Position numbers and translations under genes: made by a program. A stretch of DNA of 64,000 nt. Source: Candidatus Eiseniibacteriota bacterium (lineage in GTDB: Bacteria; Eisenbacteria; RBG-16-71-46). Shown here piece after piece: positions 1 through 64,000 of the stretch (its first letter is position 1; the number at the start of each line of letters is the position of its first letter). The notes under the pieces were generated by a model. The model was given only the letters and a program-made list of their open reading frames with translations. It was not told the DNA's origin and ran no database searches. The stretch lies in assembly GCA_044222065.1 (NCBI GenBank), contig JBGAOA010000002.1, positions 83,115 to 147,114 of the forward strand, written 5' to 3'.

Positions 1-1
1 C

Positions 2-658
2 GGCGCGCTCGCGATCGCCTCGTGCGATCCGATCGCGCTCGCGCTGCTCGAGCCGCCGGGGCACTCGGGGGCCGACATCGTCGTGGGCGAGGGGCAGTCG
101 CTCGGCAATCCGATCGGATTCGGCGGACCGTCGCTCGGCTTCTTCGCGTGCAAGAGCGCGCTCGTCCGGCGCATGCCGGGCCGCATCGTCGCCGAGACCG
201 TCGATCGCGACGGCGAACGGGGCTTCGTGCTCACGCTGCAGACGCGGGAGCAGCACATCCGGCGCGAGAAGGCGACGTCGAACATCTGCACGAACCAGGG
301 GCTGCTCGCGCTCCGCTCGACGGTCTTCATGGGGCTCCTCGGGCGGCAGGGCATGCGCGAACTCGCCGAGCTGTGCGTCCAGAAGTCGCATCACGCCGCG
401 ACGCTCGCGGCGCGAATCCCGGGATACCGGCTCGTTCACGGCGGCCCGTTCTTCCGCGAGTTCGTGCTCGAGTGCCCGGTCGAGGCGTGGACCGTCGCGC
501 GCGAAGCGCTCGCCGACGGCATCCTGGCCGGGGTGTACCTCGGCCGCTTCCGGCCGGAATGGAAGCGCTGGCTGCTCGTCGCCGTGACCGAACAGCGCAG
601 CATCGAAGAGATCGAGCGCTGGGCCGCGGCCCTGCGCCGCGCGGGAGGCGGACGATGA
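2..658 (+). CDS. gcvPA: Glycine dehydrogenase (decarboxylating) subunit 1, C-terminal part (5' truncated by the window edge)
   Basis: Frame is open from base 2 (GALAIASCDPIALALLEPPG..GADIVVGEGQSLG). Motifs FGGPSLGFFA and LQTREQHIRREKATSNICTNQ. Stop overlaps the gcvPB ATG (ATGA). Confidence 0.95.
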   Translation, partial: GALAIASCDPIALALLEPPGHSGADIVVGEGQSLGNPIGFGGPSLGFFACKSALVRRMPGRIVAETVDRDGERGFVLTLQTREQHIRREKATSNICTNQGLLALRSTVFMGLLGRQGMRELAELCVQKSHHAATLAARIPGYRLVHGGPFFREFVLECPVEAWTVAREALADGILAGVYLGRFRPEWKRWLLVAVTEQRSIEEIERWAAALRRAGGGR

Positions 659-2160
659 AGCTCGAACGCCGGCTGCTGATCGAACAGGGCGGCGAGGGCC
701 ACCGCGGTCCCGAACTGCCGCCGTGCGACGTGCCGCAGCGCCCGCTCGCGGAACTGCTGCCGGGCGCGAAGCTGCGCGAGTCGCTCGCGTTCCCCGAGGT
801 GAGCGAGCCCGAGGTCGTGCGCCACTTCCTCGAGCTTTCGACGTTGAATCACCACGTGGACAAGGGCTTCTACCCGCTCGGCTCGTGCACGATGAAGCAC
901 AATCCGAAGATCAACGACGAGATCGCATCGCTGCCCGGGTTCGCGCTTGCGCACCCGCTCGCGAGTGACGACGTGAGCCAGGGCGCGCTGCGCGTGATCT
1001 GGGAGCTGCAGAACGCGCTCGCCGCGATCACCGGTTTCGCCGCCGTGACGGCGCAGCCCGCCGCGGGCGCGCACGGCGAGATGACGGGGCTCATGCTGAT
1101 CCGCGCGTGGCACCGCTCGCGCGGCGAGGGGGAGAAGCGCCGCCGCGTGCTCGTGCCCGATTCGGCGCACGGCACGAACCCGGCGAGCGTGAACCTGCTC
1201 GGCTGGGAGACGCAGACGGTCGCTTCCGACGAGCACGGCCACGTGAACCTGGACGCGCTCGAGCGTGCGCTCGACGACACGGTCGCCGCCGTCATGTTCA
1301 CGGTGCCGAACACGCTCGGCGTGTTCGAGCGCGAGATCGTGGACGTGACCCGGCTCGCGCACGCGGCCGGCGCGCAGTGCTACATGGACGGCGCGAACCT
1401 GAACGCGCTCGTCGGCCTGCTGCGGCCGGGCGACCTCGGCTTCGACGTCATGCACATCAACGTGCACAAGACGTTCTCGACTCCGCACGGCGGCGGCGGG
1501 CCCGGCGCCGGACCGGTCGCGGTCGCGAAGCACCTCGAGCCGTTCCTGCCGATCCCGGTCGTCGAGGAGTCCGGCGGTCTGCTGCGCCGCGTCTGGGACC
1601 GCGAGCGTTCGATCGGACGCGTGCACGGATGGCACGGCAACTTCGGCATCCTCGTGCGCGCGCTCGCCTACATCCTGTCGAACGGCGCGCCGGGGCTCGC
1701 GAACGTGAGCCGCACGGCGATCCTGAACGCGAACTACCTCATGCGGCGCCTCGCCGGGACTTACGAACTCCCGCACGCCGAACACTGCATGCACGAGTGC
1801 GTGCTGTCCGGGCGGCCGCTCAAGAAGCACGGCATCAAGACGCTCGACGTGGCGAAGCGGCTGCTCGACTTCGGCGTCCACGCGCCGACGGTGTACTTCC
1901 CGCTCATCGTGGAAGAGGCGCTCATGATCGAGCCGACCGAGACGGAGACGCTGGATCGGCTGGACCACTTCGCCGAGACGATGGAGCAGATCGCGCGCGA
2001 GGCCGCCGAGAATCCCCAGCTCCTCAAGGACGCGCCGCACACGACGCCGAACCGCCGGCTCGACGAGGGCCGCGCGGCGCGCGAGCTCAAGCTCCGCTGG
2101 AGCGCGGACGCCGCGCGCCCGAGCGGCAGCGCCGCGAACGCGGAACCGACGCTGAAGTGA
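655..2160 (+). CDS. gcvPB: Glycine dehydrogenase (decarboxylating) subunit 2
   Basis: ATG at 655 within ORF 22..2160. Motifs FYPLGSCTMKHNP, QPAAGAHGE, PDSAHGTNPAS, PLP-lysine motif HINVHKTFSTPHGGGGPG, MIEPTETE. Confidence 0.97.
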   Translation: MKLERRLLIEQGGEGHRGPELPPCDVPQRPLAELLPGAKLRESLAFPEVSEPEVVRHFLELSTLNHHVDKGFYPLGSCTMKHNPKINDEIASLPGFALAHPLASDDVSQGALRVIWELQNALAAITGFAAVTAQPAAGAHGEMTGLMLIRAWHRSRGEGEKRRRVLVPDSAHGTNPASVNLLGWETQTVASDEHGHVNLDALERALDDTVAAVMFTVPNTLGVFEREIVDVTRLAHAAGAQCYMDGANLNALVGLLRPGDLGFDVMHINVHKTFSTPHGGGGPGAGPVAVAKHLEPFLPIPVVEESGGLLRRVWDRERSIGRVHGWHGNFGILVRALAYILSNGAPGLANVSRTAILNANYLMRRLAGTYELPHAEHCMHECVLSGRPLKKHGIKTLDVAKRLLDFGVHAPTVYFPLIVEEALMIEPTETETLDRLDHFAETMEQIAREAAENPQLLKDAPHTTPNRRLDEGRAARELKLRWSADAARPSGSAANAEPTLK

Positions 2161-2609
2161 AGGGCCCGGAAGTGGACGCCGGCGCAACCGGGGCCGACGC
2201 CGCTCTCGAGTGGCGCGTCGTGCCGTGGCGCGAGCGCCCCGCGCGCGCCGCCGTCGGCGTGCTGCTCGCGGCCGGGTTGTGCGCGGCGGTCGCGTCGCAG
2301 CGGCTCGGATTCGTGCCGACGCTCGCGCTCTCCGTCGCGTCGGTCGCCGCCGTCGCGCCGCTGTTCGCTTCCGCGCGCTGCCGGATCGACGGCGACGGGC
2401 CGGGCCGGCGCGGCGCGCTCGGCTGGGAGCGGCGCCGGTGGACGGACGTGCGCCGCGCGCGGCTCACCGCGCGCGCGCTCGTGCTCTCGCCCTACGCGCG
2501 CCCCCACTGGCTCGACGCCTACCGCGCGCTCGTGCTGCCGCTGCCCGCCGGCGCCGACGCGGGCTGGCGCGACCGGCTGCGCGCGACGCTGGAGCGACAT
2601 GGCCTCTGA
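2157..2609 (+). CDS. Hypothetical membrane protein (two TM helices plus a short soluble domain)
   Basis: GTG overlaps the gcvPB stop (GTGA). C-terminal part of ORF 1107..2609, with hydrophobic segments AAVGVLLAAGLCAAV and FVPTLALSVASVAAVAPLF. Confidence 0.7.
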   Translation: MKGPEVDAGATGADAALEWRVVPWRERPARAAVGVLLAAGLCAAVASQRLGFVPTLALSVASVAAVAPLFASARCRIDGDGPGRRGALGWERRRWTDVRRARLTARALVLSPYARPHWLDAYRALVLPLPAGADAGWRDRLRATLERHGL

Positions 2610-2908
2610 CGCACGGACGCTCGCGGCCGACGACCGCGCGCTGATCGAGCGCGTGGCTGCCCGGATCGCGGAGCTGCGCCTCGAGGTGCCGGCGCTCCTC
2701 ACGATCGAGAGCGGGCGCCCGCTGTCGCTGCTCGCGAGCCAGACGATGCTGTTCTTCGAGCCGATCGTGCTCGCGCTGCTCCGGCTCGACTACCGCTTCG
2801 CGCGCCTCGTCGAGGACCGTGGCGCGCTCGAGGCGCTGTCGTGCGCGATCGAGGCCGCCGTCGAGGCGCGAGGCGGCGCGGCGCGCCGCGCGGGGGGGAC
2901 GGGCGTGA
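2599..2908 (+). CDS. Small hypothetical protein (about 100 aa), read in-frame with the GlmL-like gene as assembled
   Basis: MASDARTL...LIERVAARIAELRLEVPALLTIESGRPLSLLASQTMLFFEP. A G7 run (2892-2898) precedes GTGA at 2905-2908; one G fewer would stop this ORF at 2908. Confidence 0.6.
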
Positions 2909-4716
2909 GCCTCGATCCGAACGCGATCCGCTCGATCCTCGCGACCGACTGCGGCTCGACGACGACCAAGGCGATCCTGATCGAGCGCGGCGACGACGGT
3001 TACCGTCTCGTCGTACGCGGCGAGGCGCCCACGACGGTCGAGGCCCCGCACGAGGACGTGACGCGCGGCGTGCTCAATGCGATTCGCGAGATCGAGGAGC
3101 TGGCGGGGCGGCGGATCCTCGACGGTGAGCGCATCGTGTCGCCCGCGAACGGCGACGTGGGCGTGGACCTGTACCTCTCGACCTCGAGCGCGGGCGGCGG
3201 GCTCCAGATGATGGTGTCGGGCCTCGTGCTGCAGATGACCGGCGAGAGCGCGCAGCGTGCCGCGCTCGGCGCCGGCGCGATCGTGATGGACGTGATCGCC
3301 CTCAACGACGGCCGTCGGCCGCACGAGAAGATCCGCCGGCTGCGGCAGCTGCGTCCCGACATGATTCTCATGTCCGGCGGCACGGACGGCGGCGACGTGA
3401 AGCGCGTGGCCGAGATGGCCGAACTGCTCGTGGCCGCCGATCCGCGCGCCCGGCTCGGCGCCGGCTACGAGATGCCCCTGATCTACGCGGGCAACCGCGA
3501 CGCCGCGCCGGTCGTGAGCGACAATCTCGCGCGCCGGACGGCGCTCAGCGTCGTGCCGAACCTGCGGCCGTCGCTCGAGCGCGAGAACCTGAAGCCCGCG
3601 CGCGACGCGATCCACGACCTCTTCATGGAGCACGTGATGGCGCACGCGCCGGGCTACCGGCGGCTGCGCGAGTGGTCGCCCGTGCCGATCATGCCGACGC
3701 CGGGCGCGGTCGGCCTGCTGATCGAGAAGGTCGCGCGGCGCGACGGCCTCGCGGTCGTCGGCGTGGACATCGGCGGCGCGACGACGGACGTGTTCTCGGT
3801 GTTCCAGGGCGTGTTCAACCGCACGGTGTCCGCGAACCTCGGAATGAGCTACTCGGTGTCGAACGTCATGGCGGAGGCCGGCATCGAGAACATCCTGCGC
3901 TGGGTGCCGTTCGCCGTGGACGAGGCGGAACTGCGGAACCGGATCAAGAACAAGATGATCCGCCCGACGACGATCCCGCACACGCTCGAGGACCTCGTGA
4001 TCGAGCAGGCGATCTCGCGCGAGGCGCTGCGACTCGCGCTCGAACAGCACAAGGCGCTCGCGGTCGGGCTCAAGGGCGTGCAGACCGAGCGCACGATCTC
4101 GGACATCGTGGCGCAGGAAGAGAGCGGCGCCTCGCTCGTGAACCTGCTCGACCTCGGGCTCGTCGTGGGTTCGGGCGGCGTGCTGTCGCACGCCCCGCGG
4201 CGGGCGCAGGCCGCGGCGATGATGGTGGACGCGTTCCTGCCCGAGGGGCTGACGCAGCTCGCCGTGGACAGCATCTTCATGATGCCGCAGCTCGGCGTGC
4301 TCTCGACCGTGCACGAGGAGGCGGCGGCGCAGGTGTTCGAGAAGGACTGCCTGATCCGGCTGGGCGCCGTGCTCGCGCCGATCGGGACGTCGCGACCCGG
4401 CCAGCCGTGCGTGTCGGTCGAGGTCGCCGTGCCGGGGCACGTCGCGACCGAACGCAAGGTCGCGTTCGGCGAGATGGCGCTGCTGCCGCTGCCGCCGACC
4501 GGCACCGCGCGCGTCACCGCCGTGCCCGACCGCGCGTTCGACCTCGGTCTCGGGCGCGGTCGCCCGCTCACGGCCGACGTTCCGGGCGGCGTCGTCGGCC
4601 TGATCGTGGACGCCCGCGGCCGCCGGCCGTTCACGCTCCCGGACGCGCCCGCCGCGCGGATCGCGAAGCTGCGCGAGTGGAATCGCGCGCTCGGCCTCTA
4701 CCCGCGGGAGGTGTGA
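2905..4716 (+). CDS. glmL: GlmL/MutL(glutamate mutase L)-family ASKHA (actin-fold) ATPase-like protein
   Basis: Two phosphate motifs ATDCGSTTTKA and GVDIGGATTDVFS, plus TSSAGGGLQM, SAQRAALGAGA, PDMILMSGGTDGG, IMPTPGAV and VGSGGVLSHAP. Confidence 0.85.
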   Translation: MSLDPNAIRSILATDCGSTTTKAILIERGDDGYRLVVRGEAPTTVEAPHEDVTRGVLNAIREIEELAGRRILDGERIVSPANGDVGVDLYLSTSSAGGGLQMMVSGLVLQMTGESAQRAALGAGAIVMDVIALNDGRRPHEKIRRLRQLRPDMILMSGGTDGGDVKRVAEMAELLVAADPRARLGAGYEMPLIYAGNRDAAPVVSDNLARRTALSVVPNLRPSLERENLKPARDAIHDLFMEHVMAHAPGYRRLREWSPVPIMPTPGAVGLLIEKVARRDGLAVVGVDIGGATTDVFSVFQGVFNRTVSANLGMSYSVSNVMAEAGIENILRWVPFAVDEAELRNRIKNKMIRPTTIPHTLEDLVIEQAISREALRLALEQHKALAVGLKGVQTERTISDIVAQEESGASLVNLLDLGLVVGSGGVLSHAPRRAQAAAMMVDAFLPEGLTQLAVDSIFMMPQLGVLSTVHEEAAAQVFEKDCLIRLGAVLAPIGTSRPGQPCVSVEVAVPGHVATERKVAFGEMALLPLPPTGTARVTAVPDRAFDLGLGRGRPLTADVPGGVVGLIVDARGRRPFTLPDAPAARIAKLREWNRALGLYPREV

Positions 4717-4717
4717 C

Positions 4718-5842
4718 GTGTCCGCCACCTACACGCCGGGCCTGCGCGTCACCGCCTCCGCACTCCTGCGTCGCGAGCGGCGGCTGCCGCTCAAGGGCGA
4801 AGTCCTCGTGAGCGCGGGGCAGGGCGTCGAGGCCGGAACGGTCGTCGCGCGCACCGACCTGCCGGGCAACGTGCAGACGGTGAACCTCGCGTCGCGGTTG
4901 TCGCTGGATCCGGCACGCGTCGAGAGCGCGCTCACGAAGCGCGTCGGCGAGTCGGTGCGGAAGGGCGAGACGCTCGCGGAGTCGAAGAGCCTGTTCGGGC
5001 TCGTCAAGAACTCGGTCGCCGCTCCCGCGGACGGCGTCATCGAGAGCGCCTCGCACGTCACGGGGCAGCTGATCCTGCGCGAGCCGCCGATCCCGGTCGA
5101 GGTCAACGCCTACGTGCGCGGCGTCGTCGTCGAGGTGCTGCCCGGGGAAGGCGTCGTCGTCGAGACGCACGGCGCGTTCCTGCAGGGAATCTTCGGCGTG
5201 GGCGGCGAGGCGTGCGGCCCGGTGAAGATCGCGGTGGACGATCCCGGGACCGATCTCACCCCCGACCGCATCACCGGCGAGCACCGCGGCGCCGTCGTCG
5301 TCGGCGGCGCGAAGATCTCGTTCGACGCGATCGCACGCGCGCGCGACGTCGGCGCGGCCGCGATCGTCGCCGGCGGACTCGACGATGCCGATCTCAAGCG
5401 GCTGCTCGGCCGCGACCTCGGCGTCGCGATCACCGGGTCCGAGGACCTGGGCGTGACCGTGATCGTCACCGAGGGCTTCGGCCGCATCCCGATGGCGGCC
5501 CGCGCCTGGAAGCTGCTGCGCGGCTGCGAGGGCCGCGACGCGTCCGTGAGCGGCGCGACGCAGATCCGAGCGGGCGTGATGCGCCCCGAGCTCGTGATTC
5601 CGGATCCGGCCACGAGCGCGCCCTCGGGCGAGACGGACGCGATCCCGGGCCTCGCGATCGGCGCCCAGCTGCGCGTCATCCGCGAGCCGTACTTCGGGCG
5701 AATCGGCACGGTCGTCGCGCTGCCGGCGGAGCTCCAGCCGCTCGAGACGGAGGCGCACGTGCGCGTGCTCGTGGTGGAGTTCGCCGACGGCGGCGGCCGC
5801 GTCGTCGTGCCGCGGGCGAACGTCGAACTCATCTCGTCGTGA
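4718..5842 (+). CDS. Conserved hypothetical protein with barrel-sandwich-hybrid (biotinyl/lipoyl-like) segments and a C-terminal KOW/SH3-like region
   Basis: Segments GEVLVSAGQGVEAGTVVA and VGESVRKGETLAESKS...VAAPADGVIE; C-terminus IGAQLRVIREPYFGRIGTVV...VVVPRANVELI. Starts 1 nt after the previous stop. Confidence 0.8.
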   Translation: MSATYTPGLRVTASALLRRERRLPLKGEVLVSAGQGVEAGTVVARTDLPGNVQTVNLASRLSLDPARVESALTKRVGESVRKGETLAESKSLFGLVKNSVAAPADGVIESASHVTGQLILREPPIPVEVNAYVRGVVVEVLPGEGVVVETHGAFLQGIFGVGGEACGPVKIAVDDPGTDLTPDRITGEHRGAVVVGGAKISFDAIARARDVGAAAIVAGGLDDADLKRLLGRDLGVAITGSEDLGVTVIVTEGFGRIPMAARAWKLLRGCEGRDASVSGATQIRAGVMRPELVIPDPATSAPSGETDAIPGLAIGAQLRVIREPYFGRIGTVVALPAELQPLETEAHVRVLVVEFADGGGRVVVPRANVELISS

Positions 5843-5865
5843 GCGCCGCGGCGGACGCATTGTCG

Positions 5866-5895
5866 TTGACTTCGATTCCGAGCGGTTGCTAGCTT
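5866..5895 (+). promoter_or_regulatory. Sigma70-type promoter TTGACT-N18-TAGCTT with extended TG
   Basis: TTGACT at 5866-5871, TG at 5887-5888, TAGCTT at 5890-5895, in the only sizeable gap of this gene block. Confidence 0.6.
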
Positions 5896-5969
5896 CGCCG
5901 CGATTCGCGCGGTCGCAAAGGAGTGCGGACGGGGCCTCGGCCCCGGAAAGTGAGGTGCCGTTGCGAGGG

Positions 5970-7199
5970 ATGGCGACGCGAAGGCCCGTCGGCCGCTGCA
6001 TCCTCGCCGTGCTCGCGGCCGTCGTCGCGACGTGCGCCGCGGGTCCCGTCGGCGCCGAGGAGGCCCCGCCCGACGGCGGTGCGTTCTCTCCCGCACCCGC
6101 GGTCGCCGATACGACCCCCGCCGCTCCGCGCCCGGCCTCGGGACTCGTCGCGACCGACGTGCCGAACGACGCAGGCCGCGGCATCGCGCTGCGCTGGCGG
6201 CTCTCGCCGGACGACTCGCTCGGGCTGGTCGTGCGCTACGACGTCGAGCGCTCGGAGGCGCCGAGCGGCCCGTGGGCGCTCGTGGACTCGGTGGACGCCG
6301 GCGCGAACGAGCGCGTGGACCAGTCGGTGCGGCGGAACACGGAGTACTTCTATCGCATCACGACGATCGGTCCCGGCGGGCGCGCGCCCGGACGCAGCGT
6401 GACTGGGCCCGTTCGCGCGCGCTCGTCCTGGATCAACACGACGCGCTGGAGCGTTCTCGCCCTGATGGTCGCGTTCTTCGCCTTCGTCCTCTACTACATC
6501 GCGAGCGCCCAGGCGGGGAAGAAGCCGTTCGTGCGGCGCATTCCCGGAGTGGACGCGATCGAGGAGGCGATCGGGCGCGCGACCGAGATGGGGCGCCCGG
6601 TGCTCTACGTGCCGGGCATCCTCGACATCGACGACATCCAGACCGTCGCGGGCCTCGTCATCCTGGAGTCGGTCGCGCGGCTCACGGCCAAGTACGAGAC
6701 CCCGATCACCGTGCCCGTCAGCTACCCGATCCCGTTCACGATCGCCGAAGAGATGGTGAAGGGCGGCTACCTGCACGCGGGCCGTCCCGACGCGTATCCG
6801 GGCGACAGCGTACGCTTCGTCTCGCCGGAGCAGTTCGCGTACGTCGCCGCCGTCACGGGCATCATGCTGCGCGACCGTCCCGCCGCCCACATCTTCATGG
6901 GTGCGTTCTACGGCGAGTCCCTGATGCTCGCCGAGACCGGGTTCTCGACCGGCGCGATCCAGGTCGCGGGCACCGCGAACGTTCACCAGCTGCCGTTCTT
7001 CGTCGTGGCCTGCGACTACACGCTCATCGGCGAAGAGCTGTTCGCCGCGAGCGCGTACCTGTCGGGCGAGCCTAAGCTCGTCGGCGGCCTCAAGGGCGCC
7101 GACCTCATGAAGCTCGTCGTCATCGCCATCATCGTCATCGGCTGCATCCTCGAGACGCTGCACGTCCACGGTCTCACGACGTGGATGGCGACCCAGTAG
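5970..7199 (+). CDS. Signal peptide + fibronectin type III domain + DUF6754-type membrane domain protein
   Basis: Signal-like ILAVLAAVVATCAAG; FN3 signature (ATDVPNDAGRGIALRWRLS..YDVERS..EYFYRITTIG); TM helix; then RRIPGVDAIEEAIGRATEMGRPV...QLPFFVVACDYTLIGEELFAASAYLS. Family name is from recall. Confidence 0.8.
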   Translation: MATRRPVGRCILAVLAAVVATCAAGPVGAEEAPPDGGAFSPAPAVADTTPAAPRPASGLVATDVPNDAGRGIALRWRLSPDDSLGLVVRYDVERSEAPSGPWALVDSVDAGANERVDQSVRRNTEYFYRITTIGPGGRAPGRSVTGPVRARSSWINTTRWSVLALMVAFFAFVLYYIASAQAGKKPFVRRIPGVDAIEEAIGRATEMGRPVLYVPGILDIDDIQTVAGLVILESVARLTAKYETPITVPVSYPIPFTIAEEMVKGGYLHAGRPDAYPGDSVRFVSPEQFAYVAAVTGIMLRDRPAAHIFMGAFYGESLMLAETGFSTGAIQVAGTANVHQLPFFVVACDYTLIGEELFAASAYLSGEPKLVGGLKGADLMKLVVIAIIVIGCILETLHVHGLTTWMATQ

Positions 7200-7209
7200 G
7201 AGCGCGCGC

Positions 7210-7860
7210 GTGAAACGGGAAGTGCCGCTGTTCATCACCGCCGTGATCGGGCTGTTCATGATCCTGTCGTTCTTCGTGCCGCACGAGTGGGTGAGCGTGC
7301 CCGCGGACTTCCTGCAGCTGTGCGCGGTGATCGCGGTCGCGTTCGGCTACGTGCTCGGCGGCGCGAACGTGCTGCGCGTGAACTTCGACGGCATCTCGAA
7401 GCGCGAGCCCGGCTGGCCCTTCAAGCTCGTGCTCGTGCTCGCGCTCCTCACGACGGTCGCGGTCGGTGCGATGGAGGGCGAGGGGTTCCTGAATCCCGGC
7501 ACGCGCAGCAAGTGGATCTACGACAACGTCTATTCGCCGATGAGCGCGACGATGTTCGCGCTGCTCGCGTTCTTCATCGCCTCGGCCGCGTTCCGCGCGT
7601 TCCGCATCCGCACGCTCGAGGCCGGCTTCCTCGCCGCGGCCGCGCTGATCGTGATGCTGGGGCGCGTGCCGATCGGGAACGTCATGACGTCGTGGCTGCC
7701 CGAGCCGCTGCGGCTCCCCGTCGTGCAGGAGTGGATCATGGAGATCCCGCAGAACGCCTCGAAGCGCGCGATCCTCATGGGCGCGGCGCTCGGCGTCATG
7801 GCGACGGGGCTGCGCGTGATCCTCGGCATCGAGCGTTCCTACCTGAGCGGGGAGGACTGA
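7210..7860 (+). CDS. Conserved polytopic membrane protein (about 6 TM)
   Basis: Multiple hydrophobic helices; SATMFALLAFFIASAAFRAFR and LRVILGIER motifs; AGGAG SD upstream. Confidence 0.85.
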   Translation: MKREVPLFITAVIGLFMILSFFVPHEWVSVPADFLQLCAVIAVAFGYVLGGANVLRVNFDGISKREPGWPFKLVLVLALLTTVAVGAMEGEGFLNPGTRSKWIYDNVYSPMSATMFALLAFFIASAAFRAFRIRTLEAGFLAAAALIVMLGRVPIGNVMTSWLPEPLRLPVVQEWIMEIPQNASKRAILMGAALGVMATGLRVILGIERSYLSGED

Positions 7861-7861
7861 C

Positions 7862-8704
7862 GTGAAGCTGCTGCACTCGCTCGAGCGCGTGGACCGGCGC
7901 TGGCTGTTCCTGCTGATGGGACTGCTCGTACTGCTGCCGCTGCTCTTCCCGCTCAGCCTGCCGATCTTCGTCTCGCAGCCGACGCAGGGCTTCTACGACG
8001 CGATCGCGAAGATCCCCGACGGCTCCACGGTGCTGTTCTCGTGCGACTACGATCCCGGCTCGATCCCCGAGATGGTGCCGATGACGCGCTCGGCGCTGCG
8101 CCAGATGATGCGCAAACGCTGCAAGCTCGTCGTCACGGTGCTGTGGCCCGGCGGGCCGGGGCTCGTGGACCTCGTGATCCGCGACCTGCTCGCCGAGGAG
8201 TTCCCGGACCGGACGTACGGCGTGGACTGGGTGAACCTCGGCTACAAGTCGGGCAACGAGGCCGTGATGGTGCTCATGGGGCAGGGCATCGCGAACGCGT
8301 TCCCGAAGGACTACCGCGGCAACGACGTCAACGCGCTGCCGCTCATGCGCACGGTGCGCGACTACTCGAGCTTCCCGATCCTCGTGAACATCTCGTCGGG
8401 CTACCCGGGCACGAAGGAGTGGGTCCAGCAGGTGCAGGCGCGATTCCACCTGCCGATGGTCGCGGGCGTCACCGCCGTGAGCGCGCCGGAGTTCTATCCG
8501 TACCTCCAGTCGGGCCAGCTGCTCGGACTGCTCGGCGGCATGGCGGGCGCGGCCGAGTACGAGAAGCTCGTGGGCGACCTGCCCGGCCCCGGCACGGCGC
8601 AGCGCGGCATGGACGCGCAGTCGCTCGCGCACGTGTTCGTGGCGCTCTGCATCCTGCTCGGCAACGTCGTTCAGTGGTCGAGGCGGCGGGGGGCCGGCTC
8701 GTGA
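7862..8704 (+). CDS. Conserved membrane-anchored protein (TM, soluble alpha/beta domain, TM)
   Basis: DRRWLFLLMGLLVLLPLLFP; DYDPGSIPEM; YGVDWVNLGY; YPYLQSGQLLGLLGGMAGAAEY. Starts 1 nt after the upstream stop. Confidence 0.85.
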   Translation: MKLLHSLERVDRRWLFLLMGLLVLLPLLFPLSLPIFVSQPTQGFYDAIAKIPDGSTVLFSCDYDPGSIPEMVPMTRSALRQMMRKRCKLVVTVLWPGGPGLVDLVIRDLLAEEFPDRTYGVDWVNLGYKSGNEAVMVLMGQGIANAFPKDYRGNDVNALPLMRTVRDYSSFPILVNISSGYPGTKEWVQQVQARFHLPMVAGVTAVSAPEFYPYLQSGQLLGLLGGMAGAAEYEKLVGDLPGPGTAQRGMDAQSLAHVFVALCILLGNVVQWSRRRGAGS

Positions 8705-9387
8705 GTCTGCACGTCTCGGCCGACCTCGGCATCTGGTGCGGCGCGCTGCTGACGCTGTGCGTGTTCAGCTTCCTCTACAAGGACAATCCGCTCTACAAAT
8801 TCGCCGAGCACCTGTTCGTGGGCGTGTCGGCCGGCTACTACATCATCCTGAACTTCTGGACCGTGATCTGGCCGAACCTGCTGCAGCCGCTCGCAAGGTC
8901 GTTCGCGGGCCGCGGCGACACGGCGCGCACGGGCATGTTCGCCGCCGAACTCGGCGACTACCGCGGACTGCTGCTCGTGCCGGCGCTGCTCGGACTGCTG
9001 CTGCTCACGCGGCTGTTCGGGAAGATCGGGTGGCTCTCGCGCTGGTCGCTCGCCGTCATCATCGGCGTGTACGCCGGCATCAAGACGACGGGCTTCGCGC
9101 AGGGCGACTTCGTCGCGCAGCTGCAGGCGAGCCTGCAGCCGCTCTGGACCGGACAGCTCGGCTCGAGCGTGAGCGCGATCCTGTTCACGATCGGGCTCAT
9201 CACGTCGCTGCTGTTCTTCTTCTTCAGCCGCGAGCACCGGGGCGGCCTCGGCGTGCTGTCGCGCGTCGGCATGCTGTTCCTCATGGTGGGCTTCGGCGCG
9301 GGGTACGGCTACACCGTGATGTCGCGGGTGTCGCTGCTGATCGGCCGGTTCCAGTTCCTGATCGAGCAGTGGCTCGGCCTGCGCTGA
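8701..9387 (+). CDS. Conserved polytopic membrane protein
   Basis: GTG at 8701 overlaps the previous stop; GALLTLCVFSFLYKDNPLYKFAEHLFVGVSAGY ... GFGAGYGYTVMSRVSLLIGRFQFL. Confidence 0.85.
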   Translation: MSLHVSADLGIWCGALLTLCVFSFLYKDNPLYKFAEHLFVGVSAGYYIILNFWTVIWPNLLQPLARSFAGRGDTARTGMFAAELGDYRGLLLVPALLGLLLLTRLFGKIGWLSRWSLAVIIGVYAGIKTTGFAQGDFVAQLQASLQPLWTGQLGSSVSAILFTIGLITSLLFFFFSREHRGGLGVLSRVGMLFLMVGFGAGYGYTVMSRVSLLIGRFQFLIEQWLGLR

Positions 9388-9418
9388 GCGCGGGCGCCGT
9401 ACCGCCGGGGCGGACGCC

Positions 9419-10165
9419 GTGCTGAACCTGTGGTGCGACGACGGCCACCCGGCGCGCGAGAACATGCGCCGCGACGCGGCGCTGCTCGCGGCGGCCGAGG
9501 ACGGCGCGGCGCCGGTGCTGCGGCTCTTCCGCTTCGATCCGCCGGGCCTCACGCTCGGGCACGCGCAGGACCCCGCGGCCGAACTCGACCTCGAGGCGTG
9601 CGAGCGCGACGGCGTCGAGTGGGCCGTCCGCCCGACGGGCGGGCGCGCGATCTTCCACGAGCACGAGTGGACGTACGCGTTCGCGTCCGCCGCCGACGAC
9701 CCGGAGTGGGGCGGCGACCTCGCGGTCGCGTACGAGAAGGTGTCGCGGCTCGTGCGCGACTCGCTCGCGGATCTCGGCGTGCCGGTCGCGTTCGCGGGCG
9801 GACATCGCGGGCGGCTCGAAGGCGACCGCGCGAGCGCGGCCTGCTTCGCCTCGACCGCGCGCCACGAACTCGTCGTCGCGGGGCGCAAGCTCGCCGGGAG
9901 CGCGCAGCGACGGACGAGCCGCGCGTACCTGCAGCAGGGCAGCGTGCTGCTCGGCCCGGGGCACCTGCGGCTCGCGGAATTCCTGGCGCTGCCCGACGCG
10001 CGACGGGCAGCGGCGCGCGATGCGCTCGCGCGGTCGGCCACGGACGCCGGGGCGTGGATCCCGCCGGCGACGCCGCTCGGGCGCTGGGCCGATGCGATCG
10101 AGCGCGTGCGGCCCGGCGTTCATCGCGAGAACGGCGACGCCGGCCGACGGTGGTTGACCCTGTGA
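9419..10165 (+). CDS. lipM: Lipoate-protein ligase family protein, LipM-like octanoyltransferase
   Basis: ENMRRDAALL, RPTGGRAIFH, SAACF (Cys at the LipM position), ELVVAGRKLAGSAQRR, LQQGSVL; 248 aa with no LplA C-terminal domain. Start uncertain. Confidence 0.8.
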   Translation: MLNLWCDDGHPARENMRRDAALLAAAEDGAAPVLRLFRFDPPGLTLGHAQDPAAELDLEACERDGVEWAVRPTGGRAIFHEHEWTYAFASAADDPEWGGDLAVAYEKVSRLVRDSLADLGVPVAFAGGHRGRLEGDRASAACFASTARHELVVAGRKLAGSAQRRTSRAYLQQGSVLLGPGHLRLAEFLALPDARRAAARDALARSATDAGAWIPPATPLGRWADAIERVRPGVHRENGDAGRRWLTL

Positions 10166-10183
10166 GAACGCGATTCCTATACT
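10154..10183 (+). promoter_or_regulatory. Sigma70-type promoter TTGACC-N18-TATACT for the ABC transporter operon
   Basis: TTGACC at 10154-10159 and TATACT at 10178-10183; AT-rich hexamers in a very GC-rich background, 45 nt upstream of ATG 10228. Confidence 0.65.
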
Positions 10184-10227
10184 GCCGCGCACTTTCGCCG
10201 CCGCACCGCTCCACGGGAGACTTCCAC

Positions 10228-12051
10228 ATGCTCCGCCTCGTGCCGGGCCGGTTCCGTCGCGCGATCCTGATTCCGCTGCTCGCCCTCGCCGGTTGCGGTG
10301 GCCCGGCGCCTTCTCGCGACGCCTGGGTGGATCCCTATCCGCTGCCGGCCGACACGATGACCGTGGCCGCGCCCGAACTCGGGGTGCACGGCGGGCGGTT
10401 CGTGATCGCGGCGACGTCGAGCCCGAAGACCTTCAACCCCGTGATGGGGAGCGAGTCGTCGACGAACGACGTCACGTCTCGGCTGTTCGTCGGACTCGCG
10501 GACTGGGACTACCGCACGCATCAGGACTACGGCGTGCTCGCGAAGTCGTGGGAGCGGAGCCCCGACGGACTGACCTACACGTTCCACCTGCGGCGAGGCG
10601 CGGCGTTCTCGGACGGACACGCGCTGACCTCCGACGACGTGCTGTTCACCGCTGCGGTGACGCTCGACTCGACGGTCGGCGCGTCGCTGCGCGCGTCGCT
10701 CCAGTCCGCCGGACGGCCGTTCGTCTTCGAGGCGCCCGACTCGTACACCGTGGTCGTGCGGCTCGCGGGCCCGCACCGGCTCGCGATCGCCGCGATCGGG
10801 TCGCTGCGGGTTCTGCCGAAGCACCGACTCGAGGCCGCGTGGAAGGAGGGCCGCTTCCCCTCGTCCTACGGCACCGACACGCCGCCCGAGAGTCTCGTCA
10901 CGAGCGGGCCGTGGATCCTGCGCTCCTACCTGCCGCAGGAGCGCACGGTCCTCGCACGAAACCCGTACTGGCTCGGCGTGGACGCGCGCGGAAACCGGCT
11001 GCCGTACCTCGACGAGGTCGTGCTCGTCGTGGTGCCCGATCAGGCCGCGGCGGCGCTGAAGTTCCAGTCGGGCGAGGTCGACGGACTCGACAACGTGAAG
11101 AACGAGGACTACTCGACGTACGAGCAGGGGCAGGAGAAGGGCGACTACCATCTCTACGACCTCGGCCCGGGACTCAACACGTCGTTCCTGTGGTTCAACC
11201 TGCGGCTCGCCGAGGAATCGGCACCGGGGCGGAAGGCGGGGTCGCCCTACGCCGGGGAGGTCCCGTACTCGTGGTTCTCGCGCGTCGACTTCCGGCGCGC
11301 CGTCTCGCACGCGATCGATCGCGACGCGATCATCCGCGGTCCGTACTTCGGAGACGCCGTCAAGAACTGGGCGCACATCACGCCCGGCAACCCCGTGTGG
11401 TCGCTGACCGATGTCGTGCACTACGACTACGACCCCGAGCGCGCCAGGACGCTGCTCGCCGGGCTCGGCTGGAAGGACACCGACGGCGACGGACTGCTCG
11501 AAGACGAGCACGGCCGCACGATCCGCTTCACGATCAAGACGAACGGCGACAACAAGACGCGCATGGACGTCCTGACGATGATCCACGACGACCTGCGCAA
11601 GGTCGGCGTGGACGCGGTCCCCGCGGGCAGCGATTTCAACACGCTGACGACGAACTTCCGGACCGACTTCCAGTACGAGGCGGCGCTGCTCGGGCTCGGT
11701 TCGGCCGTGCCGCCCGATCCCGGCATCGGCATGAACTTCTGGCGCTCCTCCGGCGTCATCCACTACTGGGCCCCGAAGCAGAAGCGCCCGATGAACGCGA
11801 TCGAGGCGCGGCTCGACTCGCTCGCGGACGCGCACATCGCCGCGCTCGACGACGCGACGGCGCGCGAGACGTACCGGGCGCTCCAGACCACGGTCAACGA
11901 GAACGCGTTCGTGATCTACCTGCCGAGCCAGGTCGTGCGCATCCCGGTCCGGAACGGCTTCGGGAACCTCTCGCCGAACGTGGTGCCGCACCGCCTGCTC
12001 TGGAACATCGACCAGGTGTTCGTGAAGCCGGGCGGCCGCCGCCGGTCCTGA
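10228..12051 (+). CDS. Peptide/nickel ABC transporter substrate-binding lipoprotein (OppA/AppA, family 5)
   Basis: Lipobox LALAGC; SSPKTFNP, LAKSWERSPDGLTYTFHLRRGAAFSDG, TSGPW, FRRAVSHAIDR. Confidence 0.92.
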   Translation: MLRLVPGRFRRAILIPLLALAGCGGPAPSRDAWVDPYPLPADTMTVAAPELGVHGGRFVIAATSSPKTFNPVMGSESSTNDVTSRLFVGLADWDYRTHQDYGVLAKSWERSPDGLTYTFHLRRGAAFSDGHALTSDDVLFTAAVTLDSTVGASLRASLQSAGRPFVFEAPDSYTVVVRLAGPHRLAIAAIGSLRVLPKHRLEAAWKEGRFPSSYGTDTPPESLVTSGPWILRSYLPQERTVLARNPYWLGVDARGNRLPYLDEVVLVVVPDQAAAALKFQSGEVDGLDNVKNEDYSTYEQGQEKGDYHLYDLGPGLNTSFLWFNLRLAEESAPGRKAGSPYAGEVPYSWFSRVDFRRAVSHAIDRDAIIRGPYFGDAVKNWAHITPGNPVWSLTDVVHYDYDPERARTLLAGLGWKDTDGDGLLEDEHGRTIRFTIKTNGDNKTRMDVLTMIHDDLRKVGVDAVPAGSDFNTLTTNFRTDFQYEAALLGLGSAVPPDPGIGMNFWRSSGVIHYWAPKQKRPMNAIEARLDSLADAHIAALDDATARETYRALQTTVNENAFVIYLPSQVVRIPVRNGFGNLSPNVVPHRLLWNIDQVFVKPGGRRRS

Positions 12052-12063
12052 GACGCGGCGCGC

Positions 12064-13022
12064 ATGCGCACGTTCGTCCTGCGCCGTGTCCTCCAGGTCG
12101 TACCCCTGCTGTTCGGACTCACCGCGATCACCTTCCTGCTCGTCGCGCTCGCGCCCGGTGACTTCCTGAACACGCTCGCCGAGAACCCGGCGATCACGCC
12201 GCAGGTGCTCGAGTCCATGCGCCGCAATTTCGGTCTCGACCGGCCGGTGTGGGTGCAGTACGGGCTCTACCTGTGGAATCTGCTGCACGGCGACTTCGGT
12301 CAGTCGTTCTCGCGTCACCAGCCGGTGTTCGCGGTGCTGCGCGAGGGGCTCGCGAATACGCTGCTGCTCGCGGGCGCGGCCGCGATCGTGACGTGGGGGC
12401 TCGCGATCCCGCTCGGAGTGATCGCCGCCGTGCGGCAGAACACGGTCGTGGACCGCTCGCTCGGCGTTCTCGCCTACGTCTGGCTGTCCGTGCCCGAGGT
12501 CCTGTCCGGGCTGCTGCTGCTGTTGTTCGCGGCGCGAACCGGCTGGTTCCCGACCGGCGGCATGCACTCGCTCGACTTCGAGCGGCTCGGGCCGCTCGCG
12601 CGCGCGGGGGACCTGCTCCACCATCTCGCGCTGCCGGCGATCGCCGTGGGGCTCGTGCCGCTCGCGAGCCGCATGCGCCAAACGCGCGCGAACCTGCTCG
12701 ACGTGCTGCTCGACTACGTGACGACGGCGCGCGCGAAGGGGCTCGATGAGCGGACCGTGGTCGTCAGCACGCGCTCCGCAACGCGCTCAACCCGCTCGTC
12801 ACGATGTTCGGGTTCACGCTCGGCTCGCTCGTCTCGGGTTCGCTCGTCGCCGAGATCGTGTTCTCGTGGCCCGGCCTCGGTCGCATCACGTACGAGGCGA
12901 TCCTCACGCAGGACCTGTACCTCGTGGTCGGGGCGGCTCATGGCCGCGTGCGTGCTCGTCGCGGCAACCTCGTCGCCGACGTCCTGCTCGCGGTCGCCGA
13001 CCCGCGGATCCGCCATGACTGA
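12064..13022 (+). CDS. Peptide ABC transporter permease (OppB/DppB type), frameshifted as assembled
   Basis: MRTFVLRRVLQ..FGLDRPVWVQY..DYVTTARAKGL; continues in another frame as NPLVTMFGFTLGSLVSGSLVAEIVFSWPGLG..NLVADVLLAVADPRIR. Indels near 12705-12775 and 12930-12965. Confidence 0.85.
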
Positions 13023-14112
13023 ACCTCGCGCCGCGGCCGCGGCGCCCGCGCCGGCGTTCTGGCGTCCGCTGCGCAAACGTCCGCTCGCGCTCGCGGCCGG
13101 AGCGCTGCTCGCGGCGTTCTATCTTGCGGCGCTGTTCGCGCCGGCGCTCGCGCCCTATCGCGAGGACTCGATGGACCGCGCGCGCTTCTACCATCCGCCG
13201 CAGCGCGTCCACTGGATCGGCCCGGACGGATTCGGGCCGTACGTGTTCGGGACCGCGCTCGACGACCCGCGGCGGCTCACCTATCGCGAGGACCGCACGG
13301 TCGTGCGTCCGCTGCGCTTCGTCGTGCGCGGCGAGCCGTACCGCTGGCTCGGCCTCGTCGCGGCCGACCGCCACCTGTTCGGGCTCGAGGGCGGCGGGCG
13401 CGTCTACCTGCTCGGCTCGGACGCGTTCGGCCGCGACGTGCTGTCGCGTCTCCTGTACGGTGCCCAGGTGTCGCTCACCGTCGGACTCGTGGGGATCGCC
13501 ATCTCGTTCGCGCTCGGCCTGCTGCTCGGGGGCGTCTCGGGCTATTTCGGCGGCTGGGTGGACGCGCTCGTCATGCGGGTGACGGAACTCCTGCTGAACA
13601 TCCCGGGGCTCTACCTCGTGATCGCGCTTCGCGCGCTCTTCCCGGCGAGCCTGCCGAGCGGCGCGACCTATCTCGCGATCGTCGCGATCCTCGCGCTGCT
13701 CGGCTGGGCGAGCCTCGCGCGTATCGTGCGCGGCATGGTGCTGTCGCTGCGCACGCAGGACTACGTCGCGGCGGCCGAAGCGCTCGGCGCCGGCCGCCTG
13801 CGCATCGTGACGCGCCACGTGCTCCCGAACACGATGTCGTTCGTGATCGTGGCCGCGACGGTCTCGATCCCGGGCTACATCCTCGGCGAGGTGTTCCTGT
13901 CGTTCCTCGGCGTCGGCGTGCAGGAGCCTGCCGCATCGTGGGGCAACATGCTGAACGCCGGCCGCAGCCTGCGCGTGCTGAGCGAGTTTCCGTGGCTCGT
14001 CGGCGCGCCGGCGGTCGCGATCTTCCTGACGGTGATGGCGTACAACCTGCTCGGCGACGGCCTGCGCGACGCGCTCGACCCGCGCCGGACCACGGGGGGG
14101 ACGGCCGGGTGA
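13015..14112 (+). CDS. Peptide ABC transporter permease (OppC/DppC type)
   Basis: ATG at 13015; LGSDAFGRDVLSRLLYGAQVSL, EAA loop DYVAAAEALGA, SFLGVGVQEPAASWG, NLLGDGLRDALDPR. Confidence 0.93.
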   Translation: MTEPRAAAAAPAPAFWRPLRKRPLALAAGALLAAFYLAALFAPALAPYREDSMDRARFYHPPQRVHWIGPDGFGPYVFGTALDDPRRLTYREDRTVVRPLRFVVRGEPYRWLGLVAADRHLFGLEGGGRVYLLGSDAFGRDVLSRLLYGAQVSLTVGLVGIAISFALGLLLGGVSGYFGGWVDALVMRVTELLLNIPGLYLVIALRALFPASLPSGATYLAIVAILALLGWASLARIVRGMVLSLRTQDYVAAAEALGAGRLRIVTRHVLPNTMSFVIVAATVSIPGYILGEVFLSFLGVGVQEPAASWGNMLNAGRSLRVLSEFPWLVGAPAVAIFLTVMAYNLLGDGLRDALDPRRTTGGTAG

Positions 14113-15120
14113 GCGAACCGCTGCTCGAGGTGCGCGACCTGCGTACGTGGTTCCACACCGACGACGGCGTCGTGCGCGCGGTGGACGGCGTGTCCTTCGC
14201 GATCGGCGCCGGCGAGACGCTCGCCGTGGTGGGCGAGTCGGGGAGCGGCAAGAGCGTCACGTCGCTGTCGGTGCTGCGGCTCGTGCCGCGACCGCCCGGC
14301 CGCTTCGAGAGCGGCGCGATCCTGCTTCGCGGTCGCGACCTGCTGCGGGTGCCGGAGGACGAGATGCGCCGCGTGCGCGGCAAGGACGTCTCGATGATCT
14401 TCCAGGAGCCGATGACGTCGTTGAACCCGGTCTACACGTGCGGCGAGCAGATCATCGAGGCCGTGATGCTGCACGACCGCCTGCCGCGCGCCGCCGCGCG
14501 CGAGCGTGCGATCGAGATGCTGCGGCTCGTCGGCATCCCGTCGCCCGAGCAGCGCGTGGACGAGTACCCGCACCAGATGTCGGGCGGGATGCGCCAGCGC
14601 GTCATGATCGCCATGGCGCTCGCGTGCCGGCCCGCGCTGCTGATCGCGGACGAGCCGACGACGGCGCTCGACGTCACGATCCAGGCGCAGATCCTGGACC
14701 TGCTGCGCTCGCTGCGCGCGGAACTCGGCATGGCGGTGATGCTCATCACGCACGACCTCGGCGTCGTCGCCGAGGTCGCCGACCGCGTCGCCGTGATGTA
14801 CGCGGGGCAGGTCGTCGAATCGTGTCCGGTCGAAGCGGCGTTCCGGCGCACGCTCCATCCGTACACCGCAGGGCTGCTCGCCTCGCGGCCGACGCTCGGC
14901 GAGACGCGCGAGAGGCTCCGCGTCATCCCGGGATCCGTGCCGAATCCGGCGCGCTTCCCGGACGGCTGCCGCTTCCACCCGCGCTGTCCGCTCGCGACCG
15001 ACCGCTGCCGCGCCGAGATGCCGGAGCTCGTTGAGTTCGAGCCCGGGCACGCCGTGCGCTGCCATCGTGCGGCCGAGATCGCCGCCGGCGCGGCGTCGGC
15101 GCTCGCCGAGGAGCGCCGCG

Positions 15121-15128
<8 letters not shown>
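14109..15128 (+). CDS. Peptide ABC transporter ATP-binding protein (OppD/DppD type)
   Basis: Walker [36 protein letters not shown] and GCRFHPRC tail. Confidence 0.95.
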
Positions 15129-16119
<991 letters not shown>

Positions 16120-16294
16120 TCCGCGTTGGGGAATAGGCCCCGCCTCGCGGGGCCGCCCACGCCAATTGGCCCACGATCGAGGCCGTGCGCGCACGCCATC
16201 GCCGCCGGCCCCGGGCGCGATCGCGCCGCCTAACTCCTCGCCGAGCAATCGTTCGCGACGATTTCCGGAGGCGGTGCGCCGGCCCGCGCGCGAT

Positions 16295-16310
16295 CGGCAC
16301 CGCGCTTGCC
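16295..16310 (+). promoter_or_regulatory. Sigma54 (-24/-12) promoter candidate upstream of the BMC operon
   Basis: cGGCACcgcgcTTGCc: GG (16296-16297) N10 GC (16308-16309), a close match to TGGCAC-N5-TTGC. Confidence 0.6.
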
Positions 16311-16370
16311 ATTCCCTGTCATCGAGGCCGCGAGCCGGCGACGACGCGCGGACCGACAATCGAAGAGCGA

Positions 16371-16596
16371 ACCCGATGTGTTCCCTGCGCGACTCGTGAT
16401 TGACCGGCTGCGGGCTGATCCCCCTATCGCGAGCGAAGGAGTCTGTCGGACGGTACACGGCCGCAGCGGGGAACCTTAATGACGGGCCCCGGATTTGCGG
16501 CGTGGCTGAGCTTCCAGCGCACGACATCGATCGCCGCGAGACGGGGCCCATGAATTTCCGGCCCCGACCTGAGGCCCGGGCTCCAGCGCCCGGGCC
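16371..16596 (+). ncRNA. Structured non-coding RNA or leader candidate
   Basis: Complementary segments: GTTCCC/GGGAAC with TGCG/CGCA (about 16379-16475), GGGCCCCG/CGGGGCCC enclosing GCGGCG/CGCCGC (16484-16549), GGCCCGGGC/GCCCGGGCC (about 16573-16596). No convincing ORF. Confidence 0.35.
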
Positions 16597-16691
16597 AATT
16601 CGTTGACCCTCCACAACATCCCTGTTACGGTGCGGCACCGCTCGGCGCCGCAGGGTGCGGCCTCTCGGTGCGGTCCTGGGAGGTCGGCTCG

Positions 16692-16991
16692 ATGGCGGTC
16701 GAAGCGCTGGGGATGGTCGAGACGCGCGGTCTGGTGGGCGCGATCGAGGCCGCCGATGCGATGTGCAAGACCGCCCGCGTGAGCCTCGTCCGCTACGAGC
16801 GCATCGCCGGAGCCCGCGTCACGGTCGCCGTGCGCGGCGACGTGGGCTCGGTCGAAGCGGCGGTGGAGGCCGGCGCGCGTGCCGCGGGCCGGGTCGGCGA
16901 GTTCGTCGCCCGCCACGTGATCCCCGCGCCCGACGCCCAGGTCGAGAGTCTGCTCGCGGCGGCCGGCCGCTCCGGTCTGCCGCGACTGTAG
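16692..16991 (+). CDS. BMC-H hexameric shell protein (EutM/PduA/CcmK family)
   Basis: [53 protein letters not shown] upstream. Confidence 0.95.
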
Positions 16992-17018
16992 TCCGTCCAG
17001 AAAGGGAAGGAGCCTCGC

Positions 17019-17318
17019 ATGCAGGAAGAAGCCCTGGGTCTCATCGAGACGCGCGGCTGGGTCGCCATGATCGAAGCGTCCGACGCGATGGTGAAGGCGG
17101 CCCGCGTCCAGCTCGTGCACTACGAGAAGATCGGCGGCGGCTACGTCACGGCCGTCGTGCGCGGAGACGTCGCGGCGGTTCGCGCGGCGACGGAAGCGGG
17201 CGCCGCGGCCGCTTCGAAGGTCGGAGAGGTCGTGAGCGTTCACGTCATTCCGCGGCCGCACGGGATGCTCGAAGACGTGCTGCCGATCCGCCGCGCGGAG
17301 ACGGCGTCGAAGAAGTAG
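17019..17318 (+). CDS. BMC-H hexameric shell protein (EutM/PduA-like)
   Basis: [48 protein letters not shown]. Confidence 0.97.
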
Positions 17319-17325
17319 GCGCGTC

Positions 17326-17631
17326 GTGCTCCTCGCACAGGTGCTCGGCACGGTCGTCTCGACCCGCAAGGACGCGCATCTCCTCAGCCTCAAGCTCATG
17401 CTCTGCCGCGAAGTCGACGAGAAGTTCCATCCCACCGGGAACTACGTCGTCGCGGCCGACGCCGTGGGCGCGGGCGAGGGGGAACTCGTGCTGCTCGCGC
17501 AGGGCTCCTCGGCGCGCATGACCGAGGTGTCGCGCGAGAAGCCCGTGGACGCGGTCATCTGCGGCATCGTGGACGCCGTGGAGATCGGCGGCCGCGACGT
17601 GTTCGTGAAGCGCGTCGGGGCGACGGGCTGA
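17326..17631 (+). CDS. BMC-P pentameric vertex protein (EutN/CcmL)
   Basis: AQVLGTVVSTRKD..VAADAVGAGEGELVLL..GSSAR..PVDAVICGIVD. Confidence 0.95.
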   Translation: MLLAQVLGTVVSTRKDAHLLSLKLMLCREVDEKFHPTGNYVVAADAVGAGEGELVLLAQGSSARMTEVSREKPVDAVICGIVDAVEIGGRDVFVKRVGATG

Positions 17632-17635
17632 CGTC

Positions 17636-19051
17636 ATGGCGATCGACTCCCGCCAGATCCAGAACATCGTCGCCGACGTCCTCGAGCGCCTCGATTCGGA
17701 GCGCGCGACGGCGGGGCACGGCGATGCGATCGGCGTGCACGCCGACCTCGACACGGCGGTCGCGGCGGCGCGGCGCGCGGTCGAGGCGTACGACGGCACG
17801 CCGCTCGAGACGCGGCGGCAGATCGTCGCGGCGGTCCGCCAGACGCTGATCGCGAACCTGCGCACGCTCGCGGAGCTGGCCGTGTCGGAAACCGGACTCG
17901 GCCGGGTCGAGGACAAGATCCTCAAGAACCGGCTCGTCGCCGAGAAGACCCCGGGCCCCGAGGACCTCGAGCCCGTGACGTGGACCGGCGATCACGGCAT
18001 GACGCTCATGGAGCGCGCGCCGTACGGAGTGATCGCGGTGATCACTCCGGTGACGAACCCGAGCGAGACCGTCATCAACAACGGCATCTCGATGATCGCG
18101 GGCGGGAACGTGCCGGTGTTCTGCCCGCACCCGAACGCGCGCAAAGTCTCGAACCTGACGATCGACCTCATGAACCGCGCCGCGCTGCGCGCCGGTGCGC
18201 CGGCGCCGCTGCTGCACACGGTCGCGCAGCCGACGCTCGAGATCGCCCAGGCGCTGCTGCGCTACCCGGGAATCCGGCTCAACGTCGTCACGGGCGGTCC
18301 CGGCGTCGTGAAGGAGGCGCTCGCCTCGGGCAAGAAGTCCATCACGGCCGGCCCGGGCAATCCGCCGGCGGTCGTGGACGAGACCGCGGACCTCGAAAAG
18401 GCCGCGCGCGACATCGTCGCGGGCGCCTCGCTCGACAACAACGTCATCTGCACGGACGAGAAGGAAGTGGTCGCGGTCGCGATGATCGCGGACCGCCTCA
18501 AGGAGGCGTTCGCGAAGAGCGGCGCGATCGTGCTCCAGCCGCACCAGATCGAGCGGCTGCGCGGCGTCGTGCTCGAAAAGGAGAACGGGCCGCGCAAGTA
18601 CGCCGTCATCAACCGCAAGTACGTCGGCAAGAACGTGGACGTGATCCTCAAGGACGCCGGCATCCCGTGCGATCCGACGAAGCGCGTCGCGCTGTGCGAC
18701 GTGGACAACGATCACCCGTTCCTGTGGACCGAGATGATGATGCCGGTCCTGCCGATGACCCGCGTGCGCACGGCCGACGAGGCGATCGACTTCGCGCTGC
18801 TCGTCGAGCACCGCTTCCGCCACACCGCTTCGATGCATTCGCGCAACATCGACAAGCTGTCGCGCATGGCGCGACTGTGCGACTGCTCGATCTTCGTGAA
18901 GAACGGACCCAATTACGCCGGACTCGGCATGGGGGGCGAGGGCCCCACGAGCTTCACGATCGCGAGTCCGACGGGAGAAGGCATGACGACCGCCCGCAGT
19001 TTCACCCGCATCCGCCGCTGCACGCTGGTGGATCACTTCCGGATCGTGTGA
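17636..19051 (+). CDS. CoA-acylating aldehyde dehydrogenase (EutE/PduP family) with N-terminal encapsulation peptide
   Basis: N-terminal amphipathic IDSRQIQNIVADVLERL; PYGVIAVITPVTNP, TGGPGVV, AGPGNPP, catalytic DNNVICTDEKE, FTIASPTGEG. Confidence 0.95.
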   Translation: MAIDSRQIQNIVADVLERLDSERATAGHGDAIGVHADLDTAVAAARRAVEAYDGTPLETRRQIVAAVRQTLIANLRTLAELAVSETGLGRVEDKILKNRLVAEKTPGPEDLEPVTWTGDHGMTLMERAPYGVIAVITPVTNPSETVINNGISMIAGGNVPVFCPHPNARKVSNLTIDLMNRAALRAGAPAPLLHTVAQPTLEIAQALLRYPGIRLNVVTGGPGVVKEALASGKKSITAGPGNPPAVVDETADLEKAARDIVAGASLDNNVICTDEKEVVAVAMIADRLKEAFAKSGAIVLQPHQIERLRGVVLEKENGPRKYAVINRKYVGKNVDVILKDAGIPCDPTKRVALCDVDNDHPFLWTEMMMPVLPMTRVRTADEAIDFALLVEHRFRHTASMHSRNIDKLSRMARLCDCSIFVKNGPNYAGLGMGGEGPTSFTIASPTGEGMTTARSFTRIRRCTLVDHFRIV

Positions 19052-19602
19052 TGCCGGTCGCGATCGCGGCACTCGAGACGAGCAGCATCGCCCAGGGCAC
19101 CGTGGCGGCGGACGCCATGGTGAAGACCGCCGAAGTGGAATTGCTCGAGGCCTGCACGATCTCGCCCGGGAAGTACTGGGTGCTGATCGGCGGCGAGGTC
19201 GCGCCGGTGCGCGCGTCGTTCCAGCGCGGCGTGGCGGTCGCGGCGGAGACGCTGCTCGATTCGCTGCTGATCCCGCAGCTCCACGACGGCGTGCTCCCCG
19301 CGATCCGCGGGATCGTGCCGCCCACGGACCACGACGCGCTCGGCATCCTCGAGATGCAGACCGCGGCCTCCGCGATCGTCGCGGCCGACACCGCGGTCAA
19401 GGCCGCGCTCGTGACGATCCGCGACGTCAAGCTCGCGAACGGCATCGGCGGCAAGGGCGTCGTGTACGTGACCGGTGCCGTGAGCGACGTGCAGGCCGCG
19501 ATCGAGGCGGGTCGCGCGGAGCCGTTGCGCCGCGGACTGCTCGCGCGCTCGGTCGTCATTCCGCGCCTCCACCCGCAGATGAAGGAGCGCGTGCTCCGGT
19601 GA
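19051..19602 (+). CDS. BMC-T tandem-domain shell protein (PduT-like)
   Basis: ATG at 19051 overlaps the AldDH stop; AIAALETSSIAQG..DAMVKTA..TISPGKY..ALGILE..ADTAVKAA..GIGGKG..GAVSDV..VIPRLH. Confidence 0.92.
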   Translation: MPVAIAALETSSIAQGTVAADAMVKTAEVELLEACTISPGKYWVLIGGEVAPVRASFQRGVAVAAETLLDSLLIPQLHDGVLPAIRGIVPPTDHDALGILEMQTAASAIVAADTAVKAALVTIRDVKLANGIGGKGVVYVTGAVSDVQAAIEAGRAEPLRRGLLARSVVIPRLHPQMKERVLR

Positions 19603-19897
19603 GGTTCGCGCGCGTCACGGGCACGGTCGTGTGCACCGAGAAGGTGCCGGCGTGGAAGGGGCACCGGCTCCTCGTGCTTCAGGCGACGGACGCGCAGGGC
19701 AAGGCCGCCGGCGGCCGGCCGTTCGTCGCGATCGACCTCGTGTCCGCGGCGCCCGGCCAGCGCGTGTTCTACGTGAAGGGGCGGAGGCGGCGAACGCGCT
19801 GCCGAACCCGGACAACCCCGCGGACGCCGCGATCGTGGGCATCGTGGACGACGTGCGCGAGCGCCCGCTCGACGACGGCGCCGGAGCGCGCCGCTGA
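19599..19897 (+). CDS. Second BMC-P (EutN/CcmL), with a one-base frameshift as assembled
   Basis: MRFARVTGTVVCTEK..VAIDLVSAAPGQRVFYVKG continues in another frame as AEAANALPNPDNPADAAIVGIVDD; the shift lies at the G4 run 19777-19780. Confidence 0.85.
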
Positions 19898-20178
19898 TGT
19901 TCACGGCGCGCGTCGTGGGCGACGTGGTCGCGACGATCAAGCATGGCGACCTCGCGAACCGGAAGCTCCTGCTCGTGCAGGCGGTGACCCCGGAGGGGCG
20001 GAAGGTGGGCGCGCCGGTGATCGCCGTGGACTGCGTGGACGCCGGGCTCGACGACCTCGTGCTGGTCGCCGACGAGGGCAACGCCGCCGCTCAGGTCATG
20101 CAGCAGCCCCGCGGAGGCGTCCGGACGGTCATCGTGGGCGTCGTGGATCACGTCACGCCGACCGGGTCCGGCGGATGA
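19897..20178 (+). CDS. Third BMC-P (EutN/CcmL)
   Basis: MFTARVVGDVVATIKH..KLLLVQ..IAVDCVDAGLDDLVLV..EGNAA..VIVGVVD. Confidence 0.93.
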   Translation: MFTARVVGDVVATIKHGDLANRKLLLVQAVTPEGRKVGAPVIAVDCVDAGLDDLVLVADEGNAAAQVMQQPRGGVRTVIVGVVDHVTPTGSGG

Positions 20179-20249
20179 TCCGGGTCGGGGCCCGTGGTAA
20201 AGTGCCGCGGTCCCGCTCGAACGGGGGACTCTCAGGGAGGAGACTCGCG

Positions 20250-20465
20250 ATGCCGCTCTTCGACTATCGCTGCGACGGTTGCGCGACGCGCTTCGAGGCG
20301 CTGCTCGACCGTGCCGGCGACGGCGCGCCGCCCTGCCCGAGCTGTGGGGACGTCCGCGTCACCCGCCTGCTGTCCACGTTCTCCGTGCTGGGTGCGGCGC
20401 CCGAGCGCCCGCCCGGAGCGTGCGGTACGAACGATTGCGCGTGCCGGCGGCACGCGGACTGTTAG
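20250..20465 (+). CDS. FmdB-family zinc ribbon protein
   Basis: MPLFDYRCDGC..FE..CPSCG..RLLSTF plus C-terminal CGTNDCAC; GGAGG SD; extended -10 TGgTAAAGT at 20195-20203. Confidence 0.85.
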   Translation: MPLFDYRCDGCATRFEALLDRAGDGAPPCPSCGDVRVTRLLSTFSVLGAAPERPPGACGTNDCACRRHADC

Positions 20466-20480
20466 ACAGGAGAGCTGCGA

Positions 20481-20786
20481 ATGACCAAGGCCGATTTGGT
20501 GGAATTGATCGCCGTCGAAACCGGCGTCTCCCGGCAGCACACGGCGATCGTCGTGGACGAGCTGCTCGGAGCCGTCTGCCGCGCGCTCAGCGAGGGCAAG
20601 CACCTCGAGATCCGCGGATTCGGAACGTTCAAGGTGCGTGAGCGTCGTGCGCGACGCGCGCGCAATCCGCGCAGCGGTACGGAAGTGCTGGTGCCGGCCA
20701 AGCTCGTCCCGGTCTTCAAGCCCAGCAAGGAACTCAAGGCCCAGGTCCTCGACGGCGTCGGCACGCCCGAACCCGTCGGCGCCTGA
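20481..20786 (+). CDS. hup: HU/IHF family DNA-binding protein
   Basis: MTKADLVE..EIRGFGTFKVRERRARRARNPRSG..VPVFKPSKELK. Confidence 0.93.
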   Translation: MTKADLVELIAVETGVSRQHTAIVVDELLGAVCRALSEGKHLEIRGFGTFKVRERRARRARNPRSGTEVLVPAKLVPVFKPSKELKAQVLDGVGTPEPVGA

Positions 20787-20811
20787 TCACCACACTTCAC
20801 GAGGAGCAGGA

Positions 20812-20907
20812 ATGGGTTCTGGAAAGAAGCGCAAGCGCAAGAAGATCGCGACCCACAAGCGCAAGAAGCGTCTGCGCAAGAACCGTCACAAGAAGCGGGT
20901 TCGCTGA
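20812..20907 (+). CDS. 31-aa basic protein, ribosomal protein bS22 / AURKAIP1-COX24 type
   Basis: MGSGKKRKRKKIATHKRKKRLRKNRHKKRVR with GAGGAG SD; matches the GKKRKRxKxATHKRKKRxRxNRHKK pattern. Confidence 0.85.
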   Translation: MGSGKKRKRKKIATHKRKKRLRKNRHKKRVR

Positions 20908-20925
20908 CGGCTGAGCCGTTTGCCG

Positions 20926-20954
20926 GCGGGAGCCGCCGTTCCGGCGGCTCCCGC
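20926..20954 (+). terminator. 13-bp GC hairpin after the bS22-like gene
   Basis: GCGGGAGCCGCCG-TTC-CGGCGGCTCCCGC; no poly-U tail. Confidence 0.45.
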
Positions 20955-20974
20955 ATCGCATTCCCGGTCGCACG

Positions 20975-22768
20975 ATGACCCACCGCGCCCATCGGCGGAG
21001 CTTCGGCCCGCCGCCCCGGATCAGCGACTCGCGGCCGGACGCCGCCGAGCCGGTGCCGCGCCTGATCGGAAGGGCGCACCGCTCGCGCGGGCTGTGGCTG
21101 TTCGATCCCGCCCGCCGCTGGCCGGGCGGCGCGCGCGTGCTGCGCTGGAAGGGTGAGTTCGAACCCGAGGACGGCGACTGGTGCATCGCCGAGTGCGCGC
21201 GCGGCGAGGACCACGCGTTCCTGGTCGAGATCCTGGGCGCCGACGACCGCCCGGCACTCGACGACCTCGCGGTCGCCTCGCAGTACCGGCTGCGCACGCG
21301 GTTCCCGCGCGACGTCGAGCGCGAGGCGGCGGCCTTCGCAGAGCCCGGCGCGGACGCGCGGCACGGCCGCGAGGACCTGCGCGAGCGGCTCGTGTTCACG
21401 ATCGACCCCGAGGACGCGCGCGACCACGACGACGCACTGTCGTGCGACGAGGTCGGCGGCGGCCGGCTCGAGGTCGGCGTGCACATCGCCGACGTGTCGC
21501 ATTACGTGACGCCCGGGACGGCGCTCGATCGGGAGGCGATGGCGCGCGGCACGAGCTGCTACCTGCCGGGCGGCGTCGTTCCGATGCTGCCCGAAGCGCT
21601 GTCGTCGAACCTGTGCTCGCTCGTCCCCGGCTGCGACCGCCTCGCGCTCTCGGTGCTCGTGCGCTTCACGCCCGACGGCGAGCTCGACGGCTGGAGGTTC
21701 GCGGAGACCGTGATCCACAGCCGGCATCGGCTCGACTACGGCGCGGTGGAGGAGGCGCTGCGCGGGCGCACACCGTTCCCGGCGCCACTCCAGCACGCGA
21801 TCGACCGGCTCGCGACGCTCGCGCGCGGCCTGCGCGCCCGGCGTTTCGCGCGCGGCGCGCTGGCGCTCGAAGTGCCCGAGGTCAAGGCGCGCGTGGACGA
21901 GCGCGGCGAGACGATCGCGCTCGAGCGGCGGGAGCACCTCGAGAGCCACGAACTCATCGAGGAGTTCATGCTGCTCGCGAACCGCTGCGTCGGCAGCGAG
22001 GGCGCGCGGCGCCGTTCCGGACTGATCTACCGCATCCACGAGCCGCCGGCACCGGCGAAGCTCGCCGAACTCGATCGCACGCTCGGCGTCGTCGGGTTGC
22101 CGCGACTCGGCTCCGCCGTAGAGCCGGCGCGCGCGCTGCAGGCGCTGCTGCGCGTGAGCCTCGATGCGCGGCACCGGAGGCTGCTGCACCGGCTCGTGCT
22201 GCGTTCGCTCGCGCGTGCGCGCTACTTCGAGGGCGACGCCTCGCATTTCGGACTCGCGACGCGCGAATACTGCCACTTCACGTCTCCGATCCGGCGCTAC
22301 CCGGACCTGCACAACCATCGCCGCGTCCGCGAGTGGATCCGCGGCGAGCGCACCGCCGCGTGGGATCCGCTCGCGCTCGCGGAGTCGGCGCTCGCGTGCA
22401 CCGGCACGGAGCAGAACGCGGCGGACGCGGAGCGCGAGGCGGTGAAGGTGAAGGGTCTGCGCCTGCTCGAGGGGAGACTCGGGGATCGCGCATCGGGTAG
22501 TATCACCGGGTTCCTGCCCCGAGGCTTCTTCGTCGAACTCGACGAGTGGCCGGTCGAAGGGTTCGTGCGAGTGAGTCTCTACACCGACGATCACTTCGTG
22601 CTCGACGACAGCGGGGTGCGAATGATCGGCCGCCGCACCCGGCGTCGATTCACCCTCGGAGACGAAGTCGAAGTCCAGATCGCGCGGGTCGACGTCCCCG
22701 CGCGCGAATGCGATCTCGCGCTCACGCCCGTCGGCGGGCGGAAGCGGCGCACCCACGGGAGGGGTTGA
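20975..22768 (+). CDS. rnr: RNase R/RNase II family 3'-5' exoribonuclease (short N-terminus)
   Basis: FTIDPEDARDHDDALS, GVHIADVSHYV, SHELIEEFMLLAN, HFGLA..YCHFTSPIRRYPDL, C-terminal S1 domain. Confidence 0.92.
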   Translation: MTHRAHRRSFGPPPRISDSRPDAAEPVPRLIGRAHRSRGLWLFDPARRWPGGARVLRWKGEFEPEDGDWCIAECARGEDHAFLVEILGADDRPALDDLAVASQYRLRTRFPRDVEREAAAFAEPGADARHGREDLRERLVFTIDPEDARDHDDALSCDEVGGGRLEVGVHIADVSHYVTPGTALDREAMARGTSCYLPGGVVPMLPEALSSNLCSLVPGCDRLALSVLVRFTPDGELDGWRFAETVIHSRHRLDYGAVEEALRGRTPFPAPLQHAIDRLATLARGLRARRFARGALALEVPEVKARVDERGETIALERREHLESHELIEEFMLLANRCVGSEGARRRSGLIYRIHEPPAPAKLAELDRTLGVVGLPRLGSAVEPARALQALLRVSLDARHRRLLHRLVLRSLARARYFEGDASHFGLATREYCHFTSPIRRYPDLHNHRRVREWIRGERTAAWDPLALAESALACTGTEQNAADAEREAVKVKGLRLLEGRLGDRASGSITGFLPRGFFVELDEWPVEGFVRVSLYTDDHFVLDDSGVRMIGRRTRRRFTLGDEVEVQIARVDVPARECDLALTPVGGRKRRTHGRG

Positions 22769-23298
22769 TGGCCACGAAGAAGTCCACGCGGCGATCCGAG
22801 CGACGCGCGATGGCGCGGGCCGACGCGCGGCTCAGCATGAGGCTCGACGCGGCGCTCACGGAGCAGGACGGCCCGCAGATCGTGACCGAGAGCCAGAACA
22901 TCTCGGGCAGCGGTGTCTATTGCACCTCGGAGCACTACCTGGCGCCGCTGTCGAAGGTCGCGCTGACGATCGTGCTGCCGAGCGTGCCCGGCCGGCGCGC
23001 GAGCCAGGAGCTCGTGAAGTGCGACGGCATCGTCGTGCGCTGCGAGCAGCCCTCGCGTCGCGGCGAGCGCGCGTACCAGCTCGCGTGCATGTTCTCGGAC
23101 CTGGACGCCGTGACGCGGCGTCGCATCAACGACTTCGTGACGTGGCGCAACCTCCAGGAGCTGCGGGCGCTCGCGGCGAACGGCCGCAAGCCGGCCGCGC
23201 GGAAGACGGCGGGGCGCAAGTCCACGGCCACGAAGAAGCGCACTTCGTCGGCGAAGCGCACCACGACGAAGTCCGCACGGCGTCGCACCGTCCACTGA
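22768..23298 (+). CDS. PilZ-domain protein with a lysine/arginine-rich C-terminal tail
   Basis: ERRAMAR (RxxxR) and QNISGSG (D/NxSxxG) motifs, KCDGIVVRC, LACMFSDL; tail RKPAARKTAGRKSTATKKRTSSAKRTTTKSARRR. Confidence 0.8.
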   Translation: MATKKSTRRSERRAMARADARLSMRLDAALTEQDGPQIVTESQNISGSGVYCTSEHYLAPLSKVALTIVLPSVPGRRASQELVKCDGIVVRCEQPSRRGERAYQLACMFSDLDAVTRRRINDFVTWRNLQELRALAANGRKPAARKTAGRKSTATKKRTSSAKRTTTKSARRRTVH

Positions 23299-24638
23299 GT
23301 CGTCTCGTGCGCGTCACGGTCCGGCCTGCGGGTCCGCTCGCGGGCCGTTTCCGTCCGCCGGGCGACAAGTCCGTCACGCACCGCGCCTACCTGTTCGGCC
23401 TGCTCGCGGAGGGGACGACGGTCGTGCGGGGGGCGAACCCCGGCGAGGACTGCGAGCGCTCGCTCGCGATCGCCGCGGAACTCGGTGCCGAAGTCGAGCG
23501 CGCGGCCGGCGCCGTGCGCGTGCGCGGCACGGGCGGCGACCTGCGAGCGCCGCGCGGGATCCTCGACTGCGGGAACTCGGGCACGACGCTGCGGCTGCTC
23601 GCCGGCATCCTCGCATCGCAGCCGTTCGAGGCGACGCTCGATGGCGACGCGTCGCTGCGCGGCCGCCCGGTCGGCCGCGTGACTTCACCGCTCGCGCGGC
23701 TCGGCGCGCGCTTCGAAGCGGCGAACGGCGGGCGCACGCCGCCGCTCGTCGTGCGTGGCGGTCCGCTCGAGGGCGCCGCGTTCGACGAGCCGACGCCGAG
23801 CGCCCAGGTCGCGACCGCGATCGTGCTCGCCGGTCTGCGAGCGCGCGGCGAGACGCGCGTCGCGGTGGATGCGCTCGCGCGCGACCACAGCGAGCGCATG
23901 CTGCCCGCCTTCGGCGCTCGGCTGTCGGTCGAGACGGGCACCGATGGCGTGCGCCGCGTGTCGCTCACGGGTCCGCAGCGGCTCCGCGCCGCCGTCGTGG
24001 ACGTGCCCGCCGATCCTTCGGCCGCGGCGTTCTTCTTCGCGCTCGCGGCCGCGACGCCCGGCGCCGAGGTGACCGCCGAGGGCGTGAGCCTCAATCCGAC
24101 GCGCATCGGATTCCTGCGCGTGCTCGAGGCGATGGGCGCTCGCGTCGAGCGGACGCCGCGCGGCGATTCGGCGGGCGAGCCCGTGGGGGACGTGACGGTG
24201 CGCGGCGCGGACGCGCTCCGGGCCTTCGACGTGCCCGACGCGTGGGTGCCGAGCTTCGTGGACGAGGTGCCGGCGTGGGCGATCGTCGCGAGCCTCGCGA
24301 ACGGCGTGTCGCGGCTGCGCGGCGCCGGCGAGCTGCGCGTGAAGGAGAGCGACCGGCTCGCGGCGCTCGCCGCGAACCTCGGCGCGATCGGCGTGAAAGC
24401 GCACGAGGCGCCCGACGGACTCGACGTCGAAGGCGGCCGGGTCGCGGGCGGGAAGGTCGCCGCGCGCGGCGACCACCGGATCGCGATGGCGTTCGCCGCG
24501 CTCGGCGCGCGCGCGCGCGACGGAATCGAGATTGACGACGTCGCGAGCGTCGCCACATCATTCCCCGGCTTCTTCGACCTCTATCGCGCGCTCGGCGGCG
24601 ACGCCGAACGCCACGACCAAGGCGCCGAGAACGCATGA
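23295..24638 (+). CDS. aroA: 3-phosphoshikimate 1-carboxyvinyltransferase (EPSP synthase)
   Basis: PPGDKSVTHRA, DCGNSGTTLRL, SAQV, RDHSERML, ELRVKESDR, DHRIAMAF, SFPGF. Start is CTG 23295 (overlapping the upstream stop) or GTG 23307. Confidence 0.95.
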   Translation: MSRLVRVTVRPAGPLAGRFRPPGDKSVTHRAYLFGLLAEGTTVVRGANPGEDCERSLAIAAELGAEVERAAGAVRVRGTGGDLRAPRGILDCGNSGTTLRLLAGILASQPFEATLDGDASLRGRPVGRVTSPLARLGARFEAANGGRTPPLVVRGGPLEGAAFDEPTPSAQVATAIVLAGLRARGETRVAVDALARDHSERMLPAFGARLSVETGTDGVRRVSLTGPQRLRAAVVDVPADPSAAAFFFALAAATPGAEVTAEGVSLNPTRIGFLRVLEAMGARVERTPRGDSAGEPVGDVTVRGADALRAFDVPDAWVPSFVDEVPAWAIVASLANGVSRLRGAGELRVKESDRLAALAANLGAIGVKAHEAPDGLDVEGGRVAGGKVAARGDHRIAMAFAALGARARDGIEIDDVASVATSFPGFFDLYRALGGDAERHDQGAENA

Positions 24639-25327
24639 GCTTCGTCATCACGATCGACGGACCCGCGGCCGCGGGCAAGAGCACGACCGCGCGCGCGGTC
24701 GCGTCCGAACTCGGCTTCCTCTACATCGACACGGGGGCGCTCTACCGCGCGATCGCGCTGCGCGTGCTCGGCGAGGGCCTGCCGCCCGAGGAGAACGAGG
24801 CGCTCGACGACGTGCTGCAGCGCACGCGGCTCGACCTCTCGGGCTCGCCCGAAGAAGCGCACGTGTTCCTCGACGACGTGGACGTGAGCCGCGAGATCCG
24901 CACGCCCGAGGTGAGCGAGATGTCGTCCCGGCTCGCCGCGCTGCCGATGGTCCGCAGGCGGCTCGTCGAGACCCAGCGCGCGCTGCGCGAGCGCGGCCCG
25001 CTGGTCGGGGAGGGGCGCGACCTCGGCACCGTCGTCTTCCCCGACGCCGAGGTGAAGGTGTTCCTCGACGCCGACCTCGAGACGCGCGCCCGCCGCCGCA
25101 CCCGCGAACTCCAGGATCGCGGCATCGCCGCCGCCTTCGACCAGGTGCGCGCCGACCTCGCCCGGCGCGACGAGCGCGACCGCGGCCGGTCGGACAGTCC
25201 GCTCCGGGCCCCCGAGGGGGCCGTGCTCGTGGACACGAGCGGCATGGACATCGAGAGCCAGGTCGCCGCCGTGCTCGAGGTCGCGCGCGCGCACCCCGCC
25301 TTCCCGGCGGCGGGGCGCCGACTCTGA
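24635..25327 (+). CDS. cmk: Cytidylate kinase
   Basis: ITIDGPAAAGKST, YIDTGALYR, EGRDLGTVVFPDA, RDERD. Confidence 0.96.
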   Translation: MSFVITIDGPAAAGKSTTARAVASELGFLYIDTGALYRAIALRVLGEGLPPEENEALDDVLQRTRLDLSGSPEEAHVFLDDVDVSREIRTPEVSEMSSRLAALPMVRRRLVETQRALRERGPLVGEGRDLGTVVFPDAEVKVFLDADLETRARRRTRELQDRGIAAAFDQVRADLARRDERDRGRSDSPLRAPEGAVLVDTSGMDIESQVAAVLEVARAHPAFPAAGRRL

Positions 25328-25429
25328 GCGGGCGCACTCGCGAGCAGGGGTGGGAGAAACGTCGTTCCCGCGCTAGACTCTCCGGCCCGCGCTGGAGTCG
25401 AAGCGCGCGTCGGCCGATTAGGAGTTTCC

Positions 25430-26098
25430 GTGCCCACGTACTATAGTGCCTGCCGGTTTTTGATCGCGGCTGCCTTCGGGGTGGCCTCGGGATGGAGAGT
25501 GACGGGTCGCGAGAACCTGCCGAAGCGCGGCGGCCTCGTGATCGCTTCGAATCACATCTCGTTCTGGGATCCACCGCTGGTGGGCGCGGCCTGCCCTCGA
25601 GAGATCTACTTCCTCGCCAAGGAAGAGCTGTTTCGCGCTCCGCTCTTCGGAGCGCTCATCCGCTCGGTGCACGCGATTCCGATTCGTCGGGGCGTCGCCG
25701 ACCTGAGCGGCATGAGCCGGGCGCTCGACCTGCTCCGCAACGGCCAGGCTCTGTTGCTCTTTCCCGAGGGAAGCCGGATGCGCGACGGCGAACTCCATCC
25801 CGCACGACCGGGGGTGGGGATGCTGTCCGTGAACGGAGACGTGCCGATCGTTCCGTGCTACGTGGCGGGATCGAATCGGCCCGGAAGGTGGGTGACGCGC
25901 CGCACGCGCCCGCGCGTGATGTTCGGCACGCCGCGTCACTGGAAGGAATTCATCGGACCCGACGTCGAGATCACGCCGGGACGCGCGCTCTACCAGGCGG
26001 TGGGCGACGGCGTCATGCGCGAGATCGCGGCGCTCAAGGCCGGTGATCTGAATTCAGCGGTACGCGGGCCGGCGATGAGCCGGACCCAATCTTCATAA
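25430..26098 (+). CDS. plsC: 1-acyl-sn-glycerol-3-phosphate acyltransferase
   Basis: NHISFWD (HX4D), FLAKEELF, FPEGSR; cmk-plsC-rpsA synteny. Confidence 0.92.
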   Translation: MPTYYSACRFLIAAAFGVASGWRVTGRENLPKRGGLVIASNHISFWDPPLVGAACPREIYFLAKEELFRAPLFGALIRSVHAIPIRRGVADLSGMSRALDLLRNGQALLLFPEGSRMRDGELHPARPGVGMLSVNGDVPIVPCYVAGSNRPGRWVTRRTRPRVMFGTPRHWKEFIGPDVEITPGRALYQAVGDGVMREIAALKAGDLNSAVRGPAMSRTQSS

Positions 26099-26117
26099 CA
26101 AGGAGGCTTCACCCTTC

Positions 26118-27923
26118 ATGTCGGAACTCACCCGGACCCTCAACCCCGTCGCGGAGCTGCCGCGCCGGGCGCCCAACCTGCCGCTCGTCCCGATCAACGC
26201 GGACGACGAGGACGAGCTCTCGGCCGAAATGCGCGCCGAGATGTTCGGTCAGTACGAAGAGTCGATGCGCTCCATCGGCGAGGGCGAAATCGTGCGCGGC
26301 ACGGTGCTCTCGATCGACGACAAGGACGTCCTCGTGGACGTCGGCTTCAAGAGCGAGGGCATCATCTCGCTCTCGGAGTTCCCCGACCCCACGAGCATCA
26401 AGGTCGGCGACACGATCGACGTGTTCCTCGAGCGCATGGAGAACCAGGACGGCCTCGTCGTCCTCTCCAAGCAGCGCGCGGACTTCGTGCGCGTCTGGGA
26501 TCGCGTCAAGGACGCCCACGACAACGGCCAGATCGTCGAAGGCAAGCTGATCCGCAAGATCAAGGGCGGTGTCGTCGTCGACCTGTACGGCGTTGAGGCG
26601 TTCCTGCCCGGATCGCAGATCGCGCTGCGCCAGGTGCAGAACGTGGACGCGCTGCTCGGCCAGACCGTGCAGGTCAAGATCATCAAGCTCAACAAGCGCC
26701 GCCGGAACATCGTGGTGTCGCGCCGCGCCGTGCTCGAAGAGGAGCGCGACCGCCTGAAGGGCGAGATCCTCAAGGACCTCGCGAAGGACCAGATCCGCGA
26801 AGGCGTGGTGAAGAACATCACGGACTTCGGCGCGTTCGTGGACCTCGGCGGCATCGACGGCCTGCTGCACATCACGGACATGTCGTGGGGCCGCGTGGCG
26901 CATCCGTCCGAGCTCGTGAAGATCGGCGACAAGGTGCGGGTGAAGGTGCTCAACTTCGATCCCGAGAAGGAGCGCATCAGCCTCGGCCTGAAGCAACTCG
27001 AGGCCTACCCGTGGGAGGGCGTCGACGAGAAGTACAAGGTCGGCGACCGCGTGAAGGGAAAGGTCGTCTCGATCACGGACTACGGCGCATTCATCGAACT
27101 CGAGAAGGGCGTCGAGGGCCTGATCCACGTGTCGGAGATGAGCTGGACGCGTCACGTCCGGCACCCGTCGAAGATCGTGAACATTGGCGACCAGATCGAA
27201 GCCGTGGTTCTGAAGGTCGACAAGGCGAACGAAAAGATCTCGCTCGGCCTGAAGCAGGTGGAGCCGGATCCGTGGCTCACGCTCGACCAGAAGTACCCGG
27301 TCGGCATGCGCGTCAAGGGCAAGGTCCGCAACCTGACGAACTTCGGCGCGTTCGTGGAGCTCGAAGAGGGCATCGACGGACTCGTGCACGTCTCCGACAT
27401 GTCGTGGACGAAGCGCGTCGCGCACCCGAGCGAAGTGCTCAAGAAGGGTGACGCGGTCGAAGTGGTGATCCTCGCGATCGACAAGGAGCACCGCCGCATC
27501 AGCCTCGGGCTCAAGCAGGTCTCGGACGATCCGTGGCCGCTGCTCGCAGACAAGTTCCCGTCGGGCATGGAGCTCAAGGGCGCGATCAACCGGCTGTTCG
27601 ACCGCGGTGCGATCGTGGACGTCGGCGAGGGCATCGAGGGCTTCGTGCCGCTGTCGCAGATCGGCATCGACGACCTCAAGCGCCCGAACGACGCCTTCGA
27701 AGTGGGCGAGGAGCTCACGATGAAGGTGACGCGCGTGGACGTTCCGAACCATCGGCTCATCCTGAGCGTGAAGGCCTGGCTGAGCGAGCAGGACGACATC
27801 GCGATGGCGGAGTGGACCTCGAAGCGGAACCAGGTGCGTGCGCGCATCGCGGCGAATCCGCCCGAGGACGCCGCGGAGCCGAAGAAGCCGTCGAAGGAAG
27901 ACGAGGACCTGGGCGACGAGTAG
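26118..27923 (+). CDS. rpsA: 30S ribosomal protein S1
   Basis: Six S1 domains: DVGFKSEG, AFLPGSQI, FGAFVDLGGIDGLLHITDMSW, YGAFIELEKGVEGLIHVSEMSW, FGAFVELEEGIDGLVHVSDMSW. Confidence 0.98.
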   Translation: MSELTRTLNPVAELPRRAPNLPLVPINADDEDELSAEMRAEMFGQYEESMRSIGEGEIVRGTVLSIDDKDVLVDVGFKSEGIISLSEFPDPTSIKVGDTIDVFLERMENQDGLVVLSKQRADFVRVWDRVKDAHDNGQIVEGKLIRKIKGGVVVDLYGVEAFLPGSQIALRQVQNVDALLGQTVQVKIIKLNKRRRNIVVSRRAVLEEERDRLKGEILKDLAKDQIREGVVKNITDFGAFVDLGGIDGLLHITDMSWGRVAHPSELVKIGDKVRVKVLNFDPEKERISLGLKQLEAYPWEGVDEKYKVGDRVKGKVVSITDYGAFIELEKGVEGLIHVSEMSWTRHVRHPSKIVNIGDQIEAVVLKVDKANEKISLGLKQVEPDPWLTLDQKYPVGMRVKGKVRNLTNFGAFVELEEGIDGLVHVSDMSWTKRVAHPSEVLKKGDAVEVVILAIDKEHRRISLGLKQVSDDPWPLLADKFPSGMELKGAINRLFDRGAIVDVGEGIEGFVPLSQIGIDDLKRPNDAFEVGEELTMKVTRVDVPNHRLILSVKAWLSEQDDIAMAEWTSKRNQVRARIAANPPEDAAEPKKPSKEDEDLGDE

Positions 27924-27948
27924 CCCGGGTTTCCGTCGAAGCCGTGCG

Positions 27949-27976
27949 GCGGGCGGTCCCGATCGGGGCCGCCCGC
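27949..27976 (+). terminator. Hairpin downstream of rpsA
   Basis: GCGGGCGGTCCC-GATC-GGGGCCGCCCGC followed by TCGCTTT. Confidence 0.5.
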
Positions 27977-28048
27977 TCGCTTTGGGGGTGGACGGCCGGG
28001 CGGTCCGGGCGCACTATTCCGGCGACCGGACGCCGTTCGGAGGCAGCC

Positions 28049-29812
28049 ATGAACCGACCCCTCGCGCTCGCCCTCATCGTCGCGCTCGCCGCGCTCCCGA
28101 CACACCGCACGTCTCAGGCCGCGTGGTCCGCGAACGGCGATCCCGTGTGTTCGGCGCCCCGCGAGCAGGTTCCGTTCGCGGGCGTCTCGACCACCGGCTG
28201 CCTCGTCGGCCCGTGCGCTGCCGGCGCTCTGTTCGCGTGGGTGGACGATCGCGATCCGAACGACGCCGCGGCGGACCTCTACTTCGGCGCGGTGGCCGCG
28301 AGTGGCGTGCTCGACCCACCGCCCGGCGGCACGCCCCTGTGCACGGAATGCGTCCCGCTCGGAACGCCGTCGCTCGCGGAGCTCGAGCCGAGCGGCGGCC
28401 CGCTGCCGTGGGGCGGGTACGTGGTCGCGTGGGCAGACTCGCGCGGAAGCGACGTCGACGTGTACGCGCAGCACGTCGGGCCGGCGTGGGCGACGGACGG
28501 CGTGCCGGTGTGCACCGTCGCGGGCGATGTCCGGGACGTCCGAGTCGTGCGCGGCGGATGGTTCGGGAAGTCGATCGTCGCCTGGATCGACGAGCGCCCG
28601 GGCGCGGCCGGCGTCTACGCGCAGAAGCTCGATGCCGACGGCGGCGGTCTCTGGACGCTCGATGGCCAGCAGGTCGTCGCGACGCCGACGTTCAAGACCC
28701 TGCTCCGCGCCGCGCCCGACGGGGCCGACGGCGTCTACCTGGTGTGGAGCGACTACGGCGCGTTCGGCCTGGAAGTGCGGGCGATCCGCATCGACGGGGA
28801 CGGCGTCACCGTCCCGGGGTGGCCGGCGTCCGGCGTGATTGTTCCCGGCGCGGAGAGCGACGTGTACGGCGTCGCCGCGCTGCCGACCGCGGATGGCGGA
28901 CTGATCGTCGTGTTCGAACGCGGCACGTACGACGCGCAGCGCACGCTGCTCGCCCAGAAGCTCGATGGCTCCGGGCAGCGCTGGAGCGGATGGCCGTCGG
29001 AGGGCGTGCTCGTCTCGCGCACGGGCGGCGCGCGGTTCTTCTCGGACGCGATTCCGTTCCAGGGCGGCGCGGTCGTCGCGTGGGAGGAGTGGTCGGCGTT
29101 CTCCGACGTCTTCCCGCCCCCGCCCTACGATTCGGACCTGCACCTCGCGCGCGTGACCGCCTCGGGAACGATCGCCCCGGGATGGCCCGACAGCGGAAGG
29201 GTCGTGTGCAGCGGAACCGGCGAGCGCGGAGCGCTGCACGTCGTGGAGTCGGGTGGCGCGCTGATGTGTGCGTGGGAGGACGAGCGGGCCGGTCTCGGCC
29301 AGAACGACATCTACGCGACGCGCGTGCTGGCCGACGGCAGCGTGGATGCCGCCTGGCCGGCGAACGGCGCGCCCGTCTGCAGCGCGATCGGAGCTCAGTC
29401 CGAGCCTCGGCTGTTCGCGAGCGCGGGCGGAGCGATCGCGGCGTGGACGGACCGCCGCGCCGGCGACGCCGACGTGTACGCGCGCTTCGTGTCGGCGACG
29501 GGCGCGGTCGGTTCGCCCGCGTCCGCGGCGCCGCGCGCGCTGCGGCTCGGAGCCGCGACCCCGAACCCCGCGCGCGGACCCGTGCGTTTCGCGCTCGAAC
29601 TCGCGCACGCGGCCGACTGCGTGATCGACATCGTGGACCCGGCCGGCCGCCGCATCGCGCGCCTCGCCGCCGCGCGCTTCGAATCGGGAGCTCACGAAGT
29701 GCGGTGGGACGGCCGCTCCGAGGACGGTCGTCCGGCGCGGCCGGGCCTCTACTTTGCGCGCGTACGCACGGGGGAGGGCGCGGCGAGCCGCGCGTTCGTG
29801 CGCCTGCGCTGA
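28049..29812 (+). CDS. Secreted repeat protein with C-terminal FlgD-Ig/T9SS-like domain
   Basis: Signal peptide MNRPLALALIVALAAL..SQA; repeated AWxDxR..DVYAQ..WPxxGxxVC units; tail PNPARG..GRRIARL..HEVRWDGR..PGLYFARV. Confidence 0.85.
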   Translation: MNRPLALALIVALAALPTHRTSQAAWSANGDPVCSAPREQVPFAGVSTTGCLVGPCAAGALFAWVDDRDPNDAAADLYFGAVAASGVLDPPPGGTPLCTECVPLGTPSLAELEPSGGPLPWGGYVVAWADSRGSDVDVYAQHVGPAWATDGVPVCTVAGDVRDVRVVRGGWFGKSIVAWIDERPGAAGVYAQKLDADGGGLWTLDGQQVVATPTFKTLLRAAPDGADGVYLVWSDYGAFGLEVRAIRIDGDGVTVPGWPASGVIVPGAESDVYGVAALPTADGGLIVVFERGTYDAQRTLLAQKLDGSGQRWSGWPSEGVLVSRTGGARFFSDAIPFQGGAVVAWEEWSAFSDVFPPPPYDSDLHLARVTASGTIAPGWPDSGRVVCSGTGERGALHVVESGGALMCAWEDERAGLGQNDIYATRVLADGSVDAAWPANGAPVCSAIGAQSEPRLFASAGGAIAAWTDRRAGDADVYARFVSATGAVGSPASAAPRALRLGAATPNPARGPVRFALELAHAADCVIDIVDPAGRRIARLAAARFESGAHEVRWDGRSEDGRPARPGLYFARVRTGEGAASRAFVRLR

Positions 29813-29854
29813 GCGATTCCCGGCGCCGCGCGCGCTGGGATATGCTGCGCGGCC

Positions 29855-30702
29855 ATGTTCGCCCCCATCCTGCTCCTCGCGGCCGCGACCGCGGCGCCGG
29901 CCTCTCCGGCCACGCTGGACGACGTGCTGCGCGCGTTCCCGGCCGACGCGCTCGTCGAGCCGCTGCGCGCGTTCGAGAGCGAACATCAGGGCGTCGTGGG
30001 TGCCGAAGCCGCCTTTTCGCTCGGGCAGCTGCACTACACGCGCGGCGAGTACCGCGCCGCGGCCGACGCCTTCGGCCGCGCCGCAGCGCGCTTCGAGCCC
30101 GCGCGCAAGCCCGAGGCCCGCTACTGGCTCGGCCTCGCGTATCTCGCGCTCAAGGAGACCGACCGGGCGCGCGGCGTGCTCGACGAAGTCTCGCGCGGCG
30201 GGCCGCGGCGGGCGGAGGCGCTGTTCGCGCTCGCCCACGTGTGGGAAGCCGAGCAGCGTCCGGAGCGCGCGCTCGAAGTGCTGACGCGGCTCACCGGCGA
30301 GCCGCCGAGCGAAGTGACTCCGGCGGCGCTCGAGCGCGTCGTCGCGCTCGCGAGCGGACTCGGCCGCGCGGACGTCGCGAAGCAGGCGCGCGTCCGGCTC
30401 GAGCGCGGTATGCGGGCGCGATCGAGGCGGCGCGCCTCGAGCCGGCGCGACGCGGCCGCCGCGGCGAACGCGCCGGGCGCGGCCCAGGCCGTGCTCGGGC
30501 CGTTCGACGCCGCGCGCGCCCGCGCGCGGCCACGGCGGCGCAACGGATTCCGCGACGCGCGGTCGCCGCCGCCTCGCGCGGCGCCGGCGACGGCTGGCTC
30601 GTGCGCCTCGGCCGCTACCGCGACGTCGCGGGCGCGCGCGAGGCGGGCGAGCGCGCCGCGGCGCTGCTCGGCGTGCCGTACCGCGTCGAGGCGGCGAGAT
30701 GA
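29855..30702 (+). CDS. Exported TPR protein with a probable C-terminal SPOR domain, frameshifted as assembled
   Basis: Signal peptide; TPRs (AEAAFSLGQLHYTRGEYRAAADAF, EARYWLGLAY, EALFALAHVW). SPOR-like WLVRLGRYRDVAGAREAG lies in another frame ending at 30702; indels at about 30405-30560. Confidence 0.7.
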
Positions 30703-33353
30703 GCACGGTGCCGGCCGCGAACAAGGGCGCGTCGCGCGCCGCGGGGCGCACGCCGCTCATGGAGCAGTACCTGCGGATCAAGTCCGAGAACCCGGATGCG
30801 CTGCTGTTCTTCCGGCTCGGCGACTTCTACGAAATGTTCTTCGAGGACGCGGTCGAAGGGGCACGCCTCCTCGGGCTGACGCTCACGTCGCGGAACAAAC
30901 AGGATCCGGAGCCGGTGCCGATGTGCGGCATCCCCTGGCACCAGCGCGACGGATACGTGGGACGGCTGCTGCGACTCGGGCGCAAGGTCGCGATCTGCGA
31001 CCAGCTCGAGGATCCGGCGCAGGCGAAGGGGCTCGTGCAGCGCGGCGTGACCGAGATCCTCACGCCGGGCTCCGTGACGAACGACCAGTTCCTGGAGCCG
31101 GCGGCGAACAACTTCCTCGCCGCGCTGTGGCCCGAGGCCGAGCGGCTCGGCGTGTGCCTCGCCGATGCCTCGACCGGCGAAGTGCGCCTCGCCGAGTGTT
31201 CGTGGGGCGAAGCGCCCGGACTGCTCGCGCGCGCGCGCGTCGCGGAGTGGCTCGTGCCGGTCGCGGCCGACGTGGGCGCCGAGCGCGCCGAGCGGCTCGA
31301 CGCCGCGACGCGCGGGCTCGGTGGCGCGCGCTCGCCGGTGCCGGGCGCCCGCTTCGCGCTCGCCGAACTCGCGAGCGCGCGCTGGGGCGAGCGCGCGTCC
31401 GCGTTCGCCGACCTGCCCGCGGCGCTCGCCGCGGCCGGCGCGGCGCTCGACTACCTCGACCGCATGCAGGGCGGACGCGCGTCGCAGCTCGTGCGCGTCG
31501 AGCGCTGGGGCGAGGAGGAGGCGCTGCGTTACGACGCCGCGACGGCGCGCCATCTCGAGCTGTTCCAGCCGCAGCCGGGCGGCGAGCACGAGCACACGCT
31601 CTGGCACCACGTGAACCTGTCCGTGACGGCGCTCGGCGCGCGGCGGCTCCGCGCCTGGATCGAGCGGCCGCTGTGCGCGCTCGCCACGCTCGCGGATCGT
31701 CACGACGCGGTCGAGCGCTGGCAGCGAGCGGCGGAGCGGCGCGCCGCGTTCCGCGACGCGCTGCGCGGCCTGCCGGACCTCGAGCGGCTCGCGGCGCGCC
31801 TCGCGTGCGCGCGCGCGACGCCGCGCGATCTCGGTGCGCTGCGCGACGCGCTCGGCCGCCTGCCGTCGCTCGGCGCGAGCCTCGCCGAAGCAGGCGTCGG
31901 CGATCCGCGGCTGCTCGATCAGCCGGGGCTCGCGGAACTGCACGCCGATCTCGTCCGGGCGCTCGTGGACGAGCCGCCGCCGGTGTCGAAGGAGGGCGGC
32001 GTGATCCGGGCGGGCTACGACGCGCATCGCGACGAACTCGACGACCTCGCGCACTCGGGCAAGCGCTGGGTCGCGTCGCTCGAGGCCACCGAACGCGAAC
32101 GCACCGGGATCTCGAGCCTCAAGGTCGGGTACAACCGCGTGTTCGGCTACTACCTCGAGGTGACGAAGACGCATCTGGAAAAAGTCCCCGCGGACTGGGA
32201 CCGCCGGCAAACGCTCACGAACGCGGAGCGGTTCGTGACGCCCGCGCTCAAGGTGCGCGAGCAGGAGATCCTGAGCGCCGAGGACAAGCTCGCCGCGCGC
32301 GAGCACGAGCTGTTCGTGCAGCTTCGCGAACGCGCCGCCTCGCGCGCCGCGGAGATCACTCGCGTCGCCGAGACGCTCGGCCGCTGGGACGCCGAGGCTG
32401 CGCTCGCCGAGGCCGCGACGCGCCACGGCTGGGTCCGGCCGCAGATGGAGGACTCCGACCGGCTCGAGCTCGAGGACGCTCGACATCCGGTCGTCGAGCG
32501 GCTGCTGCCGCGCGGCGAGTTCGTGCCGAACGGCGTGCGGCTCGATGGCGCCGCGCGCCAGATCCTGCTGCTCACGGGGCCGAACATGGGCGGCAAGAGC
32601 ACCTACCTGCGCCAGATCGCGCTCGCCGTGCTGCTCGCCCAGTGCGGTTCGTTCGTGCCGGCCGGGCGCGCGCGCATCGGCGTCGTCGACCGGCTCTTCA
32701 CGCGCGTCGGCGCCGCCGACCGGCTCGGCGCCGGGCAAAGCACGTTCATGGTCGAGATGACCGAGACCGCCGACATCCTGCGCTCGGCGACCGCGCGCTC
32801 GCTCGTGCTGCTCGACGAGATCGGCCGCGGGACCGCGACGTACGACGGCCTCGCGCTCGCGTGGGCCGTCACGGAGTTCCTGCACGCCGCGGACGGTCCG
32901 CGGCCGCGCACCGTGTTCGCGACGCACTACCACGAGCTGACGCAGCTGTCGGAGAAGCTGCCGCGGCTCGCAAACGTGCACGTCGCGGTGAAGGAGTGGG
33001 GCGAGGGCGTCGTGTTCCTGCACCGCATCGCCGAGGGCGCCGCGGACCGTTCGTACGGCATCCACGTCGCCCAGCTCGCGGGACTTCCGCCCGCGGTCAT
33101 CGAACGAGCGAAGGTCGTGCTCGAGGAACTCGAGAGCGAGCGGACCGCCGAGAACCTCGAGCGCGTGTCGCGGCGCGGGCGCCGCGCGCCGGACCCGAAC
33201 CAGCTCGGGCTGTTCGGCGCGGCGCCGGTTCCCGCGGAGCATCCGATCGCCGCGGAACTCGAGGCGCTCGATCCGGACGCGCTCACGCCGCTCGAGGCCC
33301 TGCGGCGGCTCGCGGAGTGGAAGCGCCGCTACGGGAGCGGGACGGAGCGCTAG
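30699..33353 (+). CDS. mutS: DNA mismatch repair protein MutS
   Basis: TPLMEQY, FFRLGDFYEMF, TGPNMGGKSTY, QSTFMVEM, LDEIGRGT, FATHYHEL, SYGIHVAQLAGLP. Confidence 0.98.
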   Translation: MSTVPAANKGASRAAGRTPLMEQYLRIKSENPDALLFFRLGDFYEMFFEDAVEGARLLGLTLTSRNKQDPEPVPMCGIPWHQRDGYVGRLLRLGRKVAICDQLEDPAQAKGLVQRGVTEILTPGSVTNDQFLEPAANNFLAALWPEAERLGVCLADASTGEVRLAECSWGEAPGLLARARVAEWLVPVAADVGAERAERLDAATRGLGGARSPVPGARFALAELASARWGERASAFADLPAALAAAGAALDYLDRMQGGRASQLVRVERWGEEEALRYDAATARHLELFQPQPGGEHEHTLWHHVNLSVTALGARRLRAWIERPLCALATLADRHDAVERWQRAAERRAAFRDALRGLPDLERLAARLACARATPRDLGALRDALGRLPSLGASLAEAGVGDPRLLDQPGLAELHADLVRALVDEPPPVSKEGGVIRAGYDAHRDELDDLAHSGKRWVASLEATERERTGISSLKVGYNRVFGYYLEVTKTHLEKVPADWDRRQTLTNAERFVTPALKVREQEILSAEDKLAAREHELFVQLRERAASRAAEITRVAETLGRWDAEAALAEAATRHGWVRPQMEDSDRLELEDARHPVVERLLPRGEFVPNGVRLDGAARQILLLTGPNMGGKSTYLRQIALAVLLAQCGSFVPAGRARIGVVDRLFTRVGAADRLGAGQSTFMVEMTETADILRSATARSLVLLDEIGRGTATYDGLALAWAVTEFLHAADGPRPRTVFATHYHELTQLSEKLPRLANVHVAVKEWGEGVVFLHRIAEGAADRSYGIHVAQLAGLPPAVIERAKVVLEELESERTAENLERVSRRGRRAPDPNQLGLFGAAPVPAEHPIAAELEALDPDALTPLEALRRLAEWKRRYGSGTER

Positions 33354-33994
33354 CGCCGGGCGCGGCGGGCGCCGCGAGGCGCCGAGAGCGCGAGGCTCGC
33401 CGCGCGAGCCGTGCCGCCGCGCGTGGCGCCCGAGGGACGCGAGGCGCCGATCTCGCCCGCGACCGTCGCGAGCGGGATGAGCGCGGTCGCGGCGGCGCGG
33501 TCGGCACGGACATCCGCCTTCGGGGGCGCCGCGGGCTGGTCCTTGCGCCACGCCATCAGCCGGCGGAAGTGCCCGGGGCGTTCGCGCGCGAGCCATGCCT
33601 CGAGTTCCTCGGCGCGGCGGAACGTCGCCCGCGTTTCGGCCACTTCGACGCGGCGCTCGCAGCCGCGCGGGTCGTACTCGCGGCACAGCACCGGGTGACG
33701 TCCGTGGATGTCGCAGCGGCCGGTCGAGTTCAGCTGGCGGCAGCGCGTCCAGACGAGCAGGTACCACGCCTCGGGCGACTCGACGTACATCTCGATGCCG
33801 TCGTGGTGGAGCGCCCAGATCCACTGGTCGTATTCCCACGGGCTGCGCGGCGCGTCGACCTCGATCGAGATGTACGTGCAGCAGCGAACGCAGCCGGCGC
33901 ACAGGTCCGCGTTCTCGGCGGACGAGAGTTCGCGGGCGCCGCGACGGTCTTCGGGCGGCGTCGCCTGCGGTCGGGTATTCCGGGTTCGTGCCAT
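33350..33994 (-). CDS. YkgJ-family cysteine-cluster (zinc/iron-chelating) protein
   Basis: CAGCVRCC ... TRCRQL..GRCDIHGRHPVLCREY..CE; GGAGG SD upstream. Confidence 0.85.
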   Translation of the reverse strand: MARTRNTRPQATPPEDRRGARELSSAENADLCAGCVRCCTYISIEVDAPRSPWEYDQWIWALHHDGIEMYVESPEAWYLLVWTRCRQLNSTGRCDIHGRHPVLCREYDPRGCERRVEVAETRATFRRAEELEAWLARERPGHFRRLMAWRKDQPAAPPKADVRADRAAATALIPLATVAGEIGASRPSGATRGGTARAASLALSAPRGARRARR

Positions 33995-34042
33995 GCGCCT
34001 CCGTTCTTACCAGACGGAGGGTCGCGCGGGGAAGGGGCGGCG

Positions 34043-34390
34043 CTACTTGTCGAACATCTTCGAGGCGCCCTTCCAGATCATGCTGACGACCGCGAGCACG
34101 AGCGAGGCGATCACGAGCGTCGGCACGCCGTGGATCGTGAGCCCGGGGACGAGGAAGTCCACGAGCGCGAGCAGCAGGGCATTCAGGACGACGAGGAACA
34201 GCCCGAGCGTCAGGATCGTGAAGGGCAGCGTGAGCAGGAACAGGATCGGCCCGACGATCGTGTGCACGACGCCGAACGCGAACGCGGCGACGAACGCCGA
34301 GAGCGGCGTCGCGAGCTGGAAGCCCGGCAGGTAGAACGCGATGCCGAGCATCGCCGCCGCCATCACCACGAAGTACAGGAGATGCTTCAT
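34043..34390 (-). CDS. YvlD/DUF360 (4-TM phage-holin-family) membrane protein
   Basis: MKHLLYF..PGFQL..VGPILFLLTLPFTILTLGLFLVVLNALLL..VPGL; ATG overlaps the yitJ stop. Confidence 0.88.
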   Translation of the reverse strand: MKHLLYFVVMAAAMLGIAFYLPGFQLATPLSAFVAAFAFGVVHTIVGPILFLLTLPFTILTLGLFLVVLNALLLALVDFLVPGLTIHGVPTLVIASLVLAVVSMIWKGASKMFDK

Positions 34391-36240
34391 CGCAGGCCCT
34401 CCAGGACGGCGAGACAGTTTTCGTAGCGGCCGAACGATGGCATCAGGTAGACGCCGTTCGCGAGGCCGCGGCACTCGGCCAGCAGCTGGCGCGCGAGTTC
34501 GACGCCGACCTTCTGGCCGTCGTTTCCGGCGTCGTGCATGCGCTGGCGGATCCACGCGGGAACGGTGATGCCCGGAACCTCGTTGTGCAGGAACTCGGCG
34601 TGCCGGAACGACTGGAGCGGCAGGATGCCGATGAGCACCGGCACGGAGGTGATCCCGCCGAGCCGCTCGACGAATCGCTTCCAGCAGTCGAGCTCGTACA
34701 CGGGCTGCGTCATCAGGAACTGGGGTCGCGCCTCGAGCTTCTTCTTCACCCACTCGAACTCGCGGTCGAGGTCGTCGGCCGTGGGGTTCACGCCGCAGCC
34801 GTACGCGAAGTTCGTCGGCGAGCCGATGGACGTGCCGGCCTGGTCCGTGCCGCGGTTCATCTGCTGGACGATGCGCATGAGGCCCGGAGCGTCCGTGTCG
34901 AACACGGCCGTCGCGTTCGGGTAGTCGCCGAGGCTCGGCGGATCGCCGGTCAGGCAGAGCACGTTCCTCAGGCCCAGTGCGTGCGCGCCGAGCAGGTCGC
35001 TCTGCAGGCCCATCAGGTTCCGGTCGCGGCAGGTGACGTGCAGGATGATGTCGAGCGACGGCACCTGAGTGCGGATCTGGTAGGCGAGAGCCGTCGCGCT
35101 CATGCGGATGCGCGCCATCGGCGAGTCCGCGATGTTCACGCAATCCACGCCGCGCTCGGCCATGAGGCGCGCGCCTTCGAGCACCTTCGCCGTGTTGATG
35201 CCGCGCGGCGGGTCGATCTCGACGCTCACGACGAACTTCTCGCGCAGCTTTCGCAGCAGCGCGGGCTCCTCGCCGGGCGCGCTCGGCGGCGCGGTCTCGG
35301 GGGCGCGTTCGAGCACGCGCACCTCGGCGCCGGGCGCGAGCTTCTCGACGGGCAGGTGCGTCGCGAGGCGTTCCCGCATGGCCGCCACGTGCGCCGGGGT
35401 CGTGCCGCAGCAGCCGCCGACGAGGCGCACTCCGAGTTCGGTCGCCCGCGCCGCGAACTCGGCGAAGTACTCGGGGCTCGACAGGTAGACGAAGCGCCCG
35501 CCCGAATACTGCGGCAGCCCGGCGTTCGGCATCGCGGACACCGGCGTGTCGCCGGCGGCGGCGAGGACGTCCTCGAGGATTTCGAGCGTCGGCTGCGGGC
35601 CGACGCCGCAGTTCACACCCACGACGCTCGCGCCCTCGCCGCGCAGCGCGCGCACCGCGAGCGCCGGCGTGTGTCCGTAGAGCGTCTTGCCGTCGAGCCC
35701 GAACGTCATCTGCGCGACGACGGGAAGGTGCAGCGACGCCCGCCGCACGGCGCGCAGCGCGGCCAGGATCTCGTTCAGGTCCTGGAAGGTTTCGAGCAGG
35801 AACAAGTCCACGCCGCCCTCGAGCAGTCCTTCGGCGACGGCGAGGAAGTGGCGTTCGGCATCGAGGATCGAGATCGAGCCGAAGGGTTCGAGCGGCTTTC
35901 CGAGCGGGCCGATCGAGCCCGCGACGAAGGCGGGGACGCCGACGATCTCGCGCGCGGCGCGGGCGATCTTCGCGCCCTGGCGCGCGATGAGGCGCGCCTG
36001 GTCGGGCAGGCCGTGCTCCGCGAGCCGCACCGCGTTCGCGCCGAACGTGTTCGTTTCGATCAGCTCGGCGCCGGCCGTGAGGTAGTCGCGGTGCACGGCC
36101 TCTACGCGGAGCGGCTCGGTCAGGTTCAGCTCGTCGAACGAGCGGTCGTAGGCGACGCCGCGCTCGTTGAGGAGCGTGCCCATCGCACCGTCGGCGAGCA
36201 GCGGTCCGCGCGCGAGGCGTTCGAGGAAGGACGAGGACAT
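34387..36240 (-). CDS. yitJ: Bifunctional homocysteine S-methyltransferase / 5,10-methylenetetrahydrofolate reductase
   Basis: LADGAMGT, ETNTFGAN, GVNC, MPNAGLP, VGGCCGTTPAH, then the MTHFR half VEIDPPRG, NIADSPMARIRMS, CRDRNLMGLQS, FLHNEVPGI. Confidence 0.95.
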   Translation of the reverse strand: MSSSFLERLARGPLLADGAMGTLLNERGVAYDRSFDELNLTEPLRVEAVHRDYLTAGAELIETNTFGANAVRLAEHGLPDQARLIARQGAKIARAAREIVGVPAFVAGSIGPLGKPLEPFGSISILDAERHFLAVAEGLLEGGVDLFLLETFQDLNEILAALRAVRRASLHLPVVAQMTFGLDGKTLYGHTPALAVRALRGEGASVVGVNCGVGPQPTLEILEDVLAAAGDTPVSAMPNAGLPQYSGGRFVYLSSPEYFAEFAARATELGVRLVGGCCGTTPAHVAAMRERLATHLPVEKLAPGAEVRVLERAPETAPPSAPGEEPALLRKLREKFVVSVEIDPPRGINTAKVLEGARLMAERGVDCVNIADSPMARIRMSATALAYQIRTQVPSLDIILHVTCRDRNLMGLQSDLLGAHALGLRNVLCLTGDPPSLGDYPNATAVFDTDAPGLMRIVQQMNRGTDQAGTSIGSPTNFAYGCGVNPTADDLDREFEWVKKKLEARPQFLMTQPVYELDCWKRFVERLGGITSVPVLIGILPLQSFRHAEFLHNEVPGITVPAWIRQRMHDAGNDGQKVGVELARQLLAECRGLANGVYLMPSFGRYENCLAVLEGLR

Positions 36241-36249
36241 GGGCGGCGG

Positions 36250-36342
36250 ACATTAGGCAGTCGGCCCGCACCCGGCAAGCGGAGCGACGCGGGCGCGAAG
36301 CGGGCGGCGGGCGTTGGCCGCGTCCCGACGCTCTGATAGAGT
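36250..36342. promoter_or_regulatory. Divergent sigma70-type promoter pair, both giving leaderless or near-leaderless transcripts
   Basis: Minus strand: TTGCCG (36278-36273) N17 TAATGT (36255-36250) N9 ATG 36240. Plus strand: TTGGCC (36314-36319) N17 TAGAGT (36337-36342) N8 GTG 36351. Confidence 0.55.
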
Positions 36343-36350
36343 CGCGCGCC

Positions 36351-38150
36351 GTGATCCATATCTGTTCGCTCGCGATCGTCCTCGCCGCGCTCGGCGGCCC
36401 TCGCGCCGCCGTTCCGACCCTCGGGCCCGACGACGTGCGCGCGGGCCAGCGCGCCACCGTGCGCACGGTGTTCGCGGGCGACAGCATCGAGACGTTCGAC
36501 GCCGAGATCGTCGGGCTGCTCCGCAGCGGGCGCGTGGACGGCGACCTGATCCTCGCGAAGCCCGTGGACGCGCGCGCGAAGCACGTCGGCGTCGCCGCCG
36601 GCATGAGCGGCTCGCCGGTCTACGTGGACGGCAAGCTGATCGGCGCGCTCGCGTATGGCTGGCCGTTCTCGCGCGACGAGATCTTCGGGATCACGCCGAT
36701 CGGGGAGATGCTGCCGATCCTCGAGTTCCCGGCGTCGCCGGACACGAACGCCTCGGGCCCCGCCGGCGCCGATCCGGGCGCGCCGCGCTCCGGCGCGCGC
36801 TTCGCCGAGTTCCGCTGGGGCGGCGACGATGCGGCGGACGGCGAGGCCGCTCCGCCCGCGGCCGGCCAGCCCGCGCCGCTCGCGGTGCCGCTCGTCGCGA
36901 GCGGATTCGCCCCGTCCGCGCTCGCAAGCCTCGGGCGCGACCTCGCGCCGCTCGGACTCGCGGTGACGCGCGGCGGAGCGACGCGCGGCGGCCCGTCGCC
37001 TGCGGCGCCGCTCGAACCCGGCGCGGCCGTCGCCGTGGACGTGCTCACGGGCGATCTTCGGCTCTCGGCGATCGGAACGCTGACGTATCGGGACGGCGAT
37101 CGCGTGCTGATCTTCGGGCACCCGTTCTTCCAGGCGGGCGACCTGCGGCTGCCGCTGTCGCGCGCCACGATCGCGACGATCCTCGCGAGCGACATGAGTT
37201 CCTTCAAGCTCGGGATGCCGGGCGACCCCGTCGGCGCCGTGACCCAGGACCGGCGCACGGGTGTCGGCGGACGGCTCGGGCTCTCGCCGCGTCTCATGCC
37301 GTTCACCGTGCGCGTGCGCGAGAACGACGGGCCCGAACGCGCGTTCCGCTTCGAGACCGTCGAGGATCGCGCGCTCGCACCGATCCTGATCGCGAACGCC
37401 GTCTCGAATTCGATGCTCGAGGCGGGCGGCACGAACGGCTCGCAGACGGTCGAGTGGGAGGCGACGCTCTACCGCCGCGGCGCCGCGCCGCTGCGGCTCG
37501 CGGACGTCGCGGCGAGCGAGAACTCGTTCGGCGAGTTCGTCGGCGGGATCGTCTCGCCGCTGCGGTTCCTGTACGCGAATCCGTTCGGGCGCTTCGCGCT
37601 CGACAGCCTCGCCGTGCGGGCGCGCGTGCGCTCGGGGCGCGCGGCGTGGACGCTGCGCAGCGCCCGGCTCGACGGCGCCTCGGTCGCGCCCGGCGGCCGG
37701 CTCGGCGTCGTGTGCGAACTCGAATCGTGGCGCGGCGGACGCGAGACGCGGCGGCTCGAACTCGAAGTGCCGCGCGAACTGCCCGACGGACGCTACGTGC
37801 TGTTCGTCGGCGGCGGGCCCGACCTGACGCGCTACGAGGCCTCGCGGCTGCCGTCGCGCTTCCGCCCGACGTCGCTCGACGACGCGTGGGCGCGCTTCGG
37901 CGCGCTGCGCACCCAGAACGCGCTCTACGCCACGCTCGTCGCGCGCGCACCGGAAGTGACGCGCGACGCGCGCGACTACCCCGAACTCCCGCTCTCGGCG
38001 CTGGCGCTGCTCGGCAGCGGGCCGGCCGCGAGCGACGGATCCCGCCGGGGCGACTCGGCACTGCTCTCGGAAACGCGCGCGACGCTCGGCGGCGCGCTGC
38101 GCGGCGGACTGCTGCTGCAGGTGCAAGTCGACGCGCGCACCCCCCAATGA
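36351..38150 (+). CDS. SpoIVB-like peptidase S55 domain protein, exported
   Basis: Signal peptide; TVFAGDSIETFDAEIVG; GVAAGMSGSPVYVDGKLIGALAY; AIGTLTYRDGDRVLIFGHPF; QDRRTGV. Confidence 0.9.
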   Translation: MIHICSLAIVLAALGGPRAAVPTLGPDDVRAGQRATVRTVFAGDSIETFDAEIVGLLRSGRVDGDLILAKPVDARAKHVGVAAGMSGSPVYVDGKLIGALAYGWPFSRDEIFGITPIGEMLPILEFPASPDTNASGPAGADPGAPRSGARFAEFRWGGDDAADGEAAPPAAGQPAPLAVPLVASGFAPSALASLGRDLAPLGLAVTRGGATRGGPSPAAPLEPGAAVAVDVLTGDLRLSAIGTLTYRDGDRVLIFGHPFFQAGDLRLPLSRATIATILASDMSSFKLGMPGDPVGAVTQDRRTGVGGRLGLSPRLMPFTVRVRENDGPERAFRFETVEDRALAPILIANAVSNSMLEAGGTNGSQTVEWEATLYRRGAAPLRLADVAASENSFGEFVGGIVSPLRFLYANPFGRFALDSLAVRARVRSGRAAWTLRSARLDGASVAPGGRLGVVCELESWRGGRETRRLELEVPRELPDGRYVLFVGGGPDLTRYEASRLPSRFRPTSLDDAWARFGALRTQNALYATLVARAPEVTRDARDYPELPLSALALLGSGPAASDGSRRGDSALLSETRATLGGALRGGLLLQVQVDARTPQ

Positions 38151-38161
38151 CCGGAGGTCGA

Positions 38162-40282
38162 GTGAATCCTCGCCTGTCGCGCGCCGTGGCGCGCCTCGTG
38201 ATGCTGTTCGCGGCGTCGGCGTTCGCGTGCCCGGCGTCGGCGTCCGACACGCAGTGGTGGATCGCCGACACGGCGCCCGACTACGCGAAGGCCGAGGCGC
38301 GTGGGGCCGCGGTCACGCCCGAGGGCGTGATCGAGCTCGGACCCGCGACGCGGCGGATCGCGCTCGACAGCCTCGCGATCGCGTGGTCCGCGGTGCGGCT
38401 GCCCGACGGCGCGGTTGCGATCGGCGGCGAGCGCGGGCGCATCGTCCGCTACGAAAGCGGCGCGGTCCGTCCGTGGGTGCGGCTTCCGGTCGGGCAGGTG
38501 CTGTCGCTCGCGTGGATGAACGGCGCGCTCTACGCGGGCACGGGCCCCGAGGGCCTCGTGTACCGGATCGGCGCGAAAGGCGACACGGCGCTCGTCGCGC
38601 GCACGGGCGAGCGCTACGTGTGGGGCCTCGCCGCGGGCTCGAACGGCGCTCTGTGGGCCGCCACGGGTACGCGCGGACGCCTGCTGCTCATCGAGGGCGG
38701 CAAGGTCCGCACGATCCTCGACTCGGACGAGAGCAACCTGACGTGCGCGCTCGCGGACGGGCGCGGCGGCGCGTGGGCGGGAGGCGATTCCAAGGGCCGC
38801 GTGTTCCACGCCGGCGCCGACGGCGCGCTCGCGACCGTGCTCGATGCGTCCGAGGACGAGATCCGCGCGCTCGCGCTCGGAGCGGACGGCGCGCTGTACG
38901 CGGCCTCGCTCAGCGGCTCCGCGGTATCCGACGACGAGGGTGATGCGAACGAGCAGCCGGCGCCGGCGAAGAGCGCGGTGAGCGGCGGTCGCGCCGTGGT
39001 CTACCGCATCGTGCCGGACAGCCTCGTCCAGACGTGGTGGACCGCGCCGCAGCCGTTCCTGTTCGCGCTCGCGCCCACGCCGCTGGGGCTGCTGGCCGCG
39101 AGCGGAAACCGCGCCGGCGTCTATCGCCTCGATCGGGCGCAGGGCGCGACGCAGCTGCTCGCGGCGAACGAGGGGCAGGTCACGGCGCTCGTCGCGCTCG
39201 GCGACGGCGCGGCGCTCGCGGTGTCGTCCAATCCCGGCGCCGTGTGGGTGCTCGGCCCGGGCCGGGCCGCGAAGGGCGAGCTGACGGGGCCCGTGCTCGA
39301 CGCCCGCCGCATCGCGTCGTTCGGCCGGCTCGACTGGCGCGGTTCGGCGAACGGTGGATCCGTGTCGCTCTTCGCGCGCTCCGGGAACGCCGATCCCGCC
39401 GACACGACCTGGAGCGCGTGGCGCGGGGGCGAGGCCGGGACCGCGGGACGCCCGGTGGAAGCGCCGGCCGCGCGCTACCTGCAATGGAAGGTCGTGCTCG
39501 AGGGCGGCGCGCCGTCGGTCGACGCGGTCCAGGCGTCGTGGCGCGAGCGCAACCTTCCGCCGCGGCTCGAGGACCTCGTGATCGCGCCGCAGGGCGGGGC
39601 GTTCCGCGAAGGCGAACTCACGCCGAGGCTCGAGAGCGTCACGCAGACGCTCCCGGGCGGGCAGAAGGTCGAGTACTCGATCCCGCCGAGCCAGCAGACG
39701 AAGGCGCTGCGCGCGCTGCCGGCGTGGGCGCGCGGCCTGCGCACGCTGCAGTGGAAGGGCAACGATCCGAACGGCGACGAGCTGACGTACCGCGTGGACG
39801 TGCGGCGCGAATCCGACGGGCGCTGGATCGAGATCGGCAAGGACCTCGAGGCGACGTCGTTCACGTGGGACACGAACGCGCTGCCGGACGGGCGCTACCG
39901 GCTCCGCGTCACGGCCTCGGACGCGCGCTCGAACGCGCTCGGCGAGGAGCGCCGGGACTCGACGTTCAGCGAGCCGTTCAACGTGGACAACTCGCCGCCC
40001 TCGATCGGCGCGTTCGCGGTGCGCCCCGATCGGGGCGGGATCGCGTTCGAGGGCGAGGCGAGCGACGAGGCGAGCCCGCTGTCCCGGATCGAAGCGTCGC
40101 TGGATGACGACGACTGGCGGCTCGTCGCGCCGGAGGGCGGACTGACCGACGCCGCGCGCGAGGCGTTCCGCGGGCGGATCGACGCCGCGGCCGGGGCGCA
40201 CACGCTCGCCGTGCGCGTCACGGACCTCGCCGGCAACAGCACGGTGCGGGCGCTGCCGGTCACGGTGACGGCCGCGCGCTGA
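38162..40282 (+). CDS. Exported beta-propeller protein with C-terminal FN3/Ig-like domains
   Basis: GGAGG SD, signal peptide, repeated blades (LYAGTGPEGLVYRI, LWAATGTRGRLL, AWAGGDSKGRVFH, LYAAS), ARYLQWKVVL, DPNGDELTYRV, LPDGRYRLRVTASD, VRVTDLAGN. Confidence 0.85.
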   Translation: MNPRLSRAVARLVMLFAASAFACPASASDTQWWIADTAPDYAKAEARGAAVTPEGVIELGPATRRIALDSLAIAWSAVRLPDGAVAIGGERGRIVRYESGAVRPWVRLPVGQVLSLAWMNGALYAGTGPEGLVYRIGAKGDTALVARTGERYVWGLAAGSNGALWAATGTRGRLLLIEGGKVRTILDSDESNLTCALADGRGGAWAGGDSKGRVFHAGADGALATVLDASEDEIRALALGADGALYAASLSGSAVSDDEGDANEQPAPAKSAVSGGRAVVYRIVPDSLVQTWWTAPQPFLFALAPTPLGLLAASGNRAGVYRLDRAQGATQLLAANEGQVTALVALGDGAALAVSSNPGAVWVLGPGRAAKGELTGPVLDARRIASFGRLDWRGSANGGSVSLFARSGNADPADTTWSAWRGGEAGTAGRPVEAPAARYLQWKVVLEGGAPSVDAVQASWRERNLPPRLEDLVIAPQGGAFREGELTPRLESVTQTLPGGQKVEYSIPPSQQTKALRALPAWARGLRTLQWKGNDPNGDELTYRVDVRRESDGRWIEIGKDLEATSFTWDTNALPDGRYRLRVTASDARSNALGEERRDSTFSEPFNVDNSPPSIGAFAVRPDRGGIAFEGEASDEASPLSRIEASLDDDDWRLVAPEGGLTDAAREAFRGRIDAAAGAHTLAVRVTDLAGNSTVRALPVTVTAAR

Positions 40283-40286
40283 GACC

Positions 40287-41621
40287 GTGACGCGACCCGG
40301 TCCCGCGCTGAAGCTCGTCGAAGGCGGGCTCGGCCGCGCGGGGGGCGTCGCGCGGGCGTTCGAGTTCGCCGCGGTCGGCGTCGCGTTCGCGCTCGCGATC
40401 GCGGCGCTCGCGCGGCTGCCCGGCTGGTTCTGGTCGCTCGGAGCGTTCCAGGCGCGCTACGGCGTCGCGTTCGCGCTCTACCTCGTGGCGCTCGCCGGTC
40501 TGTCGCGCTGGGAGCGCCTGCCGCGCGTCGGCCTCGCGGTGTTCGCGGTCGCGCTCGCGACGCGCGCACTGCTCGTGCCGCTGCCGCCGTCGCTCTCGGG
40601 CGACGTGTTCCGCTACGTGTGGGAGGGCCGCGTCACGGTGTCGGGCGGCAATCCCTACCGCGAGGCGCCCGACGATCCGGCGCTCACGGCGCTGCGCGAC
40701 CGGGACGTGTGGGAGGGCGTGAACCACAAGTCGCTCTCGACGATCTACCCGCCGCTCGCCGAGGCGGGCTACGCGCTGATCGCGGCGCTGGCGCCCGGCG
40801 TCGTCGCGATGAAAGCGTGGGTCGGCGCGCACGACCTCGCGCTCGTCGCGGCGCTGATCTGGGCGCTCCGCCGGCGCGGACGCAGCCCCGCGTGGGCGCT
40901 CGTGTACGCGTGGAACCCGCTCGTGCTCGTCGAGTACGCGGGGACGGGTCACAACGATCCCACGGCGCTGCTGTGGCTCGTGCTCGCGATCGAGTGGCGC
41001 GAGGACCGGCCCGTCGCGTCCGCGCTCGCGCTCGCCGCGGGCGCGCTCACGAAGCTCGCGCCGCTCGTCGCGCTGCCGTTCCTGTGGCGGCGCTGGCCGT
41101 GGCGCGCGCGCATCGCCGCCGCCGTTCCGCTCGTGCTCGGCCTCGCGTGGTTCGCGCGCGAGACGCACCACACGTACTCCGGGCTCGCGGCCTACTGGGG
41201 CGCGTGGCGCAACAACGAACTGCTGTTCGCAGCCTTCGAGCGCGTGAGCGGCGGATTCGCCGGCGCGCGCGCGCTCGGCCTCGGGCTCACGGCCGGCGTG
41301 GCCGCTGCCGCGTGGTTCCGGCGCTGGTCGCCGGAGGCCGCGGTCGGCGGCACGTTCGCCGCCGCGCTCCTCACCTCGCCGGTCGTCCACCCGTGGTACC
41401 TCGGCTGGCTGCTCGCGCTCGCGCCGTTCCGCCCGGGCGCCTTCGCCGTCGCGTGGTCCCTCACGCTCGTGCTCAACTACGGCGCGTTCGCGACACCGCC
41501 CGAGGGGCGGGGGCACCACCCGCCGCTCGGCGTGCGCGCGATCGAGTATGGTGTCCCCGCGGCGTGCGCCCTGTTGGTGGCGTGGCGCCGGCGCGTGCGG
41601 CCCGGTGCGTGGGGGTTCTGA
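40287..41621 (+). CDS. GT-C fold (GT87/DUF2029-like) membrane glycosyltransferase
   Basis: SGDVFRYVWEGRV..NPY..P, TIYPP, YAWNPLVLVEYAGTGHND, VHPWY; multiple TM helices. Confidence 0.85.
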   Translation: MTRPGPALKLVEGGLGRAGGVARAFEFAAVGVAFALAIAALARLPGWFWSLGAFQARYGVAFALYLVALAGLSRWERLPRVGLAVFAVALATRALLVPLPPSLSGDVFRYVWEGRVTVSGGNPYREAPDDPALTALRDRDVWEGVNHKSLSTIYPPLAEAGYALIAALAPGVVAMKAWVGAHDLALVAALIWALRRRGRSPAWALVYAWNPLVLVEYAGTGHNDPTALLWLVLAIEWREDRPVASALALAAGALTKLAPLVALPFLWRRWPWRARIAAAVPLVLGLAWFARETHHTYSGLAAYWGAWRNNELLFAAFERVSGGFAGARALGLGLTAGVAAAAWFRRWSPEAAVGGTFAAALLTSPVVHPWYLGWLLALAPFRPGAFAVAWSLTLVLNYGAFATPPEGRGHHPPLGVRAIEYGVPAACALLVAWRRRVRPGAWGF

Positions 41622-43552
41622 GTGTTCGATGCGCTGCAGCGGAGTCTGCGACCGCTCGTCTCCGGGGAGCGCGCCTACGAGTCGTTGCGCGCACTGACGC
41701 GCTTCCACCGCATCCAGTCCACGCCGGGTTACGACGAGGCGGCGCGCTGGCTCGCGGACGAAGCGCGCGCGGCCGGGCTCGAGGTCGAAGTGGTCGAGGC
41801 CGCCGGCGACGGACGCACGCGCTTCGACGGGACGCTGCTCCCCGGCGGCTGGCGGTGCGAGCGCGCGGTCGCGACGCTCCACGGTCGCGGCGGGGCCGAG
41901 GCCCTGTGCGACTTCGGCCGCGAGCCGCTGTCGGTCGTCCAGCGCAGCGCGCCGGCGCGCGGCCGCTTCCGGATCGTCGCGCTGCGCGCGACGGCACCGA
42001 ACGCGCGCACTACGACGGGCTCGACGTGCGGGGCGCCGTCGTGCTGACTTCGGGCGCGGTGCAGCGCGTGCACGCGCTCGCCGTGATCGAGCGCGGCGCC
42101 GCGGGAATCCTCACCGACACGCGCCGGCTGCTCCACGACGTGCGGAGGGAGTCGGACGAGCGCGACGCGCTGAACTACGCGTCGTTCTGGTGGACCGAGG
42201 CGATGCCGCGCGGCTGGGGCTTCGTCGTGACGCCCGGGCGGGGGGCCGAACTGCGCCGGCGCCTCGAAGCCGGCGAGCGACTCGAGCTCGAGGCCGAGAT
42301 CGCGAGCGCGTACTACGAGTCGCGCGTGCCGCTCGTGAGCGCGCGCGTCCCCGGACGGGGGCGCCCGCGCGAGGAGGTGCTCGTGCTCGCGCACCTGTGT
42401 CACCCGGCGCCCGGCGCGAACGACAACGGTTCGGGCGTGGTCGCCGCACTCGAGACCGGTCGCGCACTGGGAGCGCTCGCGCGCACCCGCGCGTGGACGC
42501 CGCGCCGGTCGGTGCGGTTCCTGTGGGTGCCCGAGATCCATGGCACGGCCGCATGGCTCGCGCTGCGGCCCGAGACGCGGCGGCGCACCGTGGCCGCGCT
42601 CAACCTCGACATGGTGGGGGCGGATCAGGACCAGACCGGTTCGACGCTGCTGCTCGAACACCCGCCGCACTTCACGGCGTCGTTCGCGGAGGAACTGCTC
42701 GCGCACGTGCGCCGCGGCGCGCTCGATTGGATCGAGAGCTATTCGGGCCCCGGGCACGTCTCGCACACGCGGCTCGCCGAAGTGCCGTTCGGCGGCGGCA
42801 GCGACCACATCCTGCTGGTGGACCCGGTCGTCGGGATCCCGTGCCCGATGCTCATCCAGTGGCCCGATCGCTTCTACCACTCGAACCACGACACGCTCGA
42901 CCGCTGCTCTCCCGGCTCGCTCGCGCACGCCGCGCGCACGGCCGCCGCGTACGCCGCGATCCTCGCGCGCGACGATGCCGCGGACCGGCGCGCGCTCGCG
43001 GCGCTGGTCGAGCGGGGCGCCGCGCGGCGCGCGCTCGAGGCGCTCGACCGGGAGGAACCGACCGCGTTCGAGCGCGAGCGGCGGCGCGGCCTCGCCGCGA
43101 TCGCGAGCCTCGAGCGCGCGGGTGTGCCGGCCGCGACGCGCGCCGCCGCTCGCAGACGGTTCGCGGCGCTCGAGCGGCTCCACGGCACGAAGGCGTCGCG
43201 GCGTCCGGGCCGACGGTCCGCGGGGCCGGGCGCGCGCGTACCGGTGCGCACGCGCAGCGCGCCGCTCGACCTGCTCGAACACCTGGTGCCGGGTTGGGAC
43301 GGGCTGGACGGCGCCGAGCGCGACGCGTGGCGCGACGGCTTCCTGCGCTCGCCGCTCGGGGCGCTCGGGTTCGAGCTGGCGTGGTTCGCGTGCGACGGGC
43401 GGCGCGATCTCGAGGCGATCGCCGAGACGGTGCGCATCGAGACCGGGAAGGAGCTCGCCGTGTCGCGGCGTGCGGGCGCCGCGAGCCTCGAGGCGTTCTT
43501 CGAGCGCACGGCGCGGCTCGGACTTTCGCGCTGGAAGGGCGGGCGGTCGTGA
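41622..43552 (+). CDS. DUF4910-type M28-like Zn-aminopeptidase domain protein, frameshifted as assembled
   Basis: N-terminal part RFHRIQSTPGY (ORF 41622) joins the frame carrying AHLCHPAPGANDNGSG, FLWVPEIHGT, LNLDMVG, GSDH, YHSNHDT; shift at about 41985-41990. Confidence 0.82.
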
Positions 43553-43986
43553 AGGCGCAGGCCACGCGGTACGGCTGGATCGTGCGCTTCGACGCCGGCG
43601 AGGAGCTGTTCGAGTCGCTGCGCGCGTTCGCGAAGTCGCACGGCGTCCGCTCGGGAGCGATCTCGGGAATCGGCGCCGCGGGGGACTGCGAACTCGGCTA
43701 CTTCGTGCGCGGAACGCGCGAGTACGTGCGGCGGCGGTTCGAGGGCGAGTACGAGATCGGATCCTTGACCGGGAACTTCAGCGTGCTCGACGGCGAGCCG
43801 TTCCCGCACTGCCACGTCGTGCTCGGCGACTCTGGCTTCGCCGCGTTCACCGGGCACCTGTTTCGCGCGGTCGTGACGGTGACGTGCGAAGTGCAGGTCG
43901 TCACCGACGCCGATGCGCTCGTGCGCGAGACGCGCCCGGACCTCGGCTACAACCCGATCGCCCCTCGAGGCGCCGGCTCGGAGTGA
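43549..43986 (+). CDS. PPC/DUF296 domain protein
   Basis: VRFDAGEEL..SGIGA..YEIGSLTGN..PFPHCHVVLGD..GHL..VTCEV. Confidence 0.9.
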   Translation: MKAQATRYGWIVRFDAGEELFESLRAFAKSHGVRSGAISGIGAAGDCELGYFVRGTREYVRRRFEGEYEIGSLTGNFSVLDGEPFPHCHVVLGDSGFAAFTGHLFRAVVTVTCEVQVVTDADALVRETRPDLGYNPIAPRGAGSE

Positions 43987-44040
43987 AGGGCGAGGGGCGC
44001 GCGTCGCCCGGGCTTCCGGTGCGCGCGCCCGAAGGCGACC

Positions 44041-44078
44041 GGGCGCACGCGCCGTCGCGGGGACGGCGGCGTGCGCCC
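44041..44078. terminator. Long hairpin between convergent genes
   Basis: GGGCGCACGC-GCCGTC ... GACGGC-G-GCGTGCGCCC. Confidence 0.45.
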
Positions 44079-44089
44079 GTCGTGCGACG

Positions 44090-44749
44090 TCACTTCGCGG
44101 CGGCGGCTTCGGTGTAAGCGCGGGTGATCAGCGCCTTCTTGCCGGGGTTCGGGCCCGCGGCGCCGCGCGGAGTCGCGGGATCGTTCGCGAGCGCGACGAT
44201 CTTGTCCACGACGTCCATGCCCGAGACGACCTTCCCGAACACCGTGTAGCCGCCGCGATCGAGCGACGGCTGGGCGGCGACGTCGATGAAGAACTGACTG
44301 CCGCTCGAATCCTTCTTGGGATTCACCTGATCCGAAAGCCGCGCCGTCGCGATCGCGCCGCGCACGTGCGGGAGCTTGATCTCGGCCGGCACCGTGTAAC
44401 CCGGACCGCCGAGTCCGTCGTCGTTCGGGTTCTGGTTCTTCGTGTTCGGATCTCCGCCCTGGATCATGAAGCCCGGGATCACGCGGTGAAAGTAGGTCCC
44501 GTCGTAGAACTTCGACTTGACGAGCTTCTTGAAGTTGCCCGCGGTGAGCGGCGCGGCCTGCTCATCGAGCTGGATCACGATCTTGCCGAGCGCGGTCTCG
44601 AGCACCACGACCTCCGGTCCGCCGGGCGCGGCGGGCTTCGCCGCCGCCGCGGCCCTGGCCGCCGCCGGCTTCGCGTTGTCCTCCGCGCGGGCCACGACCG
44701 CGGCGAGCGTGAGTCCGATCGAAAGCATCGTCACGAAACGTCGATTCAT
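44090..44749 (-). CDS. Cyclophilin-type peptidyl-prolyl isomerase with signal peptide
   Basis: APLTAGNF, FYDGTYFHRVIPGFMIQGGDP, GSQFFI, YTVFGKVVSGMDVVD; GGAGGA SD. Confidence 0.95.
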   Translation of the reverse strand: MNRRFVTMLSIGLTLAAVVARAEDNAKPAAARAAAAAKPAAPGGPEVVVLETALGKIVIQLDEQAAPLTAGNFKKLVKSKFYDGTYFHRVIPGFMIQGGDPNTKNQNPNDDGLGGPGYTVPAEIKLPHVRGAIATARLSDQVNPKKDSSGSQFFIDVAAQPSLDRGGYTVFGKVVSGMDVVDKIVALANDPATPRGAAGPNPGKKALITRAYTEAAAAK

Positions 44750-44864
44750 TGCTCCTCCAATGAGCGCGCGCGGGAGCCGGCGCGCGGGGATGGGGCGCGG
44801 ATCGCGCCCGGGACGCATGCTATACTGCCGCCCCGCTCGACGCGTCAGGGAGGCCACAACTCCC

Positions 44865-45617
44865 TCAGCGCAGGGCGGCCACGGCCCAGTGACGCCCCGA
44901 AGGTGCGCCATCGCGGCGGTGGGAGTAATAGAAGTGGGGCTCGCACATCGTGCACGCCCCGACATCGTGGAACGCTTCGGGGGAGAGTCCGGCTTCGCCG
45001 AGCTGACGTCGAGCCTCGACGGGCAGATCGAGTCGCCAGCGCTCGCCCCACGGCCGCAAGGCCTCCGCGGCGAATCGCTCCGCCACTTCCGCGCCGACTT
45101 CGTAGCAGCACGACCGGATGCAGGGTCCGAGGTGCGCCTCGATCCGATCCGGAGCGCACGCGGCGACGCGGCACAGTTCGCGGAGCGCGAGCGCGGGAAG
45201 CCCTTCCGCCGCTCCGCGCCATCCGGCGTGGACGACGGCCACGGCGCCGGGCGCGGTCAGGATGAGCGGCATGCAGTCGGCGGTCGTGACGGCGAGCGCG
45301 AGGCCGCGCGCGCGGGTCACGAGCGCGTCGCACTCGGGCACGTGGCCCGGCTCCGAGACCTCGACGATTCGCGCACCGTGGACCTGTCCCGCGGTGACGA
45401 GGCGCGCGGGATCGAGACCGAGTCGCGTGAGGAGCGTGCGGCGGTTCACGGCGACCCGCTCCGGGTCGTCGGGAGTCGAACGGCCGAGGTTGAGTGAATC
45501 GAACGGCGCGTCGCTGACACCGCCGCGGCGGGTCGAGAAGGCGAGCACGGCCGCGGCGCTCGGAGGCGCCGCGAGCCACACGGGCAAGGGATCGGATCGG
45601 TCGAGCGTCCACGTCAT
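44865..45617 (-). CDS. pgeF: Peptidoglycan editing factor / purine nucleoside phosphorylase YfiH family
   Basis: FSTRRGGVS..SLNLG, QVHG, DALVT, TADCMP, HAGWRG, GPCI..CCYEVG, CT..YSHRR. Confidence 0.93.
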   Translation of the reverse strand: MTWTLDRSDPLPVWLAAPPSAAAVLAFSTRRGGVSDAPFDSLNLGRSTPDDPERVAVNRRTLLTRLGLDPARLVTAGQVHGARIVEVSEPGHVPECDALVTRARGLALAVTTADCMPLILTAPGAVAVVHAGWRGAAEGLPALALRELCRVAACAPDRIEAHLGPCIRSCCYEVGAEVAERFAAEALRPWGERWRLDLPVEARRQLGEAGLSPEAFHDVGACTMCEPHFYYSHRRDGAPSGRHWAVAALR

Positions 45618-45627
45618 CGGCGGGCGC

Positions 45628-45657
45628 AAGCTAGAGAAGCGGTCGCGCGAGCGTCAA
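45628..45657 (-). promoter_or_regulatory. Sigma70-type promoter TTGACG-N18-TAGCTT for pgeF
   Basis: Plus strand AAGCTA 45628-45633 and CGTCAA 45652-45657; ATG 10 nt downstream with no SD. Confidence 0.6.
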
Positions 45658-45684
45658 GCCTCGCGTGCGACAGAAGGAGCGGAC

Positions 45685-48651
45685 GTGAAGCGCGGGATTC
45701 GAGCGGCAGCACTGTGGATCGCGATGTCGGCCCTCGCGTGGTGCGCGGCGGCCCAGACGGCCCCCAAGGCGCCGGCGGCGGCGAAAGCTCCCGCACCGGT
45801 GGCGACGGTCGGGGCCCGCAGCATCGCGCGTGACGACTTCGAGCAGCGCGCCCGCGCCGCGCTCGAACAGTACCGGATGCGCGCCGGCGGCGAGATTCCC
45901 GCTCAGATCGCCCCGGTCGTCCGGCGCCAGGTGCTGGAGGGCCTGATCCGCCGCGAGTTGCTCTCGCTCGAGGTCGTGCGCCGCGGCGCGCTCGGGACGC
46001 CCGCCGAGGCCGAGGCGCAGGTCCGCAAGGACCCGTTCTTCAACCCGGGCGGCAAGTTCGACGCGACCCGCTTCGAAGAGGTGAAGACGCAGCGCCCGCA
46101 GCTCTACCAGATCGCGCTGCAGCAGATGCGCGAGGCGATCGGCGCGCGGAACATGAACGAGCGCCTCGAACGCGAGTTCTCGCCGCCCGAGGCCGAGCTG
46201 CGCGCGCGCGCGGAGCGCTCGCTGACGAAGGTGAAGCTCGACTACTTCGCGCTGCGCAAGGGCGAGTTCGCGGGCTCGGCGCCGGAGCCGCGCGAGAGCG
46301 ATGTCGTCGGCTACTGGCGTTCGCACCCGGACGAGTTCCGGCGCCCGGACCGCGCGGTCCTGAGCGTGGCGTTCGTCAACGTGCCGGCCCTGTCGGAGTC
46401 GCTGCAGGCGGTGCCCGAGCAGCTCGCCGCGTGGGAGCGCCGCATGAAGGCCATCGCCGACAGCGGACTCGCGGCGATCCGCAGCGGCGTCGCGCCCGAA
46501 GACGTCGTGTCGTCGCTCGGCGGATTCCGCGGGAACGTCGTCGTGTACCGCGACAACTTCCCGGGGTACTGGCGCGGGGACGATCGCCAGACGGCTGCGG
46601 TGTTCTCGTCGCGGCCGGGCACGATCCTCACGGAGGCCGTGCGCGGCCGTCCGGGGTGGCTGATCGTCCGCGTGGACGAAGTCCAGCCCGCGCACGTCGC
46701 GCCGCTGCGCGAAGTGGGGCGCGAGGTGCGCGGCAAGCTGCGGGCCGAAGCGCGCGCGCACGCCGACGAACGCGAGCTGCGGGCGCTCTACCAGCAGCTC
46801 GGCTCCGAACTGCGCACCACGGCGTACCGCGTCCGCTGGGCGGCCGTGGACACGAGCGCGCTCACGCTGCCCGAGCCGTCGGCGGCGGACCTGGACCGCT
46901 ACTACCGGGCGCATCTCGCCGACTACTCCTCGTTCGACCACGCGACCGGCACCGTGCAGGCGCGGCCGTTCTCGGCCGTCGAGGCCGAGGTTCGCACGCG
47001 CTACCGGCGCGACCGCAAGCTCGAGACGATGCGGCTCGTCACCGACGCGATCGAACGCGCGTGGTCGGCCGGTCGGCGCGATCGCGCGCTCGAAGCGCGT
47101 GCGACGATGGTGCGCGAAGCGGGGCCGCTCGTGCTCGGCGCCCCGGTCGACACGGGGCTCGCCGCCCGGGCGGTCGCGGACTCGCTCGCCCGCCTCGGCG
47201 GCGTGGGCGTGGGCGAGGGACCGTTCGCGCGCGGACGCGTCGTCTACCACGCGTATCAGGCCGTGCCGAACACGATGCCCGCGTTCGAAGCCGCGCTGCC
47301 GCTGCTGCGCCCGCGCCGGGACGAAGCGAAGCGCGCTGCCGACGAGAAGGGCGGTCGCGACCTGTTCGACCGCGATCCGATGCGCTTCGCGAGCGGGAAC
47401 GAGCAGCAGTTCACGCGCTTCATCGTGCCGTTCCTGCCGATCGTGGACGTGCCGCTGACGCGCGCCGAGGTGCTCGGGTACTACCAGCGCCACATCGACA
47501 AGTACACGCTCGGCGAGGAAGTGCGCGTCCGGCACATCCTCATCGAGGTCGCTCCGGGCGTCCGGTCCGACAGCGCCGGCCGCGAACTGGCGTCGGAGCT
47601 GCGACGGCGCATCGTCGCCGGCGAGGACTTCGCGGCGCTCGCTCGCCGTTACTCGGACGACACGCCGACGCGCGACAAGGGCGGAGACCTCGGCTCCTTC
47701 GGCCGCGGAGCGATGCGCGAAACCTTCGAGCGTGCCTCGTTCGCGCTCCAGCCGGGTCAGCTCAGCGACCTCGTTCGTTCGGACCTCGGCTGGCACGTGA
47801 TCCAGTGTCTCGACCGCCTGCCGCCGTTCGCGCAGCCGATCGAGACCATGTGGGCGAACGTCGGCGCGGATGCGGCGCAAGAGAAGGCCGACTCGCTCGC
47901 CGCGCGGCGCGCCGACAGCCTCTACCGGGCGGTGAAGTCGCGCGCGCAGCTCGAACGCGCGGCGTCGCGGCTCGGCCTCGACCGCGAGTCGATCCGCCGC
48001 ACGCTCGGCGACACGCGCGGACTTCCGGAGCTGCGCCCGGTGCTCGAGACCCTCGATCGCCTGAAGCCCGGCGAGATGTACCCGGGACGCTTCCTCATTC
48101 GCGGAATCGGGTACGCGCTCGCTGCCGTGGACACCGTGCTGCCTCCGGGCAAGCCGACGTGGGAATCGTCGCGCGAGCGCGCGATCTCGACCTACCAGGC
48201 GGGCGCGGCGGATCGTGCGCTCGAGGCGAAGCGCGCCGAGCTCGACTCGCTGTTCGCGAGCGGGCTCACGCTCGACAGTCTCGCCGCCGCGTGGGGCGGC
48301 CTGCAGCGCTTCGAGCAGAATTCGCGCGGACAGGCGCCGACGGGGCTCGCACCGGGGCGCATCCTCGATTCGCTCACGGTCGGAACGGCCGAGGGCGGCG
48401 CGCCGCTTGCGGTCGGGCAGGCGAGCGGCTGGGTGCGCTTCACGACGGGCGAGGCGAGGTTCCGGATCGCCGAGCGAACCCCGCCCGCGGACGCCGTGCT
48501 CGCCTCGCGCGTCGAGTCCGAGCGGCGCAACGGTCTCGAGCGACGGCTCACGGCGTACTACGACGAGCTCAAGACGCGTTATCCCGTTCGCATCCTCGAC
48601 GCGACGCTGCGCGAGGTGGACTTGCCGAAGCCGCCGCCGGAGACGCCGTAG
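45685..48651 (+). CDS. Large exported SurA/PpiD-like chaperone with a parvulin PPIase domain (about 988 aa)
   Basis: AAGGAG SD, signal peptide, VATVG..I..RQVLEGLIRRELL (SurA-N-like), VRVRHILI..GEDFAALARRYSDD..KGGDLGSF..FERASFAL..SDLGWHVIQ. Confidence 0.88.
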   Translation: MKRGIRAAALWIAMSALAWCAAAQTAPKAPAAAKAPAPVATVGARSIARDDFEQRARAALEQYRMRAGGEIPAQIAPVVRRQVLEGLIRRELLSLEVVRRGALGTPAEAEAQVRKDPFFNPGGKFDATRFEEVKTQRPQLYQIALQQMREAIGARNMNERLEREFSPPEAELRARAERSLTKVKLDYFALRKGEFAGSAPEPRESDVVGYWRSHPDEFRRPDRAVLSVAFVNVPALSESLQAVPEQLAAWERRMKAIADSGLAAIRSGVAPEDVVSSLGGFRGNVVVYRDNFPGYWRGDDRQTAAVFSSRPGTILTEAVRGRPGWLIVRVDEVQPAHVAPLREVGREVRGKLRAEARAHADERELRALYQQLGSELRTTAYRVRWAAVDTSALTLPEPSAADLDRYYRAHLADYSSFDHATGTVQARPFSAVEAEVRTRYRRDRKLETMRLVTDAIERAWSAGRRDRALEARATMVREAGPLVLGAPVDTGLAARAVADSLARLGGVGVGEGPFARGRVVYHAYQAVPNTMPAFEAALPLLRPRRDEAKRAADEKGGRDLFDRDPMRFASGNEQQFTRFIVPFLPIVDVPLTRAEVLGYYQRHIDKYTLGEEVRVRHILIEVAPGVRSDSAGRELASELRRRIVAGEDFAALARRYSDDTPTRDKGGDLGSFGRGAMRETFERASFALQPGQLSDLVRSDLGWHVIQCLDRLPPFAQPIETMWANVGADAAQEKADSLAARRADSLYRAVKSRAQLERAASRLGLDRESIRRTLGDTRGLPELRPVLETLDRLKPGEMYPGRFLIRGIGYALAAVDTVLPPGKPTWESSRERAISTYQAGAADRALEAKRAELDSLFASGLTLDSLAAAWGGLQRFEQNSRGQAPTGLAPGRILDSLTVGTAEGGAPLAVGQASGWVRFTTGEARFRIAERTPPADAVLASRVESERRNGLERRLTAYYDELKTRYPVRILDATLREVDLPKPPPETP

Positions 48652-48763
48652 GAACGATGCGAATTCGCATTCTTCCGGGCCGCGCGTGCAATGTGCACGG
48701 GCGGCCCGGTCGTTCGGCGGAGAATGCCCGCCCGGCAGCGCGGGTCCGCGGGGACTTACCCGG

Positions 48764-48779
48764 TGGTACGGTCCCTGCT
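48764..48779 (+). promoter_or_regulatory. Sigma54-type promoter candidate with upstream palindromes
   Basis: TGGTACGGTCCCTGCT (GG-N10-GC); palindromes ATGCGAATTCGCAT at 48657-48670 and GTGCA-ATG-TGCAC at 48686-48698. Confidence 0.45.
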
Positions 48780-48799
48780 CGGCTTTTTGCCGAGATCCC

Positions 48800-50149
48800 A
48801 TGACCGCCACCACCACTCTGCCTGCCGGAGCCGCGCCCGGGGTCCGCCCACGGCGCGCCGTGCTCATCGACTTCGACTGGAGCGACGCGGACCTGATTCC
48901 GCAGCTCGTCCGCCAGCCGGGACTGTCCGTGCGCCTCGTCGCGGCCGAGCGGACCGAATCGCCGGGACTGCGCATCGCCGAGATGTGCGGCCTCCCGCGC
49001 ACGGTGGATCTCGCCGACCTCACGCGCGAGATCTTCGACGTCGCGCTCGTGAGCGAGCGCTCGAACCGCCGCACTCAGGTCGAGGGGCTTCTGCTCGCGC
49101 TCGGCACGCCGAGCGCGACGCCGCAGTCGTACCTGACGGGTTTCGGGCCCGACGCGAGCTCCGAACCCGCGATCGAAGCGCCGCTCGCGCTCCACGCCGC
49201 GGCGTTCGAGAACGCGATCGGCGGCGAGGCGTTCAGCGCGATCGTCGAACAGGCGCTCCCGGACCTCGCCGACGGCGCGCCCACGACGCCGATTCCGGTC
49301 GTGCCGCAGGGCTTGGGCCGCGTCGTGATCCGAAGCCTCGACGATTTTCCTTCTCCGGAAGACCGACTCGGACTCGAGAACGCGCTGCGCGAGATCGTGC
49401 GCCAGAGCGGCGCCGATGGGGCCGAGCTGTACGCGGGCAAGAGCGAGGACGTCGCGCTCGTCGCGCAGGTCGGTGAACAGGACCCGCTGCTCAAGGGTCT
49501 CGTGGACCTCGCGCTCAAGCTCGGCGAACCGCAGGTCGTCCGGCGCGTGAGCGGGCCCGCACAGGGAAAGCTGTGGGGCGCGTGGCCGTTCCGCACGACG
49601 CAGCACCACGGCGTTCTCGCCGCGGCCGCGATCGATCCGAAGCGCGGATGCAGCGAATGGGAGGGCATGCTCGAGGACCTGCGTTCGCGCTGGGATCGCA
49701 AGGACCGCGATCTCGCCGCCCCCGCGTTCCCGATGATGCCGGAGTCGCGGCCCGAGTGGCTAGACCCGAACGCGTTCGCCGAGTGCCTCGAGCTCGCGGT
49801 GGAGCGGAACGCGCGCGACGGGATGCGCTTCGCCGTCCACCGGCTCGAATTCGCGGACGCGCCGACCGCGCTGCAGGCGATGGTCGTTCGGCTGCCGGGC
49901 CAGGTCCGCGACACCGATTCGATCTGCCGGCCGAGCGCGCGCGAGCTCCTGATCCTGACCGCGGGGCCGGCCGTGGGGTTCCTCCACCTGCGCCGCCGGC
50001 TGCTCGCGCTGTGGGAGCAGTCGTGGCACGAAGGCCGGCTCGCGCCGCCGCCGCCGCCGGTCGTCGAGCAGCAGGTCGAGATGCAGTCGCCGGAAGAGGC
50101 CGCCGCGTTCCTCGCGAACGCGCGCCTCTGGCTCGGCGTCGAGCGCTGA
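48800..50149 (+). CDS. Hypothetical protein, possibly Rossmann-like + GAF-like + degenerate GGDEF-like
   Basis: Protein-like composition from ATG 48800; C-terminal LELAVERNARDGMRFAVHRL..QVRDTDSICR..ELLIL resembles a GGDEF-fold scaffold without the GGDEF motif. Confidence 0.7.
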   Translation: MTATTTLPAGAAPGVRPRRAVLIDFDWSDADLIPQLVRQPGLSVRLVAAERTESPGLRIAEMCGLPRTVDLADLTREIFDVALVSERSNRRTQVEGLLLALGTPSATPQSYLTGFGPDASSEPAIEAPLALHAAAFENAIGGEAFSAIVEQALPDLADGAPTTPIPVVPQGLGRVVIRSLDDFPSPEDRLGLENALREIVRQSGADGAELYAGKSEDVALVAQVGEQDPLLKGLVDLALKLGEPQVVRRVSGPAQGKLWGAWPFRTTQHHGVLAAAAIDPKRGCSEWEGMLEDLRSRWDRKDRDLAAPAFPMMPESRPEWLDPNAFAECLELAVERNARDGMRFAVHRLEFADAPTALQAMVVRLPGQVRDTDSICRPSARELLILTAGPAVGFLHLRRRLLALWEQSWHEGRLAPPPPPVVEQQVEMQSPEEAAAFLANARLWLGVER

Positions 50150-50215
50150 CGCGCTCCGGCGCTTGACCCTGTTCCGAAGCGTCGTGTAATGCTGGCCTCC
50201 TTCATGGAGGCCCTC

Positions 50216-52000
50216 GTGACCCGCCCCATCCGCCGGCTGCCCGCGGAGACCGCCTCGCGCATCGCGGCCGGGGAGGTCATCGAACGGCCGCTCTCGGCGC
50301 TCAAGGAAATCCTCGAGAACGCCCTCGACGCCGGCGCGACGCACGTGGACGTGCGCGTGGACGGCTCGCTCGACCGGCGATTCGTCGTGGCCGACGACGG
50401 CGGCGGCATCGCGGCCGCGGAGCTCGAACTGGCGCTCGAACGCCACGCGACGAGCAAGCTCGGGAGCCTCGACGACCTCGATCGTCTCGACACGCTGGGC
50501 TTCCGCGGCGAGGCGCTGCCGAGCATCGCCGCCGTGAGCCGCCTCGTGATCACGAGCCGCCCGCGCGACACGGACGCCGCCGCGACGGTGCGCGTCGATG
50601 GCGGCGCGGTCGTCGAGCGCGGCGCCGCGGCGCGCGCGCCCGGCACCACGGTCGAAGTCGCGGACCTGTTCTTCAACACCCCGGCGCGAAGGAAGTTCCT
50701 GTCGAGCGGCGCGGGCGAGCTGCGCGCCGCGATCCGCATGATCGAGGCGTACGCGCTCGGATATCCGGAAGTCGCGTTCCGGCTCGTGGTGGACGGGCGC
50801 GAGCGCTTCGACTGGGCGAAGGCCCCGAGCCGGCGCGAGCGCGCCTCCCAGCTCTGGGGCGCGCGCCACGCGACGCAGCTAATCGAGGCCGAAGGCGAGC
50901 GCGACGGCCTCCGGGTCGAGGCGCTGCTCGGCCAGCCGGAGCACGCGCGTGCGACGCGCGATGGCCAGATGGTGCTCGTCAATCGGCGCTGGGTGACGAG
51001 CCCGCTGCTCGCGCAGGCGGTGAGGCAGGCGTACGGAAACCTGCTTCCGGCCGGGCGCTTCCCAGCGTTCGTGCTCTGGCTCCACGTGCCGCCCGAGCGG
51101 CTCGACGTGAACGTGCATCCGACGAAGCGCGAAGTTCGCTTCGCGGTCGAGGACCCGGTCTTCACGCTCGTCGCGGGCGCCTGCGCGAAGCCGCTCGCGA
51201 CGCTCACGCCGCCGTTCCGCGTCGTGCACGGGGGCTCGGCCGACGCGCCGGCCTTCGCGGGCGCGCCGGCCGCGCCGCCGCCGCCCTCGCTCGGGCTCGT
51301 GTTCGACGCGCCGCGGCCCTCGACGGGCGAGGCCTACGCGGGCGAGCCGCACGCCGCGGCCGCGCCGCCCGGGGCGCCCGCGGGCACCGAGGCGATCGGC
51401 GGCGGTGCGCCGGCGAGCGCCGACGTGCAGGAGCCCGAGCTGTGGCAGCTCCACCGCACGTACATCCTCGCGCCGGTGCGCGGCGGCCTCGTGATCGTGG
51501 ACCAGCACGCGGCGCACGAACGCATCCTGTACGAAGAGGCGCGCGCGCGGCTCGAGGGCCAGCGCGGCGCGTCGCAGCAGCTGCTGTTCCCGGCGCTCGT
51601 GGACCTGTCGCGCGACCAGTTCGAGCTGCTGCTCGAACTCGGCCCGCACCTGCAGCTGCTCGGGTGGGACGTGTCGCCGCTCGGGCCCCCGACCGTCGTC
51701 GTCCAGGGCGTGCCGTCGGGGCTGCGTCACGAGGCTCCCGCGCGCTTCCTTCAGGACCTGCTCGACGGCATCGGGGATCACACCGGGCGCTCGGCCGACG
51801 AGGACGTCGTCGAGCGGCTCGCGCGCACGTACGCCTGCCACGCGGCGACGAAGGCGGGGGACGCGCTCTCGCAGAGCGAGATGCGGACGCTCGTGGACCG
51901 GTTGTTCGCGACGACGCGGCCGCACGGGGACCCGCACGGCCGGCCGACGTTCGTGCGCCTCGACCTGCAGGAGCTGCACCGCCGTTTCGGGCGCGCCTGA
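50216..52000 (+). CDS. mutL: DNA mismatch repair endonuclease MutL
   Basis: IAAGEVIERP..KEILENALDAGA, HATSK, GFRGEALPSI, DVNVHPTKREV, DQHAAHERILYE, ACHAA, PHGRP; GGAGG SD before GTG 50216. Confidence 0.97.
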   Translation: MTRPIRRLPAETASRIAAGEVIERPLSALKEILENALDAGATHVDVRVDGSLDRRFVVADDGGGIAAAELELALERHATSKLGSLDDLDRLDTLGFRGEALPSIAAVSRLVITSRPRDTDAAATVRVDGGAVVERGAAARAPGTTVEVADLFFNTPARRKFLSSGAGELRAAIRMIEAYALGYPEVAFRLVVDGRERFDWAKAPSRRERASQLWGARHATQLIEAEGERDGLRVEALLGQPEHARATRDGQMVLVNRRWVTSPLLAQAVRQAYGNLLPAGRFPAFVLWLHVPPERLDVNVHPTKREVRFAVEDPVFTLVAGACAKPLATLTPPFRVVHGGSADAPAFAGAPAAPPPPSLGLVFDAPRPSTGEAYAGEPHAAAAPPGAPAGTEAIGGGAPASADVQEPELWQLHRTYILAPVRGGLVIVDQHAAHERILYEEARARLEGQRGASQQLLFPALVDLSRDQFELLLELGPHLQLLGWDVSPLGPPTVVVQGVPSGLRHEAPARFLQDLLDGIGDHTGRSADEDVVERLARTYACHAATKAGDALSQSEMRTLVDRLFATTRPHGDPHGRPTFVRLDLQELHRRFGRA

Positions 52001-52006
52001 GGTCCC

Positions 52007-52927
52007 ATGGCGCTCGTGCTCGCGATCGTCGGCGCGACCGCCACCGGCAAGACCGCGGTCGCGGAGGCGCTCGCGCGCGAGCTCGGCGCCGAGATCGTGT
52101 GCGCGGACTCGCGGCAGGTCTATCGCGATCTCGACGTCGGCACGGGCAAGCCCACGAAGCGCGAGCGCGCGGGGCTCCCGCACCGGCTGTTCGACGCGCT
52201 CGAGCTGCACGACGCGGCCAGCGCGGGCTGGTATGCGCGCACGGCGTCGGCGGCGTGCGCCGAGGTGCACGCGGCGGACAAGCTCCCGATCCTGGTCGGC
52301 GGCTCGGGCCTGTACCTGCGCGCCGCGTACGAGGGCCTGTCGCAGGCGCCACCGCGTGACGAAGCGATCCGCGCGCGATTGCGCGAGGCGCAGCGCGCGC
52401 TCGGCACGCCCGCGATGCACGAGCGCCTCGCCGTGCTCGACGCCGAGACGGCGGCGCGCCTCGCGCCCGGCGACACCCAGCGCGTGCTGCGCGCACTCGA
52501 GGTCGCCGAGGCGAGCGGCCGCCCGCTGTCGTGGTGGCACCGCCAGCCGCCCACGATCCGCGTCGAGGGGGAGTGGCGCGTCGTCGAGCTGACGGCGGAG
52601 CCCGAGACGCTCGAGCGGCGCATCGAGACGCGCACGCGCGAGATGTTCGACCGCGGACTCCTGGACGAAGTGAGGCTCGTGCGGGAATCGGGACGCGAGG
52701 CGGAACTGCGCGCGCTGCGCGCCGTCGGCTACGACGAGGCGCTCGAGCTCGCCGCCGGGACGATCGATCGTGCCGAGGCGGAGGCGCGCACGAACCTGCG
52801 CACGCGCCAGCTCGCGAAACGGCAGCGGACGTGGTTCCGGAATCAGATCGACGCGCACCGGCTCGCGACCGACGACGGTCGCCTCGGGCTCCTCGTGCGG
52901 GCGGTGCGACGCGTCTTCGGCGTGTGA
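52007..52927 (+). CDS. miaA: tRNA dimethylallyltransferase
   Basis: GATATGKT, ADSRQVYRDLDVGTGKP, VGGSGLY, RVLRALEV, TRQLAKRQRTWF; mutL-miaA synteny. Confidence 0.96.
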   Translation: MALVLAIVGATATGKTAVAEALARELGAEIVCADSRQVYRDLDVGTGKPTKRERAGLPHRLFDALELHDAASAGWYARTASAACAEVHAADKLPILVGGSGLYLRAAYEGLSQAPPRDEAIRARLREAQRALGTPAMHERLAVLDAETAARLAPGDTQRVLRALEVAEASGRPLSWWHRQPPTIRVEGEWRVVELTAEPETLERRIETRTREMFDRGLLDEVRLVRESGREAELRALRAVGYDEALELAAGTIDRAEAEARTNLRTRQLAKRQRTWFRNQIDAHRLATDDGRLGLLVRAVRRVFGV

Positions 52928-52939
52928 TCCGGCCCGCGA

Positions 52940-52969
52940 TTGACAGCCCGAAGGGAGTGGCACTAGCTT
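52940..52969 (+). promoter_or_regulatory. Promoter TTGACA-N18-TAGCTT for tRNA-Gly
   Basis: Perfect -35 at 52940-52945; -10 at 52964-52969, 30 nt before the tRNA. Confidence 0.7.
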
Positions 52970-52998
52970 CACGCCCGACTTCAACTCACGCATCCAAA

Positions 52999-53074
52999 GC
53001 GGGCATAGCTCAGTTGGTAGAGCGCGAGCTTCCCAAGCTTGAGGTCGCGGGTTCGAACCCCGTTGCCCGCTCCA
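52999..53074 (+). tRNA. tRNA-Gly(CCC)
   Basis: GCGGGCA/TGCCCGC acceptor stem, anticodon arm CGAGC-TTCCCAA-GCTTG, GTTCGAA T-loop, encoded CCA. Confidence 0.97.
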
Positions 53075-53145
53075 TTCGTCGGTCCTCGAGCTTCGGCGCG
53101 CCCGTCCGCGGAACACCCTGGGGGGCGCGCCGCACCGTTTCCCGC

Positions 53146-54456
53146 ATGCCCGCACCCGTCGTCGCCATCATCGGCCGTCCGAACGTCGGCAAGTCCACGT
53201 TCTTCAACCGCATCCTCGGAGAGCGGCGGGCGGTCGTGCACGACCGCCCGGGCATCACGCGCGACCGCAACACCGCGCGCGCCGAGTGGACGGGCCGCTC
53301 GTTCGTGCTCGTGGACACGGGCGGCTTCCTGCCGTCGTCGTCCGAGGGCCGCGACGTCGAAGTGCGGCGGCAGGCGGAGACCGCGATCGCGATCGCCGAC
53401 CTCGTCGTGTTCCTCGTGGACGCGAAGACCGGCGCCACCGACCTCGACGCGGCGATTGGCAAGGGCCTCCGCAAAGCCGCCGTGCCGCACCTGCTCGTGG
53501 TCAACAAGGTGGACAAGCCGAACGATCCCGTCGCCCACGAGTTCCACCGCCTCGGGCTCGGCGATCCGATTCCGATCTCGTCCGAGAACGGCACGGGCAT
53601 CGGCGACCTGCTCGACGAGATCGTGAAGCGTCTGCCGGAGGTGCGGGAGCGGGCGGAGAAGCCGCTCGGACGCGTCGCGATCGTCGGCCGGCCGAACGTC
53701 GGCAAGTCCTCGATCGTGAACGCGCTCCTCGGCGAGCGGCGCATGATCGTGGAGCCGCGCCCGGGCACGACGCTCGATCCGATCGATTCCGAATGGCGCA
53801 CGGAACACGGGCTGTTCCTGCTCGTGGACACGGCCGGCATCCGCCGCCAGGCGCAGTTCGCCGACCAGGCCGAGTTCTACGCGGTCCTGCGCGCACTGCA
53901 GGCGCTCGAGCGCGCCGACGTCGTGTGCCTCGTCGTGGACGTGATGCAGGGCTTCGACAAGCAGGACGCGCGTCTCGCCCACGAGGCGATGGACGCCGGG
54001 TGCACGCTGCTCGTGCTCTACAACAAGTGGGACCTCGTGGAAGAACGCGAAATGCGCTGGAAGGAGATTCTGGCGGCGCGGGCGTCCAAGTTCCCCACGC
54101 TCGCCGACCTGCCGAGCATGCCGCTCTCGGCGACGAGCGGGCTGCACCTGCACCGGCTGTCGCTCGCGATCGAGAAGCGCCTCGCCGAACACCGGCGCAA
54201 GGTCCCGACCGCGAAGCTCAACGACTGGCTGAAGGGCGCGCAGCGCGAACGCGCGGTGCCGAGCACGCGCGCCGGACACGCGCCGAGGATCTACTACGCG
54301 ACGCAGACCGGCATCGGTCCGCCGGAGATCACGCTGTTCGTGAACCACCCGTCGAAGCTGTCGGACAACTACCGCCGCTACCTGCACCAGCACTTCTGCC
54401 GCACGTTCGAGTTCGAGGGCGTGCCGGTGCGGATGCGCGTGAGGAAGAGCGAGTGA
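53146..54456 (+). CDS. der: Ribosome biogenesis GTPase Der (EngA)
   Basis: Two G domains (GRPNVGKST/DTGG/NKVD and GRPNVGKSS/DTAG/NKWD) and a KH-like C-terminus. Confidence 0.96.
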   Translation: MPAPVVAIIGRPNVGKSTFFNRILGERRAVVHDRPGITRDRNTARAEWTGRSFVLVDTGGFLPSSSEGRDVEVRRQAETAIAIADLVVFLVDAKTGATDLDAAIGKGLRKAAVPHLLVVNKVDKPNDPVAHEFHRLGLGDPIPISSENGTGIGDLLDEIVKRLPEVRERAEKPLGRVAIVGRPNVGKSSIVNALLGERRMIVEPRPGTTLDPIDSEWRTEHGLFLLVDTAGIRRQAQFADQAEFYAVLRALQALERADVVCLVVDVMQGFDKQDARLAHEAMDAGCTLLVLYNKWDLVEEREMRWKEILAARASKFPTLADLPSMPLSATSGLHLHRLSLAIEKRLAEHRRKVPTAKLNDWLKGAQRERAVPSTRAGHAPRIYYATQTGIGPPEITLFVNHPSKLSDNYRRYLHQHFCRTFEFEGVPVRMRVRKSE

Positions 54457-55097
54457 GCGCGCCGCCCGCGCTGGCGCTCGCCGGCACGCTCGGCCTCGCC
54501 TACCTGTCGGGCGCGCTGCCGTGGGGGCTGTGGCTCGGTCGCGCGCTTCGCGGCGTGGACGTGCGGACGCTCGGCTCGGGCAACCTCGGCGCGACGAACG
54601 TCTATCGCTCCCTCGGTCCCGGCATCGGCGTCGCGACGCTCGTGCTCGACATCCTGAAGGGCGCGGTCCCGGTGTGGGGGCTCGGCGCGCTGTTCGGCGC
54701 GTCGTTCCCGCTCGGTCCGGAGTGGTGCCGGCTCGCCGCCGGACTCGCCGCCGTGTGCGGCCACGTCTGGACGGTGTTCGCGGGGTTCAAGGGCGGGAAG
54801 GGGGTCGCGACCACCGTCGGCGTGCTGCTCGCGCTCGACCCGGCGGCGTTCGGCGTGTTCGTCGGAGTGTTCGTCGTGACGCTGCTCGTGACGCGCTACG
54901 TCTCGCTCGGCTCGATCCTCGGCTCGGTCGCGTTCGCCGGCACGCTCGCGTGGCGATCCGGTTTCCGCGCAGGGCCCACGGTCGTGTTCGGCGTGCTCGT
55001 CGCGCTGCTCGTGATCGCGCGTCATCGCGACAACATCGCGCGCCTCGCGCGCGGCGAGGAGCGACGGTTCCAGTTCAAGGGAGGGAAGTCCGCATGA
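54453..55097 (+). CDS. plsY: Glycerol-3-phosphate 1-O-acyltransferase
   Basis: GSGNLGATNVYR, DILKG, GH..FKGGKGVAT, HRDNIARL. Confidence 0.96.
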   Translation: MSAPPALALAGTLGLAYLSGALPWGLWLGRALRGVDVRTLGSGNLGATNVYRSLGPGIGVATLVLDILKGAVPVWGLGALFGASFPLGPEWCRLAAGLAAVCGHVWTVFAGFKGGKGVATTVGVLLALDPAAFGVFVGVFVVTLLVTRYVSLGSILGSVAFAGTLAWRSGFRAGPTVVFGVLVALLVIARHRDNIARLARGEERRFQFKGGKSA

Positions 55098-56083
55098 GCG
55101 TCGTCGCGGTGCTGGGCGCGGGATCCTGGGGCACGACGCTCGCCGTGCACCTCGCCGGCGCGGGACACGAGGTGCGGTTGTGGGGGAACGACCCCTCGGA
55201 CCTCGCCGCGATCGAGCGCGACCGCGAGAACCGCAAGTTTTTGGCTGGCATCCCCGTACCCGCGGGGATTAAGGTTCAGGCGGAACTCGAAGCCGCCTTG
55301 CACGGCGCCGGGTTCGCGCTGTTCGTCGTGCCGTCGCAGGCCGTCCGCGAGGTGGCGGGCCGGGTGCGCGGCAGCGGCTTCCGCGGCATCCCGGTGTGCG
55401 CGAGCAAGGGCCTCGAACTCGGAACCCTGCGGCGCCTGACCGAGGTGCTCGAGGAGTCGCTCGGCGACGCGGCGCCGGTGGCCCTGATCGGACCCAGTCA
55501 CGCCGAAGAGGTCAGCAAGGGCATTCCGACGTCCGTCGTCGCGGCGTCGCGGCAGGAAGAGCGGTCGCGGGCCGTGCAGCAGTTGTGCTCGACGCCGCGC
55601 TTCCGGGTGTACACGAACGATGACGTCGCCGGATGCGAGACCGGCGCCGCGCTCAAGAACGTGATCGCGATCGCGGCGGGCGTGTGCGACGGGCTCGGAT
55701 TCGGGGACAACACGAAGGGCGCGCTGCTGACGCGCGGCCTCGCCGAGATCTCCCGGCTTGGCGTGGCGCTCGGCGGACGGCGCGAGACGTTCTTCGGACT
55801 GACCGGCATGGGCGACCTGATCGCGACCGCGATGAGCCGCCACAGCCGGAACCGTCACGTGGGCGAGCGGCTCGGAAAGGGCGAAACGCTGGAGGCGATC
55901 CTCGGTGCCATGGTCATGGTCGCCGAAGGCGTGAACACCGCGCGGGCCGCGCGCGACCTCGGGGGACAGGCCGGGGTGGAACTACCCATCACGCGAGAGG
56001 TGTGCGCGATCCTGTTCGAATCGCGCTCGCCGATCGATGCGATTCAGGCGCTCATGACTCGGGACCTGAAACGCGAGAGTTGA
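55094..56083 (+). CDS. gpsA: NAD(P)H-dependent glycerol-3-phosphate dehydrogenase
   Basis: [43 protein letters not shown]. Confidence 0.96.
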
Positions 56084-56101
56084 ACGAGGAGGACGAGGGA
56101 C

Positions 56102-56494
56102 GTGACCCCGATCCGACCCACGACCGAAACCGAAGGCAAGCTGTACCGCTCGATCTCGGAAGTCAGCGAGATGCTCGACGTGAAGCCGCACGTGCTCCGC
56201 TACTGGGAGACGCAGTTCTCGATGCTGCGGCCGAAGAAGAACCGCGCGGGCAACCGCATGTACCGCCCGGACGAGCTGAAGCTGCTCTACCGCATCAAGG
56301 AACTGCTCTACGACCGCCGCTACACGATCGAGGGCGCGCGCAAGACGCTGCTCGACGAGCGACGCGAGGCGCCTGAGCAGGTCGAGATGGGATTCACCGA
56401 CGCGCTGAAGAAAGTGGCGCTGCACGAAGTTCGCGAGGAACTCCAGCGCATCGTCGTCCAGCTCCGCGACCGCGAGCCGGCGCTGCGTCGCTGA
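56102..56494 (+). CDS. MerR-family HTH protein
   Basis: KLYRSISEVS..HVLRYWETQF..PKKNRAGNRMY..YTIEGARK; typical position upstream of tRNA-Pro(GGG). Confidence 0.93.
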   Translation: MTPIRPTTETEGKLYRSISEVSEMLDVKPHVLRYWETQFSMLRPKKNRAGNRMYRPDELKLLYRIKELLYDRRYTIEGARKTLLDERREAPEQVEMGFTDALKKVALHEVREELQRIVVQLRDREPALRR

Positions 56495-56582
56495 GACGCT
56501 CTGAAGGCGCGCCGCGCACTTGCGCCGCGCCCGTGCGCTCTCGTAGATTCGCGCGGCTTGCGGCCCCTCGGGGCCCGGCGGT

Positions 56583-56659
56583 CGGGGCGTAGCGCAGCCT
56601 GGTAGCGCACCTGCATGGGGGGCAGGTGGTCGCTGGTTCAAATCCAGTCGCCCCGACCA
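56583..56659 (+). tRNA. tRNA-Pro(GGG)
   Basis: CGGGGCG/CGCCCCG acceptor stem, arm CCTGC-ATGGGGG-GCAGG, GTTCAAAT T-loop, CCA; promoter TTGCGC-N18-TAGATT at 56520-56549. Confidence 0.95.
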
Positions 56660-56729
56660 TTTCCTTTTCCCCGCTCGCGCCCGCGACGCCCCCCGTTCGG
56701 CGCGCGGGCGGAAGGCCCGCGCACCGCCG

Positions 56730-57533
56730 ATGCCCTCGCTGTTCGCCTATCGCCTCGCGGCCTGGCTCGCCCGCGCGCTGCCGCGCCGCGCCGGCGACGC
56801 GCTCGGACGCGCGCTCGCGCGGCTCGCGTTCGCGCTCCGGGTGCCCGCGCGCCCGATCGCCGTCGCGAACCAGGCCCGGCTCGCGGCCCCGGGGGAGGCG
56901 GACGCGCGCGCGCGGGCCTCGTTCGAGCACTTCGCGGTCGCGTTCGCCGACTTCCTGCGCCTGGACGGGCTCGCCCCGGACGGCGTCGCCGCTGCCGTCG
57001 AGGTTCGCGCCGCCGATCACTTCGAGGCCGCGCGTCGTTCGGGCCGCGGCGTCATCGTTCTGTCCGCGCACGTCGGGAACTGGGAGTGGGGCGCGGCGTG
57101 GCTCGCCGCGCGCGGCGCGCGCGTCCACGTCGTCGCGCGGCCGCACGGCGACGCGAGAGTGGACGCGTTCTTCGACGAGCGCCGGCGCCGCTGGGGCATC
57201 GAGCGGCTCACGGGCGCGTCCGTGTGGACGCGGGCCGCTGCGGCGCTCCGGCGGGGCGAGTGCCTCGCCGTGATGGGCGACCGGCCCGCGCTCGGGCCGA
57301 CGCGTTCGGCGTGCGGGTGGGCCGCCTCGCTCGCGCGCCGCACGGGCGCGGTGATCGTTCCGGCGCTCGTCGTGCGCACCGGGCCCGGCCGCTATGCCGC
57401 GTGCTTCGAGCCACCGCTCGATCCGGACGAAGCGCGCGCCGGCGGTTTCGCGCGCGTGCTCGAGCGCTACGTCACGCGCTACCCCGAGCAGTGGTGCGCG
57501 TTCGCGCCGCTCCCCGAGAGCCTGGGCGCGTGA
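56730..57533 (+). CDS. Lysophospholipid acyltransferase (LpxL/HtrB or PIM-acyltransferase family)
   Basis: GRGVIVLSAHVGNWEW, MGDR, LARRTGAVIVP, YPEQW. Confidence 0.88.
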   Translation: MPSLFAYRLAAWLARALPRRAGDALGRALARLAFALRVPARPIAVANQARLAAPGEADARARASFEHFAVAFADFLRLDGLAPDGVAAAVEVRAADHFEAARRSGRGVIVLSAHVGNWEWGAAWLAARGARVHVVARPHGDARVDAFFDERRRRWGIERLTGASVWTRAAAALRRGECLAVMGDRPALGPTRSACGWAASLARRTGAVIVPALVVRTGPGRYAACFEPPLDPDEARAGGFARVLERYVTRYPEQWCAFAPLPESLGA

Positions 57534-58237
57534 ACGTCGCGGCGCTCATCCCGGCCTACCAGGCGGCGGCGCACCTCGGCGAGGTGCTGCTCGGACTCGC
57601 GGCGCTGCCCGAGCCGCCGGACGTGCTCGTCGTGGACGACGGCTCGCGCGATGGCACCGCCGAGGTCGCGCGCACGTTCGGAGCGCGCGTGCACTCGTTC
57701 GCGGCGAACCGCGGCAAGGGGGCGGCGCTGCTCGCGGGCTTCGAGGCGCTCGCGGATCGCGACGCGATCGTGACGCTCGACGCCGACGGCCAGCACCCGC
57801 CCGCGTGCTATCCGGAATTCGTCGCCGCGGCGCGCGCCGGGGCCGATCTCGTGATCGGCGCGCGCGCGCGCACGCCGGACATGCCGGCCTCGCGGCGGTT
57901 CGCGAACGCGTTCTCGTCGGGGTGGACGAGCGCGATCGCGGGCCAGCGCATCACGGACAGCCAGTGCGGCTACCGGCTCTATCGCCGCGAGCTGCTGCGC
58001 CGCGTGCCGTCCACTCCGGGGCGCTTCGAGTTCGAGACCGAGATCGCGGTGCGCGCGGCACGGCTCGGCTTTCGCGTCGCCGAGGTCACGAGTCCGACGG
58101 TCTACGGCGAGGAACGCAGCCAGATCCGCACGATGCGCGACGTGCCGCGCATCGTCGGGACGCTCGTGCGTCTGACGGTCGAGCGCGCGCTGCCGCCGGC
58201 GGCGATGCGCGCGGCGCGCGCGGGGGAGACGCGGTGA
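57530..58237 (+). CDS. Family 2 glycosyltransferase (DPM1-like)
   Basis: LIPAYQ, VVDDGSRDGT, NRGKGAAL, TLDADGQH, DSQCGYRLY, FEFETE. Confidence 0.92.
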   Translation: MNVAALIPAYQAAAHLGEVLLGLAALPEPPDVLVVDDGSRDGTAEVARTFGARVHSFAANRGKGAALLAGFEALADRDAIVTLDADGQHPPACYPEFVAAARAGADLVIGARARTPDMPASRRFANAFSSGWTSAIAGQRITDSQCGYRLYRRELLRRVPSTPGRFEFETEIAVRAARLGFRVAEVTSPTVYGEERSQIRTMRDVPRIVGTLVRLTVERALPPAAMRAARAGETR

Positions 58238-58980
58238 ACATCCTGGTCACGAACGACGACGGCATCTTCTCGCCCGCGCTCCCGGCGCTGCGCGCGGCGC
58301 TCGCGCCGCTCGGACGCGTCATGATCGTCGCGCCCGACCGCGACCAGAGCGCGACGTCCCACTCGCTCACGCTGCACCGGCCGTTCCGGATCCAGCGGCG
58401 CGAGACCGACGTCTACAGCGTGGACGGCACTCCGACGGACTGCGTCGTGTGCGCGTGGTACGGCCTGCTCGACGCGACACCCGATCTCGTCGTGTCCGGC
58501 ATCAATCACGGGCCGAACATGGGAGAGGACGTGTTCTACTCGGGCACGGTCGCGGCTGCGATCGAAGGTACGATCCAGGGCGCCCCCTCGATCGCGGCCT
58601 CGCTCGTGACGCGTCAGCTCACCGACTTCGCCGAACCGGCCGCGTTCATCGGCCGCCTCGCGCGCGAGGTCGCCGAGCGGGGACTCCCGCGCCGGCGGCT
58701 GCTCAACGTGAACATGCCGTTCCGCCCGTGGTCCGAGATCGCGGGCGTGCAGCTCACGCGGCTCGGCAGCCGCCGCTACCACGACACGCTCGTCCGCAAG
58801 GTGGATCCGCGCGGGCGGGAGTACTTCTGGATCGGCGGACAGGACGCCGAGTGGGAGTCCATCCCGGGCTCGGACTTCCGCGCCGTACACGAGGGCTTCG
58901 TGTCCGTGACGCCGTTGTCGCTCGAGCTCACGGACGACGGCGCCCTCGGCGAGCTCGAGTCGTGGTCGCTCGTGCCGTGA
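58234..58980 (+). CDS. surE: 5'/3'-nucleotidase SurE
   Basis: ILVTNDDGI, APDRDQSATSHSLT, GTPTDCV, SGINHGPNMG, YSGTVAAA, VSVTPL. Confidence 0.97.
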   Translation: MNILVTNDDGIFSPALPALRAALAPLGRVMIVAPDRDQSATSHSLTLHRPFRIQRRETDVYSVDGTPTDCVVCAWYGLLDATPDLVVSGINHGPNMGEDVFYSGTVAAAIEGTIQGAPSIAASLVTRQLTDFAEPAAFIGRLAREVAERGLPRRRLLNVNMPFRPWSEIAGVQLTRLGSRRYHDTLVRKVDPRGREYFWIGGQDAEWESIPGSDFRAVHEGFVSVTPLSLELTDDGALGELESWSLVP

Positions 58981-59675
58981 ACGGCGGCCGCGCGGACGAC
59001 GAGCGCTTCGCGACCGCACGCCGGCGGATGGTCGAGGAGCAGCTGCGCGCGCGCGGCATTCGCGACGAACGCGTTCTCGCCGCGATGGGCGAGGTGCCGC
59101 GCCACCGATTCGTGGATGCGGCGTTCGAGACGCGCTCCTACGGCGACCACGCGCTGCCGACCGCGGAGGGCCAGACGATCTCGCAGCCCTGGATCGTCGC
59201 CCGCATGCTCGAGCTGCTCGCCGTCGAGCCCGGCGATCGCGTGCTCGAGATCGGAACGGGGAGCGGATACCAGACCGCGCTGCTCGCGCGGCTCGCCGAG
59301 CGCGTGTTCAGCGTCGAGCGCGTGGCGTCGCTGCTGCGCGCCGCGCGACGTCGGCTCGATGCGCTCGGCATTTCGAACGTCGCGCTGCGTCACGGCGACG
59401 GCACGCTCGGTTGGCAGGACTTTGCACCCTATGCTAGGGTGCTCGCCGCTGCGGCGGCACCGCACGTCCCGGAAGCGCTTCGCGCACAGCTTCGAGAGGG
59501 CGGCGTGCTCGTGATTCCCGTGGGCGGTCGCGAGATCCAGCGCCTCGAAGCGTGGCATCGGCTCCCCGGGGATCGATGGGAGAGTCGCAAGCACGCGGAG
59601 TGCCGTTTCGTGCCGCTCGTCGGGCGCGACGGGTGGCAGGACGACCCGGAATCCGCCGGCACCACAAACGAATGA
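58977..59675 (+). CDS. pcm: Protein-L-isoaspartate O-methyltransferase
   Basis: VPRHRFV, GQTISQP, VLEIGTGSGYQTA, GDGTLGW, FVPLVG. Confidence 0.96.
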   Translation: MNGGRADDERFATARRRMVEEQLRARGIRDERVLAAMGEVPRHRFVDAAFETRSYGDHALPTAEGQTISQPWIVARMLELLAVEPGDRVLEIGTGSGYQTALLARLAERVFSVERVASLLRAARRRLDALGISNVALRHGDGTLGWQDFAPYARVLAAAAAPHVPEALRAQLREGGVLVIPVGGREIQRLEAWHRLPGDRWESRKHAECRFVPLVGRDGWQDDPESAGTTNE

Positions 59676-59684
59676 CGTCTGCGT

Positions 59685-59761
<77 letters not shown>

Positions 59762-59768
59762 TTTCACC

Positions 59769-59810
59769 TCACCCCGGCGCGCCACTCGCACGAGCGGCGC
59801 GCCGGGGTGA
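59769..59810 (+). terminator. 15-bp perfect inverted repeat after tRNA-Pro(CGG)
   Basis: TCACCCCGGCGCGCC (59769-59783) / GGCGCGCCGGGGTGA (59796-59810). Confidence 0.55.
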
Positions 59811-59822
59811 ATACTGTCCGGC

Positions 59823-60113
59823 ATGAGCGCGAAACGCATCGAGATCGTCGTCACCGGACGCGTCCAGGGGGTAGGCTTCCGCGCGTTCGTCGTGCGCGAA
59901 GCGCGCGCACTGGGCCTCGCGGGATTCGTCCGCAATCGCGACGACGGCGCGGTCGAGATCGAGGCGGAGGGTGACTCGCGGGCGATCGAGACGTTCGTGA
60001 ACCGCATCGAGGTCGGGCCCGTCGCCGCGCGCGTCACCGGATGCGAGCGCCGCGCGCTCGAACCTCGCGGAATGCCGGACGGCTTCGAGATCGCCGCGAC
60101 GAGGAGGGCATGA
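59823..60113 (+). CDS. acyP: Acylphosphatase
   Basis: [31 protein letters not shown]. Confidence 0.95.
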
Positions 60114-61180
60114 CGGAACTCGAACGCACACGCTTCCGCGACCGGCTCGCGGGCGCGCTCGCGGGCGCCCGCGTCTCGCGGACGATCGAGTCGCGCGACT
60201 ACGAGGCCCTGCTCGTGGACCCGGACTTCGACGCCGCCGAGTTCGAGTCGTTCCGCGAACGCGCCCGGGCGGAAGGCGTGAAGCTGCCCGAGGACGAGGC
60301 GACGCCGACCGCCGCCGACTTCGCGACGCCGAGCGGCGAACCCGAGCGCGACCTGCTCGACCTCTACCTGGACGAGATCGGCCGCATCCCGCTCCTCGGC
60401 CACGAAGAACTGCTGCGCGAGGCGGCCGCCGCCCGCGGCGGCGACGAGCGGGCGCGCAAGCGCATCATCCTCGCGAACCTCCGCCTCGTCGTGCACCTCG
60501 CGCGCCGGTATCGCGGCCGCGGCCTGCCGCTGCTCGATCTCATCAGCGAAGGCAATCTCGGGCTCATCTCGGCCGTGGACCGGTTCGAGCCGGAACGGCA
60601 GCTGCGCTTCAGCACGTACGCCTCGCTGTGGATCCGGCAAGCGATCCTGCGCGGCATCGCGGAGCAGTCGCGCGCGGTGCGCATCCCGGCCGCGATGCTC
60701 CAGCAGGTGCACCGCTTCATCCGCTCCGAACGCGCGCTCGGCACGCGCTTCGACCGGGCGGCGACGATCGAGGAGATCGCCGCCGATCTCGGCATCTCGG
60801 TGCCGCGCGCGGAGCGGCTGCGCGCGCTCGTCGCGGGGCTGCGTTCGCTCGACGAGGGGTCGAGCACCGAGGCGTACGAGGCGCTCACGGCCGAGGACCT
60901 GTTCGAGCCGCCGCCGTCGGTCGAGCGGCTCGTCGAGCTGCAGCTCGAGAACGAACGCATCGAACGACTGCTCCGCACGCTGTCCCAGCGGGAGGAGCAG
61001 GTCATCCGCATCCGCTACGGCTTTCACGACGGCGTCGCCCGGACGCTGCAGCAGACGGGCGAGCACTTCCAGATCACCCGCGAGCGCGTGCGCCAGATCG
61101 AAGCGCGCGCGCTCGAAAAGCTCCGGCGCGCGTTCGAGCTCGACGACCTCGACCGTTCGGCCGGGGACCGGGTGCACTGA
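60110..61180 (+). CDS. Group 2 (RpoS/RpoD-like) sigma70-family sigma factor
   Basis: Region 1.2 [13 protein letters not shown]; region 2 [31 protein letters not shown]; region 4 [18 protein letters not shown]. Confidence 0.93.
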
Positions 61181-61205
61181 GCGGCCGACGCTCGAGGAGC
61201 GAACC

Positions 61206-61733
61206 ATGGACCTGCGGCGCTACGTACGCGACGTTCCCGACTTTCCGAAGAAGGGCATCCTGTTCAAGGACATCACGCCGCTGCTCTCGGACCCGGCCGC
61301 GTTCGCGACCGCGGTCGAGCGCATGGCGAGCCGCGTCGAGAAGCCGGACGCCGTGGTCGCGATCGAATCGCGCGGCTTCGTGTTCGGAGCCGCGCTCGCG
61401 CTGCACTGGAAGGTCCCGTTCGTCCCCGCGCGCAAGTTCGGCAAGCTGCCCGGGCAGACGGTGCGCCAGGTGTACTCGCTCGAGTACGGCGAGGACACGC
61501 TCGAACTGCATCGCGATGCGCTGCGCAGCGGCGACCGCGTCGTCGTCGTGGACGACCTGCTCGCGACCGGCGGCACCGCGCGCGCGACCGCGGGGCTCGT
61601 CGAACAGCTCGGCGCGCGAGTGCAGGCGCTCGTGTTCCTGATCGAACTCGAGGGCCTCGGCGGGCGTTCGGCGCTGTCGCCGCGCCCGGTCGAGGCGCTG
61701 CTCACGCTGGCGGCCGACGCTCCGGTTTCCTGA
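61206..61733 (+). CDS. apt: Adenine phosphoribosyltransferase
   Basis: PDFPKKGILFKDITPLL, IESRGF, RKFGKLP, YSLEYG, VDDLLATGGT. Confidence 0.97.
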   Translation: MDLRRYVRDVPDFPKKGILFKDITPLLSDPAAFATAVERMASRVEKPDAVVAIESRGFVFGAALALHWKVPFVPARKFGKLPGQTVRQVYSLEYGEDTLELHRDALRSGDRVVVVDDLLATGGTARATAGLVEQLGARVQALVFLIELEGLGGRSALSPRPVEALLTLAADAPVS

Positions 61734-63999
61734 GCGGACGCGTCAGCACGACGACGGGGCCGCGCTCGAACGCGACCGCGAGGTCGCGCGCGGACACGCC
61801 GCTTCCCGCCGCGGCCGGCTCGAACGCGGCCGCTGCGAGCGCGGCCGGATCACCCGCGTGCGCGAAGCCGGGAGGGAAGGGATCGGCGCCGAGGAACGGC
61901 AGCGTCCCCGAATCCGTGTAGTAGATCCGCACGCCGCCTTCGCCTCCGCCCGCACCGGCGAACGCCACGACGAGATCCTCGCCGGGCGCGCCTCCAAAGT
62001 CCGCGACCGCGAGCGCCCGCACGAGCCCCGGCGTCTCGACGCGGCGCCCCGCTTCGAACGCCCACGGCTCCGGCCCGCGCGACGTCCGCCACCACGCGAG
62101 TCCGCCCGTGGCGCGGCCGCGCTTCGTCGCGGCGACGAGGTCGCTGCGGCCGTCGCCGTCCACGTCGAGCGCCGCGAGGGCCGTGAACTCGGCGTCCGGG
62201 ATTTCGAGGTCCGCGCGCCAGCGCAATCCGTCGGGCCGCGAGTTCTCGAACACGCGCACGAGGCACGCTCCGTCCACCGCGCGCGTCGCGACGGCGAGGT
62301 CGGCGTCGCCGTCGCCGTCCCAGTCCGCCGTCGCGAACGCGATCGCCTCGCCGAGCGAGCGCGGCGCCCCGACTTCGCGGCGCTCGAACGCGAGGTCGGC
62401 GTTCTCGACCTGGGTCCAGACTTCGAGTGAGCCCGCCCCGGGCCGTCCGCCCGCGGTCGCGATCACGACATCGGGCAGCGCGCCGCCGGAGCAGTCGAGC
62501 AACGCAACGGCCGAGACGTCGCCGCCGTCGCGCGTGCGGAAACTGCGCCAGCGGGTGGAGGTCGCGAATGCGCCGTCGATGCCGCCGGCGGCGCGCGCTT
62601 CGGGAGCGGACCAGATCTCGAGGTTCGGGCCGTCGCCGGTGCCCGCGGCGAGCCCGAGCACGAGGTCCGCGGCGCGGACGCCGGGAGCGGCGCGCAGGGC
62701 GCCCGCGGCGACGGCGCGCACGCGCGCATCGCCGAGCCGCACGGCCGAAGGCGCGGATCGGAACGGCGCGTCGCCGCGCGCGTCGTTCCACCACGCGCGC
62801 AGCGGTTCGCCGTCCGGTGCGTCGCTCGCGAGCAGCAGGTCGTCGCCGCCGACCGCCGCGCCGCGCAGCCGACCGGCGAGCAGCGCCCGCGCGCCGCGGC
62901 CCTCGAGCGTCGCGAGCGTGACGTCGCGCACTCCGAAGTCCACGGATTCGAGCCGCTCCGCGGCGCGATGGACGGGCGTCGTGGGGAAGGATCCGTCGGG
63001 TACGCCGAGGTCGAGGGCGAGCGCGTCGTCGTCGGGCGTTCCGGGCGGCAACCGGAGCACGTACTCGCCGCGTGCGTCCGTGCGCGCCGAGGCGAGGTAG
63101 GTGAGCCCGCCGTCGCGCGTGACACCGACCCACACTCCGGCGCGGCCGGGCTCTCCCGGTGCGCGCCGTCCGTCGGCGTCCCGGTCGTCGAACACGATCC
63201 CCGCGAGCGCCGTGCGCTCGGGCGTGCGCCCCGCGAACGCGAGCGCGGACGCGTCGCCGTCCCCCATCGTGCCGCTCCGGATCGCGGCGTCGGAGAGGAG
63301 CCCCGTGCCCTCGAAGCTGGCAGCGAGCGCGAACGGCCCCGGACGCACGTAGAGGCGCGTGCGTCCGTCGGCGTCGGTGCGGCTTCCCAGTCCCGTCACG
63401 GCGTCCCGGATCCACGCGCCGCGCACGCCCGGCTCTGAGTTGCGGCGGATGCGGTCGCCGTCGCGGTCGTGGAAGGCGAGCGCTTCGATCCAGCCGCCCG
63501 GCCCCGGTCTCGCGACGAGGATGCGCGGAGCCGCCTCGGGAACGCGCACGCGCGAGGTGTCGGATCGGAACCCGTCGTATCCCGCGGGCGCGACGACGCG
63601 CAGGGCGTGCTCACCGGCGGGAACGCGGAACACGAAGCGGCCGTCGGAATCCGTCGTCGTCGCGAAGCGGTCGTCGAGGACGAGCGTGAAGTCGCCGAGC
63701 GGCGCGCGCGCGGGGCCACCCGCCGTGGACGCCGCACGCTCCTCGAGGACCCGCCCCTCGAAGCGCTCGAGCGGCGTCGCGACCGGAGCGGTCCAGCCGC
63801 GCGGCCGCACCGACGCGACGAACTCGGCGCGTGCCGCGCGCACCGTGGCGGCGGGAGCGGCGTGGCGCGGGACGAGCCGCACGACGACGCGTTCGATCTC
63901 GGCGAGGCGCGCGGACGGGATCGCGCCCCGCGACCAGTCCCAGGGACGCGCGTCGCCGGCGAGCCACACCTCGAAGAGTCCGCGGGCGGTCTCCGTTCC
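61702..63999 (-). CDS. Large surface protein with SdrD-B-like and FG-GAP/VCBS repeats (5' end outside the window)
   Basis: Frame is open to the window edge; FHDRDGDRIRRNSEPGVRG, VFDDRDADGRRAPGEPG; ADWDGDGDADLAV, LDVDGDGRSDLVA, ADFGGAPGEDLVV. Confidence 0.8.
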   Translation of the reverse strand, partial: GTETARGLFEVWLAGDARPWDWSRGAIPSARLAEIERVVVRLVPRHAAPAATVRAARAEFVASVRPRGWTAPVATPLERFEGRVLEERAASTAGGPARAPLGDFTLVLDDRFATTTDSDGRFVFRVPAGEHALRVVAPAGYDGFRSDTSRVRVPEAAPRILVARPGPGGWIEALAFHDRDGDRIRRNSEPGVRGAWIRDAVTGLGSRTDADGRTRLYVRPGPFALAASFEGTGLLSDAAIRSGTMGDGDASALAFAGRTPERTALAGIVFDDRDADGRRAPGEPGRAGVWVGVTRDGGLTYLASARTDARGEYVLRLPPGTPDDDALALDLGVPDGSFPTTPVHRAAERLESVDFGVRDVTLATLEGRGARALLAGRLRGAAVGGDDLLLASDAPDGEPLRAWWNDARGDAPFRSAPSAVRLGDARVRAVAAGALRAAPGVRAADLVLGLAAGTGDGPNLEIWSAPEARAAGGIDGAFATSTRWRSFRTRDGGDVSAVALLDCSGGALPDVVIATAGGRPGAGSLEVWTQVENADLAFERREVGAPRSLGEAIAFATADWDGDGDADLAVATRAVDGACLVRVFENSRPDGLRWRADLEIPDAEFTALAALDVDGDGRSDLVAATKRGRATGGLAWWRTSRGPEPWAFEAGRRVETPGLVRALAVADFGGAPGEDLVVAFAGAGGGEGGVRIYYTDSGTLPFLGADPFPPGFAHAGDPAALAAAAFEPAAAGSGVSARDLAVAFERGPVVVLTRPLRKPERRPPA

Positions 64000-64000
64000 G

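Follow-up and report, generated by a model that had tools for sequence, protein, structure and literature searches.

An ASKHA ATPase unit and DUF6754 membrane cassettes in Candidatus Eisenbacteria, one form of a widespread two-part system

The GlmL/MutL proteins, accessory factors of B12-dependent glutamate (methylaspartate) mutase, and the Or-4 proteins of ornithine degradation belong to the same Pfam family, and have the same ASKHA fold, as the ATPase of the gene block described here. GlmL, EutA and the diol-dehydratase reactivase have a proposed chaperone or reactivation role. Other described systems resemble single parts of the block: RnfC and NqrA are peripheral cytoplasmic subunits of membrane complexes, while ABC importers in which one ATPase serves several permeases, and the group II ECF transporters, provide an analogy of organization only. 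A further analogy, and again no more than that, is to the PilM-PilN/PilO and FtsA-type scaffolds, in which ASKHA proteins dock on bitopic membrane proteins. The first-pass annotation of this DNA knew of no functional description of such a module, and we likewise found none in searchable papers.

The window analyzed here is a stretch of 64,000 nucleotides from a soil and sludge bacterium, Candidatus Eisenbacteria. All module genes and the lipM-like gene after them lie on the plus strand (Table 1). Of the eight tightly packed same-strand genes counted at first pass, the packing, the strand and the eight products stand, but they are encoded by only seven open reading frames (ORFs): the small protein sp2 and the ATPase form a single uninterrupted frame (g2) in the window, whereas they are separate ORFs in all 43 related loci in which both parts were detected. 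The GTG start of g1 overlaps the stop codon of gcvPB, which matches GcvP2_C and GDC-P in Pfam, and the 3′ flank is an LplA/LipB-superfamily gene (LplA-B_cat, E 1.5e-25). Upstream lie tdh, kbl, gcvT and gcvH, and downstream SBP_bac_5, permease and oligo_HPY ATPase genes, as also in genome G039, giving the operon order tdh-kbl-gcvT-gcvH-gcvPA-gcvPB-[module]-lipM-opp-type ABC importer. The module looks like an insertion into a threonine/glycine catabolic operon and is likely coexpressed with amino acid catabolism in this genome. Short contigs from the RNA libraries of three studies map to parts of g1 to g7 with 0 to 3 mismatches among the listed records, and one spans the g1/g2 junction; these may reflect transcription of the module, with DNA carry-over as an alternative source.

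Table 1. Features of the module and its 3′ neighbor, in window coordinates
Feature	Position	Strand	Length	Spacing	Description	Basis
g1	2157-2609	+	150 aa	overlaps gcvPB stop by 4 nt	small membrane protein, two hydrophobic segments, 80-residue basic C-terminal domain	ORF, hydropathy
g2	2599-4716	+	705 aa	11-nt overlap with g1		
sp2	2599-2937	+	about 112 aa		one hydrophobic stretch	residues 1-112 of g2
g2 core	2938-4716	+			MutL/GlmL-family ASKHA ATPase with C-terminal extension	PF13941
g3	4718-5842	+	374 aa	1 nt after g2	cytoplasmic partner, three domains	AF2 model, structure matches, weak Pfam hits
g4	5886-7199	+	437 aa	43 nt after g3, by longest ORF	signal/anchor helix, periplasmic FN3, TM, predicted cytoplasmic alpha/beta DUF6754, TM	PF20539, AF2 model
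g5	7210-7860	+	216 aa	10 nt after g4	polytopic membrane protein, about 6 TM	hydropathy
g6	7862-8704	+	280 aa	1 nt after g5	bitopic at both ends: TM, 218-residue periplasmic domain, TM	hydropathy and charge; 56-sequence alignment
g7	8701-9387	+	228 aa	4-nt overlap with g6	polytopic membrane protein, about 5-6 TM	hydropathy
lipM-like	9419-10165	+	248 aa	31 nt after g7		

Residues 113 to 584 of g2 align end to end with the Pfam MutL family (PF13941; 416.6 bits, E 1.6e-124), and all nucleotide-binding motifs are present. The phosphate-1, phosphate-2 and adenosine motifs are intact and invariant across 32 sequences, with D117, G119-K124, S196-Q203, G260/G261/D263/G265, D390-D397 and S525-A532 (except residue 529) unchanged, and the retention of these motifs predicts an ATPase-competent protein. 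The Pfam match and the source name "glutamate mutase L" would make g2 a genuine GlmL, an accessory of a B12-dependent glutamate or ornithine mutase. However, compared with the GlmL-type models (PF13941, NF040745, NF040744 and TIGR01319), g2 falls below all three NCBIfam cutoffs, with 216.4 bits against 475 for the GlmL equivalog, 158 against 204 for TIGR01319 and 206 against 600 for the remaining model. It also carries a conserved C-terminal extension of 120 residues, which neither the Pfam MutL nor the NCBIfam GlmL models cover and in which several residues are invariant or nearly so in the same 32 sequences. The mutase E subunit (PF06368) was found in none of 41 genomes, including G000, which extends the first-pass remark that no mutase partner is present in the window, and the constant partners of the ATPase are instead g3, to which it is always paired or fused, and the membrane genes with which it is coinherited. 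We consider the identification as a genuine GlmL refuted for practical purposes. The two small proteins upstream are more restricted: homologues of g1, which matches nothing in Pfam or NCBIfam, precede MutL in 37 of 80 loci and make g1 an accessory to the ATPase unit that is specific to Eisenbacteria, and sp2, which has no Pfam match, was not detected in Zixibacteria or Ignavibacteria loci.

The partner protein g3 was modeled with AF2 (pLDDT 87.6) as an N-terminal barrel-sandwich hybrid, a central swiveling beta/beta/alpha domain and a C-terminal KOW/SH3-like domain (KOW matches, Z about 8). The first of these, residues 49 to 123, superposes among the VIA matches on the N-terminal barrel-sandwich of RnfC (PF13375; 8ahx_C, Z 7.7, rmsd 2.5, 64 aligned, 25% identity) and NqrA (PF05896; 4u9o_A, Z 7.2), although Z values near 7 to 8 are in the range of common arrangements. 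Weak Pfam hits are to Biotin_lipoyl, NQRA_N and RnfC_N. The latter two, the presence of PF13375 or PF05896 in a few fused homologues, and the similar size of g5 and g7 as two small polytopic proteins could together be read as signs of kinship to the Rnf/Nqr ion pumps, but without their cofactors, with g3 in the place of RnfC/NqrA, g5/g7 in that of RnfA/E, and ATP instead of redox energy. This reading is highly improbable given that profile-profile comparison of g5/g7 with RnfA/RnfE of related genomes returned a probability of 1% or less, against 90% for the RnfA-RnfE control. Genuine Rnf-Nqr genes occur elsewhere in G000, their distribution is unrelated to that of the module, and g3 has no recognized nucleotide, flavin or Fe-S domain. 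By analogy with RnfC and NqrA, g3 would nonetheless sit at the cytoplasmic face of a membrane complex as a peripheral subunit.

The central domain of g3 (residues 152 to 299) matches the swiveling phosphohistidine domain of PEP-utilizing enzymes such as PTS enzyme I, rifampin phosphotransferase and, in its C-terminal domain, Geobacillus pyruvate kinase; the matches are 2wqd_A (PTS enzyme I; Z 9.2, rmsd 2.8, 108 aligned), 5hv1_A (Z 8.4) and 2e28_A (Z 7.8). This suggests a mobile domain that moves between two sites and relays a conformational or chemical signal. In contrast to the phosphohistidine domains, no conserved phospho-accepting histidine is evident in 61 sequences at the position judged equivalent by motif alone: after the invariant T251-E252-G253-F254-G255, the four commonest residues are R (32), H (8), S (6) and E (6). 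A role for g3 as a lipoyl or biotinyl carrier was rejected, as the barrel-sandwich hairpin has no conserved lysine in these sequences (K 34, R 22, S 4, H 1). Among long g3 homologues, 56 of 57 carry PF13941 and are MutL-g3 fusions of about 1,000 aa. The sources named for these fusions are Planctomycetota, Neomarinimicrobiota and Cloacimonadota; MutL and g3 function as one unit.

The position of the module raises the question of whether it works for the glycine cleavage system or for lipoylation, perhaps by transport or energy supply to GcvH/LipM; at first pass, an energized membrane complex (transporter, secretion or energy-conserving module) linked to glycine or lipoyl metabolism was proposed. 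In favor are the 4-nt overlap with gcvPB and a gcvPB-module-lipM order in many Eisenbacteria-type loci, gcvPB accompanying MutL in 28 of 80 loci and lipM accompanying g7 in 55 of 80. The L077 genome appears to keep this order, judging from a gcvPB contig number equal to the L077 record number, and in genome G040 a lipM-like gene is still found at the 3′ end where the cassettes have moved. However, genome G038 has no module, and there lipM directly follows gcvPB, so gcv-lipM appears to be the natural unit, with the module inside it. These flanks are also of the Eisenbacteria type only: the module stands without them in five Zixibacteria/Ignavibacteria loci, and in the genomes of L072 (Ignavibacteria) and L075 (Zixibacteria) the contig numbers of gcvPB are not the ones that the record names of the two loci suggest, a correspondence that we infer. 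K or R at the g3 hairpin does not track lipM, and no glycine riboswitch was found. The proposed link is thus not supported and appears very unlikely, and the module is not likely to take a direct part in either process.

The membrane cassette comprises g4 to g7. The true start of g4 is likely the ATG at 5970; its product matches DUF6754 (PF20539) with 373.8 bits, and the AF2 model (pLDDT 87.3) has helices at 35-50, 185-209 and 396-424, an FN3 domain at 85-178, and strands alternating with helices at 220-393. The FN3 assignment is supported by a profile search of PDB sequences and by fold matches (Z 13.3, rmsd 2.6, 103 aligned); all matches listed in the two fold searches are FN3 and none speaks to the fold of DUF6754. 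The charge distribution places the DUF6754 domain in the cytoplasm, and 43 of its residues, many of them polar, are invariant across 84 sequences. Both polytopic subunits have conserved basic cytoplasmic loops. In g5, which has no Pfam or PDB relative, the cytoplasmic motif S125-A126-x2-R129-x-F131-R132 is invariant in a 64-sequence alignment; in g7, which has no PDB relative and a weak, subthreshold TMTC_DUF1736 hit in only 6 of 37 members, L25-Y26-x-D28-N29-P30, E36, R104, H179, R209 and R216 are invariant in all 37. No Pfam or PDB relative was found for g6, and by Pfam, NCBIfam or PDB profiles none of g4 to g7 is detectably related to any family of transporters, secretion proteins or ion pumps. 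These results bear out the domain calls made at first pass for g2 (GlmL-like ASKHA ATPase), g3 (barrel-sandwich and KOW-like) and g4 (FN3 and DUF6754), as well as the TM-domain-TM topology of g6 and the polytopic nature of g5 and g7.

Gene neighborhoods were compared across 80 loci from other species, retrieved via g4. All four membrane genes are present in 72 loci, MutL, g3 and g4 in 61, and all six core genes in 56 (53 in simple colinear order and 3 multicassette), a clustering far beyond chance. This conserved order, together with co-occurrence and the MutL-g3 fusions, upholds the original view that the cytoplasmic ATPase unit and the membrane subunits belong together. Of 41 related genomes, 34 have MutL together with DUF6754, one has MutL alone, and in 6 neither was found; because it was unfound in these six, three of which are 94 to 95% complete or have gcvPB and lipM contiguous, the system appears dispensable. 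In Zixibacteria and Ignavibacteria loci (L060, L070, L072, L075 and L087), one MutL and g3 are followed by two or three tandem cassettes, and in G040 one contig carries g1-sp2-MutL-g3-lipM and others carry four stand-alone cassettes, g1 remaining with the ATPase genes; the soluble half and the membrane half can therefore be separated as modules. Between paralogous cassettes of one genome, identity is 57% for DUF6754, 47% for g7 and FN3, and 42% for g5 and the g6 periplasmic domain. That DUF6754 is the most conserved part of the cassette is as expected if it contacts the single-copy ATPase pair.

Several functions could be built from these parts. The block might be an envelope-building or export machine, in which the ATPase pair powers a cassette that moves or anchors a lipid, glycan or surface protein and FN3 and g6 form a periplasmic scaffold. 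The exported FN3 and periplasmic g6 domains, the presence in many phyla, the self-contained Zixibacteria/Ignavibacteria modules without substrate-catabolic neighbors and one Zixibacteria locus adjoining dcw cell division genes are consistent with this, but two to four diverged cassettes per genome on one ATPase pair are more easily explained as substrate-specific modules than as one housekeeping assembly line. A third cassette type also lacks FN3 and the system is dispensable, and we regard this function as unlikely. A chaperone or repair factor modeled on GlmL and the reactivases, whereby the ATPase and g3 open, assemble or reactivate a membrane complex that uses another energy source or is itself an enzyme via DUF6754, seems distinctly unlikely. 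It would accommodate the MutL/GlmL membership of the ATPase, several cassettes served by one pair, and the 43 invariant DUF6754 residues, perhaps the sign of an active or ligand site. Against it, MutL and g3 are conserved equally with the cassette and strictly coinherited, the ATPase subfamily has a C-terminal domain of its own and a constant partner that does not accompany GlmL, and no cofactor-dependent enzyme family was recognized in any subunit (Pfam, NCBIfam).

We tentatively favor, as a plausible, still uncertain, explanation, a translocation machine that is driven by ATP and whose membrane cassettes can be exchanged. The layout is transporter-like, with two polytopic subunits and a periplasmic domain tethered by TM helices. 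As in ABC and ECF systems, one energizing unit accompanies several diverged membrane modules, in tandem or elsewhere in the genome, but the ATPase here is of the ASKHA type and no module protein matches ABC_tran, BPD_transp or ECF families. The placement of an actin-fold protein at the cytoplasmic face with membrane proteins bearing periplasmic domains recalls PilM and FtsA, which belong to different ASKHA families and lack polytopic partners of this type. Counting against transport by this ATPase, we know of no ASKHA-driven transporter, and its characterized relatives have been proposed to act as reactivating chaperones and not as transport motors. Flanking genes outside Eisenbacteria are heterogeneous and give no hint of a substrate; in this sample, the peptide-importer neighborhood is of the Eisenbacteria type only (30 of 80 loci, none in Zixibacteria/Ignavibacteria).

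In the mechanism we propose, the ASKHA (actin/Hsp70-fold) ATPase would bind and hydrolyze ATP and, with its fixed partner g3, form a cytoplasmic energizing unit to which the Eisenbacteria lineage adds two small accessory proteins. The subunits g5 and g7 would form the membrane path, g6 would supply a periplasmic domain, and g4 would supply the periplasmic FN3 and the very conserved cytoplasmic DUF6754 domain. The ATPase-g3 pair would dock at the cytoplasmic face, most likely on DUF6754, and ATP-driven motion of the g3 swiveling domain would bring about substrate translocation across the inner membrane. Complex formation with the cassette, the docking site, transport activity and substrate class are all inferred. 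With this block, Eisenbacteria carry their own form of a widespread, never-studied two-part system, whose cassettes may be exchangeable specificity modules with one ATPase pair common to all, much as ABC permeases can share an ATPase.

The block between gcvPB and the lipM-like ligase gene consists of seven plus-strand reading frames in DNA of ~72% GC, with successive junctions, counted from gcvPB, of -4, -11, +1, +43, +10, +1, and -4 nt and then +31 nt to the ligase gene. The first-pass annotation had counted eight genes. That count stands for the lineage, where the small protein sp2 is encoded by a separate gene in 43/43 related loci in which both parts were detected, and falls for the window itself, where sp2 forms the first 112 residues of g2 and is continuous with the ATPase, with no stop between them, which gives seven.

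Features of the module, its flanks, and the microcompartment locus (window positions)
Feature	Position	Strand	Description
gcvPB	ends 2160	+	5' flank of module
g1	2157-2609	+	150 aa; two hydrophobic segments and a basic tail
g2	2599-4716	+	705 aa; Pfam MutL PF13941 at residues 113-584 (model positions 1-450), 416.6 bits, threshold 27
g3	4718-5842	+	barrel-sandwich/KOW protein
g4	5886-7199	+	FN3 + DUF6754 (PF20539 at residues 179-432, 373.8 bits, threshold 27)
g5	7210-7860	+	polytopic membrane protein
g6	7862-8704	+	218-residue domain flanked by two TM helices
g7	8701-9387	+	polytopic membrane protein
lipM-like gene	9419-10165	+	LplA/LipB superfamily; 3' flank of module
BMC-H shell gene	16668-16991
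BMC-H shell gene	17019-17318
EutN/CcmL pentamer gene	17326-17631
Aldehyde dehydrogenase	17636-19051

The ATPase part of g2 (MutL) belongs to the Pfam family that takes in GlmL, the accessory protein of a B12-dependent mutase, but it scores below every curated GlmL-type cut-off (216.4 bits versus 475 for the GlmL equivalog NF040745, 206 versus 600 for the Or-4 model, and 158 versus 204.05 for TIGR01319). The mutase E subunit (PF06368) was found in 0 of 41 related genomes, including that of the window (94% complete), and no glutamate mutase subunit (GlmE/GlmS) is encoded within the window, bearing out the earlier remark that a mutase partner is missing; it is hardly credible that this protein is a true GlmL. 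In 32 MutL sequences from several phyla there is no variation at D117, G119-K124, S196-Q203, D390-D397, and S525-A532 (except residue 529), and g2 carries all three ASKHA motifs, DxGxTxxK, DxGGxTxD, and GGxxxxxx, which we take to be the phosphate-1, phosphate-2, and adenosine motifs. Because these nucleotide-binding motifs are invariant, the MutL subfamily is expected to bind and hydrolyze ATP. Neither the Pfam MutL model nor the NCBIfam GlmL models cover a conserved C-terminal extension of 120 residues, and sequence and profile searches of the PDB returned no solved structure related to MutL.

The partner of this ATPase, g3, yielded an AF2 model (pLDDT 87.6) with three domains. The barrel-sandwich hybrid has its best fold matches in RnfC (Z 7.7) and NqrA (Z 7.2; VIA), the swivelling beta/beta/alpha domain is nearest the phosphohistidine domain of PTS enzyme I (Z 9.2, rmsd 2.8, 108 aligned) and also matches rifampin phosphotransferase and the extra domain of Geobacillus pyruvate kinase, and the KOW/SH3-like domain finds fold matches at a Z of about 8; these moderate values indicate fold, not function. 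Although the swivelling domain is folded like the mobile domain of PEP-utilizing enzymes, the phospho-accepting His conserved in those enzymes was not seen as a conserved residue among 61 g3 sequences at the position judged equivalent by motif reading. Two strictly invariant stretches, T251-E-G-F-G255 and G279-x-T-Q-I-R-A-G-V-x-R-P-E291, mark a putative functional site, and PDB sequence and profile searches with g3 gave nothing meaningful. We also considered g3 as a lipoyl carrier and ruled this out: its score against the lipoyl/biotinyl carrier family PF00364 is below threshold (16.4 versus 22.1 bits), and the hairpin lysine at position 90 is not conserved (K 34, R 22, S 4, and H 1 among the 61 sequences), with K or R there bearing no relation to a lipM neighbor.

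Among long g3 homologues, 56 of 57 are single MutL-g3 polypeptides, with source names that include Planctomycetota, Neomarinimicrobiota, and Cloacimonadota; the linker of one such fusion (P0001) is suspicious, while another (P0054) and the clusters with many members look genuine. In a single further record of 707 aa (P0002), a short and unusual linker connects a full g3 with FN3 and the beginning of a DUF6754 protein, after which the record breaks off prematurely; it could be a real fusion or a stop codon lost in assembly. That the ATPase pair, MutL with g3, serves as a chaperone or reactivase is quite unlikely.

The remaining four genes form a membrane cassette. The AF2 model of g4 (pLDDT 87.3) comprises an N-terminal helix, the FN3 domain (fold match Z 13.3), a TM helix, an alternating strand/helix domain at residues 220-393, and a last TM helix. 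Four basic residues come after the TM helix that succeeds FN3, a topology that places FN3 on the outer side of the membrane and DUF6754 in the cytoplasm in the predicted model. Searches with the whole g4 model (Foldseek and VIA-align) and a PDB profile search matched FN3 only, and an ESM Atlas search with residues 205-400, excluding PF20539, produced no usable match. For g5, g6, and g7, no relatives were found in Pfam, NCBIfam, or PDB sequences; member-by-member Pfam scans gave scattered weak matches, none consistent (Acyl_transf_3 in 12/64, TMD0_ABC in 10/64, TMTC_DUF1736 in 6/37). Internal paralogy of g4 with g6 and of g5 with g7 was rejected (hhalign probability 0.4% each), and PADLOC defense models matched none of the seven module proteins (0 families at E up to 0.01).

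Two known kinds of membrane machine were compared with this cassette. ABC transporters pair an ATPase with recognized permease families that are absent from the module: ABC_tran, BPD_transp, ABC2, and FecCD found no match among g1 to g7, and the ABC genes from 10210 onward are a separate Opp-type system. For an Rnf/Nqr-like ion pump, the barrel-sandwich domain is the one part of g3 that resembles RnfC/NqrA (Pfam E about 0.05). Among the membrane subunits, only 2/64 g5 members give a weak PF02508 match (E 0.066), and homology of g5 and g7 was rejected in hhalign comparisons with RnfA and RnfE from relatives (<=1%, versus 90% for the RnfA-RnfE control), which makes such a pump very improbable.

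The distribution of the proteins indicates that they form one unit, as had been proposed from the sequence. DUF6754 (PF20539) occurs in 34/41 related genomes and 0/14 control genomes, and MutL (PF13941) in 35/41, with the two together in 34/41. Only G007 (88% complete) has MutL without DUF6754, and both went unfound in six genomes (G023, G025, G029, G032, G033, and G038), although the contigs of G032 and G033 end at gcvPB, so that in these two the module may be missing through a gap in the assembly. When one genome per species was scanned, at least 303 stretches with a g4 relative were recovered; of the best 80 loci, 72 have the full set of four membrane genes, 61 have MutL, g3, and g4, and 56 have all six core genes (53 simple colinear and 3 multicassette), most of the incomplete loci being short contigs. 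More widely, the g3 profile matches 3449, 2324, and 1065 cluster representatives among 1.84 billion at E <= 1e-3, 1e-10, and 1e-30, respectively, and the DUF6754 profile matches 7428 of 8000 scored candidate 90%-identity clusters at E <= 1e-10. At least one component is labeled in Eisenbacteria, Zixibacteria, Ignavibacteria, Latescibacterota, Planctomycetota, Neomarinimicrobiota, and Cloacimonadota.

The unit has two separable halves. Five loci from Zixibacteria and Ignavibacteria (L060, L070, L072, L075, and L087) encode one MutL and one g3 followed by 2 to 3 tandem, diverged cassettes, the last cassette type lacking FN3. One related genome, G040, carries g1-sp2-MutL-g3-lipM on one contig and a complete cassette on each of four others, so that a genome can keep the soluble unit apart from its cassettes. 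In G039, gcvT-gcvH-gcvPA-gcvPB-sp2-MutL-g3 stand together and the cassette sits elsewhere, upstream of lipM and an Opp-type ABC importer. When paralogous cassettes within a genome are compared, identity is 57% for the DUF6754 domain versus 42-47% for g5, g6, g7, and FN3, so that the cytoplasmic DUF6754 domain is the most constrained part, and this conservation suggests that it forms the face that has to match the single-copy ATPase pair.

Several neighbors of the module and its cassettes deserve mention. Genes for a histidine kinase and a sigma-54-dependent response regulator directly follow g3 on the same strand in G039 (L119, G039:C180, 11137-14275) and likewise follow a G040 cassette (L113, G040:C33, 4343-7257), and the system may be under two-component/sigma-54 control in these genomes. 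The third cassette of L060 (9872-10789) is apparently a DUF6754 gene alone, after which come a GHMP-kinase-like gene and then defense-like genes (DruA, NurA, and HerA-type). Another Zixibacteria locus (L061) has a divergent GldA/GldF/GldG-like ABC set (ABC_tran, ABC-2 permease, DUF7088 + ABC_transp_aux; 1-2423, minus strand) upstream of the module and dcw genes (ftsZ, ftsQ, murC, murG, and ftsW) downstream. Upstream of a stand-alone G040 cassette (L114, G040:C97, 6110-8993), genes on the minus strand (9223-13715) encode a methyltransferase of the MttB family, a protein with a Met_synt_B12 activation domain, a corrinoid protein that binds B12, and a homocysteine S-methyltransferase-type protein; the set resembles a demethylation pathway equipped with a cassette of its own. 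A general link between MttB and the module was ruled out, since MTTB occurs in only 7/41 genomes, four of them without the module, and does not track it.

In the window's genome, the module lies within a threonine/glycine catabolic operon: tdh (452 bits versus 380), kbl (682 versus 493), gcvT, gcvH, gcvPA, and gcvPB are upstream, and downstream of lipM come an SBP_bac_5 protein, permease genes, and two oligo_HPY ABC ATPases, so that the operon ends in a peptide-type importer. The first-pass annotation had read this position as a link to glycine or lipoyl metabolism, a proposal that the comparison did not support. In G038, which lacks the module, gcvPB is followed directly by lipM; in the L072 (Ignavibacteria) and L075 (Zixibacteria) genomes, gcvPB is on contigs numbered differently from those of the module loci (the contig correspondence being inferred), where the module is flanked by unrelated genes; g3 is not a lipoyl-type carrier; and no Rfam family, and hence no glycine riboswitch, was found on the 10 kb upstream or in window positions 1-20000. 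These four results argue that the gcv/lipM position is an insertion and speak against a mechanistic link. Flanks in Zixibacteria and Ignavibacteria are heterogeneous, with no recurring partner, and the peptide-type ABC neighborhood was seen only in Eisenbacteria-type loci. The 4-nt overlap of gcvPB with g1 suggests coexpression with amino-acid catabolism in the Eisenbacteria lineage and leaves a small probability for a substrate link, for example through uptake of an amino-acid-type compound; the metabolic link as first proposed is improbable.

Directly behind the Opp-type ABC ATPases is a small bacterial-microcompartment locus, with more small ORFs to 20178. Given that tdh and kbl precede the gcv genes, the locus could conceivably specify a compartment that handles aminoacetone or aldehydes. 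The Pfam survey also picked out a 617-aa protein with homocysteine S-methyltransferase and MTHFR domains (34390-36240, minus strand) and a SurA-like PPIase protein of unusual length (1177 aa; 45118-48648, plus strand).

Fifteen DNA runs from wastewater, sludge, bioreactor, and biofilm metagenomes each contain at least half of the sampled words. Short contigs from RNA libraries (four libraries, three studies; 0 to 3 mismatches among the records listed) map to parts of g1 to g7, and one, at 2507-2693, spans the g1/g2 junction. These contigs are compatible with transcription, do not show its level or strand, and could stem from DNA carry-over; stretches lacking them are uninformative on expression.

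The best reading of the module, held tentatively and at somewhat less than even chances, is a translocation machine driven by ATP. Its MutL-g3 unit would bind the membrane complex from the cytoplasm, with DUF6754 as the most likely docking site; the mobile domain of g3 would couple ATP turnover to a g5/g7 membrane core, g6 and FN3 would act in the periplasm, and the cassettes would supply specificity. A machine that builds the envelope or exports material is an unlikely alternative to such translocation. Somewhat less probable than the translocation machine itself is that it represents a new class of primary-active transporters, powered by an ASKHA (actin/Hsp70-fold) ATPase in place of an ABC, P-type, or V/F-type motor, in which the swivelling three-domain g3 would pass ATP-driven movement to the conserved cytoplasmic DUF6754 dock and four-gene cassettes added to a single ATPase pair would tune specificity.

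We found no paper on DUF6754, and the accessible parts of the literature on the MutL subfamily (PF13941/TIGR01319/GlmL-like ATPases with membrane partners) held none that was relevant, in line with the earlier statement that no functional description of the module is known. What the window adds is that the gcv/lipM position, with G038 as the control, is an insertion, that the lipoyl-carrier idea fails, that the two halves can be unlinked, as in G040, and that the cytoplasmic DUF6754 domain is the most constrained part among paralogous cassettes. The database label "glutamate mutase L" on the ATPase misdirects metabolic reconstructions of mostly uncultured groups, and if the ATPase pair drives the cassette, these organisms would employ a non-textbook energy-coupling principle for membrane transport or envelope work.
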